A stretch of DNA of 64,000 nt from a virus. Positions 1 to 64,000 of this stretch are shown here, piece after piece. The stretch lies in the IMG/VR virus record IMGVR_UViG_3300044712_000688, positions 72,299 to 136,298 of that record. One strand, written 5' to 3'. The position numbers and the translations under genes are program-made. The notes beneath the pieces were generated by a model, which was not told where the DNA came from, made no database searches, and was given only the letters and a program-made list of their open reading frames with translations. Numbering within the stretch: the first letter of the stretch is position 1; each line of letters starts with the position of its first letter.

Positions 1-2
1 AA

Positions 3-1463
3 TATGCGTTTAATCTTGTGGCGTCTGTCGTATCACGTATCCGCCTTTACGCTGCTGCTGTAGATGACCCATCGGAAGCTCCAGTACCAGTTGATCTCTC
101 AAAGATTGTTGATCCTCAGCTGGCATCTGCTGCTCAGCGTGCGCTATCTCGTCTTGACTCAGCTTATGGTGGTCAGGCAGGTCTTCTAAAGGACGCAGCC
201 CTAAACTTGCAGGTCACTGGTGAGTGCTACCTAGTTCAGGTTCCAGAGCGTATTGGTTCACAGATTCCAGAGTCGTGGGATATCCGTTCCGTAGACGAAC
301 TACAGCTTGACTCACGTGGAAACTACACCATCAACCCGATTCGTGACGCTAGCGGTTCTTCTTCAGGTCAAGCTGGTAAGAATGCAATCCGTCTACCGTC
401 CGATGCGTTTATCGGACGTATCTGGAAAGCACACCCACGCTACTCAATGGAGTCTGACAGCTCGCTACGCGGACTTTTAGATCTCTGTGCGGAATTGTTG
501 CTACTTAACCGTACTTTCCGCGCTACGGCCCGTTCTCGCCTCAATGCGGGTGCTTTGTACCTGCCTGACGGTTTGTCTGTTGCAGCTAGCCCTGACCCAG
601 ACTACCCATACGACGAAGATGGCGAGTACAACGAGCTCTACAACACCGAAGAAGCTGCCGACGACTTTGAGGATCAGCTCATTGACGCGATGACCACTCC
701 GATCAAGGACGAGGACTCTGCTTCTGCTGTTGTTCCACTGATCATTCGTGGTCCGGCTGAACTTGGCGACAAGATCAAGCAGTTCAAGTTCGAGCGTTCA
801 TTCGACGCATCGCTAGTTGCTCGTGCTGATCGTGTACTAGAGCGCATCATGCAGGGTCTAGACGTCCCTAAAGACGTTGTGACGGGACTTGCGAACGTTA
901 AGTACTCCAACGCACTACAAATCGATGAAGCCCTCTACAAGGCGCACATCGAGCCTCTGATGCTACTTATTGCTGACGCACTAACTGTTGTGTACCTGCG
1001 TCCATACCTAATCGCCAACGGCTACGACAAAGATGAAGTAGACCGTATTCAGGTTTGGTATGACCCGAGCCAAGTTGCTACTCGTAATGACCGCGCAGCC
1101 GATGCTGACTCTGGTTTCGAAAAGATGGCAGTGTCTTTCAACACTTGGCGTCGTGCGCATGGCTTCTCTGAGGCAGATGCACCGAGTCCAGAAGAGTTGG
1201 CGCTACGTCTTGTTGTCGAGAAGGGTATGATCACTCCAGAGTTGACTCAGTCAATGCTAGAAGCGGTTGCACCAGAGCTTAAGGACCTGATCAATGCAGC
1301 CAGCCAAGCAAACTCTGTTGCTCCGATGACACCAGAGATTGAAAACATTCTCGAAGGTGGTCCAGGCACCCCTACCCCAGAGCCATCGGCTGAAACCGCT
1401 CCAGCCGAAGCACCACCTACATCAGCAGCCCCAACTACAGAACCTGAGGTACCAACACCATGA
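3..1463 (+). CDS. Portal protein (5'-truncated by window), cluster-B-like actinophage type
   Basis: Frame is open back to the window edge (YAFNLVAS...). Segments RTFRATARSRLNAGALYLP, VVPLIIRGP and QVWYDPSQV resemble actinophage portals. First gene of the head cluster, with a Pro/Glu-rich C-terminal tail. Confidence 0.8.
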   Translation, partial: YAFNLVASVVSRIRLYAAAVDDPSEAPVPVDLSKIVDPQLASAAQRALSRLDSAYGGQAGLLKDAALNLQVTGECYLVQVPERIGSQIPESWDIRSVDELQLDSRGNYTINPIRDASGSSSGQAGKNAIRLPSDAFIGRIWKAHPRYSMESDSSLRGLLDLCAELLLLNRTFRATARSRLNAGALYLPDGLSVAASPDPDYPYDEDGEYNELYNTEEAADDFEDQLIDAMTTPIKDEDSASAVVPLIIRGPAELGDKIKQFKFERSFDASLVARADRVLERIMQGLDVPKDVVTGLANVKYSNALQIDEALYKAHIEPLMLLIADALTVVYLRPYLIANGYDKDEVDRIQVWYDPSQVATRNDRAADADSGFEKMAVSFNTWRRAHGFSEADAPSPEELALRLVVEKGMITPELTQSMLEAVAPELKDLINAASQANSVAPMTPEIENILEGGPGTPTPEPSAETAPAEAPPTSAAPTTEPEVPTP

Positions 1464-1915
1464 CCTACGAAAAAAACGGTCTAGCAAAACATTTAGCACA
1501 CTTGCTAGCCGATGTAGTTACTCTTGGATTCCTGACTCAGGGATATCACTGGAATGTAAAGGGACTCAACTTCTCTCAGTTCCATGAGTTTTTTGCAGAG
1601 ATTTATGGAGATGTTGATAGCGCGATTGATCCGCTTGCTGAGAACATCCGCAAACTCGGGTATGACTCTCCTTACTTGCTCACTGACTTTGCTGAGCTGA
1701 CTTGTATTGTCCGCCAAGAGCGCGAACTCGGTGACGCGGTTTCAATGGTAGAGTCTCTGGCTCGTGTAAACCAGTCAGTGCTTATGTGCTACGAACAGGC
1801 CTTCACCATGGCCAGTGCTTGCAATGAGCAGGGAATTGCTGATTTTGTTGCTGGACGTATTGACATGCACCAGAAGTGGCAGTGGCAGTTGAAATCAACT
1901 CTAGGGGTTCAGTAA
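1460..1915 (+). CDS. dps: Dps / ferritin-like DNA-protection protein
   Basis: YHWNVKGLNFSQFHEFFAEIY...DPLAENIRKLG matches the Dps ferroxidase-centre signature. ATGA overlap with the portal stop. Confidence 0.9.
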   Translation: MTYEKNGLAKHLAHLLADVVTLGFLTQGYHWNVKGLNFSQFHEFFAEIYGDVDSAIDPLAENIRKLGYDSPYLLTDFAELTCIVRQERELGDAVSMVESLARVNQSVLMCYEQAFTMASACNEQGIADFVAGRIDMHQKWQWQLKSTLGVQ

Positions 1916-2598
1916 TGTCATACGTTGACGACATCTTCAAAAAGAATAATGGCGAGTACGTATTAGTTCCCGAAGAGGAAGAGCTAGCTAATGCTCTTCA
2001 GTTGATTGCCAACAAGTACGGCAAGTTCAACGATGACAACACCGGAATCTGGGCAGGATACACTCCTGCATCAGAGAACGAAGAGAACGCAGCCATTGGC
2101 GTCAAGTGTGGTAACTGCGTTTTCTTTAATGCACCTAACGGCTGCTCAATCATTGCAGCTGAAGTTGAAGATGGCGGGCTATGCCGTTTCGCAGTTCTGC
2201 CAGATGGTGCAGTGACCGCGACTGCCGGGTCTAAGCCAGCTCCCAAGAAAGACCGAATCAAGGGCTCTGACAAGAACAAAAAGGGATCGGCTGCCGAAGG
2301 CAAGTCTGTGAACTTCACCGAAGAGATTATTACAGCTCTAAAGAACAAACTAGAAACTCACAACAAGAAGGCACCAGACGGTAGGAAAGCTACTATGGCG
2401 GCCCTCAAGGCTGTGTATCGTCGTGGTGCAGGCGCATTCTCTACCTCACACCGACCAGACCAAAACCGCAACTCGTGGGCCATGGCTCGTGTAAATGCAT
2501 ATTTGCACTTACTACGCTCTGGTTCTCCTAAAAATTCAAAATATACAACTGACAACGACCTGCTTCCAAAAGCACATCCGAAGTCAACTAGAAAATAA
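1915..2598 (+). CDS. Two-domain protein: HiPIP-like 4-Cys domain plus basic C-terminal domain (DUF5824-like)
   Basis: Start placed at ATG 1915 (TAATG overlap with dps). C-x2-C-x8-C-x12-C in CGNCVFFNAPNGCSIIAAEVEDGGLC. C-terminal AVYRRGAGAFSTSHRP...WAMARVNAYL resembles a viral domain I recall as DUF5824. Confidence 0.6.
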   Translation: MSYVDDIFKKNNGEYVLVPEEEELANALQLIANKYGKFNDDNTGIWAGYTPASENEENAAIGVKCGNCVFFNAPNGCSIIAAEVEDGGLCRFAVLPDGAVTATAGSKPAPKKDRIKGSDKNKKGSAAEGKSVNFTEEIITALKNKLETHNKKAPDGRKATMAALKAVYRRGAGAFSTSHRPDQNRNSWAMARVNAYLHLLRSGSPKNSKYTTDNDLLPKAHPKSTRK

Positions 2599-2612
2599 AT
2601 TGTCCAGTAATA

Positions 2613-2621
2613 CGGTAAAAT
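2613..2621 (+). promoter_or_regulatory. GGTAAAAT-type (extended -10) promoter for the polyprotein gene
   Basis: CGGTAAAAT in an AT-rich intergenic gap. The same motif lies upstream of other structural genes. Confidence 0.6.
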
Positions 2622-2670
2622 TCTAGTATCATAGCTTAAGCAAATATTGCCCTGCTCAGGAAGGCCTAAA

Positions 2671-5600
2671 GTGAGCTCAGCATTCACTACTCTCATCAGC
2701 AAGATTGAAAACTACTACGCTGATCACGACTACACTACCGAGGATGCCGAGTATCTTTCTCGACTAGCCATCGTTGAGTACGCTAAGGAAAAGAACGCGC
2801 TGGTTGCTTCAGCTCGTCAGGTTCCAGAGACTTCGATTGACAACATCATCGAGACAGCAATCCACTTCAACCTAGATGCTGACCCGAGCGAGTGGATGCT
2901 ATTTGCAGCTAACGCTGTTGACAACGTCCTCAACTACTCCCACCACGGAATCATCGCCTCTGGCCTTGGCGAATACACCGACTTCCTACCTCTAGGACAC
3001 CCTTCACGTACTAACCGCGGTGCTATGACCGCATCTGCTCTATCTCAGTTGACTGCCCTCTGGGTGGCCGGAGATCCTCGCATTGCTTCGGAGCAGGCTC
3101 GTCTTGACGTTTACAGTGCATATGCGACCAAGCCTGGGTCAGTAGAAGCCGACTACGCTAGCGCAAAGCTAGGTGCTTTAGTTGCTGCTGGCTATGTCCC
3201 AGAAGACGTAGTACTTCCTGTTACTGCAGCTTTCAAGATGAGCTTCGCTATGCGTTCTGCAATGGCAAAGGCGCTGGCCGCTGTTCGTCGTCGTCACCGT
3301 GACGGTCGATTCGCGGAAGAGTTCGGACGTCTACGTGGGTTCTTCAAGCGCGGAGACGGAAGCATCTTCTCCGAGGATGGCCGTATTGTTGGTGCGCCAG
3401 CTGGAACTAATAACTTCCAGATTGAGATTAAAGACAGTCCAGAAATTCCTGATGGCATCTACACCATTGACGCTGCAAAGACTGCGCCAGTAAAAGCTAT
3501 TCTTTCTAAGCGTGCGCTTTCTAAGGTAAAGGGTCTTAAGGCTAACCGCTCCATCACAAACCCGAGCAAGGCAGATATTGCTTCTGCAATTCCTCTAGAA
3601 GACTTCCTAAAGACCCGTGCAGATGCTCCAGAGGGCTGGACCAAAAACGAAGACGGTTCTTTCACCTCTAAGACTGGTCAGACCGTAAAGGCAATTACCA
3701 CCCAGCCTAAGGGCGACTATATGGTTGAGGGCGCAGGCGAGAGCGGTGCCATTGACCCTAACACCCCGATGTTTGAGATTCGCGATAAGAATGGCGAGCT
3801 TCTAGGTGTTGGTCAGAACTGGGCAGGTCTTAACAAGATTGCTATGACCTATGACGCCCTAAGTGGCGAAGGTAGCAACACTCCAGACGAGCCAGGGCTA
3901 GACCAGAAGGCTGGTGGCTCTAATCTTGACTCGCTAGTTAAGGAGCTAAAAGACGCTTCGTCTAAGTGGATGGATGAACAGCGCTTCAGCCCAGACGAGT
4001 ATGACGAGGCCACGGATGCAATGCCAGACCCTGCCGTTACTGCTGACTTTATTCTCCAAGCTGAGAAGTCGGGGGACACCTCGGAACTCAAAGGGCTACT
4101 TGATGCTTATGAGGAAAGGCCATATGCTGAAGTCCTTAAGAAGGCAATTGAGCGTATTGATGGTGAAAAGGGTCTAGACCAGAAGCCGGGAGAAGGCAAG
4201 AACTGGTATGACAACACCATTGACTTTGACCACCTATCTGATCCAGCTAACTGGAAGGGCTTTAAGGAAGGTACCCATGAGTACGTCTCTCCAGATGGAA
4301 AGCTAGAGCTAACTTGGGAGCCAGACGGTGAGCCAGACATGGGCGATGGCGCTACAGATCTGTCTGGAATTAGTGTTACCTATGATGGTCAGCCAATTGG
4401 CTCTTACTTGGCAAGTTACCGTGATTTAGAAGACGGCGACATCGCAGATGGCCTAAAGGATCTTTTCAAGAAGGAAAGCTGGTTCAGCCCAGACAACCTT
4501 GTTAAGTTCGGCCAGTATGGCAGTGCAGAATACAACAGCCCTGACGGTGGTGGCGTATACGTTGAACCTAAGGGCTCTAAGTATGAAGTTACTAAGTCGA
4601 TTCCTCAGGGTATGATTGACGAAAACGTCGAACACTCCTATGAAAAAGTCGAGACCTACAACACCAAGGAAGAGGCCCACAAAGCGGCCGAAGACTTTGC
4701 AAGGTTGCTTGAGGACCCTTCGAAGAAGTATGACCTTCTATACGGGGACTGGAGTGACAGTGACGGTGGCTTTGATCAAGCTCCGGGCGAACCTACAAAA
4801 CTAAGCGCAGCTGGTAAGAAGATTGCCAAGGACCTAGGTGACCACAAGTTCTTCCTCGAAGAGGATGCAGACGGAAACTTTACTGGAGGAGAATCAACTT
4901 ACACTTCTCCAGATGGTCGTGTAGAAGTTAAGTACCGTGACGGCTCTTGGTTTGATGACGAGAAGGGCTACGTTGCTTGGGACGAGATGCAGGTCTCTGT
5001 AGACGGCAAGCCAGTTGACAGCGTACTTCGCAACAAGCGAGAGTCTTGGCCTGACTTTCTTGACCGTGTTGCTGCTATGGCAGAGAACGGTCTAGAGAAC
5101 CCTAACTATGCAGAAGAGAAGAAGGCTAAGCGCGAAGCCGACCGCAAGGCTCAGGAAGACTTCTATAACTCTCCAGAGCAGGTAGAAAAGCGTGCCCGCG
5201 CTAAGTGGGAAAAGGAGCAGGAAGAAGCTGCTCAGGCTCAGGCTCGTGATGCAGCTGACAAAGAAGGTCTACTTAAGAAGGTAGATGATCTAGCAAACAA
5301 GATCTTCAATGGTGAAAGCGACGACAGCATCTGGGTTGGCGACGAGGACGAAGAAGGCTTCCGCAACTGGGGCGTCTATAACGAAGATGGCGAAGAGGTT
5401 GCGACCGGAAACGCTGGACCAAACTGGGACGCTACTGATATTGCTTCCGAAATTCGTGATGGCGTTAACTCGTACCTAGACAAGAAGATGGAAGAAGAGG
5501 CTGACTTCCAGTCGGGCTTTGACCAGAAGGCTGGCGAAGACAAGGCGGAGGCACCAGCTAAGCCACTATCTGAAAAGCAGATGGAACCAGCTACTGACAA

Positions 5601-8094
5601 GCAGTACGCACTTCTTGAGGAGCTTAACTCAGAGCGTGATGGTATTGACCCAGTCACTCAGAAGGCTATTGACGATGCACTAGCCAACAAGAACCTGACA
5701 AAGGCTCAGATGGCGTCTCTGTTTGGCGACCTTACTAAGAAGCCTTTCAAGCCAAACGTAGACCCTACCAAGCCAACCGAGCGCCAGATCAACTCGCTTC
5801 AGGGCTACCTAACCACCAAAGAACTAACTCCTGACGAGATGAACGACATTCTTGCTCAGCTTGATGCGGGACTAGATCGCGACTCAATCGAAAAGATTAC
5901 TGCCAAGCTACGTCGTCGTCCAGACCGTCAGCCGACTGAAGGATTTGACCAAGCTGCCGGAATTGACAGCGAGTTCGATGACGAATACGACTCGGCTCAC
6001 GCTGATGTAGAGTCTGCAATTGACCAAGCTCTGGAGGACTACCAGAACTCGCTGGAGGCTGACGGACTATCTGAGGCAGAGATTTCTGACAAGATGGACG
6101 AGGCAAACCAGATTGCCGAGCGTCTGCGTGATTCGTCCAATGTTGCTGACGCACAGGGAGCCGAGCGTGACATTGCTAACGACACCACTGGTGGAATCTT
6201 TGACAAGATTGTTGAAGACATTCGCACTAACGCAGAGGCTCTAGACTCACGTAAACAGAAGAACCTTGCTGACGCTGATCAGGCGAAGGCAGACGAGGTT
6301 CAGGCTGCGATTGACGGAGACGACTCTAGCTTCCTCGAAGACATCGTAAATGACCCGAGCTACAGCGAGTATCAGTCTCAGATTGAGGATGCTCTCGCTG
6401 ACATCAACGCACGTAAGGGCGAAGAAGAGCCTGGATTTGATCAGGCTTCTGGTAAGACCATTGCTGATGCATGGGAAGGTCTAGACCAAGATACCAAGGA
6501 CAGCGTAGTCGAGTCAATGAGCGACTACCTACTTAAGTTACGTCAAACTAACCCAGACGAGTTCTACGACATGGTTTATGACGTAGCTGTAGATCACCCA
6601 GATGGCAAGCGTGTGATGCAAAAGCCTCAGAACTATGCCGAGGACTTCATTGACTTCTATGCTAATGAAGACCCAGAGCTGATTGCAGACATGCTTGAAA
6701 ATGCTGGAGTTGATCTTGACGGCTTTGACCAAGCTCCAGGCAAGACTCTATCTCCAAAGATGATGGAGCCAGCTACTGACGCTCAGTACAACTACTTGCA
6801 GAGTCTTTTCGACAGCAAGACTGGAATTGATGACGAGACTGCTCAGGCTGTTAAGGAAGCTCTTGACTCAAAGAACTTGACTAAGGCTCAGGCTGGTGGA
6901 TTCATCGGTAAGCTCCGTGACCTTGGTGACAAGGAGAACATGGGCCAGTACGGCAAGCCTTCTCAGAAGATGATTGACTCTGTAAAGCGTGACGTCTACG
7001 CTAAGGGCCTATCTGACGCAGACCGCGAAGAAATTCTTAAGGGTCTAGAGGACAAGTCAAAGGGCGATGTCTCATTTATTATCAGCATGCTGAAAGAAAT
7101 GGATGACGTCGAGGGTGGTATTCCAAAGTACATTGACAGCCTAGTTCAGAGTGGCGACGTAGATGCATTGAAGCGTCTACGTGCTGACGATCGCTATGGT
7201 CGTTGGTCAAGCCAGATGGATGACGCTCTAGCAAAGATGGACTCTGGTAATCAGGGTTTTGACCAAGCTCCCGGGGAGCGCTCTAGCAGCGACCGAGGTC
7301 AGATGAAGTCAGATCTATCTTCTCTAGCTGAAGAGGTAGAGAACAGCAATGAAATCGGCTACGCATTTCTAAACAAGAACTTCGTTGACGGTCTTGATCT
7401 GAATGACCCTGACGACGCTTACTACCTACACGCTGAGTTGATGGATGCATACAAAGCAATGCGTCCTAACTCAGAAGAAGGTAAGGCATTGGAAGCTCGT
7501 CTTAAGAAGGCTGCTGATGACCTGCTCAACAGCATCGAGTCAGACCTAGGCCCTATTGAAGCAGCTAAGCGCGACCCAGAAGACATGGGAAGCAGTTTTG
7601 AATTTGATAGTGCTGTAGATGACCTACCTGACTTCTTTGACTACTACTTCCCGACTGATGCATCATCGGATATGAGAAATGATCCAGATGGTGGTTCAGT
7701 TGGTGATGTTCGAGGTGGTGGCTGGGAAGCTTCTGTACGCTTCAACGAGGAAACTCAGAAGTGGGAAGCCGACATGACTTCGCCAGGATTTGCTTCCGAG
7801 AACTACAGCGAGTCTTTCGATGACCAAGATGAAGCAGCCGACTGGGTAGCAAATGAGCTTGATCGCCAGAACACTTCAACACGTAATCGTGACACTAATA
7901 TTCTTGCTGAAGATGGTCTTGCCGGACTCATCGAGGAGTATGGAGATGATCCAGCAGAACTAGCTGGCGTTCTAGAAGGTGTCATTGGATGGCTTCGAGG
8001 TACTAACCGTGGACAAGCACAGAAGATTGCAAGTACTCTAGATGACTATGTTACTCGCCTACGCGAGCAGCTGGCCAAAAACCCAAAAGCCTAG
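2671..8094 (+). CDS. Large acidic modular protein (probable internal virion polyprotein, ~1807 aa) with 8 G[FL]DQxxG linkers
   Basis: GTG 2671 follows AGGAAGG (2658-2664). Lies between portal and protease genes. Asp/Glu-rich modules are separated by GLDQKAG, GLDQKPG, GFDQAPG, GFDQKAG, GFDQAAG, GFDQASG, GFDQAPG, GFDQAPG. Contains DUF3072-like repeats (PATxxQ...LTKAQ). Confidence 0.75.
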   Translation: MSSAFTTLISKIENYYADHDYTTEDAEYLSRLAIVEYAKEKNALVASARQVPETSIDNIIETAIHFNLDADPSEWMLFAANAVDNVLNYSHHGIIASGLGEYTDFLPLGHPSRTNRGAMTASALSQLTALWVAGDPRIASEQARLDVYSAYATKPGSVEADYASAKLGALVAAGYVPEDVVLPVTAAFKMSFAMRSAMAKALAAVRRRHRDGRFAEEFGRLRGFFKRGDGSIFSEDGRIVGAPAGTNNFQIEIKDSPEIPDGIYTIDAAKTAPVKAILSKRALSKVKGLKANRSITNPSKADIASAIPLEDFLKTRADAPEGWTKNEDGSFTSKTGQTVKAITTQPKGDYMVEGAGESGAIDPNTPMFEIRDKNGELLGVGQNWAGLNKIAMTYDALSGEGSNTPDEPGLDQKAGGSNLDSLVKELKDASSKWMDEQRFSPDEYDEATDAMPDPAVTADFILQAEKSGDTSELKGLLDAYEERPYAEVLKKAIERIDGEKGLDQKPGEGKNWYDNTIDFDHLSDPANWKGFKEGTHEYVSPDGKLELTWEPDGEPDMGDGATDLSGISVTYDGQPIGSYLASYRDLEDGDIADGLKDLFKKESWFSPDNLVKFGQYGSAEYNSPDGGGVYVEPKGSKYEVTKSIPQGMIDENVEHSYEKVETYNTKEEAHKAAEDFARLLEDPSKKYDLLYGDWSDSDGGFDQAPGEPTKLSAAGKKIAKDLGDHKFFLEEDADGNFTGGESTYTSPDGRVEVKYRDGSWFDDEKGYVAWDEMQVSVDGKPVDSVLRNKRESWPDFLDRVAAMAENGLENPNYAEEKKAKREADRKAQEDFYNSPEQVEKRARAKWEKEQEEAAQAQARDAADKEGLLKKVDDLANKIFNGESDDSIWVGDEDEEGFRNWGVYNEDGEEVATGNAGPNWDATDIASEIRDGVNSYLDKKMEEEADFQSGFDQKAGEDKAEAPAKPLSEKQMEPATDKQYALLEELNSERDGIDPVTQKAIDDALANKNLTKAQMASLFGDLTKKPFKPNVDPTKPTERQINSLQGYLTTKELTPDEMNDILAQLDAGLDRDSIEKITAKLRRRPDRQPTEGFDQAAGIDSEFDDEYDSAHADVESAIDQALEDYQNSLEADGLSEAEISDKMDEANQIAERLRDSSNVADAQGAERDIANDTTGGIFDKIVEDIRTNAEALDSRKQKNLADADQAKADEVQAAIDGDDSSFLEDIVNDPSYSEYQSQIEDALADINARKGEEEPGFDQASGKTIADAWEGLDQDTKDSVVESMSDYLLKLRQTNPDEFYDMVYDVAVDHPDGKRVMQKPQNYAEDFIDFYANEDPELIADMLENAGVDLDGFDQAPGKTLSPKMMEPATDAQYNYLQSLFDSKTGIDDETAQAVKEALDSKNLTKAQAGGFIGKLRDLGDKENMGQYGKPSQKMIDSVKRDVYAKGLSDADREEILKGLEDKSKGDVSFIISMLKEMDDVEGGIPKYIDSLVQSGDVDALKRLRADDRYGRWSSQMDDALAKMDSGNQGFDQAPGERSSSDRGQMKSDLSSLAEEVENSNEIGYAFLNKNFVDGLDLNDPDDAYYLHAELMDAYKAMRPNSEEGKALEARLKKAADDLLNSIESDLGPIEAAKRDPEDMGSSFEFDSAVDDLPDFFDYYFPTDASSDMRNDPDGGSVGDVRGGGWEASVRFNEETQKWEADMTSPGFASENYSESFDDQDEAADWVANELDRQNTSTRNRDTNILAEDGLAGLIEEYGDDPAELAGVLEGVIGWLRGTNRGQAQKIASTLDDYVTRLREQLAKNPKA

Positions 8095-8111
8095 CCCCCA
8101 ATGAGGGGGCT
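8082..8111 (+). other. Programmed -1 ribosomal frameshift cassette
   Basis: In-frame X_XXY_YYZ heptamer C_CCA_AAA (8082-8088), 4-nt spacer, hairpin AGCCCCC-AATGA-GGGGGCT (8093-8111). The zero frame stops at TAG 8092-8094; the -1 frame is open from 8046 to 10394. Confidence 0.8.
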
Positions 8112-10394
8112 GAGCCTGGATTAGATCAGGACGCTCCAGATTTAGACCGAATCAAGAGCATCCTAGATAAGTACCGTACTAAGCCAACTGCCACAGAGAC
8201 TGTACGTCCATCTGTAGCCGAAGGCGAGCCGGGATCTAGAACTAATCCACTCGAACTTACTCAGGAGCAACTTGATGAAAAGCTTGCCTCTGTAACCGAG
8301 ACTAACAAGGCTGCGGCTTCCAGTGTTTTGTCTAGCGTACTAGACAAACTGCGCAATCCTAGAAGCATCAAAGATTGGGTACAAAAGTGGAAGAGAGACG
8401 GTAACCGACCTCTCCCAGTCAACCCTGCAAGTGAGACCCACTACACCGGCCCCAACCTATTGGTCTTGGAAAACGCAGCTTCAGAAAACGGATTCAGCGA
8501 CCCTAGATGGATGAGTGCGTCTCAGGTTGCTCAGGCTGGAGGAACAATCCCAGCTGGAACCAAGGGTACTCAGATTCTTGTACCTAGCTTCTTTGTAACC
8601 ACCCGTGACGGCAAGGTTGTCGAGCACTTTGAGTTTAGAAAAGTCACTGTTTTTAATGGTGATCAGATTCAAGGAATCGCTCCATACAACGCTGACGAAA
8701 ACAAGTCCTACACCGCAAAAGAGGCTGTAGATATCATCCTTGACAGAATGCGTGAAGCAGCCGAGCTTCGAGGTGTCAAGGCTCCTGAAATGTTTGGTAT
8801 TCAGCTAGATGAAAACCAGAATCCACGCTGGATGCCTAACTATCGCGGAGAAGTTGATAGGATCCGACTACCACTCCGAGCAAACTTTGATAGCGATGAG
8901 TCTTGGTTTAATGCCATTACCCACGAACTAATTCACAGCACGGGTAGAACCAACCGACTTAACCGAGAAGAAGTTAAGAAGGCACTAGATGGAAACAGCA
9001 ATGCCTACGCAGAAGAAGAGCTAACTGCCGAGCTAGGCTCCATGCTTCTATCAAAGATGTTTGGTCTTGACGCTGACCAAGATAACTCAATCAGCTACTT
9101 GCTCACTCACATTAGAAACCTAGATGGCATTGACGCGGATAAGGCCGTGACTGATGCCATGACTAGGGCACAGCTAGCTGCCGACTACCTGCTTGGTAAC
9201 GATGTTCTTCCTCAGTGGAACCCGCTGAAGACTAAGGTTGCCCCGACCCCACAGTCGGTAAGAATGGCGTCTACTACTCCAGAAGACTCGAGCCTGAACC
9301 CAGACACTAATCCTGATTCAGTTGATGCTCCTCTAGTAGGACTTGACCAAGCCCCGGGCAAGAAGCCTTTCAACCGCGCTAAGTCCGTGTCTGACAGCAA
9401 GGATGCTAAAGAGCGAGTTCTATCTGGACTACTGGAAAAGATTAAAGAAGGTAAGGCTCCTTGGCGTAAGCCATTTAAGGATGACGCTAACTATGCTGGT
9501 GCATTCGTTCCGCGTAACCCAGCATCGAAGCACATTTACAGCGGTATTAACTCGATTGTTCTTAAGCTGTACCAGCAGTTGTCTGGGTATGACGATCCTC
9601 GCTGGATGACCTACAACCAAGCCACAGAATTAGGTGGTCAGGTTCGTAAGGGCGAGAAAGGTGTACAAATCCTTGTTCCTTATAAGAGGGTCAAGAAAGA
9701 GAAGGATTCCTCAACTGGAGAAGAGAAGGTAACTGGTAGTTACGTAACATTTGGTGTAAAGACCGTGTTCAATGTTGAGCAGATTGATGGTCTAAACCTG
9801 CCTACCGTCAAGGCCGAGGCTGGAGAGCCTAAGACCCCGCTCGAGGCACAAGACTTCATTCTTGAGCGCTACCAAAAGTCAATGGAGGCCAAGGGTCTAA
9901 AGGCTCCTGAAATTTCATATACATATGTAGGTCAGTACGGTAGCCACTCATCTTCTCCAAACTGGGACCCAAGTTTCGACATGATTACCCTCCCAACCAA
10001 GGAGCAGTTCAATAGCCCAGAGGATATGTTTGACACCATTGCCCATGAGCTTGCTCACTCGACCGGACACAGGGATCGCCTTGACCGCACCGAGCTAACC
10101 AAGAACTATGGAACAAGCAATGCAGCCCGAGGTGAGGAAGAGCTTATTGCAGAAATCTCTGCAGCAATCCTAGCCAGCATGTTCGGTGTTAACAGCGACT
10201 TTGACAATACCGCGGCCTATGTAAAGAGTTGGCTAAAAGCACTACAGGATAACCCTGATATGGTTATGAAAGCCTCTTCTGAAGCTCAGAAGGTAGTAGA
10301 CTATTTGCTAGGTATGGATCTGGGAGACTGGAGCCCTATCGAGGGTTACCGAGCATCAAACAAATCTAAATCAGATGGAGACTCAGATGAGTAA
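8088..10394 (+). CDS. ardC: -1 frame extension of the polyprotein: two tandem ArdC-like units (ssDNA-binding N-domain plus zincin/MPTase)
   Basis: Unit 1: NPASETHYTGPN, DPRWMS, VFNGDQI, HELIH (8922-8936), EEELTAELGS. Unit 2: APWRKPF, YSGIN, DPRWMTYNQ, GGQVRKGEKG, VFNVEQI, HELAH (10044-10058), EEELIAEISA. No Shine-Dalgarno before the first possible start (TTG 8328). Confidence 0.85.
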   Translation, partial: SLAPNEGAEPGLDQDAPDLDRIKSILDKYRTKPTATETVRPSVAEGEPGSRTNPLELTQEQLDEKLASVTETNKAAASSVLSSVLDKLRNPRSIKDWVQKWKRDGNRPLPVNPASETHYTGPNLLVLENAASENGFSDPRWMSASQVAQAGGTIPAGTKGTQILVPSFFVTTRDGKVVEHFEFRKVTVFNGDQIQGIAPYNADENKSYTAKEAVDIILDRMREAAELRGVKAPEMFGIQLDENQNPRWMPNYRGEVDRIRLPLRANFDSDESWFNAITHELIHSTGRTNRLNREEVKKALDGNSNAYAEEELTAELGSMLLSKMFGLDADQDNSISYLLTHIRNLDGIDADKAVTDAMTRAQLAADYLLGNDVLPQWNPLKTKVAPTPQSVRMASTTPEDSSLNPDTNPDSVDAPLVGLDQAPGKKPFNRAKSVSDSKDAKERVLSGLLEKIKEGKAPWRKPFKDDANYAGAFVPRNPASKHIYSGINSIVLKLYQQLSGYDDPRWMTYNQATELGGQVRKGEKGVQILVPYKRVKKEKDSSTGEEKVTGSYVTFGVKTVFNVEQIDGLNLPTVKAEAGEPKTPLEAQDFILERYQKSMEAKGLKAPEISYTYVGQYGSHSSSPNWDPSFDMITLPTKEQFNSPEDMFDTIAHELAHSTGHRDRLDRTELTKNYGTSNAARGEEELIAEISAAILASMFGVNSDFDNTAAYVKSWLKALQDNPDMVMKASSEAQKVVDYLLGMDLGDWSPIEGYRASNKSKSDGDSDE

Positions 10395-10554
10395 AGAAAA
10401 GCCTGACATGCTAGGCGGATATACTGAGAATGATCCTGAGTATTGGACTCTTTTAGCCAAAATTATTGGTAATCCAGTACCAGATTACGAAGATGACAGT
10501 GAATTCGTTGACGAAAACGGCGTTGTTATCAAAGATATCACACCTGATAAATAA
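10387..10554 (+). CDS. Small acidic hypothetical protein (55 aa), not in the ORF track
   Basis: ATG 10387 overlaps the ArdC end, with GGAG 6 nt upstream. MSKEKPDMLGGYTENDPEYWTLLAKIIGNPVPDYEDDSEFVDENGVVIKDITPDK. Confidence 0.65.
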   Translation: MSKEKPDMLGGYTENDPEYWTLLAKIIGNPVPDYEDDSEFVDENGVVIKDITPDK

Positions 10555-10572
10555 ATCACTTTGATAAATAAC

Positions 10573-10581
10573 GGGTAAAAT
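10573..10581 (+). promoter_or_regulatory. GGTAAAAT-type promoter
   Basis: GGGTAAAAT about 35 nt upstream of ATG 10616. Confidence 0.6.
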
Positions 10582-10615
10582 TAGTCTAGGGTTTCTGACT
10601 TTATAGGATTGATGG

Positions 10616-12730
10616 ATGAACCACCTAATCGGCCGCTCTGGCGAACTAGCATTCTATGCTAACAATACACACGGTGTAGTGATCAACACTGCCGTAGGAG
10701 CTGTCGTCGCTAGCGGTGTAGCCCTCGACATTTTCGCAGAAAACAAATGGGAAACCTCGGGTACCCCCCTTACTCCGGCTGAAAAACTGCTTGCCGATAA
10801 GGTTCTAGCCAACCTAGAAGAAGAAGCCATCGTTGCTTCTGCAGACAGAATGTACACCATTCCTAAGTCTGTAGAGGCAGAGGCAAAGAAAGCTTTAGAG
10901 TGGCGTAAGGAAGAAGGCCGAGGAGGGACTCCTGTTGGCCTAAACACTGCTCGCACGCTTGCTAAGGGCGGTCAGATCGGTATCCGCAAGATTCGCCACA
11001 TTGCTAAGTACTTCCCTCGTCACGAAGTTGATAAGAAGGGTAAAGGCTGGAAGCCTGGCCAAGATAACTTCCCATCTAACGGTCGTATCGCATGGGCACT
11101 TTGGGGTGGAGACGCCGCTTGGCGTTGGGCACGTGCAATCGTTGAGCGCGAAGATAAGAAAGAGAAGTCAGTCACTGCTGGTGGTGGCTACACTGTCTCT
11201 AACTATGTAGATCAGGTCAACTACCCTAAGCAGAACGAAGAGCTAAACCCGTTCAAGTACGCTCATGAGCTTGATGAAAACTACGGCCCAGAATTCTTGG
11301 CTCGAGTTTGCCTAGATGGTTCTGGTATTGACCGACTTTACATGATAGACATAGACGGCTCGGTCTACGTCTGGGACGACGCTTGCTGGGACAACCTAGG
11401 TCACGTTGATGGTGACATCTGGACATACGACCGTATGTTGGATGATGTCTATGATCTAGAGGAAAAGTCTCACGTAATTATTGACCCTCAGTCTGCTCTT
11501 ATGATTGCAGCTCGTATGGCTGTAGACCCATACTGCAAGACTTCTGTCTTTGATCTAGATGCTGATGAAGCTTCTTTAATGGAGGCTGGTATTGGTGGCG
11601 AAGACTGGGAGTTTATTGACCAAGTAATTACTGCCGCAGCCCCTACCAACCAAGACGGCAACTACACTCCAGAAGAGCGTTCAGCAAACGCTGGTAACCA
11701 GCCTCGAGACGCTATGGGCCAGTTTGCTAAGGTAGGCCAGAAGGTAGCTATCGGTGGAGACGCTGCTAGAGGTTCTGGCACAATCCGCGACATTGATGGT
11801 GCTACTGGTATTGTTACCGTTGACCTTGCTGATGGACGAACTGTAAAGGTTGGTTCTAAGTACCTAGTCCCTGCAGAAAAGGCAAGTAGTCGTCCAAACT
11901 CTTTGCGTGTTGATGATGCAAATAAAGCTCCTATGGACTTCTCTGGGATCATTGGCGAGCCTCGTACTCCTCAGAACAGCAAGAAGGCCCACCTTCCGGG
12001 AACTCTACCAAAGCTAGATGTCAATGAATTTATCAACAACTACGCTTCTTGGGTGGAGAAGGAACGCTACAAGCCAAGGAGCGCAGCTGACAAGGCTGCG
12101 GTCAAGAAGCGTTGGCCAAATGCCAAGTTCACAGATGCATCTATCATTGCCTCTGCCGAAGAGAAGATTCTCACTCCTTCAACTTCTGACGTAACCCCTA
12201 GGTACCTAGCTATCGTTGCTCAGGAAGACCCTGAAGCAATGGTTGATCTAGTAGCAATTATTCCTAAGACCGCTACTTCCACTTCTCCAATTGCCTACAA
12301 GCGTGAGGGAGATAAGTGGGTTCAGGATGACCAGACCCTAGCAGACCTTCGTTCAGCAACTAAGCCTCCAGTAGTAGAGCTAGATAAAGAATCCCTAAAG
12401 GATGTTCTATCTCAGATGTCTGAGAACAAGCCTACAGAAGAGACTGCTCCAGAAGCGGTTATGGCTAGCTTGCTTACTGTCCTCGATGCTTTTGTGGCAG
12501 CAGGTGGAGCTGATAAGAACCGTGGCAACGCAGAAAAACTTCGTCGCTACTGGGTATATGGAGAAGGTGCTGCCAAGATCCGCTGGGGCCAGCCTGGAGA
12601 CTGGAAGCGTTGTGTACGCTACCTAGCTAAGCACCTAGGCCCACGTGCAAAGGGATACTGCCAACTTCGTCACAAGGATGCCCTTGGCTACTACACCGCA
12701 ACCCATGCGAAAAGAGACCGTAATGGCTAA
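10616..12730 (+). CDS. Multidomain head-morphogenesis / internal virion protein
   Basis: Contains GTPVGLNTARTLAKG...IAWALWGGDAAWRWA (a domain typical of phage head-region proteins), QPRDAMGQF, an SH3/KOW-like segment and a C-terminal RYW...KIRWGQPGDWKRC domain. Directly precedes the protease gene. Confidence 0.6.
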   Translation: MNHLIGRSGELAFYANNTHGVVINTAVGAVVASGVALDIFAENKWETSGTPLTPAEKLLADKVLANLEEEAIVASADRMYTIPKSVEAEAKKALEWRKEEGRGGTPVGLNTARTLAKGGQIGIRKIRHIAKYFPRHEVDKKGKGWKPGQDNFPSNGRIAWALWGGDAAWRWARAIVEREDKKEKSVTAGGGYTVSNYVDQVNYPKQNEELNPFKYAHELDENYGPEFLARVCLDGSGIDRLYMIDIDGSVYVWDDACWDNLGHVDGDIWTYDRMLDDVYDLEEKSHVIIDPQSALMIAARMAVDPYCKTSVFDLDADEASLMEAGIGGEDWEFIDQVITAAAPTNQDGNYTPEERSANAGNQPRDAMGQFAKVGQKVAIGGDAARGSGTIRDIDGATGIVTVDLADGRTVKVGSKYLVPAEKASSRPNSLRVDDANKAPMDFSGIIGEPRTPQNSKKAHLPGTLPKLDVNEFINNYASWVEKERYKPRSAADKAAVKKRWPNAKFTDASIIASAEEKILTPSTSDVTPRYLAIVAQEDPEAMVDLVAIIPKTATSTSPIAYKREGDKWVQDDQTLADLRSATKPPVVELDKESLKDVLSQMSENKPTEETAPEAVMASLLTVLDAFVAAGGADKNRGNAEKLRRYWVYGEGAAKIRWGQPGDWKRCVRYLAKHLGPRAKGYCQLRHKDALGYYTATHAKRDRNG

Positions 12731-15563
12731 CGAACAAGAATTCCTTATGGAAGAGATTTTGACCAAGAATTACGGTGTTCCTACGGAGATCACCGATGAA
12801 GATCTATTGATGCCTATCGAAGACATCATGTTTGAAGATGATGACATCTACGATGACTCTTGGGAGCCAGACGAGGAAACTTGCCGTCAGCTAGCCGAGC
12901 TAGCGGATTGCGATGACGAAGAATATGCGTCCCTTATTGCTGCTGGTGGCCTAGACCGTAACCGTGGTAACGCAGAGGAGCTTCGCCAGTACTGGACTCG
13001 CGGTAAGGGCGCTGCCAAGATTCGCTGGGGTACCCCTGGCGATTGGACTCGTTGCGTTCGTCAGCTTTCAAAGTACATGGGCCCACGCGCTAAGGGCTAT
13101 TGCCAGCTACGCCACAAGGACGCGACTGGTATCTACACTGGTAGCCGATTCAACCCGGGCCGTCGTAATGAAACCTCTAGCCTATATGCAAGCGAAGCTG
13201 AGTTTACCCAGTCGGTTATCGCTCAGGCAGAACTTACTGCTAGAGCGAACCACGCTAGAGAGCGTTTCGGTCTAGTTGCAAGTGCTGGTATGCAACACGG
13301 TGCAAAGTTCAACATTCCTCTACTGATCCCAGAAGACTTGGAGTCAGGAGATGGCCGTAAGTTTGTGAAGGACTCTCTATCAGTTCGAGAGCTTCCACTT
13401 CCACTTCTATGGCAGATCAAGACCGGCGACGGTCACATGGGGTCTGTGGTGGTTGGACGTATTGATTACGTAGAAAGAACCGAAAACGGTATTGGAAATG
13501 CCTATGGTGTTTTTGATACAGGAGCATATGGTCAAGAAGCAGAGCGTCTAGTACGTAACGGATTTATCCGTGGTGTTTCTGCAGATCTTGACCAGTTCGA
13601 AGCAGAAGAAGATAAGACTGAAAATGCTGAGGACACCGAAGACGTAGGTAAGAAGAAGTTAACCATAAATCACGCCCGTGTAATGGCTGCTACAATTGTA
13701 GCTAAGCCTGCATTCCAAGAATGCACTATCTCTATTGAAGAAAAACCAGCGGGAGACCAGGAGGATGAAGTGATTCCAGTTGACGGAATATATGAAGAAT
13801 CCGTCGAACAAGAATTCTCTGGCACATCGCTAGTTGCTTCAGGATTCATTGACGGCGAGATTCCTATGACACCACCAGCAGAGTGGTTCAAGGATCCTAA
13901 GCTAACTAAGCCAACCCCAATCACCGTTGACCCTTCTGGTCGTATCTACGGTCACATTGCAGCTTGGCACGTAAACCACATTGGCATGCCTCGCTCTACC
14001 CGCCCACCTCGCTCAAAGAGCAAGTACGCATACTTCCACACTGGTGTAGTCCGCTGTGCTGACGGAACTGACATGCCAGTGGGACAGTTAACTCTTGCTG
14101 GTGGACACGCACCTCTAACTGCTAACGCTGCTTCTGCAGCTAAGCACTACGACGACACCGCTTCTGCGATTGCAGATGTTCACATGGGTGAAGACGAGTA
14201 TGGAATCTGGTGTGCTGGCTCGGTACGTCCAGACGCAACCGAGATGCAGATTCGCGCACTTCGCGCTTCTGCTCCTTCTGGCGACTGGCGTCCAATTAAT
14301 GGCTCGCTCGAGCTTGTTGCAGTTTGTCAGGTAAACGTTCCAGGCTTCCCGATTGCTCGCGCAATGGTTGCTTCAGGTAAGGTTATGGCTCTAGTTGCAG
14401 CTGGTGCAAGCATGATGGCAATCATGAAGAGTCAGCACGTAGCAACCCTATCTGAGCGTGCATACAACCTAGCTGAACTTTCAGCTAGCGCCCCAGACCT
14501 ACGTTCTCGTGTAAAGTCTGCAAAGAAGGCTGTAAAGAAGCAGGCTCTAGTTGCTGCTGCTGCTAAGGCAGAAGAACTAAAGACCCGTGCTCTAGTTGCT
14601 GCTGCCGTTGCCGAGCTAGCTAAGTTCTCTGACGAAGAGAGAATGAAGCTTGCTGACAAGGGTCAGGCTCTACCAGATGGTTCGTTCCCAGTGCGCAACG
14701 AACAGGATCTCCGTAATGCTATCCAAGCATATGGACGTGCAAAGCGAGAGAACCGAGTAGCTGTCCGCAAGCACATTATCAAGCGAGCTAAGGCTCTAGG
14801 TAAGGCATACCTGATTCCAGATGAGTGGAAGTCAGCTGGTTCTACCGAGGCCGCGACAATCGTTGCTTCGATGCGTTCTCGTATCGCAGAATTTGCAGAA
14901 GCCCCGATCAAGGAGATTTCTGACGCAGACCTAAAGAAGCTGAAGGATGTAAAGGCCGAAGCTGACAAGCAGACTGCAGAAGAGATCAAGCTCGCTGAGG
15001 ATATTCGTACTGGTAAGACTACTGCCAAGGAAGTCTATGACAAAGAAGGTCGTAGCAAGTACACCCCAAAAACCCAACCCCGTGACGCTAAAGGTAAGTA
15101 CCGCAAGGTTCTTGCTCGACTAAAGCAGAACCTAGGTGTGGCGGGGCTTCAGAAGGCTTTGGAAAAGGTAGAAAAGGCAGAAAACCTAGAGTTTGCTGGC
15201 GACTACGTAAACTCAGCCAAGGCTAGTAGCGAGCTACTAGGAATGATTGATCGTCTAGATACTAAGGCCCTAAACCCTAAGTCTCTAGAAAACGTCCGCT
15301 CAACAGCGGCCGAACTAGGCAAGACAATTGCCAACCTTCCATTGCCATTCGGCAAGGAAGCTCAGAAAGTTAGATTTAGCGATCTACCTGCCGGACTAAA
15401 GACACTCATCGATGGGATGATTTCTCGAGTCGAAGCAAAGATCGGTAAAGAGGACGCAGATATTGCAACCGCAAATCTGAAGTCCTTCATGTCTGGTGCA
15501 GATGTCTATTCTCAGGCTGAAATTCAGTCAGAGATGAACACCCTGCTCCGACTCCTTACCTAA
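12723..15563 (+). CDS. Capsid maturation protease, multidomain fusion
   Basis: ATG 12723 overlaps the previous stop. SGDGRKF...LPLPLLWQ...GHMGSVVVGRID and GFIRGVSADLD resemble actinophage prohead proteases. Also carries GRIYGHIAAW, a DUF6582-like domain (LPDGSFPVRNEQDLRNAIQAYGRA) and a copy of the WGxPGDW domain. Confidence 0.8.
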   Translation: MANEQEFLMEEILTKNYGVPTEITDEDLLMPIEDIMFEDDDIYDDSWEPDEETCRQLAELADCDDEEYASLIAAGGLDRNRGNAEELRQYWTRGKGAAKIRWGTPGDWTRCVRQLSKYMGPRAKGYCQLRHKDATGIYTGSRFNPGRRNETSSLYASEAEFTQSVIAQAELTARANHARERFGLVASAGMQHGAKFNIPLLIPEDLESGDGRKFVKDSLSVRELPLPLLWQIKTGDGHMGSVVVGRIDYVERTENGIGNAYGVFDTGAYGQEAERLVRNGFIRGVSADLDQFEAEEDKTENAEDTEDVGKKKLTINHARVMAATIVAKPAFQECTISIEEKPAGDQEDEVIPVDGIYEESVEQEFSGTSLVASGFIDGEIPMTPPAEWFKDPKLTKPTPITVDPSGRIYGHIAAWHVNHIGMPRSTRPPRSKSKYAYFHTGVVRCADGTDMPVGQLTLAGGHAPLTANAASAAKHYDDTASAIADVHMGEDEYGIWCAGSVRPDATEMQIRALRASAPSGDWRPINGSLELVAVCQVNVPGFPIARAMVASGKVMALVAAGASMMAIMKSQHVATLSERAYNLAELSASAPDLRSRVKSAKKAVKKQALVAAAAKAEELKTRALVAAAVAELAKFSDEERMKLADKGQALPDGSFPVRNEQDLRNAIQAYGRAKRENRVAVRKHIIKRAKALGKAYLIPDEWKSAGSTEAATIVASMRSRIAEFAEAPIKEISDADLKKLKDVKAEADKQTAEEIKLAEDIRTGKTTAKEVYDKEGRSKYTPKTQPRDAKGKYRKVLARLKQNLGVAGLQKALEKVEKAENLEFAGDYVNSAKASSELLGMIDRLDTKALNPKSLENVRSTAAELGKTIANLPLPFGKEAQKVRFSDLPAGLKTLIDGMISRVEAKIGKEDADIATANLKSFMSGADVYSQAEIQSEMNTLLRLLT

Positions 15564-15569
15564 AAAATA

Positions 15570-15578
15570 AGGTACAAT
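15570..15578 (+). promoter_or_regulatory. Promoter for the major capsid gene
   Basis: AGGTACAAT, a variant of GGTAAAAT, just after the protease stop. Confidence 0.55.
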
Positions 15579-15586
15579 TAGTGATA

Positions 15587-15662
15587 GGTGGAGCGCCTCG
15601 CACATTCCGTGCTGAGTCCCTCAGCCTTGACTGTTCACCATGAATGGGATCTTCCTATTCAT
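15587..15662 (+). promoter_or_regulatory. Structured 5' leader of the major capsid mRNA
   Basis: GGTGGA/TTCACC closing stem, GCAC-ATTCC-GTGC and GCTGAG-TCC-CTCAGC hairpins, then a 10-bp hairpin at 15640-15662, ahead of SD AGGAGG at 15680. Confidence 0.45.
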
Positions 15663-15689
15663 AAAACCAATACTGGCCTAGGAGGTACA

Positions 15690-17711
15690 GTGTACGACCA
15701 GATTAAAACACAGCTAGACACCCTGGCTGATCTTAGCGATGAACAACTCGCTGAGCTTCAGACCCAGATTGTCGGCGAGTTTGAATCGATCGATGCTGAT
15801 GAACCAACTTCCGAGTCAGTTGATGCGATGACATCCCTAGCGGATTCCCTTGACATCGTACGTGGTGAGCTTTCTCGTCGCGAGGCCCTCGCTGAAGAGT
15901 TAGCTGCTCGTGCGGCTGAGGCTACTGCCCGTATTAAGGGTGGAGCCGAAGAAGGAGAGGAAATGGCTATGGAAGACATGCCAATCGTAGAAGAGGCCCC
16001 TGTAGAAGAGGCCCCTGTTGAGGAAGCCCCAGTAGAAGAAGCAGAGGAAACTCCTGCTGACGAAGTTACTGAGACTCCTGAAGAGGAAAAGAAGGAAGAG
16101 GAAGAGGACAAGGAAGAGCCTATGAAGGCATCTGCCGAGACCGAAACCACTCCTGAAACTTCAGCATCAATTGACCAGGAATCAGGTTCTGAACTATCGA
16201 CCGAATCGGTTGAGACTGTTGACGAGACCATTACTGCAGACGGTTCTGCCGAGGAAGTAGTTGCTGATGAAGCTCCTGCTACCGAAGCTGCCGTAGAAGC
16301 AACCGAAGCTCCGGCTGAAGTTGTTGTAGAAGCAGTAGAGGGTTCGGAAGCATCAGCCGAAGAAACCACTTTAGAAACATCAACCGCTCTCGTAGAAGAG
16401 CAGAAAGAGCAGGCACTAGTGAGCGCCGCAGCAGAACAGCCTTTCGAGGCTCCAGCTGACCGTCAGCCTGTAGTTCAGGTAACCGAGGCTCCAGTGGCAA
16501 TCACCGCTGGCGCAGACATCCCTGGCTACACCGCAGGCAGCACCATCAACGATATGAACGAAGTAGCTCAGGCTATGGAGAAGCGTATCCACTCGCTACG
16601 CCGTGTAAACGGCGGCGACGGAGAGCAGCACATCGTTGCATCTATCACCACTCAGTACCCAGAAGAGCGTACTCTTACTGCTAACGCAGAAGAGAATGCC
16701 CTCAAGATTGGTAACGTTGTAGGTCAGGACGCACTTGTTGCTTCTGGTGGCCACGCAGCTCCATTCGAGGTCAAGTACGACATCTTCGCAATCGGTTCAA
16801 CCACTGTACGCCCAGTTCGCGATGCACTGCCTCGCTTCCAGGCTGACCGTGGCGGTATCCGCTTTGTGACCCCACCTAGCTTCGCATCTGGTGACTACGC
16901 TAGCGCAGTTGGCGTATGGACCGCAGCTGTTGACGCTGACCCACAGAGCGCTACTAAGACCAGCTTGACCGTTACCGCTGCTCAGGAGCAGACTGTTTCG
17001 ACTGACGCTGTTACCTTGCAGCTACAGTTCGGTAACCTCATGACTCGTGCTTACCCAGAGTTGATTGCTCGCCACAACGAGCTAGCTCTTGTACAGCACG
17101 CTCGCGAGGCAGAGCAGAACCTGCTAAGCAAGATTGGTGACGCTTCGACTGCTGTTACTACCACCAACCTAATCGGTTTTGGTCGTGACTTCCTAGTTCA
17201 GATCCGTCGTGCAGCTGTTGCTTACCGCTCACGTCACCGCATTGACCCACAGACCCGTCTGAAGGCTATCGTTCCTTCATGGATCTACGAGGCAATGGCA
17301 GCTGACCTAACCCTATCAATGCCTGGTGACGGCACCCTTGCTGTCTCACGCGCTGAGATTGATGGTTACCTTGCAACCGTTAACGTTGACCTAGTGGCTT
17401 CGCTAGACCAGAACGTCTTCGGTGCACAGGGTGCTTCGGCTCTTCTAGAGTTCCCAGACAGCTTCGTTTGGTACCTCTTCGCAGAAGGCACCTTCCTGTT
17501 CCTTGATGGCGGTACTCTTGACCTTGGTATCATCCGTGACTCGTCACTGGTTGGCACCAACGACTACAAGATGTTCACCGAAACCTTCGAGAACGTTGCT
17601 AAGGTCGGTATCGAGGCTCTTAAGATCACCTCGACCATCTCAATCAACGGTGTTGCTGCAGCTCTGCGCGACACCACTGGTGGCACCGCTGCAGCCACCA
17701 TCGAGCTCTAA
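15690..17711 (+). CDS. Major capsid protein with N-terminal acidic scaffold region
   Basis: GTG 15690 follows AGGAGG. Coiled-coil plus Glu/Ala/Pro-rich N-half. ALVASGG precedes the HK97-fold-like region (RGGIRF, GTLDLGIIRDSSLVGTNDYKMFTETFE). Confidence 0.9.
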   Translation: MYDQIKTQLDTLADLSDEQLAELQTQIVGEFESIDADEPTSESVDAMTSLADSLDIVRGELSRREALAEELAARAAEATARIKGGAEEGEEMAMEDMPIVEEAPVEEAPVEEAPVEEAEETPADEVTETPEEEKKEEEEDKEEPMKASAETETTPETSASIDQESGSELSTESVETVDETITADGSAEEVVADEAPATEAAVEATEAPAEVVVEAVEGSEASAEETTLETSTALVEEQKEQALVSAAAEQPFEAPADRQPVVQVTEAPVAITAGADIPGYTAGSTINDMNEVAQAMEKRIHSLRRVNGGDGEQHIVASITTQYPEERTLTANAEENALKIGNVVGQDALVASGGHAAPFEVKYDIFAIGSTTVRPVRDALPRFQADRGGIRFVTPPSFASGDYASAVGVWTAAVDADPQSATKTSLTVTAAQEQTVSTDAVTLQLQFGNLMTRAYPELIARHNELALVQHAREAEQNLLSKIGDASTAVTTTNLIGFGRDFLVQIRRAAVAYRSRHRIDPQTRLKAIVPSWIYEAMAADLTLSMPGDGTLAVSRAEIDGYLATVNVDLVASLDQNVFGAQGASALLEFPDSFVWYLFAEGTFLFLDGGTLDLGIIRDSSLVGTNDYKMFTETFENVAKVGIEALKITSTISINGVAAALRDTTGGTAAATIEL

Positions 17712-17737
17712 TAGTTCGATAAGGCAGTTATCGTTGC

Positions 17738-17761
17738 GGGAGGGTCCTTCGGGGCCCTCCC
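17738..17761 (+). terminator. Strong hairpin after the capsid gene
   Basis: GGGAGGGTCC-TTCG-GGGCCCTCCC with a cUUCGg tetraloop; no U-tract. Confidence 0.6.
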
Positions 17762-17801
17762 AATACGAGTAAAAATATAGACTTTATTTAGAGGATTTTA
17801 A

Positions 17802-18887
17802 ATGGCCTTCCCAAAGAATGGTGTTATAGCGGCCCCTAAAATTGTGCCGTCAGCGTTCGGCCTACTCGCTGTAGTTGATGTAGAAAACTCAGCTGATGAA
17901 GACCACTGGATCCGCGGTTTCTCGCAGGAGTGGGAGACGGACCTCTACGCTCTTTACAATGTAGATGAGACCAACAGCCACGAAACTCAGATTGCTGGCG
18001 CTGGCAACGTAAACTACTACGACGAGATCAAGCCTTTCTTCATTGAAGTACAGGAAGATCGTTCAACTCTAGGATTTCTTGGCATTGACCGAATTGCCCG
18101 CATCTCTCGCCAACTTGAGGCAACTAGCCAGCGTGCAATTGAAGAAGAACTCTGGGACGGTGCAATCCGAATAACCTCTGGCCACGCAAACCGCGCTCTA
18201 GTTTCTTCGGCCTTGACAGTTGTTGATGGCGAGGGCTTATCAGCTAAGCGCTCACTTGCTGCTCTGGAGCATGGAATTGCTCAGGCTTCGCACGCTGGCG
18301 AGCAGGGAATCATCCACGCTACTCGCGATGTTGTTGCTGCTCTTTCAAGCAACAGCCAGATGCTTTTCCACAACAAGATCAAAGACCACCTGCAGACTAT
18401 GGGTGGAACTCCGGTTGTTACTGGTTCTGGTTACTCGGGTAATGGTCCTAAGTGGGATGTCCTTACTGCTTCTGTAAATGGCAACAAGTTGATTCTTGTT
18501 ACCAACGGTCGCCACTACTTCCAGAACGGTGACCGTATCTCGCTATCAATTACTAGCGATACTTTAGGCACCGTAACTCTTACTAATGTTGAAGTTACTA
18601 CCAACACTGGAACTGAATTTAAAGTTGACTACACTCACGCTAACGTGACTGCAGAAGACGCCACTGGTTATGCTCAGCAACTGGGCACTACCACTGACAA
18701 ATGGATTTACGCCACCGGCACTGTCAAGGTCTACCTAGGCAATGTTGATGTCGTGAACGACAATCTAAGCCAAGCTTACGACGTGTCGGGTAATGCGAAT
18801 GACATGCGTCTCAAAGCAATCCGCCCAGCTGCGGCTTACTTTGATACATCAATCCACCTTGCTGTTCGAGTAGATCTAACAGCCTAA
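17802..18887 (+). CDS. Capsid-associated / decoration-like structural protein
   Basis: Between the capsid and major tail genes. Contains an inserted beta domain (HYFQNGDRISL) like those in the tail proteins. Confidence 0.5.
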   Translation: MAFPKNGVIAAPKIVPSAFGLLAVVDVENSADEDHWIRGFSQEWETDLYALYNVDETNSHETQIAGAGNVNYYDEIKPFFIEVQEDRSTLGFLGIDRIARISRQLEATSQRAIEEELWDGAIRITSGHANRALVSSALTVVDGEGLSAKRSLAALEHGIAQASHAGEQGIIHATRDVVAALSSNSQMLFHNKIKDHLQTMGGTPVVTGSGYSGNGPKWDVLTASVNGNKLILVTNGRHYFQNGDRISLSITSDTLGTVTLTNVEVTTNTGTEFKVDYTHANVTAEDATGYAQQLGTTTDKWIYATGTVKVYLGNVDVVNDNLSQAYDVSGNANDMRLKAIRPAAAYFDTSIHLAVRVDLTA

Positions 18888-18906
18888 ACCTAAGGAGAAT
18901 AGCTAA

Positions 18907-20055
18907 ATGGCTACTCAAGAATATGCAGCTAGCATCCAGGGTGTGTCTATTCGCGTCACCCGTCTGGATTCTGCTGGAAACTTGATGACTGGTCCAGGAG
19001 ACAGCTATACCACCTCTGCATTCATGCGTATTTCGTTCACCCCAGAATATGAAGAGGGCGACGAAATTACTGAGAAGGGTGCAAACGGTGTTGTATGTGT
19101 AACCTACAAGGCACCAGACACACTAAAGCGTATCACCATGGAGCTCGCTATCTGTGAGCCAGACCCAGAGCTTTCGGCTCTATTGTCTGGTGGTCTACTG
19201 CTTCGTAAGAACATCGGAACTGCAAATGACCCTAACCTGAAGTCAGTCGGTTGGGCTGCTCCTGGTGTTGGCGATGACCCTGCTGGTAACGGTGTTGCCA
19301 TCGAGGCTTGGTCACACGCTGTGAAGGATGGAAAGCGTGCAGGCGTTCTTCCTTACTTCCACTGGGTCTTCCCATACGTGAAGATGCGTCAGTCAGGTGA
19401 CCGCGTTATTGAAAACGGTCTACTTGCAAACACCTTCGAAGGCTTCGGTCTTGGTAACCCATCATTCCAGTCTGGTATTGACGGCCGCTGGGAGTTCCCG
19501 GTTGCTGCAGAGCGTCCATACGCTTACGCACGCGCAAGCTGGGCTCCAACTGGTCTGAACGGTTTCTACACTTGGACCGATGGATCTGGACCAGTAGTCT
19601 TCACTTCGCCTAGCGCCAAGTCGCCTACTACCATCACCCTCAACAGTGCTGCAGGAACTTACGCTGACTCAACTGGTACCGCAACTCTTACCTTCAGCGC
19701 TGCTCACGGTATTTCAAGTGGCGATGTCATTTATGTTCAGAATGTTGGCGCAGCCTTCAATGGTACTTACACTGTAACTACTAGCACTGGAGCCACTGGT
19801 TCTGGCGGTACATACACTGTTAGCTATGTAAGCACTGGCATAACTGAAGCTATCAACAGCTTCACCGTTGGATCTGGTGCCCGCGTAACTGTCACTGACT
19901 CTTTGACAGAGACTAACCCAGCCCCTATCGCTGTGACCAGCGCACAGCTTGGTGCTTCTGTTGGTGACGCAAGCTACAACGTACCTGGTAACATCAACTA
20001 CAACGCCGACAATAACATCGACAACATCATCGTTTCGAACGAATCAGCTGAGTAG
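18907..20055 (+). CDS. Major tail protein with C-terminal beta-rich extension
   Basis: YAASIQGVSIRVTRLD, EYEEGDEITEK and YFHWVFP resemble actinophage tail-tube proteins; SD AAGGAG. Confidence 0.85.
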   Translation: MATQEYAASIQGVSIRVTRLDSAGNLMTGPGDSYTTSAFMRISFTPEYEEGDEITEKGANGVVCVTYKAPDTLKRITMELAICEPDPELSALLSGGLLLRKNIGTANDPNLKSVGWAAPGVGDDPAGNGVAIEAWSHAVKDGKRAGVLPYFHWVFPYVKMRQSGDRVIENGLLANTFEGFGLGNPSFQSGIDGRWEFPVAAERPYAYARASWAPTGLNGFYTWTDGSGPVVFTSPSAKSPTTITLNSAAGTYADSTGTATLTFSAAHGISSGDVIYVQNVGAAFNGTYTVTTSTGATGSGGTYTVSYVSTGITEAINSFTVGSGARVTVTDSLTETNPAPIAVTSAQLGASVGDASYNVPGNINYNADNNIDNIIVSNESAE

Positions 20056-20067
20056 TAACTTAAAGTA

Positions 20068-20110
20068 AACGGGTGGCGCACTGGTCTAATGAACTGGTAC
20101 GCCACCCGTT
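20068..20110 (+). terminator. Long hairpin after the major tail gene
   Basis: AACGGGTGGCG...CGCCACCCGTT perfect 11-bp inverted repeat, extendable by ACTGGT/ACTGGT G-U pairing. Confidence 0.65.
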
Positions 20111-20131
20111 AAACTTATAAGAGAGGTTTAT

Positions 20132-21235
20132 ATGACAAATAACTTTTGGATCCAGCCCGAAGAGCTTGGTGACTACTCTTATACGGAGTTCACAGAGGAA
20201 GCTGTTCACACTGCGTCATACCTTCTCTGGGCCATGTCTGGCCGTAAGTACACTGGTGAAACCACTGTAACTGAGCGTTATACCTGTACCCTGCGTAACA
20301 ACCGTATTGGCCCCTCGACCAAAACCAACTCTCCAGTATTGTTTGGTGGAGACGTTTACAATATTCCTTCTGGCGACTACGACGAGTACTCGGAGCTAAC
20401 CTCTGACGGTATGTCACCTGACTCACGCATCCGCTTGCGCGGGCGTCCAGTAACTAAAATTCATGCCATTCGTAACCGACTTGGTAGCATAATTGATCCG
20501 TCGAATTATTACCTTGTAGACCACTCTACAATTCACGTAAAAGCTGGAACTCCTTGGACCCCGTGCAATACTGAGGTCACATACTCATACGGCACCCCTG
20601 TTCCTGCTGTTGGAAAAATGGCAGCTAGAACCCTTGCTATCGAATTCATTAAACTCTGGTCTGATGACGATACATGTCAGCTCCCTCAGCGTGTGACCTC
20701 TGTATCTCGTCAAGGCGTTTCTTACACGATTCTTGATAATCAAGAGTTCATCGAAGAGCTTCGTACTGGCCTTTACGTTATTGATCTTTTCCTAAAGACC
20801 GTAAACCCAGACAATGCTCGACGCAAGTCAAAGGTATTCTCTCCAGACCAACCTCGAGCTAGACGTTACTCTCCGAAAGCCCTTGTACTTACTGCTGATG
20901 CCGACTTTGATTTGGCTCTAGTCAAGGGTGCTTCTGCAAGCTGGACATCTGCCGGACTTGACGTTGATTTAAGTAACTTCCAAGAAGACTGGGACCCGCT
21001 AGTTCAGATCAACAGCTATAGTGGAGTTCGCTCTAGCAATCTAGACAGCTCTGATATCACACTGTCTTCTAACAACACTGTTCTAAGTTTCACCGTTCCA
21101 TACTCAAAAGCTAATTCAACGCTGGGAATGGTTGATCCAGGTTATTGGACTCTTTATGCCACCAAAACAATTGATGGTGTAGAGAACCTAGTAGAGCTTG
21201 CTTCTGGAAACCTCCAGATCAAGATGTATAGCTAA
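20132..21235 (+). CDS. Head-to-tail adaptor
   Basis: LWAMSGRKY and CQLPQRVTSVSRQGVSY resemble actinophage adaptors; gene position fits. Confidence 0.75.
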   Translation: MTNNFWIQPEELGDYSYTEFTEEAVHTASYLLWAMSGRKYTGETTVTERYTCTLRNNRIGPSTKTNSPVLFGGDVYNIPSGDYDEYSELTSDGMSPDSRIRLRGRPVTKIHAIRNRLGSIIDPSNYYLVDHSTIHVKAGTPWTPCNTEVTYSYGTPVPAVGKMAARTLAIEFIKLWSDDDTCQLPQRVTSVSRQGVSYTILDNQEFIEELRTGLYVIDLFLKTVNPDNARRKSKVFSPDQPRARRYSPKALVLTADADFDLALVKGASASWTSAGLDVDLSNFQEDWDPLVQINSYSGVRSSNLDSSDITLSSNNTVLSFTVPYSKANSTLGMVDPGYWTLYATKTIDGVENLVELASGNLQIKMYS

Positions 21236-21246
21236 GAGAGGTAAAT

Positions 21247-21432
21247 ATGTCAATTCAGACTAATTTCCGTGCTCAGGACATGCTTGGTACTGCTAAGCCT
21301 GAACCTGTGGTTGCTCCTGCTAAGAAGGTGGCTCCTAAGCCAGCTCCTAAGGTAGAAGCTCCTAAGGTAGAGGAGCCAGTAGTAGAGGTTGTAGCTGAGG
21401 CAGAACCTGTTATTGACGTTGTAGAGGAGTAA
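21247..21432 (+). CDS. Small Pro/Lys/Glu-rich hypothetical protein
   Basis: 61-aa ORF with SD GAGG, tightly packed in the operon. Confidence 0.6.
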   Translation: MSIQTNFRAQDMLGTAKPEPVVAPAKKVAPKPAPKVEAPKVEEPVVEVVAEAEPVIDVVEE

Positions 21433-21434
21433 AA

Positions 21435-21944
21435 ATGACGACGACCGCTATTGACTTTACTGGTGTCGCTGAGGATGCAACAAATCTTCGCGACATGATG
21501 GAAGGTGTACTTGAGCGCGTCCAGTCTATTTTTCAGTCATACAACGTAAATCTTCCTGAACGAAGATATTGGACGATGGGTCAACCAGCTATTGATTGCG
21601 AACAGCTGGTTGTCTCATTCGTTCAGATGTATTTGGGTGCTCCGGGGGCTCAGGTGGGTGAGCCTCAGCGTTGTCACGTGCCGAGAAGCGCAACCCTAAA
21701 CATAATGATTTCTAGAGCTACACCTATTGTCGGTCAGAATGGTAGGCCACCATCACCACAGAAGATTCAGATAGCTTCTGAAACCTTGGCTTACGATTCA
21801 TGGGTTCTAATGGAGTCGGTAAATCTACTGGATCAGTGGGATGAGACTGGCTACGGTATCGGTGTCATTGCTACCTTAGAGGTTGGCGCACCTGAAGGTG
21901 GATTCCAGACCACAACCATGAGCGTCACAATGGCGGTTCCATAA
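21435..21944 (+). CDS. Tail terminator / head-tail connector
   Basis: Position and size; CEQLVVSF...GGF pattern as in related actinophage connectors. Confidence 0.55.
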   Translation: MTTTAIDFTGVAEDATNLRDMMEGVLERVQSIFQSYNVNLPERRYWTMGQPAIDCEQLVVSFVQMYLGAPGAQVGEPQRCHVPRSATLNIMISRATPIVGQNGRPPSPQKIQIASETLAYDSWVLMESVNLLDQWDETGYGIGVIATLEVGAPEGGFQTTTMSVTMAVP

Positions 21945-21945
21945 A

Positions 21946-22470
21946 ATGCCAGCTTGGGGATTAGTACCAGACAGCCCTTGGATATACGCGGCTCAAAAAC
22001 TAGCTCGTAAGGGATCTGTCAGCTATAGGCCTTCTGGTCCTCGAAAAACTGGGCTATCTACATCATTCCGATACAGTAGCTCTAGGGTAATAATTTATAA
22101 ATCAGCCCTGAATTTCGAGACACATGACTCGGCTGGAATGGTCGGTAAGTACTTAAACAAAATTGGCCAGCGCATAGTTAGAGGCGCAAGGCGACAAGTC
22201 GGGGTCCGTACTGGAAATCTGCGTAGAAGTATAGAACTTCAGCATATTGTGTTTAGAGAGGGTGCGGCCATAAAAGTCGGATCGCGACTAAATTATGCAT
22301 ATATGCACCATGAGGGAACTAAGCCTCACGTTATTACACCTAATCCACCTAACACAGTTTTAGTGTTTGGTAAGGGAACTAGGGTTATACACGCAAGGGC
22401 AGTTAACCACCCAGGTGCCAAACCAAATAGATATCTCTCTGATCAACTCAGAATCCATATAAGAGGGTAA
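21946..22470 (+). CDS. Neck protein, HK97 gp10-like
   Basis: GVRTGNLRRSI, YAYMHHEGT and VNHPG are typical gp10-family motifs; basic protein. Confidence 0.7.
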   Translation: MPAWGLVPDSPWIYAAQKLARKGSVSYRPSGPRKTGLSTSFRYSSSRVIIYKSALNFETHDSAGMVGKYLNKIGQRIVRGARRQVGVRTGNLRRSIELQHIVFREGAAIKVGSRLNYAYMHHEGTKPHVITPNPPNTVLVFGKGTRVIHARAVNHPGAKPNRYLSDQLRIHIRG

Positions 22471-22473
22471 AAT
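22465..22473 (+). promoter_or_regulatory. GGTAAAAT-type promoter for the tail chaperone / tape measure genes
   Basis: GGGTAAAAT overlapping the stop codon at 22468-22470. Confidence 0.5.
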
Positions 22474-22521
22474 AGAAGTACTGCTATTTGGCAGGAACAA
22501 GAAAGAAAGACATAAAATAAT

Positions 22522-22857
22522 ATGACTAAATTCAAGGACTTTGGTAGTGGTCCAGACCTTACCAACGTAGAGCCAATTACCTTCGCAATTCACGGTGAAA
22601 ATTTTGAATGCAAGAAGGCCGTGCCTGGAAAGCTTTTGCTTGATTTGGTGGCTAAGTCAAAGTCAGCTGACCCAGCTGAAGCAGCCGGAACTATTGATCA
22701 GTTCTTCTCAAAGGTGCTTGTAGCGGAAAGCTACGAGCGGTTCAATGCACTTCTCGAAGATGCTGACCGAATTGTCACAGTAGAGCAGCTTGGTGACATC
22801 ACTGGTTGGGTTGTGGAGCAGTTCAGCGAACGCCCGGAAGAGCAGCCAGAGGCTTAG
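22522..22857 (+). CDS. Tail assembly chaperone (gpG-like)
   Basis: 111 aa, two ORFs upstream of the tape measure gene. Confidence 0.75.
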   Translation: MTKFKDFGSGPDLTNVEPITFAIHGENFECKKAVPGKLLLDLVAKSKSADPAEAAGTIDQFFSKVLVAESYERFNALLEDADRIVTVEQLGDITGWVVEQFSERPEEQPEA

Positions 22858-23213
22858 CAGAATGGGCTATTGACCTCTGGCCCTACGTGAATGGAAAAGC
22901 TTTGATTTCGGGAATCAACCTAAAGGAGATGAATATGTCAGACATGCTAGACGTTATTCATTTCATGTTCGAGGAAGATTCTCGTTATCTATCTCAGGAG
23001 GAAGTCGAATCCGTGAGTGCTACTCGTACTCAGGTATACGAAACCTTATATGGGGTAACTTACAACTATAAAGTGAAGGCTCGTAGTAAGACAAACTCTA
23101 CTTCTACGGGTGTTCCTGATCTAGATGAAGTTAAACCATATGTTCCTCCAACAGAGTTTGATCCTGAATCATCTAACCCATTCGGCAGTCTTTTAGAAGC
23201 TCCGCTTCGCTAA
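22806..23213 (+). CDS. Tail assembly chaperone second ORF (gpT-like), -1 frame relative to gpG
   Basis: Overlaps the gpG end in the -1 frame (LAEWAIDLWPYVNG...DMLDVIHF). Alternative independent ATG at 22935 with AAGGAG. Confidence 0.65.
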   Translation: MGCGAVQRTPGRAARGLAEWAIDLWPYVNGKALISGINLKEMNMSDMLDVIHFMFEEDSRYLSQEEVESVSATRTQVYETLYGVTYNYKVKARSKTNSTSTGVPDLDEVKPYVPPTEFDPESSNPFGSLLEAPLR

Positions 23214-23229
23214 TTAAGTAGGTGAAAAA

Positions 23230-26103
23230 GTGGCCCTAGTCGGTGAAGCGCATATCCTCGTTCGTGCTATTACAACGAACGTTGAAAAAGATATTCGCAA
23301 GGCATTTAGCAACGTCAATGGTAACGCTGCTAGTAATGCTGGTGCATCCCTAGGTGCCTCTTTTTCCCGCGGACTACGAAACAACATAGATGGTAACGTC
23401 TTTTCTAGACTTGCGAGTAACATAGCAGAATTAGCCCCTAATGCTGATGGTGCTAGAGAAGCATTTCAAGGAATGGTTCGCTCTTCCTATGTAGCTGGTA
23501 CCGCTATTTCTGTACTGCTAGGTGCTATCTCTTCTCTAATTGGTGGTCTTGGTGCACTGGTCGGTGCTGCTGGTCAAGCTGCTGTTGGCTTGGTTGCTGT
23601 TGCTGGTGCTGCGGTCGCCCTTAAAGTTGGATTTAGCGTTGCTGGTATGGCTTTCAAGGGAATTAGCCAAGCTGTATCTGCAGCTACCAGCGCAAATAAG
23701 AACTACTCTGACTCGCTTAGAAAAGCCAAGTTTGACGCAGAAGAAGCTGCTTTAGCCGTAGATGACGCGGCACTAGCCCTCGAGAGAGCGATTGAAGCTA
23801 GAAACCGTGTTGCTGATCTTCCAGTAAACAGTAGAGCTAGGCGAGAAGCCGACCTCAATGTTAAAAAGGCTGAGCTTGCGCTACGTAAGGCAAAAGACGC
23901 CGAAAAGAATGCGGGCAAGGCTGCTGCAGGTGGTACTGCAGCCACAGACCCATATGCTGGACTAACTCCATCTCAGAAAGAATTTGCCAAATTCTTGGTC
24001 AGCCTAAAGGCCAAGATGGACGAGATAAAAGAAGCAGCAGCTAAAGGCTTCCTACCTCTACTGAAGACTCAGATGGAGCGCCTAATTCAAGCTGGCGCTT
24101 TGGAGATCATACGAGACAGATTCTATGACATCGGCAGAGGCATGGGATTCGCTGCCGAAAAATTTACTGACATTGTCATGATCAGAGGTAGCCTAAAGAA
24201 GCTAGATGAGGTATTAAAAAATATCTCCGAGCAACTTCCGCCAATGGGTACTATTTTTGGAAACCTGTTTGACGGTTTGCTAAGTGTTCTTCGTCTTGCT
24301 GACCCGGCTGTACGAAACTTTGTTGGCTATTTAGAAACTAAGTCAAAGAATTTTGCCGATTACTTTACCGTCGGTGGAGATCCTAAGAACAGCTCCATAT
24401 CTAAGTTCTTTGTGGAATCGGAAAAAATGTTGGAAAGATTCTTTGGAATCTTTGGAAACATTTTCAAGACCATAGGGACCTTAGTCGAGGCTAACTTTGG
24501 TCCTGGTTCTGGTGGCGAGATCATGGTGACTTGGCTAGAAAAAACTACCAGCGGCTGGGCCAATATGGGACGTACTTTTGATGGTAAGGTCAGTGCCCCA
24601 TTCAAGCAATGGTTTAGTGATGCTGCAACCAACACGACAAAAATATTGGATGCCATCGGGGCGCTCATTAAAGAGTTCCTCAAGCTGGGGGATATGCCAG
24701 AAATTGGTCAGACCTTTGACATCCTAAAGCAAGGTGCTCCAGCAATGGGCGAGCTTATGAGGGCTGGTATAAAGGCTGGACCATCTCTGGCTAATCTAGT
24801 TGTACAGATAACACGAATTCTTGTGGCCTTAGCTGACTCCGAAGGGCCTAAGGTTTTCTTTGACACTCTTACTGCTTTTGCAACTAAGGTGGCAGATATT
24901 CTTGAAAGCGAAGTTGCTCAAAAAATACTTAAAGCTATAGGTGGATTCTTAGCGTTTGCTCTCGCCATTGGCACCGTAACAAAAGTCGCTAAGTTCTTTG
25001 GAAACGTCTTTATGGGTGTTTTCGGCAACATAGCTCAAATGGGCGCTGGATTTATGACTAACCTAGGAAAGTTCCAAGGATTCTTGGTTCAGATGAATCT
25101 AGGAGCTAAAGACCTGATTGGTAAGGGTGGATTCTTAAACACCCTATTCGGTAACTTGGGTGTTGGACTTAGTCGTTTTGGTCGCTTCTTGGTTAGCTTC
25201 CCTGGTGTTGCCATCATTGCAACCCTTGTTACTCTGTTCGTTGACCTCTACAACAACTCTGAAACATTCAGAAAAACAGTCAGTGATACGCTATCTGGTA
25301 TTGGGGCGGCGTTCGGTCGCCTGTGGGACTCGCTGATGGGTCTATTTGATCAGCTATTTGGTGGCGATGGTCTCGGTGGAATCATGGAAGCGATTCGTCC
25401 AATCACTGAACTGATCCTTGGCACAGTATTCCCCCTAATTGGTGGCGTAATCAGCATAATTATTGACACGGTAGCTACCGCAATCAACTTCATAACCACA
25501 TTAGTTAGAACCATCATGAATGGTATTAAACCGCTTGTTAGCGGAATCATGGACCTATTCAAGGGTAATTTTGGTCCGGGCCTAGCTAAGATTTTTGGTG
25601 GCATCGGAATCATGTTGCTAGGAATTATTGAAGGCATCGTCAATGCCATCATCGGTGGAATTAACGTAGTTCTAGGTGTGGTCAATGGCCTACTCAAGGC
25701 TATCGGTGACGGTCCAGTTGGTCAGTTCCTAAAGACCGTTACTGGTGGAGCGATTAACCTATCTAACGTTAAATTGAAGGTTGACTACGTAGACTGGACT
25801 AGCAAGGCTAAGGCCAACCTAGCAAAGGTTGGTGGCACTAAGATGGCTACGGGTGGTACCGTGTTCCCTACTTCTGGCGGATCAATGGTTACCGTAGCTG
25901 AGGCAGGTCGTCCAGAGCGTATCGAGCCACTTCACCCTAATGGTCTTTCTGATAGAGACTTGGCCATTATTAACAAGCTTTCTGGTGGCGGTGGCCCTCA
26001 GATTCAGGTCACAGTCAACCCATCTGCAAAGATGGATGAGCGCGAATTGGCAATGCAAGTTTCTCGCCAGATCGCATACGAGATTCGTAAGGGCGGTTAC
26101 TAA
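23230..26103 (+). CDS. Tape measure protein (957 aa)
   Basis: ALVGEAHILVRA N-terminus, Ala/Gly-rich amphipathic helices, C-terminal ATGG...AEAGRPE motif. Confidence 0.92.
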   Translation: MALVGEAHILVRAITTNVEKDIRKAFSNVNGNAASNAGASLGASFSRGLRNNIDGNVFSRLASNIAELAPNADGAREAFQGMVRSSYVAGTAISVLLGAISSLIGGLGALVGAAGQAAVGLVAVAGAAVALKVGFSVAGMAFKGISQAVSAATSANKNYSDSLRKAKFDAEEAALAVDDAALALERAIEARNRVADLPVNSRARREADLNVKKAELALRKAKDAEKNAGKAAAGGTAATDPYAGLTPSQKEFAKFLVSLKAKMDEIKEAAAKGFLPLLKTQMERLIQAGALEIIRDRFYDIGRGMGFAAEKFTDIVMIRGSLKKLDEVLKNISEQLPPMGTIFGNLFDGLLSVLRLADPAVRNFVGYLETKSKNFADYFTVGGDPKNSSISKFFVESEKMLERFFGIFGNIFKTIGTLVEANFGPGSGGEIMVTWLEKTTSGWANMGRTFDGKVSAPFKQWFSDAATNTTKILDAIGALIKEFLKLGDMPEIGQTFDILKQGAPAMGELMRAGIKAGPSLANLVVQITRILVALADSEGPKVFFDTLTAFATKVADILESEVAQKILKAIGGFLAFALAIGTVTKVAKFFGNVFMGVFGNIAQMGAGFMTNLGKFQGFLVQMNLGAKDLIGKGGFLNTLFGNLGVGLSRFGRFLVSFPGVAIIATLVTLFVDLYNNSETFRKTVSDTLSGIGAAFGRLWDSLMGLFDQLFGGDGLGGIMEAIRPITELILGTVFPLIGGVISIIIDTVATAINFITTLVRTIMNGIKPLVSGIMDLFKGNFGPGLAKIFGGIGIMLLGIIEGIVNAIIGGINVVLGVVNGLLKAIGDGPVGQFLKTVTGGAINLSNVKLKVDYVDWTSKAKANLAKVGGTKMATGGTVFPTSGGSMVTVAEAGRPERIEPLHPNGLSDRDLAIINKLSGGGGPQIQVTVNPSAKMDERELAMQVSRQIAYEIRKGGY

Positions 26104-27083
26104 TGCCAACATATTATGACCCTAGTGCTGATATAAATCCGGCTATTCAGTCGGATGAAAATAAATTAGTAAATAAAGCTCTATCCAATCTTCCAGCTCC
26201 GCACATCACTGGTCTAAAGCTGAAGGCTGATATCTCATTAGGTAGTTTGGTTTTAAACACCATAGATGAGAATGATGTTATCTGGGTGTGTACTGACATA
26301 GAGGGCTGGTGGAATTTACCAGACCCAGAGATCCCTGACCTACCTCGTGGTTGGGGCGATGGTTCGTATGATGCAAAAGGTCGCTATGCAGCTAGGTTGA
26401 TGACTCTAACTGGCTCGTTTTTGACTCAGGATCCTTCTCAGGTTGAGGTCGCCAGGCAAAAACTATTTAATGCTATTGACTTGGTCTATGCTGGTTCAGA
26501 TTTAGTAGTGAAAGAATCTCCAGTAATAAAGACTACTTTTGTTAGGCTAAGCGGTAGACCAGAAATTGCCACTGTAAAAGCTAGAGGACGTACCGACTTC
26601 TCCATTGGCCTCAAGGCAGCTGATCCAATCAAGTACGAGTATCTTTATAGCTCCAGCCAAGCTGGTTCTGGAGAAAGCATCGTAGATGGCTACAGAGAAA
26701 AGACTATTTCGGCTAACGGAAATACTACTTTTACCAATACCGGAACATTTAAAGTTCCTACTATTCTGTCTATCGCTGGCCCTGTGTCAGTCGGGGCTAC
26801 AGTAGTAAATGCCATTAACTACTCTGACTCTGCTGTTGATGACATATCGGAGACTGTAACAGTAGTTAAAAATATTCCTAGCGGGTCAACCCTAGAAATT
26901 GATTCTTTGAATAGAGAAGTGGTATTGGTCACTGGAAGCACTGTAGTGAATGCAAGAAGCTACATCTCGACTCTGAGCGACTGGATTCGTTTCGAGCCTA
27001 GCTCTAAAGCAACCAATACCGTAACTTTCACAGCTTCTGGAGGTACCTGCACGGTATCCTTCCGATCTGGCTGGATTGGCTAG
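26103..27083 (+). CDS. Distal tail protein (Dit-like minor tail protein)
   Basis: Follows the tape measure gene (TAATG overlap); IEGWW...RGWGDG and KAADPIKY motifs. Confidence 0.75.
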   Translation: MPTYYDPSADINPAIQSDENKLVNKALSNLPAPHITGLKLKADISLGSLVLNTIDENDVIWVCTDIEGWWNLPDPEIPDLPRGWGDGSYDAKGRYAARLMTLTGSFLTQDPSQVEVARQKLFNAIDLVYAGSDLVVKESPVIKTTFVRLSGRPEIATVKARGRTDFSIGLKAADPIKYEYLYSSSQAGSGESIVDGYREKTISANGNTTFTNTGTFKVPTILSIAGPVSVGATVVNAINYSDSAVDDISETVTVVKNIPSGSTLEIDSLNREVVLVTGSTVVNARSYISTLSDWIRFEPSSKATNTVTFTASGGTCTVSFRSGWIG

Positions 27084-27092
27084 TGTTATAAT
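27084..27092 (+). promoter_or_regulatory. Extended -10 promoter
   Basis: TGTTATAAT (TGn-TATAAT) just after the Dit stop. Confidence 0.5.
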
Positions 27093-27122
27093 TTATTTAA
27101 AGACAACGACGAAAGTACAGTA

Positions 27123-29453
27123 ATGGCGACCCTAACTACTAAACCGACACTATCGGCTAACTACCGCTATTTTGTCTGCGACCTAGTTACCAATGAGCTA
27201 CTGTCAGAAATACCGCTAAGCAACGTATCTTATGGCCGTTCTATTCGAGAAGCAGGGTCCTTTACTGGAGATATTCCAGTCAGCCCCGAGACTTATAATC
27301 TAAGCCTCTATGAAAACACTGTTCCAGGCAAAACAGCCCTATATATTGTTCGCAATAACCAGTGCGTTTGGGGCGGAATTATTTGGTCTAGATCGTACGA
27401 TATTAAAAATAAAATATTGAATATCAGCGGTAATGAGTTCACTAGCTACCTACACCACCGTGTTGCATGGAAAACATTCGACAATTCATACCCAGCCACT
27501 GTTACCTTGAATACAGACGGGGTAGGTAAGTTAGAGCTGCAAGATAATGAAACCTTTGATTTTGCAGCCAACATGCCGATTCAATTAGTGTTCGGTTCAG
27601 AAAATAATCAGAAGTATAACGGCTATTACTATATAACTTCCGACCCTGCACCTACAGATAGCGTTGCTTATTTTACTGCTGAAAAAGACGGTAATGGGTT
27701 TATTTCAGTTCAGGGTGTAGCTAGGCAGGATACAAGTACCGCCGTCTACGTAAGACAAGATACGTACGAATATGCTCGCGATCTTTTGAAGGCGCTAGAG
27801 CTTGATTTTTATGGTCCAATTTTTGGTAACTCAGAGATAGAGCCTTCACTGGTCTATGCTCAGGTAATTACTACGGTCTCTAGGACTTCAAATGTTGCTA
27901 CGGCGGTTTTTGATAAACCCCACTATTTGATTGTTGGACAAGCATTTACGCTTAGGAATACAAATACAGTCTTAGATGGTAGGCATGTTGTTTTAGATGT
28001 TCCAAATGAAAATACAGTCACATTTAGTAGCACCGGAAATGACATTTCAGAAACTGCTTTAGTTTCTAACGAATCGTCTGTTTCGAAATACTCTAGGGCA
28101 AGTACCGGAGTTGTGACCGTGACTACTTCTTCTAATCACTCTTTTTCTGTGAATGATGTTGTAGAAGTTAGTGGACTAACAAACCTAATTGATGGTACCC
28201 ATGTTGTGACGGGAACCACTAGCAATACACTCACTTTTCAGACTGAAGTTACTGTAATAATTGCTCCTAGCGAGCCTTCAGACGATGCTACAGTACAGCG
28301 AAAAGCAGAAGTACGATATGGATCATACGGTGAGTACTCTGAAAATTCTGGGCTTCAGTTAGACTACTCTACTGGTGGCTTCAGCGTACAGTCTCCTCAA
28401 GATAACCATCCTTTCCGAGGATTTGAGCTCAAGTATGTCGGAGAGATTTTAGACGAGTATTCGAATACTCCTAACGGTTTTGAGTATCGGATTGACTGCG
28501 ATTATGACCCGAATACTAACTCTTTTACTAGAACTTTTGTATTCCTACCTATGGAACCAGACTCCTTTAGAAACTACAAAAATTCGCTGCCTAATGCTAA
28601 GCTACCAGCTGGAAAATATGCTCCGCTATCGGCCTTCAATGCTGATCGAATAGTGTTCGAACACCCTGGAAACATCCTAGCTGCTAGCATGGTTGAATCA
28701 GCAGAAGATGCTGCAACACGATTTTGGACTCAGGGGGACGACGATACAGGAAACTCTAATGCGTCCTTACCCTACGCAGCCGAGACAAATTTTGACTACC
28801 TAGATCGAGGGTGGCCTCTTTTAGATCAGGTGGAAAAAATCTCAAACGTTAGCGAAGAATCAATACTTTATGATAAGTATGCAGTTCGAATGCTCTCGGA
28901 ATCAATTCCGCCAATATCTAATTTCTCAATTACTGTAGATGGATCACTTAGACCCACTCTGGGCACATATAAGCCCGGGGACTGGTGCTCTGTAATTATC
29001 AACGATGATTTTGTACAACTAAGATTAGATAGTGATTTAGAACCTGGTAGTTCTCAGGCAGATAGAGCTGGAGTTCTACTTAGAAAGATTGATGCATTTG
29101 AGGTGTCTGTTCCAGAGAGCCCTACTGTGCCAGAGGAGGTATCGCTCACTCTAGTAACGGAAACCCAGATTGATGCAGCTGGCGAGACTCTAATTGATTT
29201 GGATGCCACTACTACTGGCACTTCTAGTGTTACATTCTCAGTTAAATACGATACTGATCGTACCGATAGCTCCACTACCGTTGCACTATTCCGAGGAAGT
29301 ACTTCTCTAACTTCTTGGACTCTTGGTCCAGATGACATTCTTTCTACTACCTACACTGCAACTGGACTTAGTGCCAATACTAAATATGAATTTAAACTAA
29401 AAGTAAATGGCGTCACGTACGTAACGCTGTTCATAAAGACAAAGGCATCATAA
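27123..29453 (+). CDS. Tail hub / minor tail protein with inserted beta domains
   Basis: YRYFVCDLVTNELLSEIPL, GKTALYIVRNNQCVWGGIIW and YKPGDWC resemble actinophage tail-tip proteins. Confidence 0.75.
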   Translation: MATLTTKPTLSANYRYFVCDLVTNELLSEIPLSNVSYGRSIREAGSFTGDIPVSPETYNLSLYENTVPGKTALYIVRNNQCVWGGIIWSRSYDIKNKILNISGNEFTSYLHHRVAWKTFDNSYPATVTLNTDGVGKLELQDNETFDFAANMPIQLVFGSENNQKYNGYYYITSDPAPTDSVAYFTAEKDGNGFISVQGVARQDTSTAVYVRQDTYEYARDLLKALELDFYGPIFGNSEIEPSLVYAQVITTVSRTSNVATAVFDKPHYLIVGQAFTLRNTNTVLDGRHVVLDVPNENTVTFSSTGNDISETALVSNESSVSKYSRASTGVVTVTTSSNHSFSVNDVVEVSGLTNLIDGTHVVTGTTSNTLTFQTEVTVIIAPSEPSDDATVQRKAEVRYGSYGEYSENSGLQLDYSTGGFSVQSPQDNHPFRGFELKYVGEILDEYSNTPNGFEYRIDCDYDPNTNSFTRTFVFLPMEPDSFRNYKNSLPNAKLPAGKYAPLSAFNADRIVFEHPGNILAASMVESAEDAATRFWTQGDDDTGNSNASLPYAAETNFDYLDRGWPLLDQVEKISNVSEESILYDKYAVRMLSESIPPISNFSITVDGSLRPTLGTYKPGDWCSVIINDDFVQLRLDSDLEPGSSQADRAGVLLRKIDAFEVSVPESPTVPEEVSLTLVTETQIDAAGETLIDLDATTTGTSSVTFSVKYDTDRTDSSTTVALFRGSTSLTSWTLGPDDILSTTYTATGLSANTKYEFKLKVNGVTYVTLFIKTKAS

Positions 29454-32083
29454 TGGGCATTAGACGTAGACGTAAAAAGCTGACCAGCCTCATATCCAAT
29501 ATGGATAGGAGAATTAGATCAGTAGAATTTAAGAAAACTGCCTATAACGTAAAGGCAACTACTGAAGAGACTTCTGCGGGAGAAGAAGTTGGCAATGAAC
29601 CAGCTGGTTCCGTATACTCTCCTACCCTACCCAATCCTTGGGTGCGCGTGAAGCGTGCTTACTTTCACCCATCTAATGTAGTCGCGGGCGACAGGTTTGA
29701 AATACTGTCCTATGATACCGACGGGATTGAATCTATTTCTGGATCTTCGGTCGAGAAAGGAGATTATGTCTCCATATCATCAATTGGACGAACCTCTGCT
29801 CCAGTATTGACCATTGGTAGAACATATTTTAAAAATACTAATTCTAGTAACCCGTACTACACATGTAGGGCACACGGAACTCCTAGCTGGTCATTAAGTT
29901 CTACAAACACCCGTGAAAGTCTAAAGTTTAATGGAGCGCAGGTATATGCTCCGCTTCCTATTCCTGGCGACACATTAGGTACCGTAAAGCATACTTACCT
30001 ATTTTCTAGTGGAAGTACTGTAACTTCAAACAGTATAAGAATAGCCCTAGCTACTCGAGCTTTAATTGCCTCTCACTCGGCTACAACAACTACTGCTACT
30101 CTAACAATAAGCGGTAGCTCTCATCACTATACAACTAATGACATCATTGACGTCAATGATTTGCCAGAAGCATACCGAGGCATAGATGGCCTATTTAAGG
30201 TAAAGTCCGTAACGTCTAATACCATCAGTTACGATTTCGATACTCCTTTATCAGCGGCTATTCCGTCTGCTACTGCTAGCTCTGGAACTTACATTTACTC
30301 TGTTGCTCAGAAGTATGTACGAGTTGGCTCTACTTGGTTTGATACCGTAAATGACAATAAAGTCTATTACTGGAATGGGCTTAGGTATCAAGTCGGACAA
30401 GTAGCCGGTCTACAGAATGATGGCTCTGCTCCTAATCCACCTACAAATCTAGTTTTATCAACTACTGGATATAACCGAGGCACTGATGGTAGTCCTAGGT
30501 CTAGGGTGGATTTGTCTTGGACTGCACCTACGCAATCTGCCAATGGTAAGGATTTGGATGACTTACTTGGATACAAAATTAGGATTAGCGAAACTGGCTA
30601 CAGTAACTGGAGAGACACTAGGGACCTCAACGGGCGAGATACTTCAGAAACTATTACTGGCCTAGATCCAAATAAGCAATACTATTTCCGAGTTACCGCC
30701 TATGACTCGTTTGGAAATGAATCCACGGGACTCGACGGAACCATTGTAACTGGCTTAGCTGCCCTTAGCGTTGAAAAACCTTCAGCTCCGGTGATCCCGA
30801 CACCTAGGCTCGGAATTGTTCAGGTTAGTTGGGACGGTAAGGACTACAACGGGGCTGTAGTTCCTATAGAGCTGATCAACTTTATCGAGGTACACGGCTC
30901 TACGACTAGTGGATTTACCCCTGGTTCTGGTACATTACTAGGAAAGATTTACTCTAAGAACGCTCCCGCTGCGATTCCTGACCTTACCTATAATGCAACT
31001 TACTATTTTAAACTTGTTGCAGTAGATAAAAACGGCAACTCTAGCGATGCGTCCACTCAAACAACGACGCAGATTAGACCTTTAGTCGATACGGACATTA
31101 TTGGTAAGGTTCTTAATGGAGCAAATATTGTAAACGGATCTATTACGGCTTCCGAAGCAATTATTGGTGAGACCATTACCGGAGCTCTAATACGGGGTCT
31201 AACTATAAATGCTGGTCACATAGAAACAAATAGCATCACTACAGATCGACTACGGGCCGGAACCATGACGGGTTTCACAATTAGAACGTCTGACAGCTCT
31301 ACATCAGTAACTCTATCTGCAGCAGATAATGCATTAACGATACGCGTTGCCGGAACAGTAGCTGCATATTTAACTGGTGTCTATGATCCTATTTGGGATT
31401 ATGGGGCCCTTTTGAGTTACTCATATACTGACGTATATAGCAGTAACTTTTTTGTGAATGTTGATACTACTGCAATGCGTGGCCCAGGCAATGTTTCCGG
31501 AGCTATTGCATGGGGTAGTGGTGTTTTTGGATATCTTGATTTATATGCAGACACTCAGATAATGATTACTGCTGACAGTGTAACAATTGGAAGTGATACT
31601 GCTAGCATCACGGACGTATCTGGAGCTCTTAGAGTTGCTGCTGGTTTTTCAGCTACTGGACAAATTACTGCGGGTGCTGCCATAGTTAGAAGCCAGTTAT
31701 CTGGCGGTGGAACTACAGGAGCATCATTTACAAATAATGGATCTCTAGTTAGGACCGCGTCTTCTGCAAGATATAAGCAAGATATTGTAGATTTGTCTAT
31801 AGACTATGAAAAAATTCTGATGATGCAACCTAGGTTGTATCGTTGGATAGAAGAGGTGCAAGAGTTTTCGGATGCTAGACACTATGCAGGTTTTATAGCA
31901 GAAGAGTTACATGAATTAGGGCTTACTGATTTTGTTTCATATTCAAAGGACAATGAAGGAAATGTAAGGCCTGAAGGCGTATACTACGGCGAGCTAACTG
32001 GAGCTCTAGTTTTAGCTATAAAACACCAAAATGATTTGATATCTGAGATTAGTGATAGACTGTCAAGGTTAGAAGGACAATAA
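29453..32083 (+). CDS. Central tail fibre/spike with FN3 domains and C-terminal intramolecular chaperone (peptidase S74-like)
   Basis: FN3-type LSWTAP...YYFRVTAYD and YYFKLVAVD; C-terminal SSARYKQDI...GFIAEEL...AIK coiled coil. Confidence 0.8.
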   Translation: MGIRRRRKKLTSLISNMDRRIRSVEFKKTAYNVKATTEETSAGEEVGNEPAGSVYSPTLPNPWVRVKRAYFHPSNVVAGDRFEILSYDTDGIESISGSSVEKGDYVSISSIGRTSAPVLTIGRTYFKNTNSSNPYYTCRAHGTPSWSLSSTNTRESLKFNGAQVYAPLPIPGDTLGTVKHTYLFSSGSTVTSNSIRIALATRALIASHSATTTTATLTISGSSHHYTTNDIIDVNDLPEAYRGIDGLFKVKSVTSNTISYDFDTPLSAAIPSATASSGTYIYSVAQKYVRVGSTWFDTVNDNKVYYWNGLRYQVGQVAGLQNDGSAPNPPTNLVLSTTGYNRGTDGSPRSRVDLSWTAPTQSANGKDLDDLLGYKIRISETGYSNWRDTRDLNGRDTSETITGLDPNKQYYFRVTAYDSFGNESTGLDGTIVTGLAALSVEKPSAPVIPTPRLGIVQVSWDGKDYNGAVVPIELINFIEVHGSTTSGFTPGSGTLLGKIYSKNAPAAIPDLTYNATYYFKLVAVDKNGNSSDASTQTTTQIRPLVDTDIIGKVLNGANIVNGSITASEAIIGETITGALIRGLTINAGHIETNSITTDRLRAGTMTGFTIRTSDSSTSVTLSAADNALTIRVAGTVAAYLTGVYDPIWDYGALLSYSYTDVYSSNFFVNVDTTAMRGPGNVSGAIAWGSGVFGYLDLYADTQIMITADSVTIGSDTASITDVSGALRVAAGFSATGQITAGAAIVRSQLSGGGTTGASFTNNGSLVRTASSARYKQDIVDLSIDYEKILMMQPRLYRWIEEVQEFSDARHYAGFIAEELHELGLTDFVSYSKDNEGNVRPEGVYYGELTGALVLAIKHQNDLISEISDRLSRLEGQ

Positions 32084-32084
32084 G

Positions 32085-32225
32085 ATGAATACACCAGAAA
32101 TTGACGTCTCATTAGTGCTGAATGAGCTGAAGACTGTTATAGCAAATCAGGCACAAGAAATTGCCATTTTAAAGGCAACCATTATAACTATGCAGAGGCT
32201 TACTCAAAGCGAGTCGGTAGAGTAG
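32085..32225 (+). CDS. Small coiled-coil hypothetical protein (46 aa), not in the ORF track
   Basis: MNTPEIDVSLVLNELKTVIANQAQEIAILKATIITMQRLTQSESVE; SD AAGGA; fills the gap exactly. Confidence 0.6.
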   Translation: MNTPEIDVSLVLNELKTVIANQAQEIAILKATIITMQRLTQSESVE

Positions 32226-32230
32226 CTCGT

Positions 32231-32701
32231 ATGTATACGGTAAAAGACGGAGCAAGATCGCTTCAGTTCAACGGAAAGCTTTTAGGTCAGTCCACCTCGA
32301 AAAGAAATGACTCCACTCGTTGGATCGAGTTTGAGCTATACAAAACTGATAGCGGATCTTACATTCTTTCTCGCATCGGTGTTTCTTTAGTTTTTCATGG
32401 TGCAGCTTGCCCTCTTGTTCGTAGATATGGCTTACAGGAGAGTCCATATTCAAACATAAACAAAAAGTCTGTACCCTGCGTAGAATGTAATCCGTCTGAG
32501 GAAGCTGAACTGGTTTTCCCCGAAAAGTATCGCCATTGGGCTCAGGTTTCCGAAGAGCCTGGCGCAGTGCTAGACGCCCTCTACAAATACGACGACAACG
32601 GCGCACGCTACCTAACAAACGTGGCTCAGAGGTTGCTAGAAGAGGCATCTAAGAACGATGGGCTGATTGCGGATATCTATAAAATAGAGATAATTCCCTA
32701 A
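32231..32701 (+). CDS. Hypothetical protein
   Basis: 156-aa ORF in the operon (RWIEFELYKT...CxxC); function not recognised. Confidence 0.6.
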   Translation: MYTVKDGARSLQFNGKLLGQSTSKRNDSTRWIEFELYKTDSGSYILSRIGVSLVFHGAACPLVRRYGLQESPYSNINKKSVPCVECNPSEEAELVFPEKYRHWAQVSEEPGAVLDALYKYDDNGARYLTNVAQRLLEEASKNDGLIADIYKIEIIP

Positions 32702-32705
32702 CCAG

Positions 32706-32735
32706 AAACCCTAGTTGCAAAGACTAGGGTTTTTT
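32706..32735 (+). terminator. Intrinsic terminator ending the structural operon
   Basis: AAACCCTAGT-N7-ACTAGGGTTT followed by Ts. Confidence 0.8.
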
Positions 32736-32768
32736 GCTAATATAAATTTCTTATCGAAAAGGATTTAT

Positions 32769-34586
32769 ATGGCAGGACTAGAAGGCATTCAGCTAGAGCT
32801 GGTAGATAGCGCCGAACAAGCATCAAAGTTTATTTCTTGGCTTGGTGAGCGTCGCCCTCTAAATGCCATCGCTATTGACACTGAAACCGGAGAGCTTCCG
32901 GGTAACCCACGCGATCACGCGCTCTCCCCTTGGCACGGGCGTCTACGACTTGTTCAGGTTGGCGACGGTATGACTGGCTGGGCAATTCCTTGGGATGAGT
33001 GGGCTGGTGTCTTCTACGAGGCCATGGACAAGTTTGATGGCCCTATTGTTTGCCACAACATCGCCTTCGAAGCCAAGTGGTTCGAGATTCAATCTCGATG
33101 GAGTATGCCTTGGCACCGATCGCACGACACCATGATTATGGCGCAGCTAATTGACCCTCTAGGTCAGGGTGGTCTAAAGCCTCTAACTGAGCGTTATGTT
33201 GATCGCCACGCTGCTTATTTGCAGACTCAGCTGGATGTAGGTCTATCATCTAATGGTTGGACTTGGGGAACCGTGCCTACGACCTTTGCTCCATATTGGT
33301 CTTATGGTGCGCTTGACACCATTCTTACAATGCGTCTATTCGAGCAGTTCTGGGAGAAGTGTGCGCCAGGGCGTCCGTACTCTCAGGCATATGAGCTAGA
33401 GATGAATACTCGCCGTATCGTAACTCGCATGGAGCTCAATGGTGCTCGTCTAGATCTGGACTACTCACAAAAGAAGTTCAATGATTTGCTTCAGTACACC
33501 GAGCAGGTAAAAGATTGGGTACAAAAGACATACAATGCTTCCGTAACTAGTAATCCGCAAATGGCACGCGTATTCGAGGAGCAACTTGGATCTCAAATCA
33601 CTGAGACCACTCCTAGCGGACAGAAGTCATTGACCAAGGATCAACTCAAGCTATTCACTATTCATGGGTCTGAAGAAGTTAAGCAACTTGCAGACACGAT
33701 GCTGAAGCAACGTAAAGCTGACAAGCTTGCAAATACTTACTTCCTAAACTTCATCAACGACAACGTCAACGGTTTTGTTCACCCGTCTGTAAAGACCATG
33801 GGCGCTCGTACTGGTCGTATGTCTATTCAGAATCCTGCACTACAAACTCTCCCTAAGGGTGACGACACCGTGCGTCGCGCATTCTTGCCTAAGGATGATG
33901 ACCACGTAATCGTCACGTCTGACCTTGATCAGGTTGAGTTCCGTATGTTCTCGTCCCTCTCTCAGGACGCAAACTTGATCAACCTCTTCAACATGGCGGA
34001 CGCTACTGGCTCTGACCCGTTCACCGAGATCGGTCGTGAGATCTACGCGGACCCGACCATGCAAAAGTCTGACAAGCGCCGTGGCCTAATCAAGGGTGTA
34101 GTTTATGGACGCCTCTACGGTGCTGGTGTCTCGAAGCAGGCTCTGACTGCTGGAGTGCCGGAAGAGCAGATGCGTGCTGTTTCTAATGCTTTCGATGACC
34201 GCTTCCCTGGAATGTCTTTGTTCCAGAAGAAGGTGGAAGATATTGGAATGCGTCGCCTACGTGCCGAGGGGCAGGGTTATGTCAATACTTGGACTGGGCG
34301 TCGCCTACCTTGTGACGAAGACCGCGTCTATACCCTTGTTAACTACTTAATCCAGGGTGGTGCCGCTGAGGTATTTAAGTCAAACTTGATCAAGTTGGAT
34401 CAGGCCGATTTGACCGATCTTCTGATTGTTCCAGTACACGACGAAATCGTACTAAACGCACCTCGCAAGGACGTAGAAGAAATTAAGCAACTAGTGCGTG
34501 AGTGCATGACTACACGCGAAGGGTGGGCAGTGCCTCTTACTGCCGATGTTGATGGACCTCTAGAAAACTGGGGAGAAAAGTACTAA
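32769..34586 (+). CDS. polA: Family A DNA polymerase (3'-5' exonuclease plus polymerase)
   Basis: ExoI DTETG, motif A DLDQVEFR, motif B KGVVYGRLYGAG, motif C VHDEIV. ATG 32769 follows AAGGA. Confidence 0.95.
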   Translation: MAGLEGIQLELVDSAEQASKFISWLGERRPLNAIAIDTETGELPGNPRDHALSPWHGRLRLVQVGDGMTGWAIPWDEWAGVFYEAMDKFDGPIVCHNIAFEAKWFEIQSRWSMPWHRSHDTMIMAQLIDPLGQGGLKPLTERYVDRHAAYLQTQLDVGLSSNGWTWGTVPTTFAPYWSYGALDTILTMRLFEQFWEKCAPGRPYSQAYELEMNTRRIVTRMELNGARLDLDYSQKKFNDLLQYTEQVKDWVQKTYNASVTSNPQMARVFEEQLGSQITETTPSGQKSLTKDQLKLFTIHGSEEVKQLADTMLKQRKADKLANTYFLNFINDNVNGFVHPSVKTMGARTGRMSIQNPALQTLPKGDDTVRRAFLPKDDDHVIVTSDLDQVEFRMFSSLSQDANLINLFNMADATGSDPFTEIGREIYADPTMQKSDKRRGLIKGVVYGRLYGAGVSKQALTAGVPEEQMRAVSNAFDDRFPGMSLFQKKVEDIGMRRLRAEGQGYVNTWTGRRLPCDEDRVYTLVNYLIQGGAAEVFKSNLIKLDQADLTDLLIVPVHDEIVLNAPRKDVEEIKQLVRECMTTREGWAVPLTADVDGPLENWGEKY

Positions 34587-35041
34587 TGAAATATATCTTG
34601 GCTGTTGATCCTGGAAAAGCCACCGGAATGGCACTATTTAGCCTTAAATCAGGCTCTGAGCCTGTCTTGGAGTGGTCTGGAGAGTTCCAACAGCACGAAT
34701 ACGCAGCACCAATCCGAGCCTCTCTATCGGCCGTACAGGGCGATTTAGAGGTAGTTTGTGAACGATTCACGATCAACGCACAGACCGTCAAAAACTCCCA
34801 AGCGCCCTACTCACTCGAGCAGATTGGCATCCTCAAGCAGTGCCTTATGGATGTTGGCCGAGCTGCTGACGATATCTATTTCCAAAGCCCGGCGGACGCA
34901 AAAGCTATGTTTTCCAATGAAAAGCTCAAGAAGCTCGGCTACTGGCACAAAGGTGGCGAAGGCCATGCACTTGACGCCATCCGACACGGTCTACTAAGGT
35001 GCATTAAGTCTGGTTGGAAGCCAGTACAATTATTAAATTAG
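34586..35041 (+). CDS. RuvC-like / RNase H-fold nuclease (probable Holliday junction resolvase)
   Basis: ILAVDPGKATG, VVCERF, HALDAIRH. Confidence 0.75.
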   Translation: MKYILAVDPGKATGMALFSLKSGSEPVLEWSGEFQQHEYAAPIRASLSAVQGDLEVVCERFTINAQTVKNSQAPYSLEQIGILKQCLMDVGRAADDIYFQSPADAKAMFSNEKLKKLGYWHKGGEGHALDAIRHGLLRCIKSGWKPVQLLN

Positions 35042-35060
35042 TTATTATCAAAAAAATAAC

Positions 35061-35089
35061 TTGACAAAGTTTTTTTCTGATAATATAAA
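35061..35089 (+). promoter_or_regulatory. Sigma70-type promoter
   Basis: TTGACA-N17-TATAAA upstream of the helicase gene. Confidence 0.7.
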
Positions 35090-35115
35090 TATACGTAAAG
35101 ACGCAAAGGATAAAA

Positions 35116-36927
35116 ATGTCAGTTTTTGTTGAGCTAGAGGAATCTGGCGTAGACATCATTATTAACGCCGAGTGGCGTCTAAAAGAGCTGTGTAAGAGTA
35201 TTCCTGGCGCTACTTGGAACTCTAAGGAAGGCGTCTGGCGACTAGCTGCGTCTTGGGCTGGATGTTTGGCCTTGCGCTCTACCTTTAAGGAAAGCCTCGA
35301 AATCGGCCCTCGATTGGCCGAGTGGGCAAAGAACGAAAAGCTTACCCGTATTGACCCATCAAACCACCTACGCGATGTAGACATGATGGAAGATGGAGAT
35401 CAGGATCTTTTCCCGCACCAGCGTGCTGGAGTTGAATTCCTAAGCACTGCTCGCCGTGCTCTTCTTGCTGACGAGCCTGGACTTGGTAAGACCGCTCAGG
35501 CTATCCGTTCTTTGAAGCGTCTACACGACAAGGGCGAAGCTGTATTTCCGGCACTAATTGTCTGCCCAAACACTCTCAAGAAGAACTGGGAGCGTGAGTT
35601 TGACAAGTGGTGGCCTGGAGTAGATGTCACCGTTATTGGTGGCTCTGCTACTCAGCGCCGTGCTCAGTTTGAGAGCGAAGCAGAGGTTTATGTAATCAAC
35701 TGGGAGTCATTGCGTAGTCACTCTCGCCTCGCCCCTTACGGCTCAATTGCATTGGCTCGTTGCCAAGATTGCGATGGGCACGACTCGCGTATCACTCCAG
35801 CTCGTTGTGAAGTGCACCGCCGTGAGCTAAACACAATTGACTTCAAGGCTGTCATTGCAGACGAGATTCACCGCTCAAAGGACCCTAAGTCTAAGCAGAC
35901 TCGTGCTCTTTGGGCCGCGACTGGTGATGCCGACATTCGATACGCACTAACTGGCACTCCGATTGCTAATGACGTAGTTGATCTCTGGCCAATTCTTCAC
36001 TGGATCTCGCCAGAAGAGTGGCCTAGCAAGACTCGTTGGATTGACCGCATGATCAACACCATGCTCAATGCATTTGGTGGAATGATGGTCCTCGGTGTGA
36101 AGCCAGATATGGAGCAAGAGTTCTACGCAGCTATCAACCCTCGCATGCGTCGTATGCTCAAGGCCAAGGTGCTCCCTTGGCTCCCAGAAGTTCTTACCGA
36201 GCGTCGCGATGTTGAAATGGGCACCAAGCAGGCTAAGGCTTATAAGCAGATGCTAGAAAACATGATTGCTCTCATCGAGGCCCCGGACGGTTCACTTGGT
36301 GACGCTGTTGTGGCCCCAAATCCACTTACGCAAGCATTGCGTCTATTGCAGTTTGCAAGCTCATACGCCACCATTGAGGTAGACGAAGCTGGGCAAGAAA
36401 ATCTCATTTTGTCGGACCCCTCTTGTAAGGTTGATGCTCTGATGGATGATATGAAGAGTGGTGACTTTGGTGACGACTCTGTTGCAGTCTGTGCCGTATC
36501 TCGCCAGCTCATTGAGATCCTTAGTGCGCGTCTTACCAAGGAAGGTATTGCTCACGGATTGATTACTGGCTCGATTAGTGCTGATGATCGTCAGAAAGCT
36601 ATTGACGACTTCCAGTCTGGTAAGACTAAGTGGATTTTGTTCACTGCTCAGGCGGGTGGTGTTGGAGTTACCTTGACAACAGCGCGTCGCCTTGTTATGC
36701 TTCAAAGGCCATGGTCTCTTGTTGACTACAAGCAGGCTTTGGACCGTGTTCACCGCATTGGCTCTGAGATTCACGATTCAGTAATCATTACTGATTATGT
36801 GACTCAGGGCACTGTCGAAGAGCGGGTAATCCAGGCTCTAGACACCAAAGCTGACAATTTTGAGCAGATTGTCCGTGACAAGCACCAGCTGCTCCAAATG
36901 CTTAAAGAAAGCAAGGCAACTCTATAA
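35116..36927 (+). CDS. SNF2-family helicase
   Basis: LLADEPGLGKT, DEIH, ALTGTP, QAGGVGVTL, QALDRVHRIG. Confidence 0.95.
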   Translation: MSVFVELEESGVDIIINAEWRLKELCKSIPGATWNSKEGVWRLAASWAGCLALRSTFKESLEIGPRLAEWAKNEKLTRIDPSNHLRDVDMMEDGDQDLFPHQRAGVEFLSTARRALLADEPGLGKTAQAIRSLKRLHDKGEAVFPALIVCPNTLKKNWEREFDKWWPGVDVTVIGGSATQRRAQFESEAEVYVINWESLRSHSRLAPYGSIALARCQDCDGHDSRITPARCEVHRRELNTIDFKAVIADEIHRSKDPKSKQTRALWAATGDADIRYALTGTPIANDVVDLWPILHWISPEEWPSKTRWIDRMINTMLNAFGGMMVLGVKPDMEQEFYAAINPRMRRMLKAKVLPWLPEVLTERRDVEMGTKQAKAYKQMLENMIALIEAPDGSLGDAVVAPNPLTQALRLLQFASSYATIEVDEAGQENLILSDPSCKVDALMDDMKSGDFGDDSVAVCAVSRQLIEILSARLTKEGIAHGLITGSISADDRQKAIDDFQSGKTKWILFTAQAGGVGVTLTTARRLVMLQRPWSLVDYKQALDRVHRIGSEIHDSVIITDYVTQGTVEERVIQALDTKADNFEQIVRDKHQLLQMLKESKATL

Positions 36928-37865
36928 TGACGACTAATCCTATTCGCATCTCTAACTCCGAGATCCAGACCTTTAAGGACTGCCGTCGCCGGTGGTGGTT
37001 TACCTACTATCGTCGCCTACAGCCAAAGGTTAAGGACTTCACTGGAGCACTGGCACTTGGGTCTCGCATCCACGAGGCTTTGGACCAGTACTACACCTCT
37101 AACATGGAGCGCAATCTGCTAGAGATTCACTCTGAGCTGGTTGCTGCAGATATGAAGACTCTGACAGATGAGTTCCGTGATACCACCAGCCTAGAGACCG
37201 AAGCTGAGCTTGGTCGCGTAATGCTTGAAGGCTACCTAGAGTGGATGGAACTAGAGGGCATTGATGCCGAACTCGAAATGATTTCTACGGAAGAGATCAT
37301 CGAGCGTCCGATGATGGATGGTCGTGTAACTCTCCAGGGCAAGATTGATATGCGTGTTCGTCGCAAGATTGATGGCGTACGTATGTTCCGTGACTTCAAG
37401 ACTGTTGGTGGTTCTTTTGCTGACTTCGGCTCTATTGCTCACATGAACGAACAGGTTCTTACCTACATGGTTCTAGAAGAAGCTCAGAACCAAGAGGGTG
37501 AACGTTCGGAGGGTGGTATCTTTACCATGCTTCGTAAGGTTAAGCGCGGTGCTTATGCTAAACCACCGTTCTATGACCAGATTGAAGTTCGTCACAATGC
37601 TTTTACCTTGCGCTCGTTCTACCAGCGCCTAGAGGGAACCCTAGAGGATATCCTTCGAGTGCGTGATGGACTTGACGCTGGTGAAAGCCACTATAAGCTT
37701 GCATATCCAAAGCCGTCTCGTGACTGCAAGTGGAAGTGCCAATTCTTCTCTATTTGCCCGCTGGTTGACGATGGTTCGGCAGCTGAAGCAGCAATTAGTG
37801 ATGCGTTTGCGGTCGCCGACCCTTACGGTTATTACGGAATCGAAGAAAAGAAAGGAAGTGAGTAA
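36927..37865 (+). CDS. Cas4/RecB-like PD-(D/E)XK exonuclease
   Basis: SNSEIQTFKDCRRRW, GKID...DFKT, C-terminal CKWKCQFFSIC. Confidence 0.88.
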   Translation: MTTNPIRISNSEIQTFKDCRRRWWFTYYRRLQPKVKDFTGALALGSRIHEALDQYYTSNMERNLLEIHSELVAADMKTLTDEFRDTTSLETEAELGRVMLEGYLEWMELEGIDAELEMISTEEIIERPMMDGRVTLQGKIDMRVRRKIDGVRMFRDFKTVGGSFADFGSIAHMNEQVLTYMVLEEAQNQEGERSEGGIFTMLRKVKRGAYAKPPFYDQIEVRHNAFTLRSFYQRLEGTLEDILRVRDGLDAGESHYKLAYPKPSRDCKWKCQFFSICPLVDDGSAAEAAISDAFAVADPYGYYGIEEKKGSE

Positions 37866-37867
37866 GA

Positions 37868-38632
37868 ATGTCGGAAGTCGATCGCAGTTTAACAATTATG
37901 GTTTATGGCGAATCGAAGGTTGGTAAATCAACCTTTGCCGTTACAGCTCCTTACCCACGTCTTATGCTTGACGTTGAGGGTGGACACCGTTTCCTCCCGA
38001 TTACTGTCAAGTACTGGGACCCTATTCGCGAAGAGCCACCGGTTGCTGATGGAACTTGGGACACTGTTGTGGTCCAAGTTCGTGACTACGATGTAGTCCT
38101 CAAGACCTTCCAGTGGCTTCAGAGTGGAAAGCACCAGTTCAAGTCCTTGATCATTGACTCAATCTCTGAGTTGCAGGTCAAGTGCATGGACAATATTGCA
38201 GGAACCGAACAGATGAAGATGCAGCAGTGGGGCGAATTGCTTCGCCACATGGGTGCACTACTTCGTGACCTTCGCGACCTGACAATGCACCCGACTCAGC
38301 CTCTTGAGGCTGTAGTTCTGACCGCTATGGCACGTAAGGGTCAGGACGGCGTATACCGTCCTTATCTACAGGGTCAGCTAGCAATTCAGGCCCCGTACTT
38401 CTATGACATTCTGGGCGCAATCACAGTGGAGCAGTTCCCTAACCCGGACCCACTGCAGCCTCCATACAAGGTGCGACGCATGTACGTTGAGCGCACACCT
38501 GAGTATGAGGCTGGAGAGCGCGTTCAGGGTCGTCTAGGAAAAATCGTCGAGCAGGGAGACCTTGGTGTCGAACGTATGCTCGATGTAATCTTTGGCGAAA
38601 AGACAAAGACCACAAAGAAAACAAGTAACTAA
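37868..38632 (+). CDS. AAA-family ATPase (Sak4-like recombination protein)
   Basis: VYGESKVGKST Walker A, LIIDSISE Walker B; lies between the exonuclease and SSB genes. Confidence 0.85.
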   Translation: MSEVDRSLTIMVYGESKVGKSTFAVTAPYPRLMLDVEGGHRFLPITVKYWDPIREEPPVADGTWDTVVVQVRDYDVVLKTFQWLQSGKHQFKSLIIDSISELQVKCMDNIAGTEQMKMQQWGELLRHMGALLRDLRDLTMHPTQPLEAVVLTAMARKGQDGVYRPYLQGQLAIQAPYFYDILGAITVEQFPNPDPLQPPYKVRRMYVERTPEYEAGERVQGRLGKIVEQGDLGVERMLDVIFGEKTKTTKKTSN

Positions 38633-38640
38633 GGAAAATC

Positions 38641-39183
38641 ATGAGTTCACTCAATTGGAGCGACCTAATCAAGGACGCTGGAGAAACCACTAGCTACGAG
38701 CCACTGCCTGATGGTGACTACGAGCTTAAGGTAATCGAATCAAAGGCTAAGAGCACTCAGTCTGGAAAGACTATGTTCAGCATCACCACCGAAGTACAGG
38801 GTGGCCCTCACGCAAAGCGCCGTGTCTGGGACAACCTGACCGTATCGCCTGAGAACCCTAAGGCTCTTGCAATCTTCTTCTCAAAGATGGAAGCCCTAGG
38901 TCTACCTCGCGACTACTTCAACTCAAACCCGAGCAACGCTCAGATTGAGCAGGCTCTGCTTGGTCGTTCGTTCCGTGGCTCACTAGGCAAGAAGACCTAC
39001 AACGGTAATGTCAGCAATGAGATCACCAAGTACTTCCGCCTAGTAGCAGACGCTACTGCCGGAGTTCCAGTTCCACCAGCTCCTGCTGCAGCTCCTGCTC
39101 CAGCTCCGGTGGCTGCTGCAGCTCCTGCACCAGCACCAGCACCAGCACCAGCGGCTCCTGTAACCTCAGAAGAGCCGTTCTAA
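38641..39183 (+). CDS. Single-stranded DNA-binding protein (DUF669-like)
   Basis: YEPLPDGDYELKV...SGKTMF...VWDNL; Pro/Ala linker and acidic EEPF terminus. Confidence 0.8.
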   Translation: MSSLNWSDLIKDAGETTSYEPLPDGDYELKVIESKAKSTQSGKTMFSITTEVQGGPHAKRRVWDNLTVSPENPKALAIFFSKMEALGLPRDYFNSNPSNAQIEQALLGRSFRGSLGKKTYNGNVSNEITKYFRLVADATAGVPVPPAPAAAPAPAPVAAAAPAPAPAPAPAAPVTSEEPF

Positions 39184-39194
39184 ATAAAAGTATT

Positions 39195-39228
39195 GAGGGG
39201 GTGTCGTATGGGCACCCCCTCTTTATTT
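39195..39228 (+). terminator. Intrinsic terminator
   Basis: GAGGGGGTGTC-GTATG-GGCACCCCCTC then TTTATTT. Confidence 0.8.
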
Positions 39229-39241
39229 ATAAAGGTTTGAA

Positions 39242-40279
39242 ATGAAAGTACTATTTACTGGAATGTTGTCCGCCCACTGTAAGGTGCCGACAGACGTTGC
39301 AAACAAAACTTTTTACACGGCATTCTCTCTAGTCTTTAGAGATCTATATCCAGACGCTGAGATCGAGTGGAAAGCCCCGTCCCTATCGTGGGACGAAGAG
39401 TACCTTTCTCAATATGATTTTATTTTTATCGGCATGGTGCCTCCGACTTCCATGAGCGCCAACATGGTCTACGGAACACTTAAGTGTTTAGACACTGTTT
39501 ATGACTGGCCCAATGTTCGCCTGATTATGGATTCTCCTCAGTTGTGGCAGTATGTGCCGGGACTGTCTGCCATCAGCAAGGATCCTACATACTTGGTGAG
39601 TAAGTTCTACTCGAAGCGCCCTGGATATAGGCAGGCTGATACCTACAAAACACTCTCTAGCTTCAAGCGAGTAGCTGATAGGTTATTGAACGAGAAGTGG
39701 CCAAAGGTTATCTATCCAGAGTTGCCGTGGCACGATTCGGTACGTAAGAGCGAGCTAATCTCTGACTATCTAGGGAATGTAACTGATCTAATGGGACTGA
39801 ACCTAGACTCCTATTTCTTGAGTAGCAATCCAGAGTATAAAGAAGTTTTTGATGCTCCTTGGTCTGTTGACAGCTACAAGTCAAAGTGGGCGGAAAAGCT
39901 CAGCAGGACCGTTTCCATGGCGTTTAGTGAGCTAAAGCTTGGTAAGACTTTCAACGATGTCCATGCAGAAGCTGCGCTTCGTAGCTCGGTTGGCTTGATT
40001 GTTCCTCCTGCCGATCGTAACGTCGGTACGTGGTGGAGCTATCGCTATGTTCAGGGGCTACTCTCTGGCGTTCCGGTTGCCACTGAATGGACAGAGTCTA
40101 AGGTTCTAGGCCCAGCTTGGGCAGTATTACCGTACCAAATTGAAGATATGACCCCGGCTGAACGCCGAGAGTTGGCACAAAAGCAGCTAGAGGCTTATAA
40201 GAATAATGCACTTAGCTTCTCTGAACTAAAGAAAAAAATTGCATTAGTATTAAATAATAAAGGAGAGCAAAATGCCTGA
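39242..40279 (+). CDS. Putative GT-B glycosyltransferase (possibly DNA-modifying)
   Basis: N-terminal KVLFTG Rossmann-type strand; C-terminal TWWSYRYVQGLLSGVPVATEW loosely recalls the T4 beta-glucosyltransferase C-domain. Weak recognition. Confidence 0.4.
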   Translation: MKVLFTGMLSAHCKVPTDVANKTFYTAFSLVFRDLYPDAEIEWKAPSLSWDEEYLSQYDFIFIGMVPPTSMSANMVYGTLKCLDTVYDWPNVRLIMDSPQLWQYVPGLSAISKDPTYLVSKFYSKRPGYRQADTYKTLSSFKRVADRLLNEKWPKVIYPELPWHDSVRKSELISDYLGNVTDLMGLNLDSYFLSSNPEYKEVFDAPWSVDSYKSKWAEKLSRTVSMAFSELKLGKTFNDVHAEAALRSSVGLIVPPADRNVGTWWSYRYVQGLLSGVPVATEWTESKVLGPAWAVLPYQIEDMTPAERRELAQKQLEAYKNNALSFSELKKKIALVLNNKGEQNA

Positions 40280-40700
40280 AGTAAATAATGAATGGGTAAG
40301 ACAGCAACTTGAAGAAGCTAAGGTCCGAGTTGGGTCTGGAAAGTCTATTCTTCGATTGCTAGAAACTTGGGAGTCTCTAGGAGATCTTTCGGATAACATC
40401 TCTAAAGAGACTATTGAAATCTTTAGCCGACTAGCTCTAGGTAAGCTAGCTAAGGATCCAGAACCAAAAGCAGACGAGATCTGGATTCCTGCTCAGCCTG
40501 GTCAGATTAAGGTTGGCGATGAGGTCCGAGTACTGGTAGATGCTTTTACTGACAAGACCGGTGTTATTCACAATGGGCGTCGAGGTAAAGTCACTGCTGT
40601 ACGCTACGGAGATGTCATCTTTAAGTCAACCGATGGTAAGACTCCTGAGTTGAATGGCGTCCACTATTCTCCATACAAGCTCGAAAAAAGGATTAAGTAA
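40272..40700 (+). CDS. Hypothetical protein with SH3/KOW-like C-terminal domain
   Basis: QIKVGDEVRV...RGKVTAVRYGDV pattern; overlaps neighbouring genes. Confidence 0.6.
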   Translation: MPEVNNEWVRQQLEEAKVRVGSGKSILRLLETWESLGDLSDNISKETIEIFSRLALGKLAKDPEPKADEIWIPAQPGQIKVGDEVRVLVDAFTDKTGVIHNGRRGKVTAVRYGDVIFKSTDGKTPELNGVHYSPYKLEKRIK

Positions 40701-40936
40701 TGCGTACTAGTTTTGAAGTTAAGGTGTACGCAAGTACCCTAGAAGATGCCAAAACTAAGGCATATCAGGAGATTTCTAAGTTCATGGGAGTATCCTCTGA
40801 TGATGTAAAAAGCATCGTTGATCTGGAACTAAAAGTCAAGACCTATGAGCTCAAAGACGATGCCCCAGAGCCAGATGGCGATTTCGAGGTAGTTGTCTAC
40901 GGATCCGTCAAGCATAGCATTGTAAAGCCCCTATAA
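40700..40936 (+). CDS. Hypothetical protein
   Basis: 78-aa ORF with TAATG coupling. Confidence 0.6.
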   Translation: MRTSFEVKVYASTLEDAKTKAYQEISKFMGVSSDDVKSIVDLELKVKTYELKDDAPEPDGDFEVVVYGSVKHSIVKPL

Positions 40937-40942
40937 ATTAAT

Positions 40943-40971
40943 TTGACAAAATCAACCGTAAGCGGTACATT
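40943..40971 (+). promoter_or_regulatory. Sigma70-type promoter, probably leaderless
   Basis: TTGACA-N17-TACATT; ATG 40978 begins 6 nt after the -10 element and has no SD. Confidence 0.7.
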
Positions 40972-40977
40972 GTTTCT

Positions 40978-41469
40978 ATGCAAACATTTGTACCGCTTAC
41001 TTCTTCTTTTGAAGACATTGCCCGCACGCTAGATCGTGCCCGTCTGAACAAGCAAGCCCTAGAGGGCTGGCAAATTCTGATGACCCTACTTGAGCTGGAC
41101 CCCCGAGGCAACCACCGCTCTCCTAAGGGCTGGGTCAATCACCCAGCCGTCAAGATGTGGCGTGGCCACGAGATGGCTCTATATCTATACATCCAAGCTA
41201 TGGTTGATGAATGGAAGCGTCGCGGCTACAAGTCAACTATTGGTGACAAAGCCAAAGAGACAATTAAGGTTGCACTATCTAATGGCCTGCTGACTCCTTC
41301 AGCTTCTAGCAATCCCCGCTGGATTTCCGATATGCAACTATTCAAAAAAGTAGCTGCAAGTCACCGCTTGGCGCTGCTTAGCAAGGATTACGAATGGTAT
41401 TCGCAATTTAACTGGGAAGAAGATCCAGGCAAAAAGCCAGAAACCTACGAATATATTTGGCCAGAGTAA
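40978..41469 (+). CDS. Pyrimidine-dimer DNA glycosylase-like protein (T4 endonuclease V / MSMEG_6728 family)
   Basis: MQTFVP, LDRARLNKQALEGWQI, HPAVKMWRGHE, SHRLALL, YIWP. Confidence 0.85.
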   Translation: MQTFVPLTSSFEDIARTLDRARLNKQALEGWQILMTLLELDPRGNHRSPKGWVNHPAVKMWRGHEMALYLYIQAMVDEWKRRGYKSTIGDKAKETIKVALSNGLLTPSASSNPRWISDMQLFKKVAASHRLALLSKDYEWYSQFNWEEDPGKKPETYEYIWPE

Positions 41470-41528
41470 ATTTGTAATTTACGGTACTTAACACGAAATA
41501 ATTAAATTTCAACTGTAAAATCTTTCTT

Positions 41529-41873
41529 ATGAAAGATTCTCGAATTGGCGAATCGCTGTGGTTTATCTGGGATACCCCTAATAACCAGTTTGGCGATTAC
41601 CCGATTTTCTATACCGAAACTCATGTTGATATGGACAATGAAGTCGTCCGCCGTGCCTTGGCATCGGCAATTCAACGTGAGGGGATTGTATCGTCTCTAG
41701 GAGAAGGATACTTCCTTATTGATCATGGAGACACCTGGCAAGGTTACTCTGGATCCGTAGATTCTAACGAAGTAGAGGATCTTCACGAATGTGATGAAAC
41801 TGGTCTAACTTCTGACGGAGAAATTATGTCAGAATTTGCTCCAACTACTTGGGTTAGGATTTTTGACTTTTGA
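41529..41873 (+). CDS. Acidic hypothetical protein
   Basis: 114-aa ORF; TAAAAT at 41516-41521 lies 7 nt before the ATG, suggesting a leaderless mRNA. Confidence 0.6.
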   Translation: MKDSRIGESLWFIWDTPNNQFGDYPIFYTETHVDMDNEVVRRALASAIQREGIVSSLGEGYFLIDHGDTWQGYSGSVDSNEVEDLHECDETGLTSDGEIMSEFAPTTWVRIFDF

Positions 41874-42325
41874 TAGATACACCTGAATGGTACGAAGAAG
41901 CCGAGTGCTCTAAGCCAATTTACAGAGATAAAGTTAAAAACTTTTTTCTGAACAAACCTGCTCAGCAAGTTCCAGCTCTCAAGATATGTGATTCATGTCC
42001 GGTGAAGAGAGACTGCTTAAAGATGGCCCTAGAGAATAAAGAAATATGGGGAATCTGGGGTGGGCTAACGCCTAAAAAGATACGTAGGACCTTGTCTGTT
42101 AATTGGCAAGGTCAGGAAATGCGTCATAAGAGGCCACCTCTATGCCCAGCTTGCAAAGCTAAAACTAGCGAGCTAGCAACAAAAACAGTTAACAGACCTA
42201 ATGGTGGCCGCTGGGCTACTATGAAATTAGTTGAGTGTGGTCAGTGCAATTTCTCATGGCAAAGTAGAACTAGTGCTAACGCGGTAGAGGCATATCATCT
42301 TACAAAGAATAAGAAGAAACTTTAG
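41870..42325 (+). CDS. whiB: WhiB-family transcription factor with C-terminal zinc ribbon
   Basis: C...CDSCPVKRDC...WGIWGGLT, followed by CPAC...CGQC. Confidence 0.9.
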   Translation: MIDTPEWYEEAECSKPIYRDKVKNFFLNKPAQQVPALKICDSCPVKRDCLKMALENKEIWGIWGGLTPKKIRRTLSVNWQGQEMRHKRPPLCPACKAKTSELATKTVNRPNGGRWATMKLVECGQCNFSWQSRTSANAVEAYHLTKNKKKL

Positions 42326-43400
42326 CTGCTTCTTTGTAGTAGTTTAGATTATTAGTCAGTCGCTCGTTATCTGGCTCGTAAGACGCTGCAACTTTTCCGT
42401 AGATCAAAGCTTCTTTATACATTCCTAAGTTATAAGCGGCAATAGCAGCTAAATCGCTAGGCAATGCTCCCCAAGCGAAGTCCTCGCAAAGATAGTCCAG
42501 CGGCTTCTCTTTGATGTCTAAAGCCTCTAGTGCAATTTTGTAGCACTTATCCCAAGTTTGATTTTCATAGAGATACTGAGCATATTCAACCAGAGCTTCT
42601 CGACGTCCCGGGGCTTCGGCAATTGCCTCACATAGCCAAGCCTCTTTATTCTCTGGCTCGCACTTAGCTAGGTACCTCATGGAAGCTGCTCGCTCTGGCC
42701 TCCACGTGGCACTAGGAATAGATAGATGCCTCTTAAATTCTTCCGCAGCTTCTTCATGATGTCCGTAAAAGAAGAGCTCTCTTGCGTAATAGAAAGCACT
42801 TCTGTCATCATTTGGTGACTCTTTGACTGCTAGCTTAAGTAGCGGTAGATATTGACCGCGGCTTTTTGTAGGGTCAGCTCTATGGTGTAAAACTACCTCG
42901 GGAATCACTACTCTATTCTCTACTCGATCCATCTCCCAGTAGAGTGTCTCGTGGCAAGGCTGACGCCAGCGGTACCCAAAGCGTGCATGAATCTTGTCGG
43001 CATAGAACTGAATGCCCGGAGTTACTCCGTCTTCCTTCCAGTTCCAGATATAGTCATAAGCGATTCGGTCAATGTTACCGTTGGTCTCTTGCCATGCCTT
43101 ATCTATGGCCTCTACCCAGCCTGGCTGTAGATACTCATCCAGATCAATAGATAGGCAGATATCAATATCAGCGGGGATCAGACTCAGCGCCGTATTTCTA
43201 GGCACATCAAATCGCCAAGGCCTCTGAGTGATCTCATAGACTACTGCACCACGTTCACGAAGACGCTCTACCGTTCCATCGGTGGATCCTGTATCGCAGA
43301 CTAAAACTAGGTCTGCTCCTTCGTTTGCATCCATGAATTTATCTACATGCTTAATTTCATTTAGAGCAATTGCATATACACAGGTTTTTACCTTACGCAT
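42300..43400 (-). CDS. GT2 glycosyltransferase with TPR repeats
   Basis: VYAIALNE, DTGSTDGT, RFDVPRN, SIDLDE (DxD), C-terminal TPR helices. ATG at 43400 has an AAGGA SD. Confidence 0.9.
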   Translation of the reverse strand: MRKVKTCVYAIALNEIKHVDKFMDANEGADLVLVCDTGSTDGTVERLRERGAVVYEITQRPWRFDVPRNTALSLIPADIDICLSIDLDEYLQPGWVEAIDKAWQETNGNIDRIAYDYIWNWKEDGVTPGIQFYADKIHARFGYRWRQPCHETLYWEMDRVENRVVIPEVVLHHRADPTKSRGQYLPLLKLAVKESPNDDRSAFYYARELFFYGHHEEAAEEFKRHLSIPSATWRPERAASMRYLAKCEPENKEAWLCEAIAEAPGRREALVEYAQYLYENQTWDKCYKIALEALDIKEKPLDYLCEDFAWGALPSDLAAIAAYNLGMYKEALIYGKVAASYEPDNERLTNNLNYYKEAAKVSSYSL

Positions 43401-44439
43401 TTGATCCTTCATACCACTTCATGTTTTCAATAAGTCTTGGGTTATCTGGGTCTAATTCTAGTGCCAGTGCGCCGTGCTTAAGCGCCAACTCTTTATCCCC
43501 GCAGTAGTATGCAGAAATTGCAGTAATGTCGTGTGGGCCACTCCCCCACGCTTCTGCAGAGTATGTAAATCCGTCTCGGCGTTCAGTAATTTCTAGGCAC
43601 TCTAAGGCAGCTTCAAGAGCGATCTGGTGCTCCCCCGTGGAGGAGTATAGCTTCGAGATTTCATACAAAGTTTCGCGTTCTTTGCTTTGGTTGTAGGCTA
43701 GCCCTAGCCAAGCCCTAGCTGACTCTAGATCGCCTTGCATTTTGTAGTTCAGGGCAACGTTCTTTGCAATATATGACTTCACAACTGGGCCATCTAAGCA
43801 CTTGGCATAGCTCTCGGAACGCCAATCAATGGCCTTATCTAGATTTCCAATAGCTTGGTAGTCATTAGCTAGAAAGTACCTTGTGCGCCAATCCTCGTCC
43901 CCCTCGCTAATCTTCTTATGCAGGAGATTTAAATAGCTGCGCCTACTCTTTGTAGTGTCTTGCCATTCGTCTAGAAAGATGTCTTTAGACCAAATCACTT
44001 TTTCTGGAATTGACCATGATAGGGTTTCATGTACTGCACCGACCCATTTGCAGTCGTGGCGGGCATGAATCTTTGAGTGCCACTGCCAATCTCCTCCATT
44101 GTGACGGTACTTGTGGTTTAGTATCGTAGCGTCTGCTTCCCAGTTGTCTTCTAGGATATTTCTCCAGCCTGACAAAAGAACTTCATCCATATCCATAGAT
44201 ACTGCAATATCAATATCTTTTGGTAGGAGATTTAGAGCAGCGTTCTTAGCATCGTCAAATCTCCACGGAGAAACTTTTATTTTATAGATAACTATCCCGA
44301 GGGACTCGGCAATGTTTACAGTGTTGTCAGAAGAGCCAGTATCGGCAATAAGAACGTAATCGGCTTCTTTGGCTGACTCATACCAGCGGTTAACAAATTG
44401 TTCCTCATTGCACGCTATAGAGTAGACAGCTATTTTCAC
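43393..44439 (-). CDS. GT2 glycosyltransferase with TPR repeats (paralogue)
   Basis: IAVYSIACNEE, DTGSSDNT, RFDDAKN, SMDMDE, GAVHE; TPR C-terminus. Confidence 0.9.
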   Translation of the reverse strand: MKIAVYSIACNEEQFVNRWYESAKEADYVLIADTGSSDNTVNIAESLGIVIYKIKVSPWRFDDAKNAALNLLPKDIDIAVSMDMDEVLLSGWRNILEDNWEADATILNHKYRHNGGDWQWHSKIHARHDCKWVGAVHETLSWSIPEKVIWSKDIFLDEWQDTTKSRRSYLNLLHKKISEGDEDWRTRYFLANDYQAIGNLDKAIDWRSESYAKCLDGPVVKSYIAKNVALNYKMQGDLESARAWLGLAYNQSKERETLYEISKLYSSTGEHQIALEAALECLEITERRDGFTYSAEAWGSGPHDITAISAYYCGDKELALKHGALALELDPDNPRLIENMKWYEGSNA

Positions 44440-44651
44440 TTCTTTGTCTTCTTTTTGACTTCTATTCGTGCCCAGATTCGCTCATGTAGATAGTAGTAAA
44501 CCATCTCCATAATGGACCCAGTTAGTACGATTCCGGCTGAGAGCAATAGATTACCCGTGAATAGCCAAGTGATACCAAAGAAGATTAGCTCATGGCTGAC
44601 GATGTAGGTAAAACTTTTTAGTACAGATCTGGCTTTAGTGTCTGTAGCCAT
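44436..44651 (-). CDS. DUF2061-like small membrane protein
   Basis: RSVLKSFTY...YYYLHERIWARI pattern with two hydrophobic stretches. Confidence 0.75.
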   Translation of the reverse strand: MATDTKARSVLKSFTYIVSHELIFFGITWLFTGNLLLSAGIVLTGSIMEMVYYYLHERIWARIEVKKKTKK

Positions 44652-44653
44652 AT

Positions 44654-45859
44654 TTATTCCACCGTAATGACGCTAATAAACTCTCGAGGATTGAAGTCTC
44701 CGCCTAGGACCATAGTTAGTAGTCCTGCATTAGAGGTGGCACCCGCACGGTCACGGTACCACTCAGAGCCGGGGTCTGTAGTTGGGCACTGACACCACAA
44801 GCGATGTCCGATGTCCATAGTGCGGAAGTTGTGGTAGTGGCCCGAGATCCACACATCACAAAGACCAAGGGCTGTTTGACCCAAGGACTGTTGCTGTAGA
44901 TACTTCTCTGGATTATTTGCACTCATTTGGTGGCCATGGAAAAGACCGACCATTGTGCCGTTAATGTCTACAGCTAGAGTCTGGTGTCCCGACGCAGGGA
45001 ATCGGAATTCAACGTGAGACAGTGCTTGGTTTTCTGCGCACGCATCCTGAACAGCCGATGCAATTTCAACATTCCAGCCATCAGCTGGATCAGCAGCAAC
45101 CTGACGAGTTACCTCGTCATGGTTTCCGTTTACTACGGGGACAACCATACGCTCCGCCATCGGAGCAAGAGATTTAATCTGAGACATAAGGAGACGTCGA
45201 GCAACGCGTACCTGCTCGGTCAATCCCAAGTCTGATGCAGCTTGACCTTGTAGACGTCCACCCTGAGAAACAATTCCCTCTACGTGGTCGCCTGGTAGTG
45301 CTAGAACTATAGTTCCTAGATCTAGACCAATCTTCTTATATGCCTCGAATTTGCTAACTGCTTTTTGTGTACCAGCAAGAATTCGATCAATAGATTGCTG
45401 AGTTCCGTTACCCTGAGCCTTCTTACCAATCTGCTGATCACTAGGTGCCACTAAATATGCACCTTTACCAGTGTGCTGTTTTATGCCTCGCTCTGGACGC
45501 CACTTTTTAATTTCATCAATTAGCTTCTCTGCGTCTAAAGCATTTTCTCGATCTGCCCAAGCATTATTTGGAGTCAGATTTACTCGTACTGACTCGAGAA
45601 ATTCTCCGTCATACTTTTGCCACTTACCGCGACGCATGGACGACACTGTCCAATCCTCGGGATCAAGTCCAAACTCTTGAAGGATTGCGTTTGCATCTGG
45701 AATCTCAGATGATGGGCGCGGCTTTGAGATTACGAAGCCACCCTTTGAAGAGTCAACGTCCATTCTTGGACGCCAGTCCTCCGGGATATTTAAAGATTTG
45801 ATATCAGATCCGGTTGTTCCGGGTGAAGCTAGTTTCTCTAAGCGTTCGCTTAGGCTCAT
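44654..45859 (-). CDS. Calcineurin-like metallophosphoesterase
   Basis: SDQQIG, GDHVEG, NGNHDE, FHGH, GHYH metal-binding motifs. Confidence 0.88.
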   Translation of the reverse strand: MSLSERLEKLASPGTTGSDIKSLNIPEDWRPRMDVDSSKGGFVISKPRPSSEIPDANAILQEFGLDPEDWTVSSMRRGKWQKYDGEFLESVRVNLTPNNAWADRENALDAEKLIDEIKKWRPERGIKQHTGKGAYLVAPSDQQIGKKAQGNGTQQSIDRILAGTQKAVSKFEAYKKIGLDLGTIVLALPGDHVEGIVSQGGRLQGQAASDLGLTEQVRVARRLLMSQIKSLAPMAERMVVPVVNGNHDEVTRQVAADPADGWNVEIASAVQDACAENQALSHVEFRFPASGHQTLAVDINGTMVGLFHGHQMSANNPEKYLQQQSLGQTALGLCDVWISGHYHNFRTMDIGHRLWCQCPTTDPGSEWYRDRAGATSNAGLLTMVLGGDFNPREFISVITVE

Positions 45860-46119
45860 TTCTGAACCTTCCTATAGCAGGTGCAAGACTTTCCCCTATG
45901 ACGATCAAAGGAGCTCTTTGATACATCATACCCCTCTTCACGTAGAAGTTGGGATAAAGTTACATTAGACACGCTGGAAGGGTCTTCATAGGATACCGAC
46001 ATTACTTCGGTGAGAAGCTCGGCATCTTTAGCTGGAAGTTTAGAAAGAATTTTTCCGATTTTGCACTTTGGAGCAGAAGACTCTAGTTGCGCTTCAGAAA
46101 GCTTTTTGGATAGGGACAC
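45856..46119 (-). CDS. Small HTH-like protein with Cys motifs
   Basis: CKIG...LSQLLREEGYDVSKSSFDRHRGKSCTC; coupled to the phosphoesterase gene. Confidence 0.6.
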   Translation of the reverse strand: MSLSKKLSEAQLESSAPKCKIGKILSKLPAKDAELLTEVMSVSYEDPSSVSNVTLSQLLREEGYDVSKSSFDRHRGKSCTCYRKVQK

Positions 46120-46185
46120 GTGTGCTCCTTCATTTTGTCTATTTCGTCATTTTACAGCTTATCAACATTCAAGTCAATATTTAAA

Positions 46186-46545
46186 CTATTCTGGCTTTTT
46201 TCGAGGCTTTCTCCGTACTGGAATAGGTTCCTCGGTCATCTTTAGACCACCTAAGTCTAGGCCATTTTTGGCTAAAATTATGTCTTTTATCAGCTCTGTC
46301 TCTGCTGACATTTTTACTACGTGGGTTTCGATGGTATTTACTCGGTCAGCCAATGAGCTGCCGCCATTCTCCCAGAGCTGGTGCTCGACTCGGTCTAGCC
46401 GATCCGAGATTGTACGCCCCTGAGCATCGGCTCCGAGAACAACCGCTAGGCGGTTTACTAATCTAAATGTTGCATAGACGCCACCAAAAATTACGCCAAG
46501 GGCAGTAATTACCGCAGCAATAGTTAAAATAATCTCGACAGCCAT
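46186..46545 (-). CDS. Membrane protein with one N-terminal TM helix and coiled coil (possible holin)
   Basis: IILTIAAVITALGVIFGGVY TM segment, then RLDRVEHQLWENGGSSLADRV. Confidence 0.55.
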   Translation of the reverse strand: MAVEIILTIAAVITALGVIFGGVYATFRLVNRLAVVLGADAQGRTISDRLDRVEHQLWENGGSSLADRVNTIETHVVKMSAETELIKDIILAKNGLDLGGLKMTEEPIPVRRKPRKKPE

Positions 46546-46594
46546 GACCTATAATAGAAATCTACTCGGTGAACCAATTAGGTTTGTTTCATCT

Positions 46595-46603
46595 ATTTTA
46601 CCC
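46595..46603 (-). promoter_or_regulatory. GGTAAAAT-type promoter for the - strand GT operon
   Basis: ATTTTACCC on +, reading GGGTAAAAT on -, about 50 nt upstream of ATG 46545. Confidence 0.55.
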
Positions 46604-46774
46604 TAATAGGGTCTTCCTTATTTGGCTGGGCGTTAGGTCGTCCCCCTGAATGAGTCTGCTGGCAATCTGCCATTTTTATGTTTGAGTTTGCATTTGCCGT
46701 CTTTGGCTGTATGCTGATGTTAGTATTTTCGGAGAGTTTATGTATTTCTTTAGTGACGGCAAGGCGGTGGCGTA

Positions 46775-49414
46775 ATGAGCGCATGGGAGACAGCGGGTAA
46801 TGGCAAACTTGCCCGAGGAGCCGCTTGGTTTGCCAATAAGGGTTGGGTTCTACTGCCCGTACACGGAATCACTAATGATGGTCGATGCACTTGCGGTCGG
46901 TCTCATGGTGGCGAGACCAAAGACATCGGAAAGCACCCTGCACTAAACAGCTGGAATACCGAAGCCTCTAATGATCCCGCCGTAGTAGCCAAGTGGTATG
47001 AAGAGAATCCTGATTACAATATCGGCGTTTTCTGTAAGCCATCTGGATTCTTTGCCATTGATATTGACCCACGTTCTGGTGGCGATGACTCTTTTGAAAT
47101 TCTTGAAGCACGTGCTGAAGGTGCACTACCTCCAACTGTTGAAGCGCAGACCGGAAACTACACGGTACGTGGAAAAGTTGTACGCGGTCGTCACCTAATC
47201 TATAAGTGCGACCCTAACGAAAAATTCCTAGGCAACCTAGAAAAGGCTGGCCTTAAGGGAATTGATATCAAGCACAACGGCTACATTCTTATTGCTCCGT
47301 CGCGTCACTTCTCTGGCACTACTTATGACTGGAAGCCTGGTCACGCACCTTGGGAGATGGAGATTGCTGAAGCACCAGAAGAGCTTCTCGCTGTTTTGCG
47401 TGCACGCACTCCACGTCAAGGATCAGGTACCGCATATAAAGACGGCTCTTGGGATTGGCTAGAAGAACTCGAGTTCAGCGGTGAAAAAGTTGATATCGAA
47501 AAGATTCTTAGTGAGGGTATTGACGAGGGTCACCGAGCAGTCGAGGTTTATCGACTTGCGTGTGCACTAGCAAACAAATTTGGTACTAGCCCCGAATCTC
47601 GTCTCGCAATCGAGTCAATGATGATTCGCTTCAACCATGAAATGATTCGTCCTCCTATGGAGTTGGAGGGTGCCAACTCTCTACTAATGCACACTCACCG
47701 CGCGATTGACTTTGTCGCTAATAGCCCGAAGCTTGACCGCAAGTGGGAGGGGCTCACGGAGTGGGCTCGTAATGGCGGTAATGAGTGGGCAAAAAAATCT
47801 CAGGAAGAGACTTCTCAGGCATTGGTTCAGTCTGGATCAGACAACTTTACTGCTCCAGTTGTAACTATGCCACCTAAGTTTGTTGGTGACATTGTTACTG
47901 ACCTAATTGAAAGTGGTGTTTCTGTAGCAGATGCTACAAACAAGGGAAATGCTCCACTACCTAAAGACGTTGACGCGATTAGCGCCGAAGATGGTGGGCG
48001 TCCAGGCTATCGAACTCTTACAGATGTAGGTAACAGCCGTAGGCTTATTGACACCTACGGATCCGCGATTCGCTATACCCCTGGACTAGGTTGGTTCTAT
48101 TGGGAGGGCCAATATTGGTGCCCTGACTCGGAAGAGCTGCACCTAAAGGAACTTGCTAAGCGTATCTCTACTGTTATTGCCAGTGAGGTAATTAATTACG
48201 ACGAAGATGACCCTAAGCGTTCGGAACTAGTGAACCACGCTAAGCAGGCAAAATCAGCTGCAAAGATTGCAACTATGACTGCACTAGCAGACTCCGATGA
48301 ACGTGTTGCGGTTGCTGTAGAGCAGTGGGACAATGCGCCTCACCTGCTGGGTGTTGTGAATGGTGTTGTGGATCTTCGTACTGGAGAACTACTCCGTGGA
48401 CGCCCAGACCTACACATTACAAAGCGTGCTCCCGTTTCTTACAACCCGGGCTTGCGCAACGTCCGTTGGGAGCAGTTCATTGACTACGCGACTGGCGGAG
48501 ACAAAGAGCTTCAGGAATGGATTCAGAAAGCTGCTGGATATACGCTGACTGGTCTTAGCAACCAAGACGTTTTGTTCTTGGTCTACGGTCCTCCGGGCTC
48601 TGGTAAGAACACGTTCGTAGAAACAATTGTCAACGCGTTAGGTGCCGAGCAATACGCCGGAAAGTTGCCATCTGAAATCATGGCATCTGGTCAGGCGCAA
48701 AACTCTTCTAACCAGTACTACATGGCAGAGCTTCGTGGTAAGCGCATGATCTGGATTGACGAGTTGCCTGAGTCTGAGCGTCTAAACGAAAACCAGATTA
48801 AGCAGCTCACTGGTTCGTCAACGATTCAGGGTCGTTCGCCTGGTGAAAAGCCATTCACATTCAAGGCCCAAGGCAAGATGTGGATTACGACTAACCACCG
48901 TCCAATCATTACTGACGATGCTATGTGGCGTCGTCTGCGTCCAATTCCATGGTCAAACATCCCAGAGACCTCCGACCCAGATCTAAAGGCATATCTTTCT
49001 GATCCAGAGGGCGGTCTTCCTGCTGTCCTATCGTGGGCAGTAGACGGTGCAATTAAGTATTTGAACTCGTCTGCTCGTGATCCGCTGGGAATGTGTGCAG
49101 CTGTTCGTGATGCCTCTGATATCTACCGCAAGAACGAAGACCGCATTGGTATCTTCCTTGATGAAGAAACTAAAGAATCAATTGGCGCGTCTAGTCAGAT
49201 TAAGAGTCTCTATGCTGTATACCGCGTTTGGAGCGACGAGCGTGGAGAGCGTCCTATGTCTCAGATTGCGTTCCAGCGTAAGCTATCTGATCGAGGACTA
49301 ACAGTTAACGGTCAGGGTGTTAAGGCAACCCTAGAGAATCGCGCACTGAACCCTCGTGTTGTGCCTAGCAGTGAAGTTGACTGGGGTATGGCTACGAGGC
49401 TGGCTCGAATCTAA
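46775..49414 (+). CDS. Bifunctional primase-polymerase plus D5/P4-type SF3 helicase
   Basis: N-terminal GWVLLPVHG...KHP...NIG...IDIDPRSGG (Prim-Pol); TDVGNSRRL (D5-N); YGPPGSGKNTF Walker A; IKQLTG...R...EK; DDAMWRRL. Confidence 0.95.
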   Translation: MSAWETAGNGKLARGAAWFANKGWVLLPVHGITNDGRCTCGRSHGGETKDIGKHPALNSWNTEASNDPAVVAKWYEENPDYNIGVFCKPSGFFAIDIDPRSGGDDSFEILEARAEGALPPTVEAQTGNYTVRGKVVRGRHLIYKCDPNEKFLGNLEKAGLKGIDIKHNGYILIAPSRHFSGTTYDWKPGHAPWEMEIAEAPEELLAVLRARTPRQGSGTAYKDGSWDWLEELEFSGEKVDIEKILSEGIDEGHRAVEVYRLACALANKFGTSPESRLAIESMMIRFNHEMIRPPMELEGANSLLMHTHRAIDFVANSPKLDRKWEGLTEWARNGGNEWAKKSQEETSQALVQSGSDNFTAPVVTMPPKFVGDIVTDLIESGVSVADATNKGNAPLPKDVDAISAEDGGRPGYRTLTDVGNSRRLIDTYGSAIRYTPGLGWFYWEGQYWCPDSEELHLKELAKRISTVIASEVINYDEDDPKRSELVNHAKQAKSAAKIATMTALADSDERVAVAVEQWDNAPHLLGVVNGVVDLRTGELLRGRPDLHITKRAPVSYNPGLRNVRWEQFIDYATGGDKELQEWIQKAAGYTLTGLSNQDVLFLVYGPPGSGKNTFVETIVNALGAEQYAGKLPSEIMASGQAQNSSNQYYMAELRGKRMIWIDELPESERLNENQIKQLTGSSTIQGRSPGEKPFTFKAQGKMWITTNHRPIITDDAMWRRLRPIPWSNIPETSDPDLKAYLSDPEGGLPAVLSWAVDGAIKYLNSSARDPLGMCAAVRDASDIYRKNEDRIGIFLDEETKESIGASSQIKSLYAVYRVWSDERGERPMSQIAFQRKLSDRGLTVNGQGVKATLENRALNPRVVPSSEVDWGMATRLARI

Positions 49415-49427
49415 AACAAAGTAAAGA

Positions 49428-49709
49428 CTAAGAAATTTTAGATAAATACTGATCGTATTTCATCTTTAAGTGTGACTTTACCGTTTTAGCTTCTAAAAAG
49501 TATTGATTAGATAGCTCTGTTTCAGAATATTCTTCTGGAGTTTTTGTGCTGTCAGCAAGTAATCCAGCTTTTAGTTTGTATTCAAAATCTCCAATAGATG
49601 CTTCAAAAAAGAACTCCCAGCGTTTAACTAGGCCGTCCTCATTCAAAATAGGAGTGAGGTTGGTAATAGTTTTTGTTGCTAGATCCCATGGGGTTGGCGA
49701 TTCTGTCAT
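49428..49709 (-). CDS. Hypothetical protein
   Basis: 93-aa ORF at the end of the fibre operon. Confidence 0.55.
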   Translation of the reverse strand: MTESPTPWDLATKTITNLTPILNEDGLVKRWEFFFEASIGDFEYKLKAGLLADSTKTPEEYSETELSNQYFLEAKTVKSHLKMKYDQYLSKIS

Positions 49710-50038
49710 TATCTGAGTCCCCTAATTAGAACTTCAATTTCGATGTCAGTTAAGCCGACTACATCTTTTAGTTTTTGCTTTGCTGTAGTTGGTGCATTTA
49801 TGCGCTCAATCTCTTCAGGCGTTAAATCGCGCAAAGACCACACCTGAGTCCAAGTACCGTCAATTTCTTCAGGAGCAAGCTCAATCAGTGCTTTGTTTTC
49901 TGGGACGCTTGGCGGGTTGGTAGGTGTAACTTCAATCCAACCGTTTGGTAGCGGATCACCATAGTTCCAGCCAGGATTAGCTGCTTGGATATCGCCAATG
50001 TGTCTAGGATATTCATTTTCGGGATTTATAAAAAGCAT
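49709..50038 (-). CDS. Putative tail-fibre assembly chaperone-like protein
   Basis: PEEIDGTWTQVWSLRDLTPEE pattern typical of small fibre-adjacent proteins. Confidence 0.5.
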   Translation of the reverse strand: MLFINPENEYPRHIGDIQAANPGWNYGDPLPNGWIEVTPTNPPSVPENKALIELAPEEIDGTWTQVWSLRDLTPEEIERINAPTTAKQKLKDVVGLTDIEIEVLIRGLR

Positions 50039-50042
50039 ATAA

Positions 50043-51290
50043 TTATCCTACCTCGGTGCCGATATATGTAATAGTTGGTGTTGCTGTTACTGAAGATACC
50101 GAGTATCCAGCTGATGAATCCGCATATCCCGCTCCAGTATAGCTAAATCCACTAGCAGTAAAACTCATTGAAATAGATGTTGATTGCAACTGAGAAGTGG
50201 AGTCATATGTAAAATCTGGATAGGTTCCTACCCCACTGCCGTCGCCTTTTAGTTTTGCTACAAATGAGACACCCATTAGGCCTACCGTAGCGTCTGTCCT
50301 ATTTACATTTATTCTTAGTACGCCAGTAAGATTATTAATTCTTCTTATAAACTGCAGTGATCCATCCGAAGCATTAAATTTAGCAAATCCACCACCGTAT
50401 TTAGTTGGATATTCGTTGTTGTTGTAGTCCCAGTAAAAACTTAGATAAGGTGTGCCGCTAGAGTCTAGCCCTACTGTTCCAAAGTCATTATATGTATAAA
50501 CCCCTGGTATCTCTAAGTCTTTAGTCCAAAGTACTGAACCGGAAGAATTAAACTTAATTAAATAGTTTTTTCTTGGACTACCAGACCAGCCAGAAACATA
50601 CACGTTACCGTTACTGTCAACGGCACATCCAGATGCAAAAGTTCCGTTACCATCATTAGGGGTAAATGTTCTTTGCCATAAAACTGATCCATTGCTGGCA
50701 TTAAAAGCGGTAACTAACCCTACAAATACAGATCCATTGTTAAAGCTTCCAGCAGCAACTACAATATTTGGTGTTTCATGGTAACCTACAGCATTAAAAA
50801 GTGTTGCAGAATTTGTATTGTAGGTTGACCAGATCAAAGCTCCATCAGTATTTATAGCCATAACACTGGCAAATGACTGACCTCCACGGCCTCCGGCTAT
50901 GTAGCTGGTCCCTGTACCAGTTGTTATCATATCTTGAGCATCTGCTGCCAGCCCGAGAGCATAATTTTTTTGCCATTGGATTATTCCGTTTGAATTAAAC
51001 TTAGCAACTAACCAGTTTGATGCTCCAGATACATAAACATTTTCTGAATTATCTACACCAATAGCTTCTAGGTTTCCAGCCCCTAAAGCTCTGCCCCAAA
51101 CAAACTGCCCGTTTTTATCAAACTTAAAAGTGTTTGGATAGGTTTGTACATAGAAGTTACCTAAAGCACCTCTAGTATTTGATCCATAACCAGAGCCAAC
51201 ATTTCGCAGGACCCAGTAAATACCTTTTGGCGGAGCTAGTCTTCCCCAAGAAATATTACTGCTATTGCCTATTGATCTTAGTATTGGCAT
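50043..51290 (-). CDS. Beta-propeller (SBBP-like) receptor-binding / fibre-associated protein
   Basis: Repeats of the type IGVDNSENVYVSG, AVDSNGNVYVSG, KFNSSGSVLWTK. Confidence 0.7.
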   Translation of the reverse strand: MPILRSIGNSSNISWGRLAPPKGIYWVLRNVGSGYGSNTRGALGNFYVQTYPNTFKFDKNGQFVWGRALGAGNLEAIGVDNSENVYVSGASNWLVAKFNSNGIIQWQKNYALGLAADAQDMITTGTGTSYIAGGRGGQSFASVMAINTDGALIWSTYNTNSATLFNAVGYHETPNIVVAAGSFNNGSVFVGLVTAFNASNGSVLWQRTFTPNDGNGTFASGCAVDSNGNVYVSGWSGSPRKNYLIKFNSSGSVLWTKDLEIPGVYTYNDFGTVGLDSSGTPYLSFYWDYNNNEYPTKYGGGFAKFNASDGSLQFIRRINNLTGVLRINVNRTDATVGLMGVSFVAKLKGDGSGVGTYPDFTYDSTSQLQSTSISMSFTASGFSYTGAGYADSSAGYSVSSVTATPTITYIGTEVG

Positions 51291-51298
51291 AAAGTACC

Positions 51299-55151
<3,853 letters not shown>

Positions 55152-55152
<1 letters not shown>

Positions 55153-55514
55153 TATTTAGTTACCTCCGCGCGTACAGTTAGATTTCCTTGAAGAAGTCTG
55201 GTAACTGTTCCGGTAGATGTCTCTTCTAGCTCTAAATCATATACGTAGTTGCCTGGGGTCATAGAGGCTGTCTGAGAAGGGGTGATTAAGATAATAATAG
55301 AACCTATTGATGCATTTATGAATAGCCCATTTGATGGGGTAGTTAGCTCCAAAATCGTAATAGCATCTGGAGTTTTAACGCGAATATCCATACGAGCGGT
55401 ATAGCCTGTTAAGGGTACAACATGTTTTGCAGAGCTTTTGAGCGCTATAGATCGATGCAAGGTAGCACCTTGATCTACTACTATATCATAAACATTAGTG
55501 GTTGCGCAATACAC
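55152..55514 (-). CDS. BppU-N-like / Ig-like fibre-attachment protein
   Basis: [10 protein letters not shown]...[11 protein letters not shown]...GNYVYDLEL...RLLQG; GTG start with GAGGA SD. Confidence 0.65.
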
Positions 55515-55547
55515 GGGAATCCTCTGGAGAAAAGGCTAGTCTCTTAT

Positions 55548-55556
55548 ATTTTACCG
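55548..55556 (-). promoter_or_regulatory. GGTAAAAT-type promoter for the collagen-fibre operon
   Basis: ATTTTACCG on +, reading CGGTAAAAT on -. Confidence 0.6.
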
Positions 55557-55570
55557 TAATTAGGTAAATC

Positions 55571-56170
55571 TTAGTTGTCTAGCTTCCTTACCCAGAAGGC
55601 CGGGGACATATACTTTACCCCCGATAAGATACGAGTTGATTTGTGGTAGTAAGGCTCTACGGACGGAAACACAATAATGCTTCCAGCTTTCGGCTTTATC
55701 TTGACATCAAATCTGGTGAAATGAAGCTCTCCACCCTCCATGTCATCATTTAAGTACATAACTGCTGACATTATTGGCTCAATATTTGGCTCGCCGTGGT
55801 AGTCAACGTGTGGTCCCATTTCAGCTCCACTAATGTACTTAGAGATGCTGATTGCCCTTGGCTCGATGTACTTGATCTTTTGTCGTTTCGCATAATCCTT
55901 ACCAGCTTTAGTAAGTGCGTTTTTTAGGGTTAAATACAAAATCCTGACTATGTCAGAGCTAGTACTTAGTTTGGTTTCGTTAGTAGATTTTTGTTGACCA
56001 AAAACATACTTTTCATCATCTCCAGATGCAACCCATTCGTGCCACTTGCCAATGGCATCATTATTTGTTAGATGCTGATCTGTCAACTCCAACATGGCTA
56101 CCACTGCATTTGGGTCTTTTAGTATTCCCTCGTAGTAGTAGATCTTGTCAGCTAATATTTTTGGCTTCAT
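55571..56170 (-). CDS. 2OG-Fe(II) oxygenase (prolyl-4-hydroxylase-like)
   Basis: HVD...YLNDDMEGGEL...KPKAGS...YYH...GVKY. Confidence 0.9.
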   Translation of the reverse strand: MKPKILADKIYYYEGILKDPNAVVAMLELTDQHLTNNDAIGKWHEWVASGDDEKYVFGQQKSTNETKLSTSSDIVRILYLTLKNALTKAGKDYAKRQKIKYIEPRAISISKYISGAEMGPHVDYHGEPNIEPIMSAVMYLNDDMEGGELHFTRFDVKIKPKAGSIIVFPSVEPYYHKSTRILSGVKYMSPAFWVRKLDN

Positions 56171-56898
56171 TAGGCAAACTTATTACCCTTTTCCCACTCA
56201 GACTTTTGTTCGGCCTGAGCCTTACGAACTTCCTTGATCTCTTCTTCCCAAGCTGCCTTCTTCTCGTCAGAGTAGACTGCATCGGCAAAGTCCCAGAAAG
56301 AAACCATGGTGTAGCGAGTTCCTTCGGTGATCTCTTTAACTCCGTGAATGTTCTCGATTCCGCCTGGGAAGCAGATGTAAGAATAAGCGGCTGGCTTAAA
56401 TTCGATGTTGTGATCTGGGAAGTATAGCTCTCCACCATCATAGTTGTCATTCAAGTACAGAATTCCAACATACTTATTGATTTCAAAGGCATTAGGGTGG
56501 CCATCAAAATCCGAGTTGTCTGAGTGCGGAGCTGCAAACCCGCCGACATCCCATTTCTGAGCGTGTGATGTATTTGCTACAACTTCACGATCAAACACAA
56601 TCTCAATTGCTTCTTGAAATTTCTTTCTCAGGGTTTCGAAGAACATTGGGGGTAGATTATGGTCGGCTAGTCTAGGGTCGTCTGGTTGAATTCCCATGCC
56701 AGATGATCCGTAGAAAGCAATGTCTCCCCACTGGGATGAGTATGACTCTACATAATCAATGATTGACTTAGCTGTGTCTGGGGTGACAAAATCTTTAATC
56801 TCTACGATTTTGTTTTGAGGAATGCCGAGCTCGCCTAGAGAATTTGGTTCATCCTTATAGACAATGAATTCAGCTGGGTCTATGTTGTCAATAATCAT
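56170..56898 (-). CDS. 2OG-Fe(II) oxygenase (prolyl-4-hydroxylase-like)
   Basis: HSD...YLNDNYDGGEL...IHGV...GTRY. Confidence 0.9.
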   Translation of the reverse strand: MIIDNIDPAEFIVYKDEPNSLGELGIPQNKIVEIKDFVTPDTAKSIIDYVESYSSQWGDIAFYGSSGMGIQPDDPRLADHNLPPMFFETLRKKFQEAIEIVFDREVVANTSHAQKWDVGGFAAPHSDNSDFDGHPNAFEINKYVGILYLNDNYDGGELYFPDHNIEFKPAAYSYICFPGGIENIHGVKEITEGTRYTMVSFWDFADAVYSDEKKAAWEEEIKEVRKAQAEQKSEWEKGNKFA

Positions 56899-56948
56899 TT
56901 GTGATTAGTGCCTTTCAAGTTATGCGTTTAGAGTCTTGCCAGTTCTTA

Positions 56949-57632
56949 TTAATTGTCGCTCTGGCTTTCGTGAGAAAGAATGGTCCAGAAAAACGGAACT
57001 GTGTAACGAATTCCAGAGGTGATTTGCGTTACGCCATGGATGTACTCCATGTCGCCTGGGAAGAAGTATGCAGCTCCGGCCTTTGGCTTGAACTGAATGC
57101 CTTGATTAGGGAAATAGAGCTCTCCACCTTCATAATCATCATTTAGGTAGAAAAGCCCTGCGATATCGTAGTAAGGAAAATCATTAGGCTTTCCTCGGTT
57201 CTCGCCTTCGTGCAACTCTTTATCTGCATGTGGCATCTGAAGTTGCCCAGGTAGCCATCGAACTAGTGCTGGAGAGGTTGGAGCGGCGTCCACTTTAAAG
57301 AACGCATCTACTTCCTTCTTTAGCCTAGCCACCATTCCGCTAATTATTTCTGGAATGTGAGGATCTACTGCCCTGATTGTGTCATAAGTTGCTACTCGAT
57401 CTTTCCAGTACTCTGAGTCATAGATTACTGTACCCTCTTCGTTGTAGTGGGTTTCGGTAACATCCCACGAGGTGTTTGACCTAATGAACTTATTAAGAGC
57501 CTCTAGCTCTTCTGATGTCATAAAGTTTTCTCGAGCTTGAATGTTGGAAGGGTCATTTCCAAAAAAGCCCGAAGGAGTTATTGACATTCTATTTTCGAGT
57601 CTAGAGTTCGAGTAGTCTTCTGAGGGTTGCAT
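56949..57632 (-). CDS. 2OG-Fe(II) oxygenase (prolyl-4-hydroxylase-like)
   Basis: HAD...YLNDDYEGGEL...IHGV...GIRY. Confidence 0.9.
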   Translation of the reverse strand: MQPSEDYSNSRLENRMSITPSGFFGNDPSNIQARENFMTSEELEALNKFIRSNTSWDVTETHYNEEGTVIYDSEYWKDRVATYDTIRAVDPHIPEIISGMVARLKKEVDAFFKVDAAPTSPALVRWLPGQLQMPHADKELHEGENRGKPNDFPYYDIAGLFYLNDDYEGGELYFPNQGIQFKPKAGAAYFFPGDMEYIHGVTQITSGIRYTVPFFWTILSHESQSDN

Positions 57633-57644
57633 ATATCTATCCTA

Positions 57645-58376
57645 TCATTCGTAGATTCGTCGAGTCCAGACTTCCTTTTGGTATACGCCACCATCTGGTA
57701 CTCGGTACTTCTTGCTATTTTCGTTGTTGTCAATTGCCATCTTCATATATGGAACTTTGGCGTCAACCTCTGACTCCCAGTCCTCGCGCTTAAAAGGTAA
57801 CATTTGAGCATATGGGGTTCCGGCTGGCAGTACTCCAGTGAATCCCTTAACAATAAAGAACGGCATTGTGCCTGGAAGGGTTACCTTGTCATTGTCAATG
57901 ATTCCGCTTGTTGTTAGAAATGGCAGTTCAAAGCGATTGAATGGCTGGGTATAGAGGACACTGTATCCATCTGGTACTTGGACTGCCCAGTCCGACCACC
58001 AAGCAAAATGAACTTCGTGGTAGCCCATCGGGGCCTTGAACTGAGGCATCGGTGGCCTGTTTTGGATGAAGTCTTTATTTTGTGGATCAAGAACCTTGGC
58101 CTTGATTACGCCGTTTTCTTCATAAAATTCAATATCGCATGGGGTGCGGTAGACATATCCTGTTCCCATGATGTCAAAAACTGCTGGGCAAGCCTTCCAT
58201 GTTGGGATCTTTCCTCCAACAAAAGGATCTTTCCAGTACTCGCCGTCTGGTTTCATAGCAAAACGATCTGCCTTGCGATACCACTCCGGGATAGTCTTAA
58301 TTGTTGGCTTTGGAGTAGAGGGGCTATCTTCCGTAAGCCATGGTCGGTTCTTAATAAATTTAATCAGTTGTTTCAA
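57645..58376 (-). CDS. DUF6065-like protein
   Basis: WKACPAVFD...GY...PDGYSVLYTQPFNR...SGIIDND...PAGTPYAQMLPFKRE. Confidence 0.6.
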   Translation of the reverse strand: MKQLIKFIKNRPWLTEDSPSTPKPTIKTIPEWYRKADRFAMKPDGEYWKDPFVGGKIPTWKACPAVFDIMGTGYVYRTPCDIEFYEENGVIKAKVLDPQNKDFIQNRPPMPQFKAPMGYHEVHFAWWSDWAVQVPDGYSVLYTQPFNRFELPFLTTSGIIDNDKVTLPGTMPFFIVKGFTGVLPAGTPYAQMLPFKREDWESEVDAKVPYMKMAIDNNENSKKYRVPDGGVYQKEVWTRRIYE

Positions 58377-59094
58377 TCGTCATTCCTGTCACTGGGCATT
58401 TAATAGTTTTAAGCCTAATGTTCTTTGATTCGTGCTGTCCCATGGATGAGCCGTCATAGTTAACTGCATCACGATACATCTTTGACCAATCACCCGTAGA
58501 GTTCTTTGCTTCTGCGGCTTCTCCGTACTTTCTCAGCTCTTCCCAATATTCGGTAGGTAGGTTGCCTTCGGTGATTTCCATTTGGTAGTCCGATTGCAAA
58601 CTACCTAGTGATACAGGCAGTACAGCAGCTACAGGGGTTCCTGCTGGTATAAAGATTTCTTTATTTGGTTCTGTAATCTTTATAGCTAGCGGAAACTCTC
58701 CTTTATAAAAAGATGTGCTTAGCAGTGTAGTAAACGCCTGAGTGCCTCTAATAAATTGATTTGGAACTGGCATTGTCAGCATGGTCACATCGGCATCTGT
58801 TGAAAACACTAGCCCAGTCTGAAAACTCAGAGTTCCGTGTGCCCGTCCGGTGTAGACGAACTCTTCACCCTCAAGTATCGTGACATGGTGTCCTTCGGAG
58901 TTTTCTACGCCGTCCCAGATTGCCCTGACATCTTTGCTGAAGGATATCCCCCAGCCGAGCCCATTCGTTAGGGTCATAGGAAAACACATATAGGCATGCT
59001 TGCCTGAAGTGTTGTCCATCCAGTCGCGAGTAGCACGTAGTTGCTCAATTTGAGCTGCTTCTTCGTGTAACCTCTGGACTCGTATTGTCTTCAC
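58360..59094 (-). CDS. DUF6065-like protein
   Basis: RDWMD...HAYMCFPMTLTNGLGW...PAGTPVAAVLP. Confidence 0.7.
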   Translation of the reverse strand: MKTIRVQRLHEEAAQIEQLRATRDWMDNTSGKHAYMCFPMTLTNGLGWGISFSKDVRAIWDGVENSEGHHVTILEGEEFVYTGRAHGTLSFQTGLVFSTDADVTMLTMPVPNQFIRGTQAFTTLLSTSFYKGEFPLAIKITEPNKEIFIPAGTPVAAVLPVSLGSLQSDYQMEITEGNLPTEYWEELRKYGEAAEAKNSTGDWSKMYRDAVNYDGSSMGQHESKNIRLKTIKCPVTGMTIETTD

Positions 59095-59843
59095 TAGTCA
59101 CCAGTTTCGACAATAAATTGAGGGCGGTGAAACTTTTCCGAATAGTCAAGCATCGTGACCATCGAGTGCTTGGTGCCAGACAAGACTGGCATTGCACGGT
59201 GCGGATACATGTAGTTAGACGGGAAGATATATAGATCTCCAGCCTTAGGCTTTACAGTCAAATTCTGCAACCTAAAGTACAGTTCTCCACCCTCATAGTC
59301 GTCATTAGGGAATGCAACTAGTGAAGTGACGCAGTTGTATGAGAATCCGTGATCGTGGTGTTCTTGGAAGTGCTGACCTGGACCGTACTTAATAAAGTTG
59401 GTTGCTTCCCAGTAGCGAAGCTCGCCAATGTTGTAGGTCTTTGTATAGTGCTTCACAGCCTGAAGCTGGCGATAGTGTGTATCTTCCCAGAGCTGGACAA
59501 GCTTCTGAGCTGCTTCCGATGTGTCGTGCTGGATGTCAGTCTTCTTGTACTTGAAGTCAACGCAGTCGCGATATTCTGGCATCTTGACGCCATACCCGAC
59601 AAGGGCTTCTTCATAGTGATACTTGTTATTTGGGTCTAAAAGAACTTCTTCTAGTCGCTGGATAACATTCAGATCAGTCGGAATTACGTCCCTGTATACC
59701 CAGATACCAGAGGCTGGAATTACTTCTTCTGCCGTAGTCCAAGTCTTCTCTTGAATTTCGTACCACTTAGATAGCCTTAGGTTGTGGTCCGTAATGTCTT
59801 GCATCATTTTCTCTGTAGGCTTTCCTACGTGATTGCTCTGCAT
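59094..59843 (-). CDS. 2OG-Fe(II) oxygenase
   Basis: HHD...NDDYEGGEL...KPKAGD...YPH...GTKH. Confidence 0.9.
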   Translation of the reverse strand: MQSNHVGKPTEKMMQDITDHNLRLSKWYEIQEKTWTTAEEVIPASGIWVYRDVIPTDLNVIQRLEEVLLDPNNKYHYEEALVGYGVKMPEYRDCVDFKYKKTDIQHDTSEAAQKLVQLWEDTHYRQLQAVKHYTKTYNIGELRYWEATNFIKYGPGQHFQEHHDHGFSYNCVTSLVAFPNDDYEGGELYFRLQNLTVKPKAGDLYIFPSNYMYPHRAMPVLSGTKHSMVTMLDYSEKFHRPQFIVETGD

Positions 59844-59852
59844 TGTTCTTTC

Positions 59853-60596
59853 CTAATACTTCAGCTTGTACTCTTGAATAATTGGGGAAACCTTGTGATT
59901 TACATCACCACGGTCATTGTAGTCAGTCATGATAACAACGGCATACTTTGTTCCAGAAATCATATCCTGTGAAGCGTGCTCATAGATGTAGGTTGATGGG
60001 AACACGACTACGTCTCCAGCCTTTGGCTTAATAGATAGTCCATCCATTCGCGGGAACCAGATTTCTCCACCCTCGTAGTCGTCATTCAAATACACAACTA
60101 CTGAGACAGTGCACACATATGTAGGGCCGTGGTCAGCGTGAACCTTGAAGTGAGTTCCTGATCCTTCGTACTTTACAAAGTTAAAAGCCTCGTATGAGCA
60201 GATTCCTACCCCCCAGTACCGACCGTAGTCATCTACACACTGGCGAACCGCCTGGAACACTGCTTCGTGTACGTCATACAGCTCAGCATTGTGTTCGTTG
60301 CGCGGTCCTAGTCCGGTAGAGTTGATCTTAAAGTCTTGTGCATTTCTGGCACTAACATCTACTTCGGCAGAAGAAGTTACCTTTGCTCCCTGCCAGCGGT
60401 ATCTGCCAGTACCATCTAGATTTTTCTCGAGAGTTTCGATGTAGTGCTTGCCCTGTTCTTTGGTAATCGCACCACTGTAGACGTTGATTCCTAGGGCTGG
60501 ATTTGCTACGGTGATAGCTGGATTCGTAGTAGCCTGTCGATCAGGCATACGATGCGCTGAGGTCTCTGACCTGTCTTTAGTAAACCAATCATTCAT
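59853..60596 (-). CDS. 2OG-Fe(II) oxygenase
   Basis: HAD...YLNDDYEGGEI...YEH...GTKY; ATG 60596 follows AAAGG. Confidence 0.9.
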   Translation of the reverse strand: MNDWFTKDRSETSAHRMPDRQATTNPAITVANPALGINVYSGAITKEQGKHYIETLEKNLDGTGRYRWQGAKVTSSAEVDVSARNAQDFKINSTGLGPRNEHNAELYDVHEAVFQAVRQCVDDYGRYWGVGICSYEAFNFVKYEGSGTHFKVHADHGPTYVCTVSVVVYLNDDYEGGEIWFPRMDGLSIKPKAGDVVVFPSTYIYEHASQDMISGTKYAVVIMTDYNDRGDVNHKVSPIIQEYKLKY

Positions 60597-60628
60597 GCCT
60601 TTAGTATACATACGAATATGTAAAAATG

Positions 60629-61408
60629 CTAGATTATTGGCACGTATCCTTCGATATTTTTAGGGAAATCTAGGGGTGGAGAATAGCATTCTGGGCAGTC
60701 AACACACTCCCTATTTTTGGCTGGCAAACCCTCGAAGGAGATAGGTTTTCCGGTTGCTTCATAGAACCGTATTTCAGCGTCGTGCGTGTACTCTTTGGCT
60801 AATACTCTAAACGAATCCTTATCTACTGTATTGCTGTCTAGGTCGTAAGCCCAGTCGCCTGGCTTTGCATAGATTGCAAAAAACACAATGATGTAGGCAT
60901 CGTCATCTGCCTCTGGTGGGTATGGAGGTCTGCCATGTATATGTTGCTGTCCATTGAAGAAAACTGCAGAGTTCTCTTCCTCGCTGTAGACAGTTCCCTC
61001 TATTTCTACTCCCCAGTCGGAAATTCCACTTTTTACAACACATAGATCCATTAAATACTGGCTAGATGTGTCATCTAGGTGCCTCCACAAGTAGGGAACT
61101 GTGTCCCCTTGTTTTTGGTACCTAGCTGCAAAAATAAAATTTTGCTTTAGATTAGGTTCTTTCCATGATTCTTTAGCTATGGACAGGAGCTCTTCTTCAA
61201 TAAATTTTGGAATCTCTGGGTTGCATGTCCATCTACCCGAAATTGTGTGGTACTTAGCTTCCGACCCTGGCCCCCAAGGGTAGGCCGTGAGTATCTCCTT
61301 TAAAGTATTGAAACTTCTCTCGGATAATACGTTGTTCTTCTTAAACGGCTTATAGGGAGCAGGCAAAGGCCACTTTATGTTGGGACTGTTGTCTGCATAA
61401 AGTGGCAC
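60629..61408 (-). CDS. Divergent 2OG-Fe(II) oxygenase with C-terminal Cys motif
   Basis: RHLDD...FFNGQQHIHGR (HxD...H.R); CVDCPEC tail. Start placed at GTG 61408, just after the FN3 gene stop. Confidence 0.7.
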   Translation of the reverse strand: MPLYADNSPNIKWPLPAPYKPFKKNNVLSERSFNTLKEILTAYPWGPGSEAKYHTISGRWTCNPEIPKFIEEELLSIAKESWKEPNLKQNFIFAARYQKQGDTVPYLWRHLDDTSSQYLMDLCVVKSGISDWGVEIEGTVYSEEENSAVFFNGQQHIHGRPPYPPEADDDAYIIVFFAIYAKPGDWAYDLDSNTVDKDSFRVLAKEYTHDAEIRFYEATGKPISFEGLPAKNRECVDCPECYSPPLDFPKNIEGYVPII

Positions 61409-61433
61409 TTTGCTACTACCTAATTCTCCGTTC

Positions 61434-62219
61434 TTAGAGAATTCGCATGAACCTCGGTGGGAAGAACGGTGGGAAGAACGGGAAGAACGGGAAGAACGGT
61501 GGGAAGAACGGGAAGAACGGGAAGAACGGGAAGAACGGTGGGAAGAACGGGAAGAACGGGAAGAATGGGAAATAAGGGAAGAATGGTGGGAAGAACGGTG
61601 GAGTGGTGTTGCTTGTGGAATAACTAGACCACTCTGAAAGACCATTAGCATTCTGAGCACGAACTCTATACTGCTGAGCAGTGTCTGCTTCTTGAGTTAC
61701 GTTTACAGATGTACTAGCTGTAGAGCCTGACTTTGAGTCAGTACTTTCCCATGAGTATGATGAGATTGCAAGACCACCATTAGCTGGTGCTGTCCATGAG
61801 ACGTAGTCAGTTTGGTCGTTAGAGAAGTTCTGTACTGTTGGCGCACTAGGAGTAGCTGGAACTGTATCAATAGCTACTGGAGATGATTCAGTAGATAGTG
61901 CCGAGGTTCCAGCTGCGTTAGTTGCAGATACTTTAAAAGTATATGAAGTTGCAGAATCTAGACCGCCAACCACTATTGGAGAAGATGCTCCTGTTAAGTT
62001 TGTTGCAGTTGTATCCTCTACCCCGCCTTTGTATGCAACTACAGTAAACGAAGTGGCAGAAGGAGAGTCGGCAGGTAGTCCAAAGGCAACGCTAGCAGCA
62101 CCATCATTGAAGGCGCGGTTAGTTCCGACATCAGTAGCTACGACGTTTATAGGAGCTTTTGGCTCTAGGAAGTCATTCGACGCCTGAGACTTTTTACCAG
62201 CTCTTTTATTTACTGCCAT
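61434..62219 (-). CDS. Tandem FN3 protein with C-terminal Pro/Phe low-complexity tail
   Basis: Two FN3 repeats (YTFKVSATNAAGTS; YRVRAQNANGLSEWS), then 49 residues of only P, F and one Y. Confidence 0.85.
   Translation of the reverse strand: MAVNKRAGKKSQASNDFLEPKAPINVVATDVGTNRAFNDGAASVAFGLPADSPSATSFTVVAYKGGVEDTTATNLTGASSPIVVGGLDSATSYTFKVSATNAAGTSALSTESSPVAIDTVPATPSAPTVQNFSNDQTDYVSWTAPANGGLAISSYSWESTDSKSGSTASTSVNVTQEADTAQQYRVRAQNANGLSEWSSYSTSNTTPPFFPPFFPYFPFFPFFPFFPPFFPFFPFFPFFPPFFPFFPFFPPFFPPRFMRIL
61455..61601 (-). repeat. Mixed 9/12-bp coding tandem repeat (CCGTTCTTC / CCACCGTTCTTC) encoding (PFF/PPFF)n
   Basis: GGGAAGAAC and GGTGGGAAGAAC units directly visible on the + strand. Confidence 0.95.
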
Positions 62220-62239
62220 TTACGTACTCTCCTCTAAAA

Positions 62240-64000
62240 TTAGGCTGTTAGATCTCCATAAACAACCCAAGTATTTGCTGCTCTCTTGAATAGTGTAGCC
62301 GATGACCACCGAGTACGTAGTTTAAGACCCGGGGTTGCATTCACTGTAACTCCACCAGCACCAGCAATTGTTACCTGACCTGTGTTGGTCTGTAGAACGT
62401 CAATTGATGTTCCGACTGGGAAATTGAAGGTTGAATCGGTTGGAATTGTAAGGGTGATTGCTGAAGTCGAAGACATCTCAATTAGGTCATCTCTTTCAAT
62501 ACCAGTCAGCGTGTATGACGATGTCTGCTGAATAATCACTGTGCGAGATGGAACACCCTCTAAAGTTTGAGTACCGTCAGAGAAGGCAACACCGCTCGAG
62601 GATACTGTAACCAAACCAGTGAAAGTAGGGGCTGCAATAGGTGCTTTAGCATCTAGCTGAGTCTGAATTGCACTGGTAACTCCAGACACGTAGCCTAACT
62701 CTGTGGAGGTTACGGCTGATACTGCAACCTTACCTGAGCTGTTTGAAGTGAGTGCACGAGATGCAGTCAGATCTGATCCAGTGATGGTAGTAGCTGCACC
62801 AGTGACAGTTGCCTGCTTGCCATCAATCTGGGTCTGAATTGCGCTGGTAACTCCAGATATATAGCCCAGCTCTGTAGCGGTTACAGAAGACGCAGCTATT
62901 TTCCCAGTTCCATTGCTTAATACAGCTCGGTCTGCGGTCAGGTTAGAAGAGACTACAGTTGATGCGGCCCCGGTAATGGTGGCCTGCTTATTATCTAGCT
63001 GAGTCTGAACTGGGCTAGTTACACCATCTAGATAACCAATTTCGGTGCCAGATACGCTACCAATTGATGTTGTGGATGGTAGAACAACGTTTCCTGTGAA
63101 AGTTGGACCAGATAAGTTAGCAATCAGGGTTTCGTCTACAGCGAGTGTTCCACCAGTCTTGGTTAAACCATAGCCAGCAGTAATTGCCTGGGCAGCATTG
63201 AACTGTGTGTATGTAACGTTGTCAGTACCAATTGCTACTGAACCCGTGTTAGCTAGAATAAATCCAGTGTTTGCATAGGTGTTTCCACCTGTTACAAAGC
63301 AGAAGTCTCCACCAGCCAGTTCCCCGGATGGGTTGTTGTCGGCGTCCGTTGCACGAGTGATCTGCCAAGGAGCTGATCCACTACCTACTGCAGTAACTGT
63401 ATAGATACCATTTTCCTTGGCATCTGTCTGTGCGCGAACAAGGATTCTAGATCCAACAGTTACCGTTGCACCATCAATAGTTCCGATAGAGCCGTTAGAT
63501 GCCTTTGTTAGGGTAGCGCCAAAACCGTTTGTTCCATTGTTATATGTTCCAGCTAGGTTACCTGCAGTTGCTGCAACTACTGGCTGGTGGAAGTTAATTC
63601 CAGCAGATACTCCATCAACATAGGCCTTAGTAGCCGCGTGTAGATCGGAAGTTGGTCCAGCGTGAAGTGTCAAGGCTCCTGTTAAGGTTCCGCCCGATAA
63701 TGGAAGCTTTGCATCCAGCTGGTCTTGAATTGAGCTGGTAACGCCATCTACATAGTTAAGTTCTGCAGTAGATGCAGTCATCCCATCCAAAACATTTAGC
63801 TCGGAGGCTGAAGCAGTGATGTCGCTGATGTCTGCAGCCACAACAGTGATGTTGTTACTTGCAGTGTCAATGGTCTTGTTTGTTAGTGTCTGAGAACCAG
63901 AGTTAGTTGTGACGGTAGAGTCATCTATCTGTAATTTATTACCAGTAAACATAAGACCGATGTCAGCATTTACAGAAAGTGCTCCTGTAGAGTCGTTATA
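62240..64000 (-). CDS. Long fibre / virion structural protein (5'-truncated by window)
   Basis: Frame open to the window edge; repeated TELGY[VI]SGVTSAIQTQ[LI]D segments; C-terminal VDVLQ-type domain (SIDVLQTNTGQVTI...LRTRWSSATLFK). Confidence 0.75.
   Translation of the reverse strand, partial: YNDSTGALSVNADIGLMFTGNKLQIDDSTVTTNSGSQTLTNKTIDTASNNITVVAADISDITASASELNVLDGMTASTAELNYVDGVTSSIQDQLDAKLPLSGGTLTGALTLHAGPTSDLHAATKAYVDGVSAGINFHQPVVAATAGNLAGTYNNGTNGFGATLTKASNGSIGTIDGATVTVGSRILVRAQTDAKENGIYTVTAVGSGSAPWQITRATDADNNPSGELAGGDFCFVTGGNTYANTGFILANTGSVAIGTDNVTYTQFNAAQAITAGYGLTKTGGTLAVDETLIANLSGPTFTGNVVLPSTTSIGSVSGTEIGYLDGVTSPVQTQLDNKQATITGAASTVVSSNLTADRAVLSNGTGKIAASSVTATELGYISGVTSAIQTQIDGKQATVTGAATTITGSDLTASRALTSNSSGKVAVSAVTSTELGYVSGVTSAIQTQLDAKAPIAAPTFTGLVTVSSSGVAFSDGTQTLEGVPSRTVIIQQTSSYTLTGIERDDLIEMSSTSAITLTIPTDSTFNFPVGTSIDVLQTNTGQVTIAGAGGVTVNATPGLKLRTRWSSATLFKRAANTWVVYGDLTA

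Follow-up and report, generated by a model that had tools for sequence, protein, structure and literature searches.

A conserved G[FL]DQ delimiter between the modules of a giant, frameshifted phage head protein: a putative processing site in a proposed capsid-loaded polyprotein

Background

The closest described counterparts of the protein studied here are the "polyvalent" proteins of phages and conjugative elements, for which Iyer, Burroughs, Anand, de Souza and Aravind (2017) predicted processing by MPTase domains, the site being left undefined (PMC5512222). Linkers, interdomain regions, boundaries and frameshifting go unmentioned in the text of that paper. Proteins in the heads of other phages are processed by prohead proteases at short motifs, L/I-x-E for T4 gp21 and A-x-E for SPN3US gp245 (PMC10052503). 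For the ArdC protein of R388, protease activity is dispensable for function and the substrate is not known (PMC7213743).

In this study I analyse a window of 64 kb (64,000 nucleotides, the whole stretch of DNA considered) from the 136-kb genome (136,298 bp) of an uncultured phage, which encodes one giant head-associated protein of about ten modules. The reading that I favour, and hold to be somewhat more probable than improbable, is that of a capsid-loaded polyvalent polyprotein, putatively cut at its G[FL]DQ delimiters by an enzyme other than the prohead protease. If the delimiter is cut, the processing that has long been suspected for phage "polyvalent" proteins gains a site that can be tested.

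Results

The gene (Table 1) is placed among head genes. Its zero-frame product measures 1,807 aa (pI 4.35, 199 kDa) and is 100% identical to P0002 over the same 1,807 aa, while the frameshift-fused product comes to ~2,574-2,584 aa and 283 kDa. In the predicted models, the N-terminal domain is followed by eight small acidic modules in the zero frame. A sequence-only reading had taken most modules flanking the motif to be unrelated, which is broadly right. Modules 5 and 6 showed no relationship when compared; modules 4 and 7 are paralogous to each other (E 7e-21), as the two ArdC units are, and a weak relationship links modules 2 and 3 (3e-6). Relatives' giant proteins contain ADP-ribosyltransferase (ART) and ParB modules, but the modules of this phage can be called effectors by inference only, because none of those in the first open reading frame matches a known enzyme family.

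Table 1. Positions of the gene, its delimiters and its frameshift elements in the window.
Feature	Position	Strand	Remarks
Giant head-module ORF	2671..8094	+	GTG start, AGGAAGG Shine-Dalgarno upstream, TAG stop
N-terminal ~408-aa domain, presumed head-targeting anchor	2671..3894	+	4 copies of hydrophobic-[VIT]-A-[SA]-[GA]
Delimiter 1, GLDQKAG	3895..3915	+	N-domain/module 1 joint; model residues 41-47 in low-pLDDT segment 11-48
Delimiter 2, GLDQKPG	4171..4191	+	model residues 133-139 in segment 130-141; G, Q invariant in 23 sequences
Delimiter 3, GFDQAPG	4768..4788	+	model residues 332-338 in segment 330-343; G, D, Q invariant in 23 sequences
Delimiter 4, GFDQKAG	5515..5535	+	model residues 581-587 in segment 577-601
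Delimiter 5, GFDQAAG	5941..5961	+	model residues 723-729 in segment 718-733
Delimiter 6, GFDQASG	6433..6453	+	model residues 887-893 in segment 881-894
GLDQDTK, chance/in-domain copy	6478..6498	+	model residues 902-908 in helices H896-902/H905-925, high pLDDT
Delimiter 7, GFDQAPG	6721..6741	+	model residues 983-989 in segment 982-994; G, D, Q invariant in 23 sequences
Delimiter 8, GFDQAPG	7255..7275	+	model residues 1161-1167 in segment 1158-1181; G, Q invariant in 23 sequences
-1 slippery heptamer C_CCA_AAA	8082..8088	+	in register with zero frame
-1-frame extension, 768 aa	8088..10394	+	coding conservation starts at slip site
Stimulatory hairpin, 8-bp stem TAGCCCCC/GGGGGCTG, 5-nt loop	8092..8112	+	3 nt past heptamer
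Delimiter 9, GLDQDAP	8118..8138	+	10 residues past shift site; model residues 12-18 in low-pLDDT segment 1-20
ArdC unit 1 (ArdcN + MPTase-PolyVal zincin)	8139..9338	+	HELIH at 8922-8936, EEEL-x-AE downstream
Delimiter 10, GLDQAPG	9339..9359	+	separates the two ArdC units; model residues 419-425 in low-pLDDT segment 396-439
ArdC unit 2 (ArdcN + MPTase-PolyVal)	9360..10391	+	HELAH at 10044-10058

A six-frame regular-expression scan finds eleven copies of G[FL]DQ in the gene, nine in the frame of the ORF and two in the -1 frame, and recovers every peptide and coordinate that the sequence-only reading had listed. The window holds one further match, off-frame at 3633, and the six frames of the whole genome only three outside the reading frames of this gene. 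Shuffling the full product 20,000 times gives a mean of 0.077 copies and a maximum of 3, against the 11 observed. The codons vary among the copies (all four Gly codons, GAC/GAT, CAA/CAG, CTA/TTA/CTT), so that the constraint acts on the peptide, and 23 of 23 homologues carry 6-9 copies; the earlier claim that the motif is kept at the protein level stands. The full delimiter signal takes up 7-10 residues, [ED][ED]x-G-[F/L]-D-Q-[A/K/D]-[A/P]-[G/P].

AlphaFold2 places all ten canonical copies in coil with pLDDT<50 separating confident domains, and gives each long inter-domain linker exactly one copy. Low-confidence residues make up 19.5% of the zero-frame model, from which the chance of finding 8 of 8 copies among them is calculated at ~2e-6. 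The models thus show the module boundaries as exposed, disordered linkers with one signal copy each, in line with the suggested coincidence of motif and domain boundary; no canonical copy lies in a folded core, and the motif is conserved among the homologues. GLDQDTK at 6478, which had been counted as a weak member of the series, is discarded as a delimiter: it sits inside a confident predicted helix and is missing there in the close homologues P0003-P0009.

A short, conserved motif exposed in disordered linkers could also be a docking or packaging tag that is never cut, binding a repeated partner (the inner capsid surface, the scaffold or core, or the N-domain) and stapling the train inside the procapsid at each joint, like encapsulin cargo-loading peptides or the T4 capsid-targeting sequence. 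The location among head genes fits such a tag, lineage dialects of the motif (see below) fit co-evolution with any binding partner, and naturally split forms of the train, for which I searched among the relatives, were not found. Moreover, AlphaFold2 of the extension docks neither of its linkers into the zincin cleft, and hence gives no structural hint of recognition by the zincins. However, each domain boundary has exactly one copy, where a tag would sooner be expected in clusters or at termini, and known cargo tags (encapsulin CLPs, T4 CTS) are terminal, whereas these delimiters are internal. The N-domain is the more obvious targeting element: it is common to >250 representative giant proteins of 1.4-5.3 thousand aa, always in N-terminal position, and has no match in Pfam, PHROG, PDB or ESM. 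Distant members of its family carry other short delimiters, QEMA[TS] and [IL]DKMA, directly before RNase T, UvrD helicase, DnaG primase and ArdC domains, which are expected to act as separate proteins; delimiters preceding primase, helicase and exonuclease domains argue for release. A folded train of 283 kDa would also be difficult to eject uncut. I therefore regard an uncut tag as unlikely, though worth keeping in mind.

Entire modules are gained or lost between homologues, motif to motif. The exchange of modules at the motif in related phages, which had been suggested as a check, is borne out by the large indels, 8 of 17 of which run from motif to motif within 2 residues; 12 of the 17 have an end at most 10 residues from a motif, vs 17% under random placement. 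Together with a partial DNA microhomology (GGN TTY/CTN GAY CAR), these indels would suit a passive joint as well, i.e. a linker cap or recombination scar carried along with its modules and lacking a dedicated reader, only motif-to-motif exchanges being viable. Against this, the four residues are invariant over 174 sites despite free variation at synonymous positions, and AlphaFold2 predicts no structured cap at the motif. In addition, positions +4 to +6 change jointly between clades (A/K-A/P-G vs D-A-P), for which a scar would need selection by a common partner. A passive joint is thus very improbable.

The lineages use different dialects of the delimiter: GFDQ[AK][AP]G (also GFDQ-A/K-x-G), PGLDQDAP, GFAQEPG, GFNQGER, GLGQ, DVDLDQ, DLDQDV and SLDQDV. 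F/L and Q stay fixed across them and the other positions shift together within a lineage, a concerted change that is the signature of one co-evolving reader. Since the Gln is conserved more strictly than any other residue in this clade's dialects, and lies exposed in linkers, it might itself be the substrate of covalent chemistry, either deamidation or a Gln-Lys crosslink, of the transglutaminase type, with proteins of the capsid or the host. I give this hardly any credence, as no transglutaminase-like gene is found near the locus, crosslinking would oppose ejection, and the wider family includes lineages with Gln-free delimiters. A search of a phage collection returned a sole match, the metagenome-assembled genome DSL-LC01, and no cultured relative; the motif is absent from its homologue of 3,290 aa.

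The slippery heptamer is identical in five loci, down to 58% protein identity, and all ORFs of the clade terminate in ...PKA. The hairpin stem is likewise invariant in the five loci, with a variable loop and, in L002, one additional pair. The extension contains no start codon before the TTG at 8328, and in three relatives, P0155, P0158 and P0164, the ArdC-zincin units are fused in frame. These comparisons support a real and conserved -1 frameshift fusion to the ArdC-zincin units, and with it the reported recurrence of the motif across the frameshift, where the -1 frame has copies at 8118 and 9339. Both zincins retain HExxH and the downstream Glu. Six family members have an in-frame ArdC-zincin without the hydrophobic-x-Q motif, a clade of ArdC proteins with two units no longer has the motif at the joint of the two, and in a lineage of the QEMA type no MPTase was found in the part of its two giant ORFs that was covered. 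Judged from these sequences, the link between motif and zincin is not universal in the family.

The head module has two motif systems alongside two protease families. The second motif, hydrophobic-[VIT]-A-[SA]-[GA], is highly significant overall and occurs 4 times in the N-domain, 5 times in a 704-aa protein, 7 times in the 972-aa protease protein and once in the capsid protein, but not in the 2,168 aa of train and extension. The distribution of G[FL]DQ is the reverse, with no copy in the portal, the protease protein or the mature capsid protein, both here and in loci L001-L004. This agrees with the earlier view that the delimiter differs from the probable prohead-protease motif; the second motif is confined to the N-terminal domain and the other head proteins. 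The delimiters might nonetheless be cleaved by the prohead (capsid-maturation) protease of the 972-aa protein, encoded two genes downstream (phrog_18402, E 4e-62), in the manner of T4 gp21 or SPN3US gp245. No other protease is universal to these phages, delimiters also exist where a lineage has no detectable zincin, and cutting of head proteins at many sites by motif is established (PMC10052503). A motif-like element in the acidic N-extension of the capsid protein, SIDQESG (STNQEDG in L004), keeps this possibility alive. Yet the motif enriched in the head proteins and the N-domain resembles an assemblin-type (V/L/I)-x-A|S site, and two unrelated motifs for one protease are less parsimonious. 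Cleavage of the delimiters by the prohead protease therefore seems doubtful.

Discussion

According to the reading of a cleaved, capsid-loaded polyprotein, the conserved N-terminal domain would target the polyprotein to the procapsid, and the programmed -1 frameshift, which adds two ArdC units (ssDNA-binding domain plus zincin) to a fraction of the molecules, would set the dose of zincin. The delimiter would be a proteolytic processing site at which the train is resolved into ~10 separate proteins, and this would happen in the head or once the train has been injected. The first candidates for the enzyme may be, more tentatively, the polyprotein's own MPTase-PolyVal zincins, the prohead protease apparently reading the different, mutually exclusive motif. 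As to the scissile bond, Q|x would suit a Gln-specific P1 pocket, and G|F/L the usual hydrophobic S1' preference of zincins.

The proposed dosing recalls retroviral Gag/Gag-Pol, in which a minority -1 frameshift product of a structural polyprotein carries the protease, the domains are separated by short conserved sites and processing is coupled to particle maturation. The likeness is one of logic, not homology, and cleavage is putative in the phage. The candidate enzyme is a zincin, not an aspartic protease, and has an ssDNA-binding anti-restriction domain as its fusion partner; the cargo probably consists of injected effectors, not of capsid building blocks. In MARTX toxins, unrelated effector domains are joined by short linkers that are cut after delivery by a protease domain of the same polypeptide. 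This domain is a cysteine protease, is activated by InsP6 and cleaves after Leu. The phage protein similarly combines an effector-type train, short linkers and a candidate protease in the same polypeptide; however, MARTX toxins are delivered by secretion and the phage protein would be delivered by the virion, and there is no homology. The 3C-like sites of picornaviruses and coronaviruses (Q|G/S/A) resemble the delimiter in having an invariant Gln in a site of 6-8 residues at each domain junction. They differ in that the delimiter has a hydrophobic residue at -2 from the Gln, the wider family includes dialects in which Gln is missing, and no chymotrypsin-like cysteine protease is detectable here.

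As with T4 gp21 and SPN3US gp245, a short motif occurs many times in a presumably head-internal protein, and in those phages the cargo is released inside the capsid (PMC10052503). There, however, one motif is common to capsid protein, portal, protease and cargo, and mostly N-terminal propeptides are removed, whereas G[FL]DQ is found in one gene only and separates a train of modules. Nearest are the polyvalent proteins of Iyer and co-workers (PMC5512222), with which this protein has in common a giant multidomain polypeptide encoded among the virion genes of a portal-terminase phage and the hallmark pair of ArdC-N and zincin-like MPTase-PolyVal, to which relatives add ART and ParB. In contrast to these, it has an N-terminal anchor other than MuF, without a match to any known family, and its zero-frame modules match no known enzyme; further, its ArdC-zincin pair is joined by a programmed -1 frameshift, and a conserved delimiter peptide with lineage dialects stands at every boundary.

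Results

In the giant gene, G[FL]DQ occurs in 11 copies within 2,584 residues, against a mean of 0.077 and a maximum of 3 in residue shuffles (20,000 trials). A regex check of every copy bore out all coordinates and peptides of the sequence-only reading, and its remark that codons differ between copies holds as well, synonymous positions being variable. The six-frame translation of the whole genome contains only 3 further matches, none of them in the reading frames of the giant gene, and neither any other ORF of the genome nor any head gene of four related viral loci (L001-L004) contains the motif. Given this rarity outside the gene and the synonymous variation within it, G[FL]DQ is a peptide-level feature exclusive to the giant gene. 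Nor is conservation lacking, which would have told against the proposed linker: a search of 5.8 billion proteins yielded 23 homologues (1,640-2,200 aa, 45-100% identity), all 23 of which carry 6-9 copies. The G, D and Q columns at four sites of their MAFFT alignment are invariant in 23 of 23 (D is listed for delimiters 3 and 7). In sequence logos (59 and 115 sites) the information spans about -3 to +6, and the near clade reads [ED][ED]x-G-[F>L]-D-Q-[A/K]-[A/P]-G, the farther clade [DE]-A-P-G-[L>F]-D-Q-D-A-P.

The window comprises the final 64 kb of a single-contig phage genome of 136,298 bp, and the head module occupies its bases 1-18,000 (see table). A megablast search of the GenBank phage collection with 20 kb gave no match, and the sole tblastn match there is DSL-LC01, a metagenome-assembled Actinomycetia phage (32% identity, N-terminal 270 residues), whose homologue of 3,290 aa is without G[FL]DQ and has no obvious delimiter. 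The equivalent module of DSL-LC01 contains a DUF5824 gene and a gene annotated HiPIP. In L001 and L004 a single ORF of 1,500-1,519 aa is the counterpart of the 704-aa and 972-aa ORFs (10616-15563); here this gene is split, and a phrog_6439 domain (~75 aa) is duplicated, at the end of the 704-aa ORF and near the start of the 972-aa ORF.

Features of the head module and of the frameshift site, in window coordinates
Feature	Position	Assignment or content	Placement
Portal	3-1463	phrog_776, 1e-88	upstream of giant ORF
Ferritin/Dps-like gene	within 1460-2598	PF00210, 5e-16	between portal and giant ORF
DUF5824 gene	within 1460-2598		between portal and giant ORF
Giant ORF (ORF1)	2671-8094		
Frameshift cassette	8082-8112; L001:14062-14092; also L002, L003, L004		joins giant ORF to ArdC-zincin ORF
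-1-frame ORF (extension)		two ArdcN + MPTase-PolyVal units	after giant ORF
704-aa protein			head module, after ArdC ORF
972-aa protein		contains head-maturation (prohead) protease; phrog_18402, 4e-62	downstream of giant ORF
Major head protein, 707 aa		phrog_777	downstream of giant ORF

ORF1 has no family match in Pfam or PHROGs. AlphaFold2, run on its residues 377-1576 (1,200 residues) with a 23-sequence alignment as input, gives confident domains (754 residues at pLDDT >=70) with low-confidence coil between them, and at least 8 separately folded modules beyond the N-domain, the N-terminal ~408 aa. All eight canonical copies of the modelled range lie in coil, exactly one per long inter-domain linker, and in a second model, of the extension, the delimiters at 8118 and 9339 are likewise in coil, the former preceding the two ArdC units and the latter separating them, so that over both models the conserved short site stands at 10 of 10 domain junctions. 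The canonical motifs thus coincide with domain boundaries, as had been supposed, and the objection that they might sit inside folded cores falls away. An eleventh copy, GLDQDTK at 6478, was discarded since it lies within a helix and is unconserved among homologues. Modules 2 and 3 (4171-5514) are beta-rich, with weak Foldseek matches to Whirly/PUR/MRP ssDNA- or RNA-binding folds (E 0.03, probability 0.9), beyond which no useful viral match emerged when PDB and BFVD were searched by Foldseek with the 1,200-residue model. Modules 4 and 7 are paralogues with a common helix-hairpin signature, 'EPATD-QY-L...LTKAQ'.

The relatives also exchange modules at the motif, as the sequence-only reading had suggested might be found. 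When the 23 proteins are split at the motif and the pieces clustered, an N-terminal module (~405 aa) and a C-terminal pair (180 + 278 aa) prove constant, and in the variable middle entire pieces are gained, lost or exchanged. Among 17 indels of at least 40 aa in pairwise global alignments, 8 both begin and end no more than 2 residues from a motif, and 12 have at least one end within 10 residues of one (random placement: 17%). A non-cleaved docking tag seems an unlikely reading, as the motif is internal, with ten copies in one polypeptide, and both termini of ORF1 and of the extension are free of it.

At its 3' end ORF1 reads AAC CCA AAA GCC TAG, in which C_CCA_AAA (8082-8088) fits the X_XXY_YYZ heptamer pattern in register; 3 nt further on lies a hairpin with an 8-bp GC-rich stem (8092-8112). 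Four related viral contigs, with protein identities down to 58%, have exactly the same heptamer, stop and stem, making 5 loci in all; the hairpin loop varies among them, and one contig extends the stem. In every contig of sufficient length a -1-frame ORF with two HExxH units comes next, in L001 and L002 this frame opens exactly at the slip site, and the zero-frame ORFs of the clade all end in ...PKA. The first possible start in the -1 frame is at 8328, 240 nt downstream, and the peptide is conserved already from the slip site. At sequence level, all elements of a programmed -1 frameshift are therefore present (heptamer, structure, startless open -1 frame and conservation). Moreover, in three more distant relatives (P0155, P0158 and P0164; 2,848, 3,915 and 4,167 aa) a single uninterrupted frame encodes the N-domain and both ArdC-zincin units. 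The conserved heptamer, hairpin and -1 ORF, together with these in-frame fusions, indicate that the predicted 2,574-aa fusion is a genuine product, and the recurrence of the motif across the frameshift stands accordingly, with delimiter 9 placed 10 residues beyond the shift. A search for split-gene forms of the train gave contig-truncated C-terminal fragments only.

The extension contains two units each of ArdC-N (PF08401, 6e-48) and MPTase-PolyVal (PF18818, 1e-47), and by their residues both HExxH...E zincins appear catalytically intact, placing a predicted protease inside the polyprotein. In the AlphaFold2 model of the extension neither linker is docked in a zincin cleft, and both have pLDDT<50. 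Relatives of the extension (P0027, P0049, P0052, P0057, P0059 and others) carry extra ParB-N (PF02195), ADP-ribosyltransferase (PF03496) and Tc-38 ssDNA-binding modules, so that the extension, too, is a variable train of effectors. The remaining ArdC genes of phages are uninformative, as they are standalone and outside head modules.

In an exhaustive HMMER scan, the N-terminal 408 residues retrieved 252 representative proteins with the N-domain, nearly all of which are 1.4-5.3 thousand aa long and have the match at the N-terminus; the domain matched nothing in Pfam (13 members tried), PHROGs, PDB sequences (profile search) or the ESM Atlas. Motif density is 2-6 copies per 1,000 residues at N-domain identities of roughly 36% and above, and essentially nil in more distant members. 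The motif-bearing lineages have their own dialects, GF[AD]Q[EAK][AP]G (12-17 copies), GF[ND]QGER, E[EQ]GLGQ, DVDL[DN]Q and PDL[DN]Q[DN]V, with SLDQDV or TGFAQKPG between ArdC units, and throughout this group Phe/Leu and Gln are fixed. Some distant lineages have unlike delimiters, [VIE]-Q-E-M-A-[TS], VEEMA[ST], [IL]DKMA and PIVD[KR], and in P0173 and P0185 such delimiters immediately precede RNase T, UvrD helicase, DnaG primase and ArdC domains. That a short exposed peptide changes in concert across whole lineages speaks for a single co-evolving reader in each. Among distant members and loci (P0173, P0185, P0216, P0192, P0194; L007, L009, L014), with QEMA[TS], [IL]DKMA or PIVD[KR] delimiters, the cargo comprises RNase T exonuclease, UvrD helicase, DnaG primase, ArdC-zincin or several GNAT acetyltransferases, and in their phages the first ORF is followed by another of 2,500-3,460 aa or more.

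Hydrophobic-[VIT]-A-[SA]-[GA] is a second motif, with 4 copies in the N-domain, 5 in the 704-aa protein, 7 in the protease protein and 1 in the capsid protein (0.1-0.25 each in shuffles), a total of 17 against about 0.6 expected (2797-16750), and none in the 2,168 residues of train and extension. The two motifs are mutually exclusive, which upholds the earlier view that G[FL]DQ is distinct from the probable prohead-protease motif. Assemblin-type sites have the form (V/L/I)-x-A|S, and by this likeness the second motif is the natural candidate for, and probably constitutes, the site of the prohead protease. G[FL]DQ is not shared by capsid protein, portal and protease in the manner of a T4- or SPN3US-type substrate set. 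Since a single head module combines two protease families with two motif systems that exclude each other, G[FL]DQ is most economically assigned to the zincins, which rank before the prohead protease as its putative reader. Zincins usually favour a hydrophobic P1' residue, so that the cut would fall at G|F/L; alternatively, at Q|x the invariant Gln would equally fit a P1 pocket.

The association between zincin and motif is imperfect in both directions. Six members of the N-domain family have an ArdC-zincin and lack the motif, one clade of two-unit ArdC proteins has lost it between the units, and the portions of giant ORFs examined in the QEMA lineage contain no MPTase. For the ArdC protease of R388 no substrate is known, and conjugation can do without it (PMC7213743). 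A motif-like SIDQESG is found at aa 195-201 of the capsid protein (16170-16190), within the N-terminal extension of this major head protein, which is very acidic and of low complexity; the element is partly conserved (SIDQESG in L001, STNQEDG in L004) and ambiguous. The delimiter has no resemblance to hub-binding motifs of the beta-clamp or SSB-tail type, and neither a Pup-like C-terminal Gln after cleavage nor the creation of a ClpS N-degron by a G|F/L cut found support.

Discussion

Polyvalent proteins are widespread in phages and plasmids, and the assumption since 2017 has been that their own zincin domains cut them into functional pieces. To my knowledge, no cut site or substrate has ever been defined for them, and the ArdC protease is without a known target. 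A polyvalent protein combines many (2-15) unrelated domains in a single polypeptide encoded by a phage or conjugative element, and its processing by MPTase was proposed without a named site (Iyer et al. 2017, PMC5512222). Literature searches found no described delimiter or cleavage motif in polyvalent proteins. The giant protein qualifies as one by testable features of that definition (Iyer et al. 2017), having at least 8 modules plus 2 ArdC units, the ArdC-N/MPTase-PolyVal hallmarks and a portal-terminase neighbourhood.

On balance, I slightly favour the reading in which the delimiters are cleavage sites, and as the enzyme I rate the zincins above the prohead protease. From the gene position and precedents quoted in PMC5512222, the polyprotein would be packaged in the head and delivered to the host. 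A bolder proposal, which I regard as rather improbable, is that of a tailed phage with a retrovirus-like Gag/Gag-Pol strategy, in which a -1 frameshift doses a virion-packaged zincin, cuts made by this enzyme at the G[F/L]DQ delimiters of a head-internal polyprotein release about ten injected proteins, and this grammar governs the family. If true, a punctuation grammar with dialects would be the rule for more than 250 representative giant phage polyproteins with one common N-terminal anchor domain, some members would deliver ready-made primase, helicase and exonuclease, and the long-sought natural substrate of ArdC-type MPTase domains would be revealed.

As the delimiter is polyprotein-exclusive, stands at every predicted boundary and changes in concert between lineages, the assumption of zincin processing is now directly testable. 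The delimiter also offers a rule to parse thousands of unannotated giant phage ORFs into functional modules. Outside tail-chaperone genes, the frameshift would make a second clean case of -1 frameshifting that is conserved, and the N-domain proteins of uncultured freshwater phages would form a large new family of cargo proteins anchored in the head.

Compared with the polyvalent proteins of Iyer and co-workers, the new features here are an explicit delimiter grammar with dialects, an ArdC-zincin pair attached by frameshifting, and an N-terminal anchor without known family. The prohead-protease systems of T4 and SPN3US (motif A-x-E in the latter, PMC10052503) work similarly; however, there one motif is common to the head proteins, which is not so in the present phage. 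Gag/Gag-Pol and MARTX toxins resemble it in logic only. Finally, encapsulin CLP and T4 CTS provide one terminal tag per cargo, whereas here the peptide is internal and repeated 10 times.

What the first reader, a model, noticed from the sequence alone, without database searches (positions are those of the whole stretch)
8046..8140. Canonical -1 frameshift fuses the 1,800-aa acidic protein to an anti-restriction module
Seen: the long ORF ends ...AAA AAC CCA AAA GCC TAG. C_CCA_AAA (8082-8088) is an in-frame X_XXY_YYZ heptamer, overlapped by A_AAC_CCA. Four nt downstream is a hairpin, AGCCCCC-AATGA-GGGGGCT. The -1 frame is open from 8046 to 10394, has no start codon before TTG 8328 (which lacks an SD), and reads ...PKSLAPNEGAEPGLDQDAPD, so the upstream protein's linker motif reappears 10 codons after the slip. 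Known: CCCAAAA plus a stem-loop drives -1 frameshifting in Lactobacillus phage A2 capsid/tail genes. Inference: two products of about 1,807 and 2,574 aa are made at a fixed ratio, setting how much ArdC cargo is produced. I am not aware of frameshifting described for a phage ArdC-containing polyvalent protein.
Basis: partly seen in the sequence, partly recalled or inferred. Interest (0 to 1): 0.92.

Follow-up and report, generated by a model that had tools for sequence, protein, structure and literature searches.

The report
Conserved frameshift arms giant phage protein
In this uncultured 136-kb phage and its relatives, a giant head-region gene ends in a conserved ribosome-slipping signal, so a fraction of ribosomes very probably step back one base and add two ArdC anti-restriction/peptidase units, a use of frameshifting that I found in no paper.

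Summary
The 1,807-aa ORF (2671-8094) ends AAC CCA AAA GCC TAG. C_CCA_AAA (8082-8088) is in phase. An 8-bp GC hairpin (8092-8112) follows, and the -1 frame runs open to 10394 through two ArdC-N/zincin units.

Eight independently assembled contigs (59-90% aa identity upstream) keep heptamer, TAG and stem letter for letter, while flanking synonymous sites are saturated. None has a conserved start or SD in the -1 frame, and one has no start codon for 140 codons. The start-less stretch evolves as coding sequence in the -1 frame. The G[FL]DQ linker motif, private to the giant protein, recurs 10 codons after the slip.

A distant sister family fuses the same domains in frame. Other distant relatives (DSL-LC01, L035) carry the same cassette in phase with one more spacer base, so there the slip truncates instead of extends.

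An assembly error is excluded, and independent initiation and transcriptional slippage are poorly supported. Programmed -1 frameshifting is the best reading (about 0.88), but no protein evidence exists.

The mechanism is canonical. The use is new: dosing cargo on a polyvalent phage protein. This scan has noted similar CCCAAAA cassettes on other phage DNA (e1-5837974, e1-5967282, e1-5748544).

The parts
2671..8094 (+). 0-frame giant ORF (1,807 aa, GTG start; acidic and modular, with 9 G[FL]DQ linker motifs). It is the short product when no slip occurs.
   Evidence: Homologues P0004-P0016 start at the equivalent MSSAFT... and all end ...[NS]PKA*.
8082..8088 (+). Slippery heptamer C_CCA_AAA, in phase with the giant ORF.
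   Evidence: Identical in 8 contigs although the codon before it varies (AAC/TCC/GCC, always ending in C). It is one of only 3 CCCAAAA in 64 kb.
8089..8091 (+). Spacer codon GCN (Ala). This is the only position of the cassette outside the loop that varies (GCC/GCT/GCG).
8092..8094 (+). 0-frame stop TAG, embedded in the 5' arm of the hairpin. It is TAG in all 8 contigs.
   Evidence: Most neighbouring head genes end in TAA.
8092..8112 (+). Stimulatory hairpin UAGCCCCC-N5-GGGGGCUG (8 bp, loop 8100-8104).
   Evidence: The stem is invariant in 8 contigs and the loop is variable. dG is -15.8 to -22.3 kcal/mol.
8088..10394 (+). -1 frame extension (768 codons plus TAA) read after the slip: a start-less linker region, ArdC unit 1, a GLDQ linker, then ArdC unit 2.
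8118..8129 (+). First G-L-D-Q linker motif of the -1 frame. It lies 10 codons after the slip and 70 codons before any start codon.
   Evidence: The motif occurs in no other real ORF of the window.
8328..9338 (+). ArdC unit 1 (ArdC-N plus zincin MPTase; HELIH at 8922-8936). TTG 8328 is the first possible start, has no SD and is not conserved.
9339..9350 (+). Second G-L-D-Q linker, between the two ArdC units.
9351..10391 (+). ArdC unit 2 (ArdcN best stretch at residues 452-565 and MPTase-PolyVal at 639-745 of P0002; HELAH at 10044-10058).

Best explanation
This is a programmed -1 ribosomal frameshift. Ribosomes translating the giant head-module gene reach C_CCA_AAA with tRNA-Pro on CCA and tRNA-Lys on AAA, while the invariant 8-bp GC hairpin, which contains the UAG stop, sits at the mRNA entrance. 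Most ribosomes read GCC and terminate, giving the 1,807-aa protein. A fraction slips back one base (CCA to CCC, AAA to AAA), reads AGC CUA GCC CCC..., and continues for 768 codons. This gives a 2,574-aa fusion that carries two ArdC-N/zincin-peptidase units behind further G[FL]DQ linkers. The sequences show the signal, its conservation, the coding status of the start-less -1 stretch, and the existence of in-frame and swapped-topology versions in relatives. Four steps are inferred: that slipping happens and at what rate, that both products are packaged into the capsid and delivered with the DNA like other phage polyvalent proteins, that the frameshift sets a sub-stoichiometric dose of ArdC/peptidase cargo, and that the linkers are processing sites.
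For: (1) The anatomy is exactly as described. The site is the extreme outlier among 54 in-phase heptamers of the window.
(2) Eight independent assemblies from different metagenomes (window, L002/L007, L003/L008, L004, L005, L010, L011, L018) keep CCCAAAA-GCN-TAG-CCCCC-N5-GGGGGCTG. Upstream aa identity among them is 59-90%.
(3) There is nucleotide-level constraint. At four-fold sites of aa-invariant codons, the third base is invariant in only 3 of 50 flanking codons. In the heptamer and stem it is invariant in 5 of 5 (CCA, GCC, CCC, GGG, GCT). The spacer GCN and the loop vary.
(4) All 14 database homologues of the giant (48-100% identity in the C-domain) end [NS]PKA*.
(5) No start or SD is conserved in the -1 frame. 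L003 has no ATG/GTG/TTG in 140 codons. In L003 and L005 a TAA opens the -1 frame only one codon before the heptamer, so the shift must occur within AAA AAC CCA AAA GCN.
(6) The 76 start-less codons after the hairpin show differences of 301/142/551 at codon positions 1/2/3, for example 13 synonymous against 2 non-synonymous between window and L002.
(7) G[FL]DQ occurs 9 times in the giant, twice in the -1 ORF and in no other real ORF of 64 kb.
(8) L014 and at least 16 database clusters fuse the giant's C-domain to ArdC in one frame.
(9) Distant relatives with a homologous N-domain (DSL-LC01, 32% identity; L035, 29.5%) carry in-phase C_CCA_AAA, a 5-nt spacer and an AGCCCC-tetraloop-GGGGCU hairpin inside a continuous giant ORF, with a -1 stop 3 codons on. 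One spacer base therefore decides whether the slip extends or truncates.
(10) Cargo after the cassette is modular: an extra ParB-like module in L005 and an extra module in L018. Database ORFs of this kind have ragged N-termini that cut into domains.
(11) CCCAAAA is a published phage slip site (PMC6950654; PMC5009743).
Against: There is no protein, ribosome-profiling or reporter evidence, and the efficiency is unknown. The stem never varies, so there is no compensatory covariation (0 of 13 pairs). The structure argument rests on synonymous-site invariance over few sites. The spacer is short (3-4 nt to the first pair, against the usual 5-9 from general knowledge of -1 PRF). For DSL-LC01 the hairpin alone is not more stable than shuffles of its GC-rich context. 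The swapped-topology cases were found with a pattern that demanded the cassette.
Confidence: 0.88

Rival explanations
1. There are two separate genes. The ArdC ORF is translated on its own, from an internal or non-canonical start or by termination-reinitiation after the UAG. The hairpin would then serve something else, such as mRNA stability or processing.
For: Gene callers annotate separate ORFs. TTG/ATG/GTG codons exist 43-82 codons after the slip in most contigs.
Against: These starts are not conserved in position, lack SD-like sequences, and are absent for 140 codons in L003. The stretch upstream of them is under purifying selection in the -1 frame and holds the giant's private linker motif. 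No AUG/GUG/UUG or near-cognate codon lies in the -1 frame between the UAG and the GLDQ motif. Database N-termini of such ORFs are ragged and cut into ParB-like domains.
Confidence: 0.05
2. The cause is transcriptional slippage. RNA polymerase adds one A in the A-run, so a subset of mRNAs encodes the fusion directly.
For: The site contains A5 and A4 runs in the window. The outcome (two products) would be the same.
Against: Only A4 (with C3-4) is conserved. The A5 run is absent in L004, L011 and L018. From established knowledge (reviewed in PMC5009743), productive slippage needs longer homopolymers. An invariant hairpin 4 nt downstream and a tandem-slip heptamer in phase are the hallmarks of ribosomal frameshifting, not of transcriptional slippage.
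Confidence: 0.03
3. This is an artefact or decay: an assembly indel, or a recent frameshift mutation that has inactivated the ArdC part.
For: It is a metagenome-assembled genome, and reads could not be checked.
Against: The same frame offset is found in 8 independent assemblies and in 14 protein clusters that all end PKA*. The -1 ORF is intact over about 770 codons in every full-length contig, with both HExxH motifs kept and a synonymous-biased substitution pattern.
Confidence: 0.02

Closest known systems
Lactobacillus phage A2 major head (gp5A/5B) and major tail -1 frameshifts (Garcia 2004; Rodriguez 2005, cited in PMC5009743; CCCAAAA noted for this phage group in PMC6950654)
   Same: Same heptamer C_CCA_AAA near the end of a late structural-module gene, followed by a stem-loop. 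It yields a short product and a C-terminally extended product.
   Different: In A2 the extension is a short structural (Ig-like) addition to capsid and tail subunits. Here it is a 768-aa enzymatic and anti-restriction cargo added to a giant non-capsid protein. The A2 papers themselves could not be read here.
Lambda gpG/gpGT tail assembly chaperone frameshift
   Same: A conserved -1 PRF in a phage morphogenesis operon that sets the ratio of a short and a long product.
   Different: The heptamer (G_GGA_AAG), the protein family and the role (tail-length chaperone) all differ. No strong hairpin is needed there (own knowledge).
E. coli dnaX tau/gamma -1 frameshift (reviewed in PMC5009743)
   Same: It matches the swapped-topology relatives (DSL-LC01, L035, L083). 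There the heptamer plus hairpin sits inside a long ORF and the -1 frame stops at once, so slipping gives the truncated form.
   Different: In the window itself the slip extends rather than truncates. The heptamer differs and there is no upstream SD-like stimulator.
Retroviral gag-pol -1 frameshift
   Same: It works alike. A slip near the end of a modular polyprotein gene adds enzymatic domains, including a peptidase, to a minority of molecules, and recurring linker motifs separate the modules.
   Different: There is no homology. This is a dsDNA phage. Cleavage at G[FL]DQ and any role of the zincin in it are untested.
Polyvalent proteins of phages and conjugative elements (Iyer et al. 2017, PMC5512222); phage P1 Dar/DdrB packaged anti-restriction proteins
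   Same: ArdC-N and MPTase zincin domains (plus ParB-like and ADP-ribosyltransferase domains in relatives) are strung on one giant polypeptide, encoded next to portal and head genes.
   Different: That paper never mentions frameshifting (0 occurrences). Here part of the polyvalent protein is reached only by recoding. The 1,807-aa core matches no known domain.

Membership tests
Programmed -1 ribosomal frameshift signal (X_XXY_YYZ plus 3' structure) | In-phase heptamer that allows both tRNAs to re-pair in the -1 frame | tested here: met
   C_CCA_AAA at 8082-8088 is in phase with the 2671-8094 ORF and is invariant in 8 contigs.
Programmed -1 ribosomal frameshift signal (X_XXY_YYZ plus 3' structure) | Stable RNA structure just downstream | tested here: met
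   An 8-bp GC hairpin, -15.8 to -22.3 kcal/mol in all contigs. It is the strongest downstream structure of all 54 in-phase heptamers in the window.
Programmed -1 ribosomal frameshift signal (X_XXY_YYZ plus 3' structure) | Spacer of about 5-9 nt between heptamer and structure | tested here: inconclusive
   The spacer is 3 nt to the U.G pair and 4 nt to the A-U pair, at the short end of the range. Swapped-topology relatives have 5 nt.
Programmed -1 ribosomal frameshift signal (X_XXY_YYZ plus 3' structure) | The -1 ORF has no initiation signal of its own and is coding from the slip site onward | tested here: met
   The shift window is limited to 5 codons in L003 and L005.
Programmed -1 ribosomal frameshift signal (X_XXY_YYZ plus 3' structure) | Signal conserved beyond what coding requires | tested here: met
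   Four-fold sites are invariant in 5 of 5 cassette codons against 3 of 50 in the flanks. There is no covariation because the stem never varies.
Programmed -1 ribosomal frameshift signal (X_XXY_YYZ plus 3' structure) | Trans-frame protein demonstrated | not testable with these tools
   This needs a reporter assay or mass spectrometry.
Polyvalent proteins (Iyer et al. 2017) | Several unrelated conflict-related domains in one polypeptide | tested here: met
   The trans-frame product carries 2 x (ArdcN + MPTase-PolyVal). Relatives add a ParB-like module and an ADP-ribosyltransferase. The 0-frame core has no recognised domain.
Polyvalent proteins (Iyer et al. 2017) | In phages: encoded among late, portal and head genes | tested here: met
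   Portal at 3-1463; head-maturation-protease-like protein and major head protein downstream.
Polyvalent proteins (Iyer et al. 2017) | Packaged in the virion and delivered with the DNA | not testable with these tools
   This is inferred from gene position only.
ArdC | ArdC-N ssDNA-binding domain followed by a zincin metallopeptidase with HExxH | tested here: met
   PF08401 E = 6e-48, PF18818 E = 1e-47, two stretches each. phrog_7245 anti-restriction protein E = 1.5e-119. HELIH and HELAH are present.
ArdC | Anti-restriction activity | not testable with these tools
Gag-Pol-type polyprotein (functional analogy only) | A peptidase in the frameshift extension cleaves linker sites of both products | not tested
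   G[FL]DQ motifs delimit the modules, but no cleavage evidence exists.

The most novel reading that the evidence does not exclude
The cassette (C_CCA_AAA plus a GC hairpin with a stop codon in one of the two frames) is a portable dosing joint of giant, virion-delivered polyvalent proteins in actinobacterial-type phages. One spacer base toggles it between a gag-pol-like (extending) and a dnaX-like (truncating) layout. In this family it works with the G[FL]DQ linkers as a true gag-pol analogue: the zincin peptidase reached only by frameshifting cuts the linkers and releases the modules in the capsid or in the newly infected cell.
Probability: 0.2. Interest if true: 0.85.

Novelty: new variant of a known kind. 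Interest (0 to 1): 0.66.

Why it matters
Polyvalent proteins are thought to be a phage's first strike against host defences, but how their many modules are dosed is unknown. This case is strongly supported by comparison of sequences. It shows recoding controlling how many copies of an anti-restriction/peptidase cargo are made per copy of a giant carrier protein. The same cassette is reused in both extending and truncating layouts in distant relatives.

In practice, gene callers split or truncate these genes (ragged N-termini in databases), so the effector repertoires of uncultured phages are mis-annotated. It also adds a well-defined, testable family to the short list of bacterial-virus -1 frameshift sites outside tail chaperones and capsid decoration.

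Tried and rejected
- **Searches that found nothing.** blastn of the junction against cultured and deposited phages gave no match. The search for related loci with P0016 found none.
- **Other recoding modes, rejected from the sequence.** TAG read-through meets the next 0-frame stop 9 codons on (8122-8124). A +1 shift meets TGA at 8102-8104.
- **Second downstream hairpin (8117-8149).** It is not conserved in L003, L005, L011 or L018, so it is not part of the signal.
- **Overlapping A_AAC_CCA heptamer.** It is not conserved.
- **Identity of the giant's parts.** Pfam and PHROGs found nothing for the core or for 9 separate modules, apart from a weak sub-threshold DUF3072 hit. The ESM Atlas gave no hit. 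The AlphaFold2 model of the N-domain had pLDDT 67 and pTM 0.39, and Foldseek against PDB and BFVD gave nothing at E <= 0.001.
- **Suspected second frameshift at 12645-12730.** Rejected. These are two coupled genes, each with a copy of one module, which are one fused ORF in L010 and L011.
- **Prohead protease as the G[FL]DQ-specific enzyme.** Nothing supports it, because the motif is absent from all other head proteins.
Full report
**Setting.** The window is bases 72299-136298 of a 136,298-bp IMG/VR virus record with direct terminal repeats. The region is a siphovirus-type late operon, in this order:
- portal (3-1463);
- two small genes;
- the giant ORF;
- the ArdC ORF;
- a 704-aa protein;
- a 972-aa protein that matches the PHROG families labelled portal and head maturation protease;
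- the major head protein (15588-17711);
- tail genes.

The nearest deposited genome is the metagenome-assembled Actinomycetia phage DSL-LC01. It is 32% identical over the giant's N-domain and has the same gene position between portal and capsid protease.

**Checking the observation.** All the stated features are present at the stated coordinates.
- The 0 frame ends AAA AAC CCA AAA GCC TAG (stop at 8092-8094).
- C_CCA_AAA (8082-8088) is in phase.
- The hairpin AGCCCCC/GGGGGCU, extended by a U.G pair to 8 bp at 8092-8112, folds at -17.7 kcal/mol.
- The -1 frame is open from 8046 to 10394. It contains two ArdcN + MPTase-PolyVal units (E about 1e-47) with HELIH and HELAH motifs.
- The products would be 1,807 and 2,574 aa.

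Among the 54 in-phase X_XXY_YYZ heptamers in long ORFs of the window, this site ranks first for -1 frame length (770 codons against 50 for the next unrelated site). It also ranks first for downstream folding energy. Read-through of TAG and a +1 shift both meet stops within 3-9 codons.

**Not an error, and conserved.** Protein-guided and pattern-guided searches recovered seven further distinct contigs from different metagenomes: L002/L007, L003/L008, L004, L005, L010, L011 and L018. Their upstream aa identity to the window is 59-90%.
- All of them read CCCAAAA-GCN-TAG-CCCCC-N5-GGGGGCTG.
- The codon before the heptamer encodes N, S or A but always ends in C.
- The loop varies: AATGA, AACGA, GAAGC, GAAGA, AGCGA, AAAAA.
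- The spacer wobble base varies.
- The stem and the TAG never vary.
- Fourteen database homologues of the giant (48-100% identity in the last domain, 1,651-2,200 aa) all end [NS]PKA*.

*Synonymous-site test.* In aa-invariant four-fold codons of the flanks, the third base is invariant in 1 of 22 (upstream) and 2 of 28 (downstream). In the heptamer and stem it is invariant in 5 of 5. The conservation therefore acts on the RNA, not only on the A-P-x-x-G-A peptide that the stem encodes. Because the stem is invariant, there is no compensatory covariation.

- No start codon or SD-like sequence is conserved in the -1 frame, and L003 has none for 140 codons.
- In L003 and L005 a TAA closes the -1 frame one codon before the heptamer. 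The frame change must therefore occur within AAA AAC CCA AAA GCN.
- The 76 codons between the hairpin and the window's first possible start show a coding substitution pattern in the -1 frame: 301/142/551 differences at codon positions 1/2/3.
- The motif G[FL]DQ separates the modules of the giant in all homologues. In the window it occurs 9 times in the giant, twice in the -1 ORF (8118 and 9339) and in no other real ORF.

**Relatives with other layouts.**
1. *In-frame fusion.* L014 has an N-domain 41% identical to ours. Its giant's last domain runs straight into one ArdC unit in a single 1,430-aa ORF. At least 16 database clusters share this fused form.
DSL-LC01 has C_CCA_AAA after residue 2214 of its 3,289-aa ORF. 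It is followed by GGTGA and AGCCCC-UUCG-GGGGCU, and the -1 frame stops after 3 codons.
3. *Pattern scan.* A scan of viral contigs returned mostly intergenic terminator-like background. It also found L035: a 2,588-aa giant with an N-domain 29.5% identical to ours, carrying CCCAAAA-GCTGA-AGCCCC-GAAA-GGGGCT with the -1 frame reading PKS*. It found L083 (exonuclease and UvrD helicase upstream of the cassette, ADP-ribosyltransferase after it) and L081 (an AAA ATPase after it).

In these relatives the long form is the default product and the slip truncates it. The two layouts differ by one spacer base (5 against 4 nt), and the hairpin encodes A-P-x-G-A in whichever frame continues. This search required the cassette, so it shows recurrence, not frequency.

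**Cargo is modular.** After the cassette, L005 inserts a ParB-like nuclease module and L018 inserts another module, both before ArdC. Database ORFs related to the ArdC part carry ParB and ADP-ribosyltransferase domains. Their predicted N-termini start at arbitrary points inside domains, as expected for ORFs without real starts.

**Mechanism and rivals.** The best reading is canonical tandem-slip -1 frameshifting stimulated by the hairpin (confidence 0.88). The rivals are independent initiation or reinitiation (0.05), transcriptional slippage on a run of only four conserved A (0.03), and artefact or decay (0.02). Each conflicts with the data above.

Four things are not shown: the efficiency, the packaging of the proteins, the biological purpose of the ratio, and whether G[FL]DQ sites are cleaved. 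The spacer is shorter than usual.

**Literature.**
- CCCAAAA is a reported slip site in the major head genes of the L. casei phage group (PMC6950654). A2 frameshifting is listed in PMC5009743.
- The general motif definition is in PMC4066793.
- The polyvalent-protein paper (PMC5512222) proposes MPTase-mediated autoprocessing but never mentions frameshifting.
- Searches combining frameshifting with anti-restriction or polyvalent proteins found nothing relevant.

Other agents of this scan have noted similar CCCAAAA cassettes in post-portal genes of other phage genomes. These notes are unpublished AI notes, and I did not check them on their own DNA.

**Verdict.** The mechanism is of a known kind, used in a new way.

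Noticed in passing
L006:18630-18660 (DSL-LC01, OQ999401.1); L035 minus strand (giant ORF 2696-10462); L083; L081: These carry the same cassette in a swapped layout. In-phase C_CCA_AAA, a 5-nt spacer holding a -1 frame TGA, and an AGCCCC-tetraloop-GGGGCU hairpin lie inside continuous giant ORFs, so a slip would truncate the protein as in dnaX. In L083 the domain after the cassette is an ADP-ribosyltransferase. In L081 it is an AAA ATPase.
   Followed up: partly
L014:7593-11885 and proteins P0019-P0034: This is a sister family in which the giant's N-domain and last domain are fused in frame to a single ArdC unit. It has no G[FL]DQ linkers and no heptamer at the junction.
   Followed up: partly
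window 10616-12730 and 12645-15563: The two ORFs overlap by 85 nt and looked like a second frameshift. They are two coupled genes (likely ATG near 12723 overlapping the TAA), each carrying one copy of a ~75-aa phrog_6439 module. In L010 and L011 the equivalent is one fused ~1,500-aa ORF with a single copy.
   Followed up: yes
window 15065-15071: A second in-phase C_CCA_AAA lies in the 972-aa head gene. The -1 frame stops after 6 codons. There is no nearby hairpin (the nearest structure is 21 nt away, z = -0.48). It is probably chance.
   Followed up: partly
window 22524-22857 and 22797-23213: A tail-assembly-chaperone-like ORF pair lies just upstream of the tape measure gene, offset by -1. The 60-nt overlap contains no canonical X_XXY_YYZ heptamer.
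   Followed up: no
L018:2018-6427: The giant gene of this relative has an in-frame stop at codon 889, just after a duplicated GLDQAAKSVSDRDRQL stretch. This looks like a recombination or assembly scar between two linker-flanked modules.
   Followed up: no
proteins P0035-P0059: Database ORFs related to the ArdC extension carry ParB-like and ADP-ribosyltransferase domains. They begin at arbitrary internal Met/Val/Leu, some inside the ParB fold. This suggests that many are mis-called frameshift extensions.
   Followed up: partly
loci L069, L105, L114: Among pattern hits that lie inside long ORFs, most are in phase (7 against 1-3 out of phase; one third would be expected). These further cases were not examined.
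   Followed up: no
window 5527-5943 and 6733-7257: Two modules of the giant share an EPATD.QY...KNLTKAQ core. The second gives a weak sub-threshold DUF3072 match (E = 0.002).
   Followed up: partly
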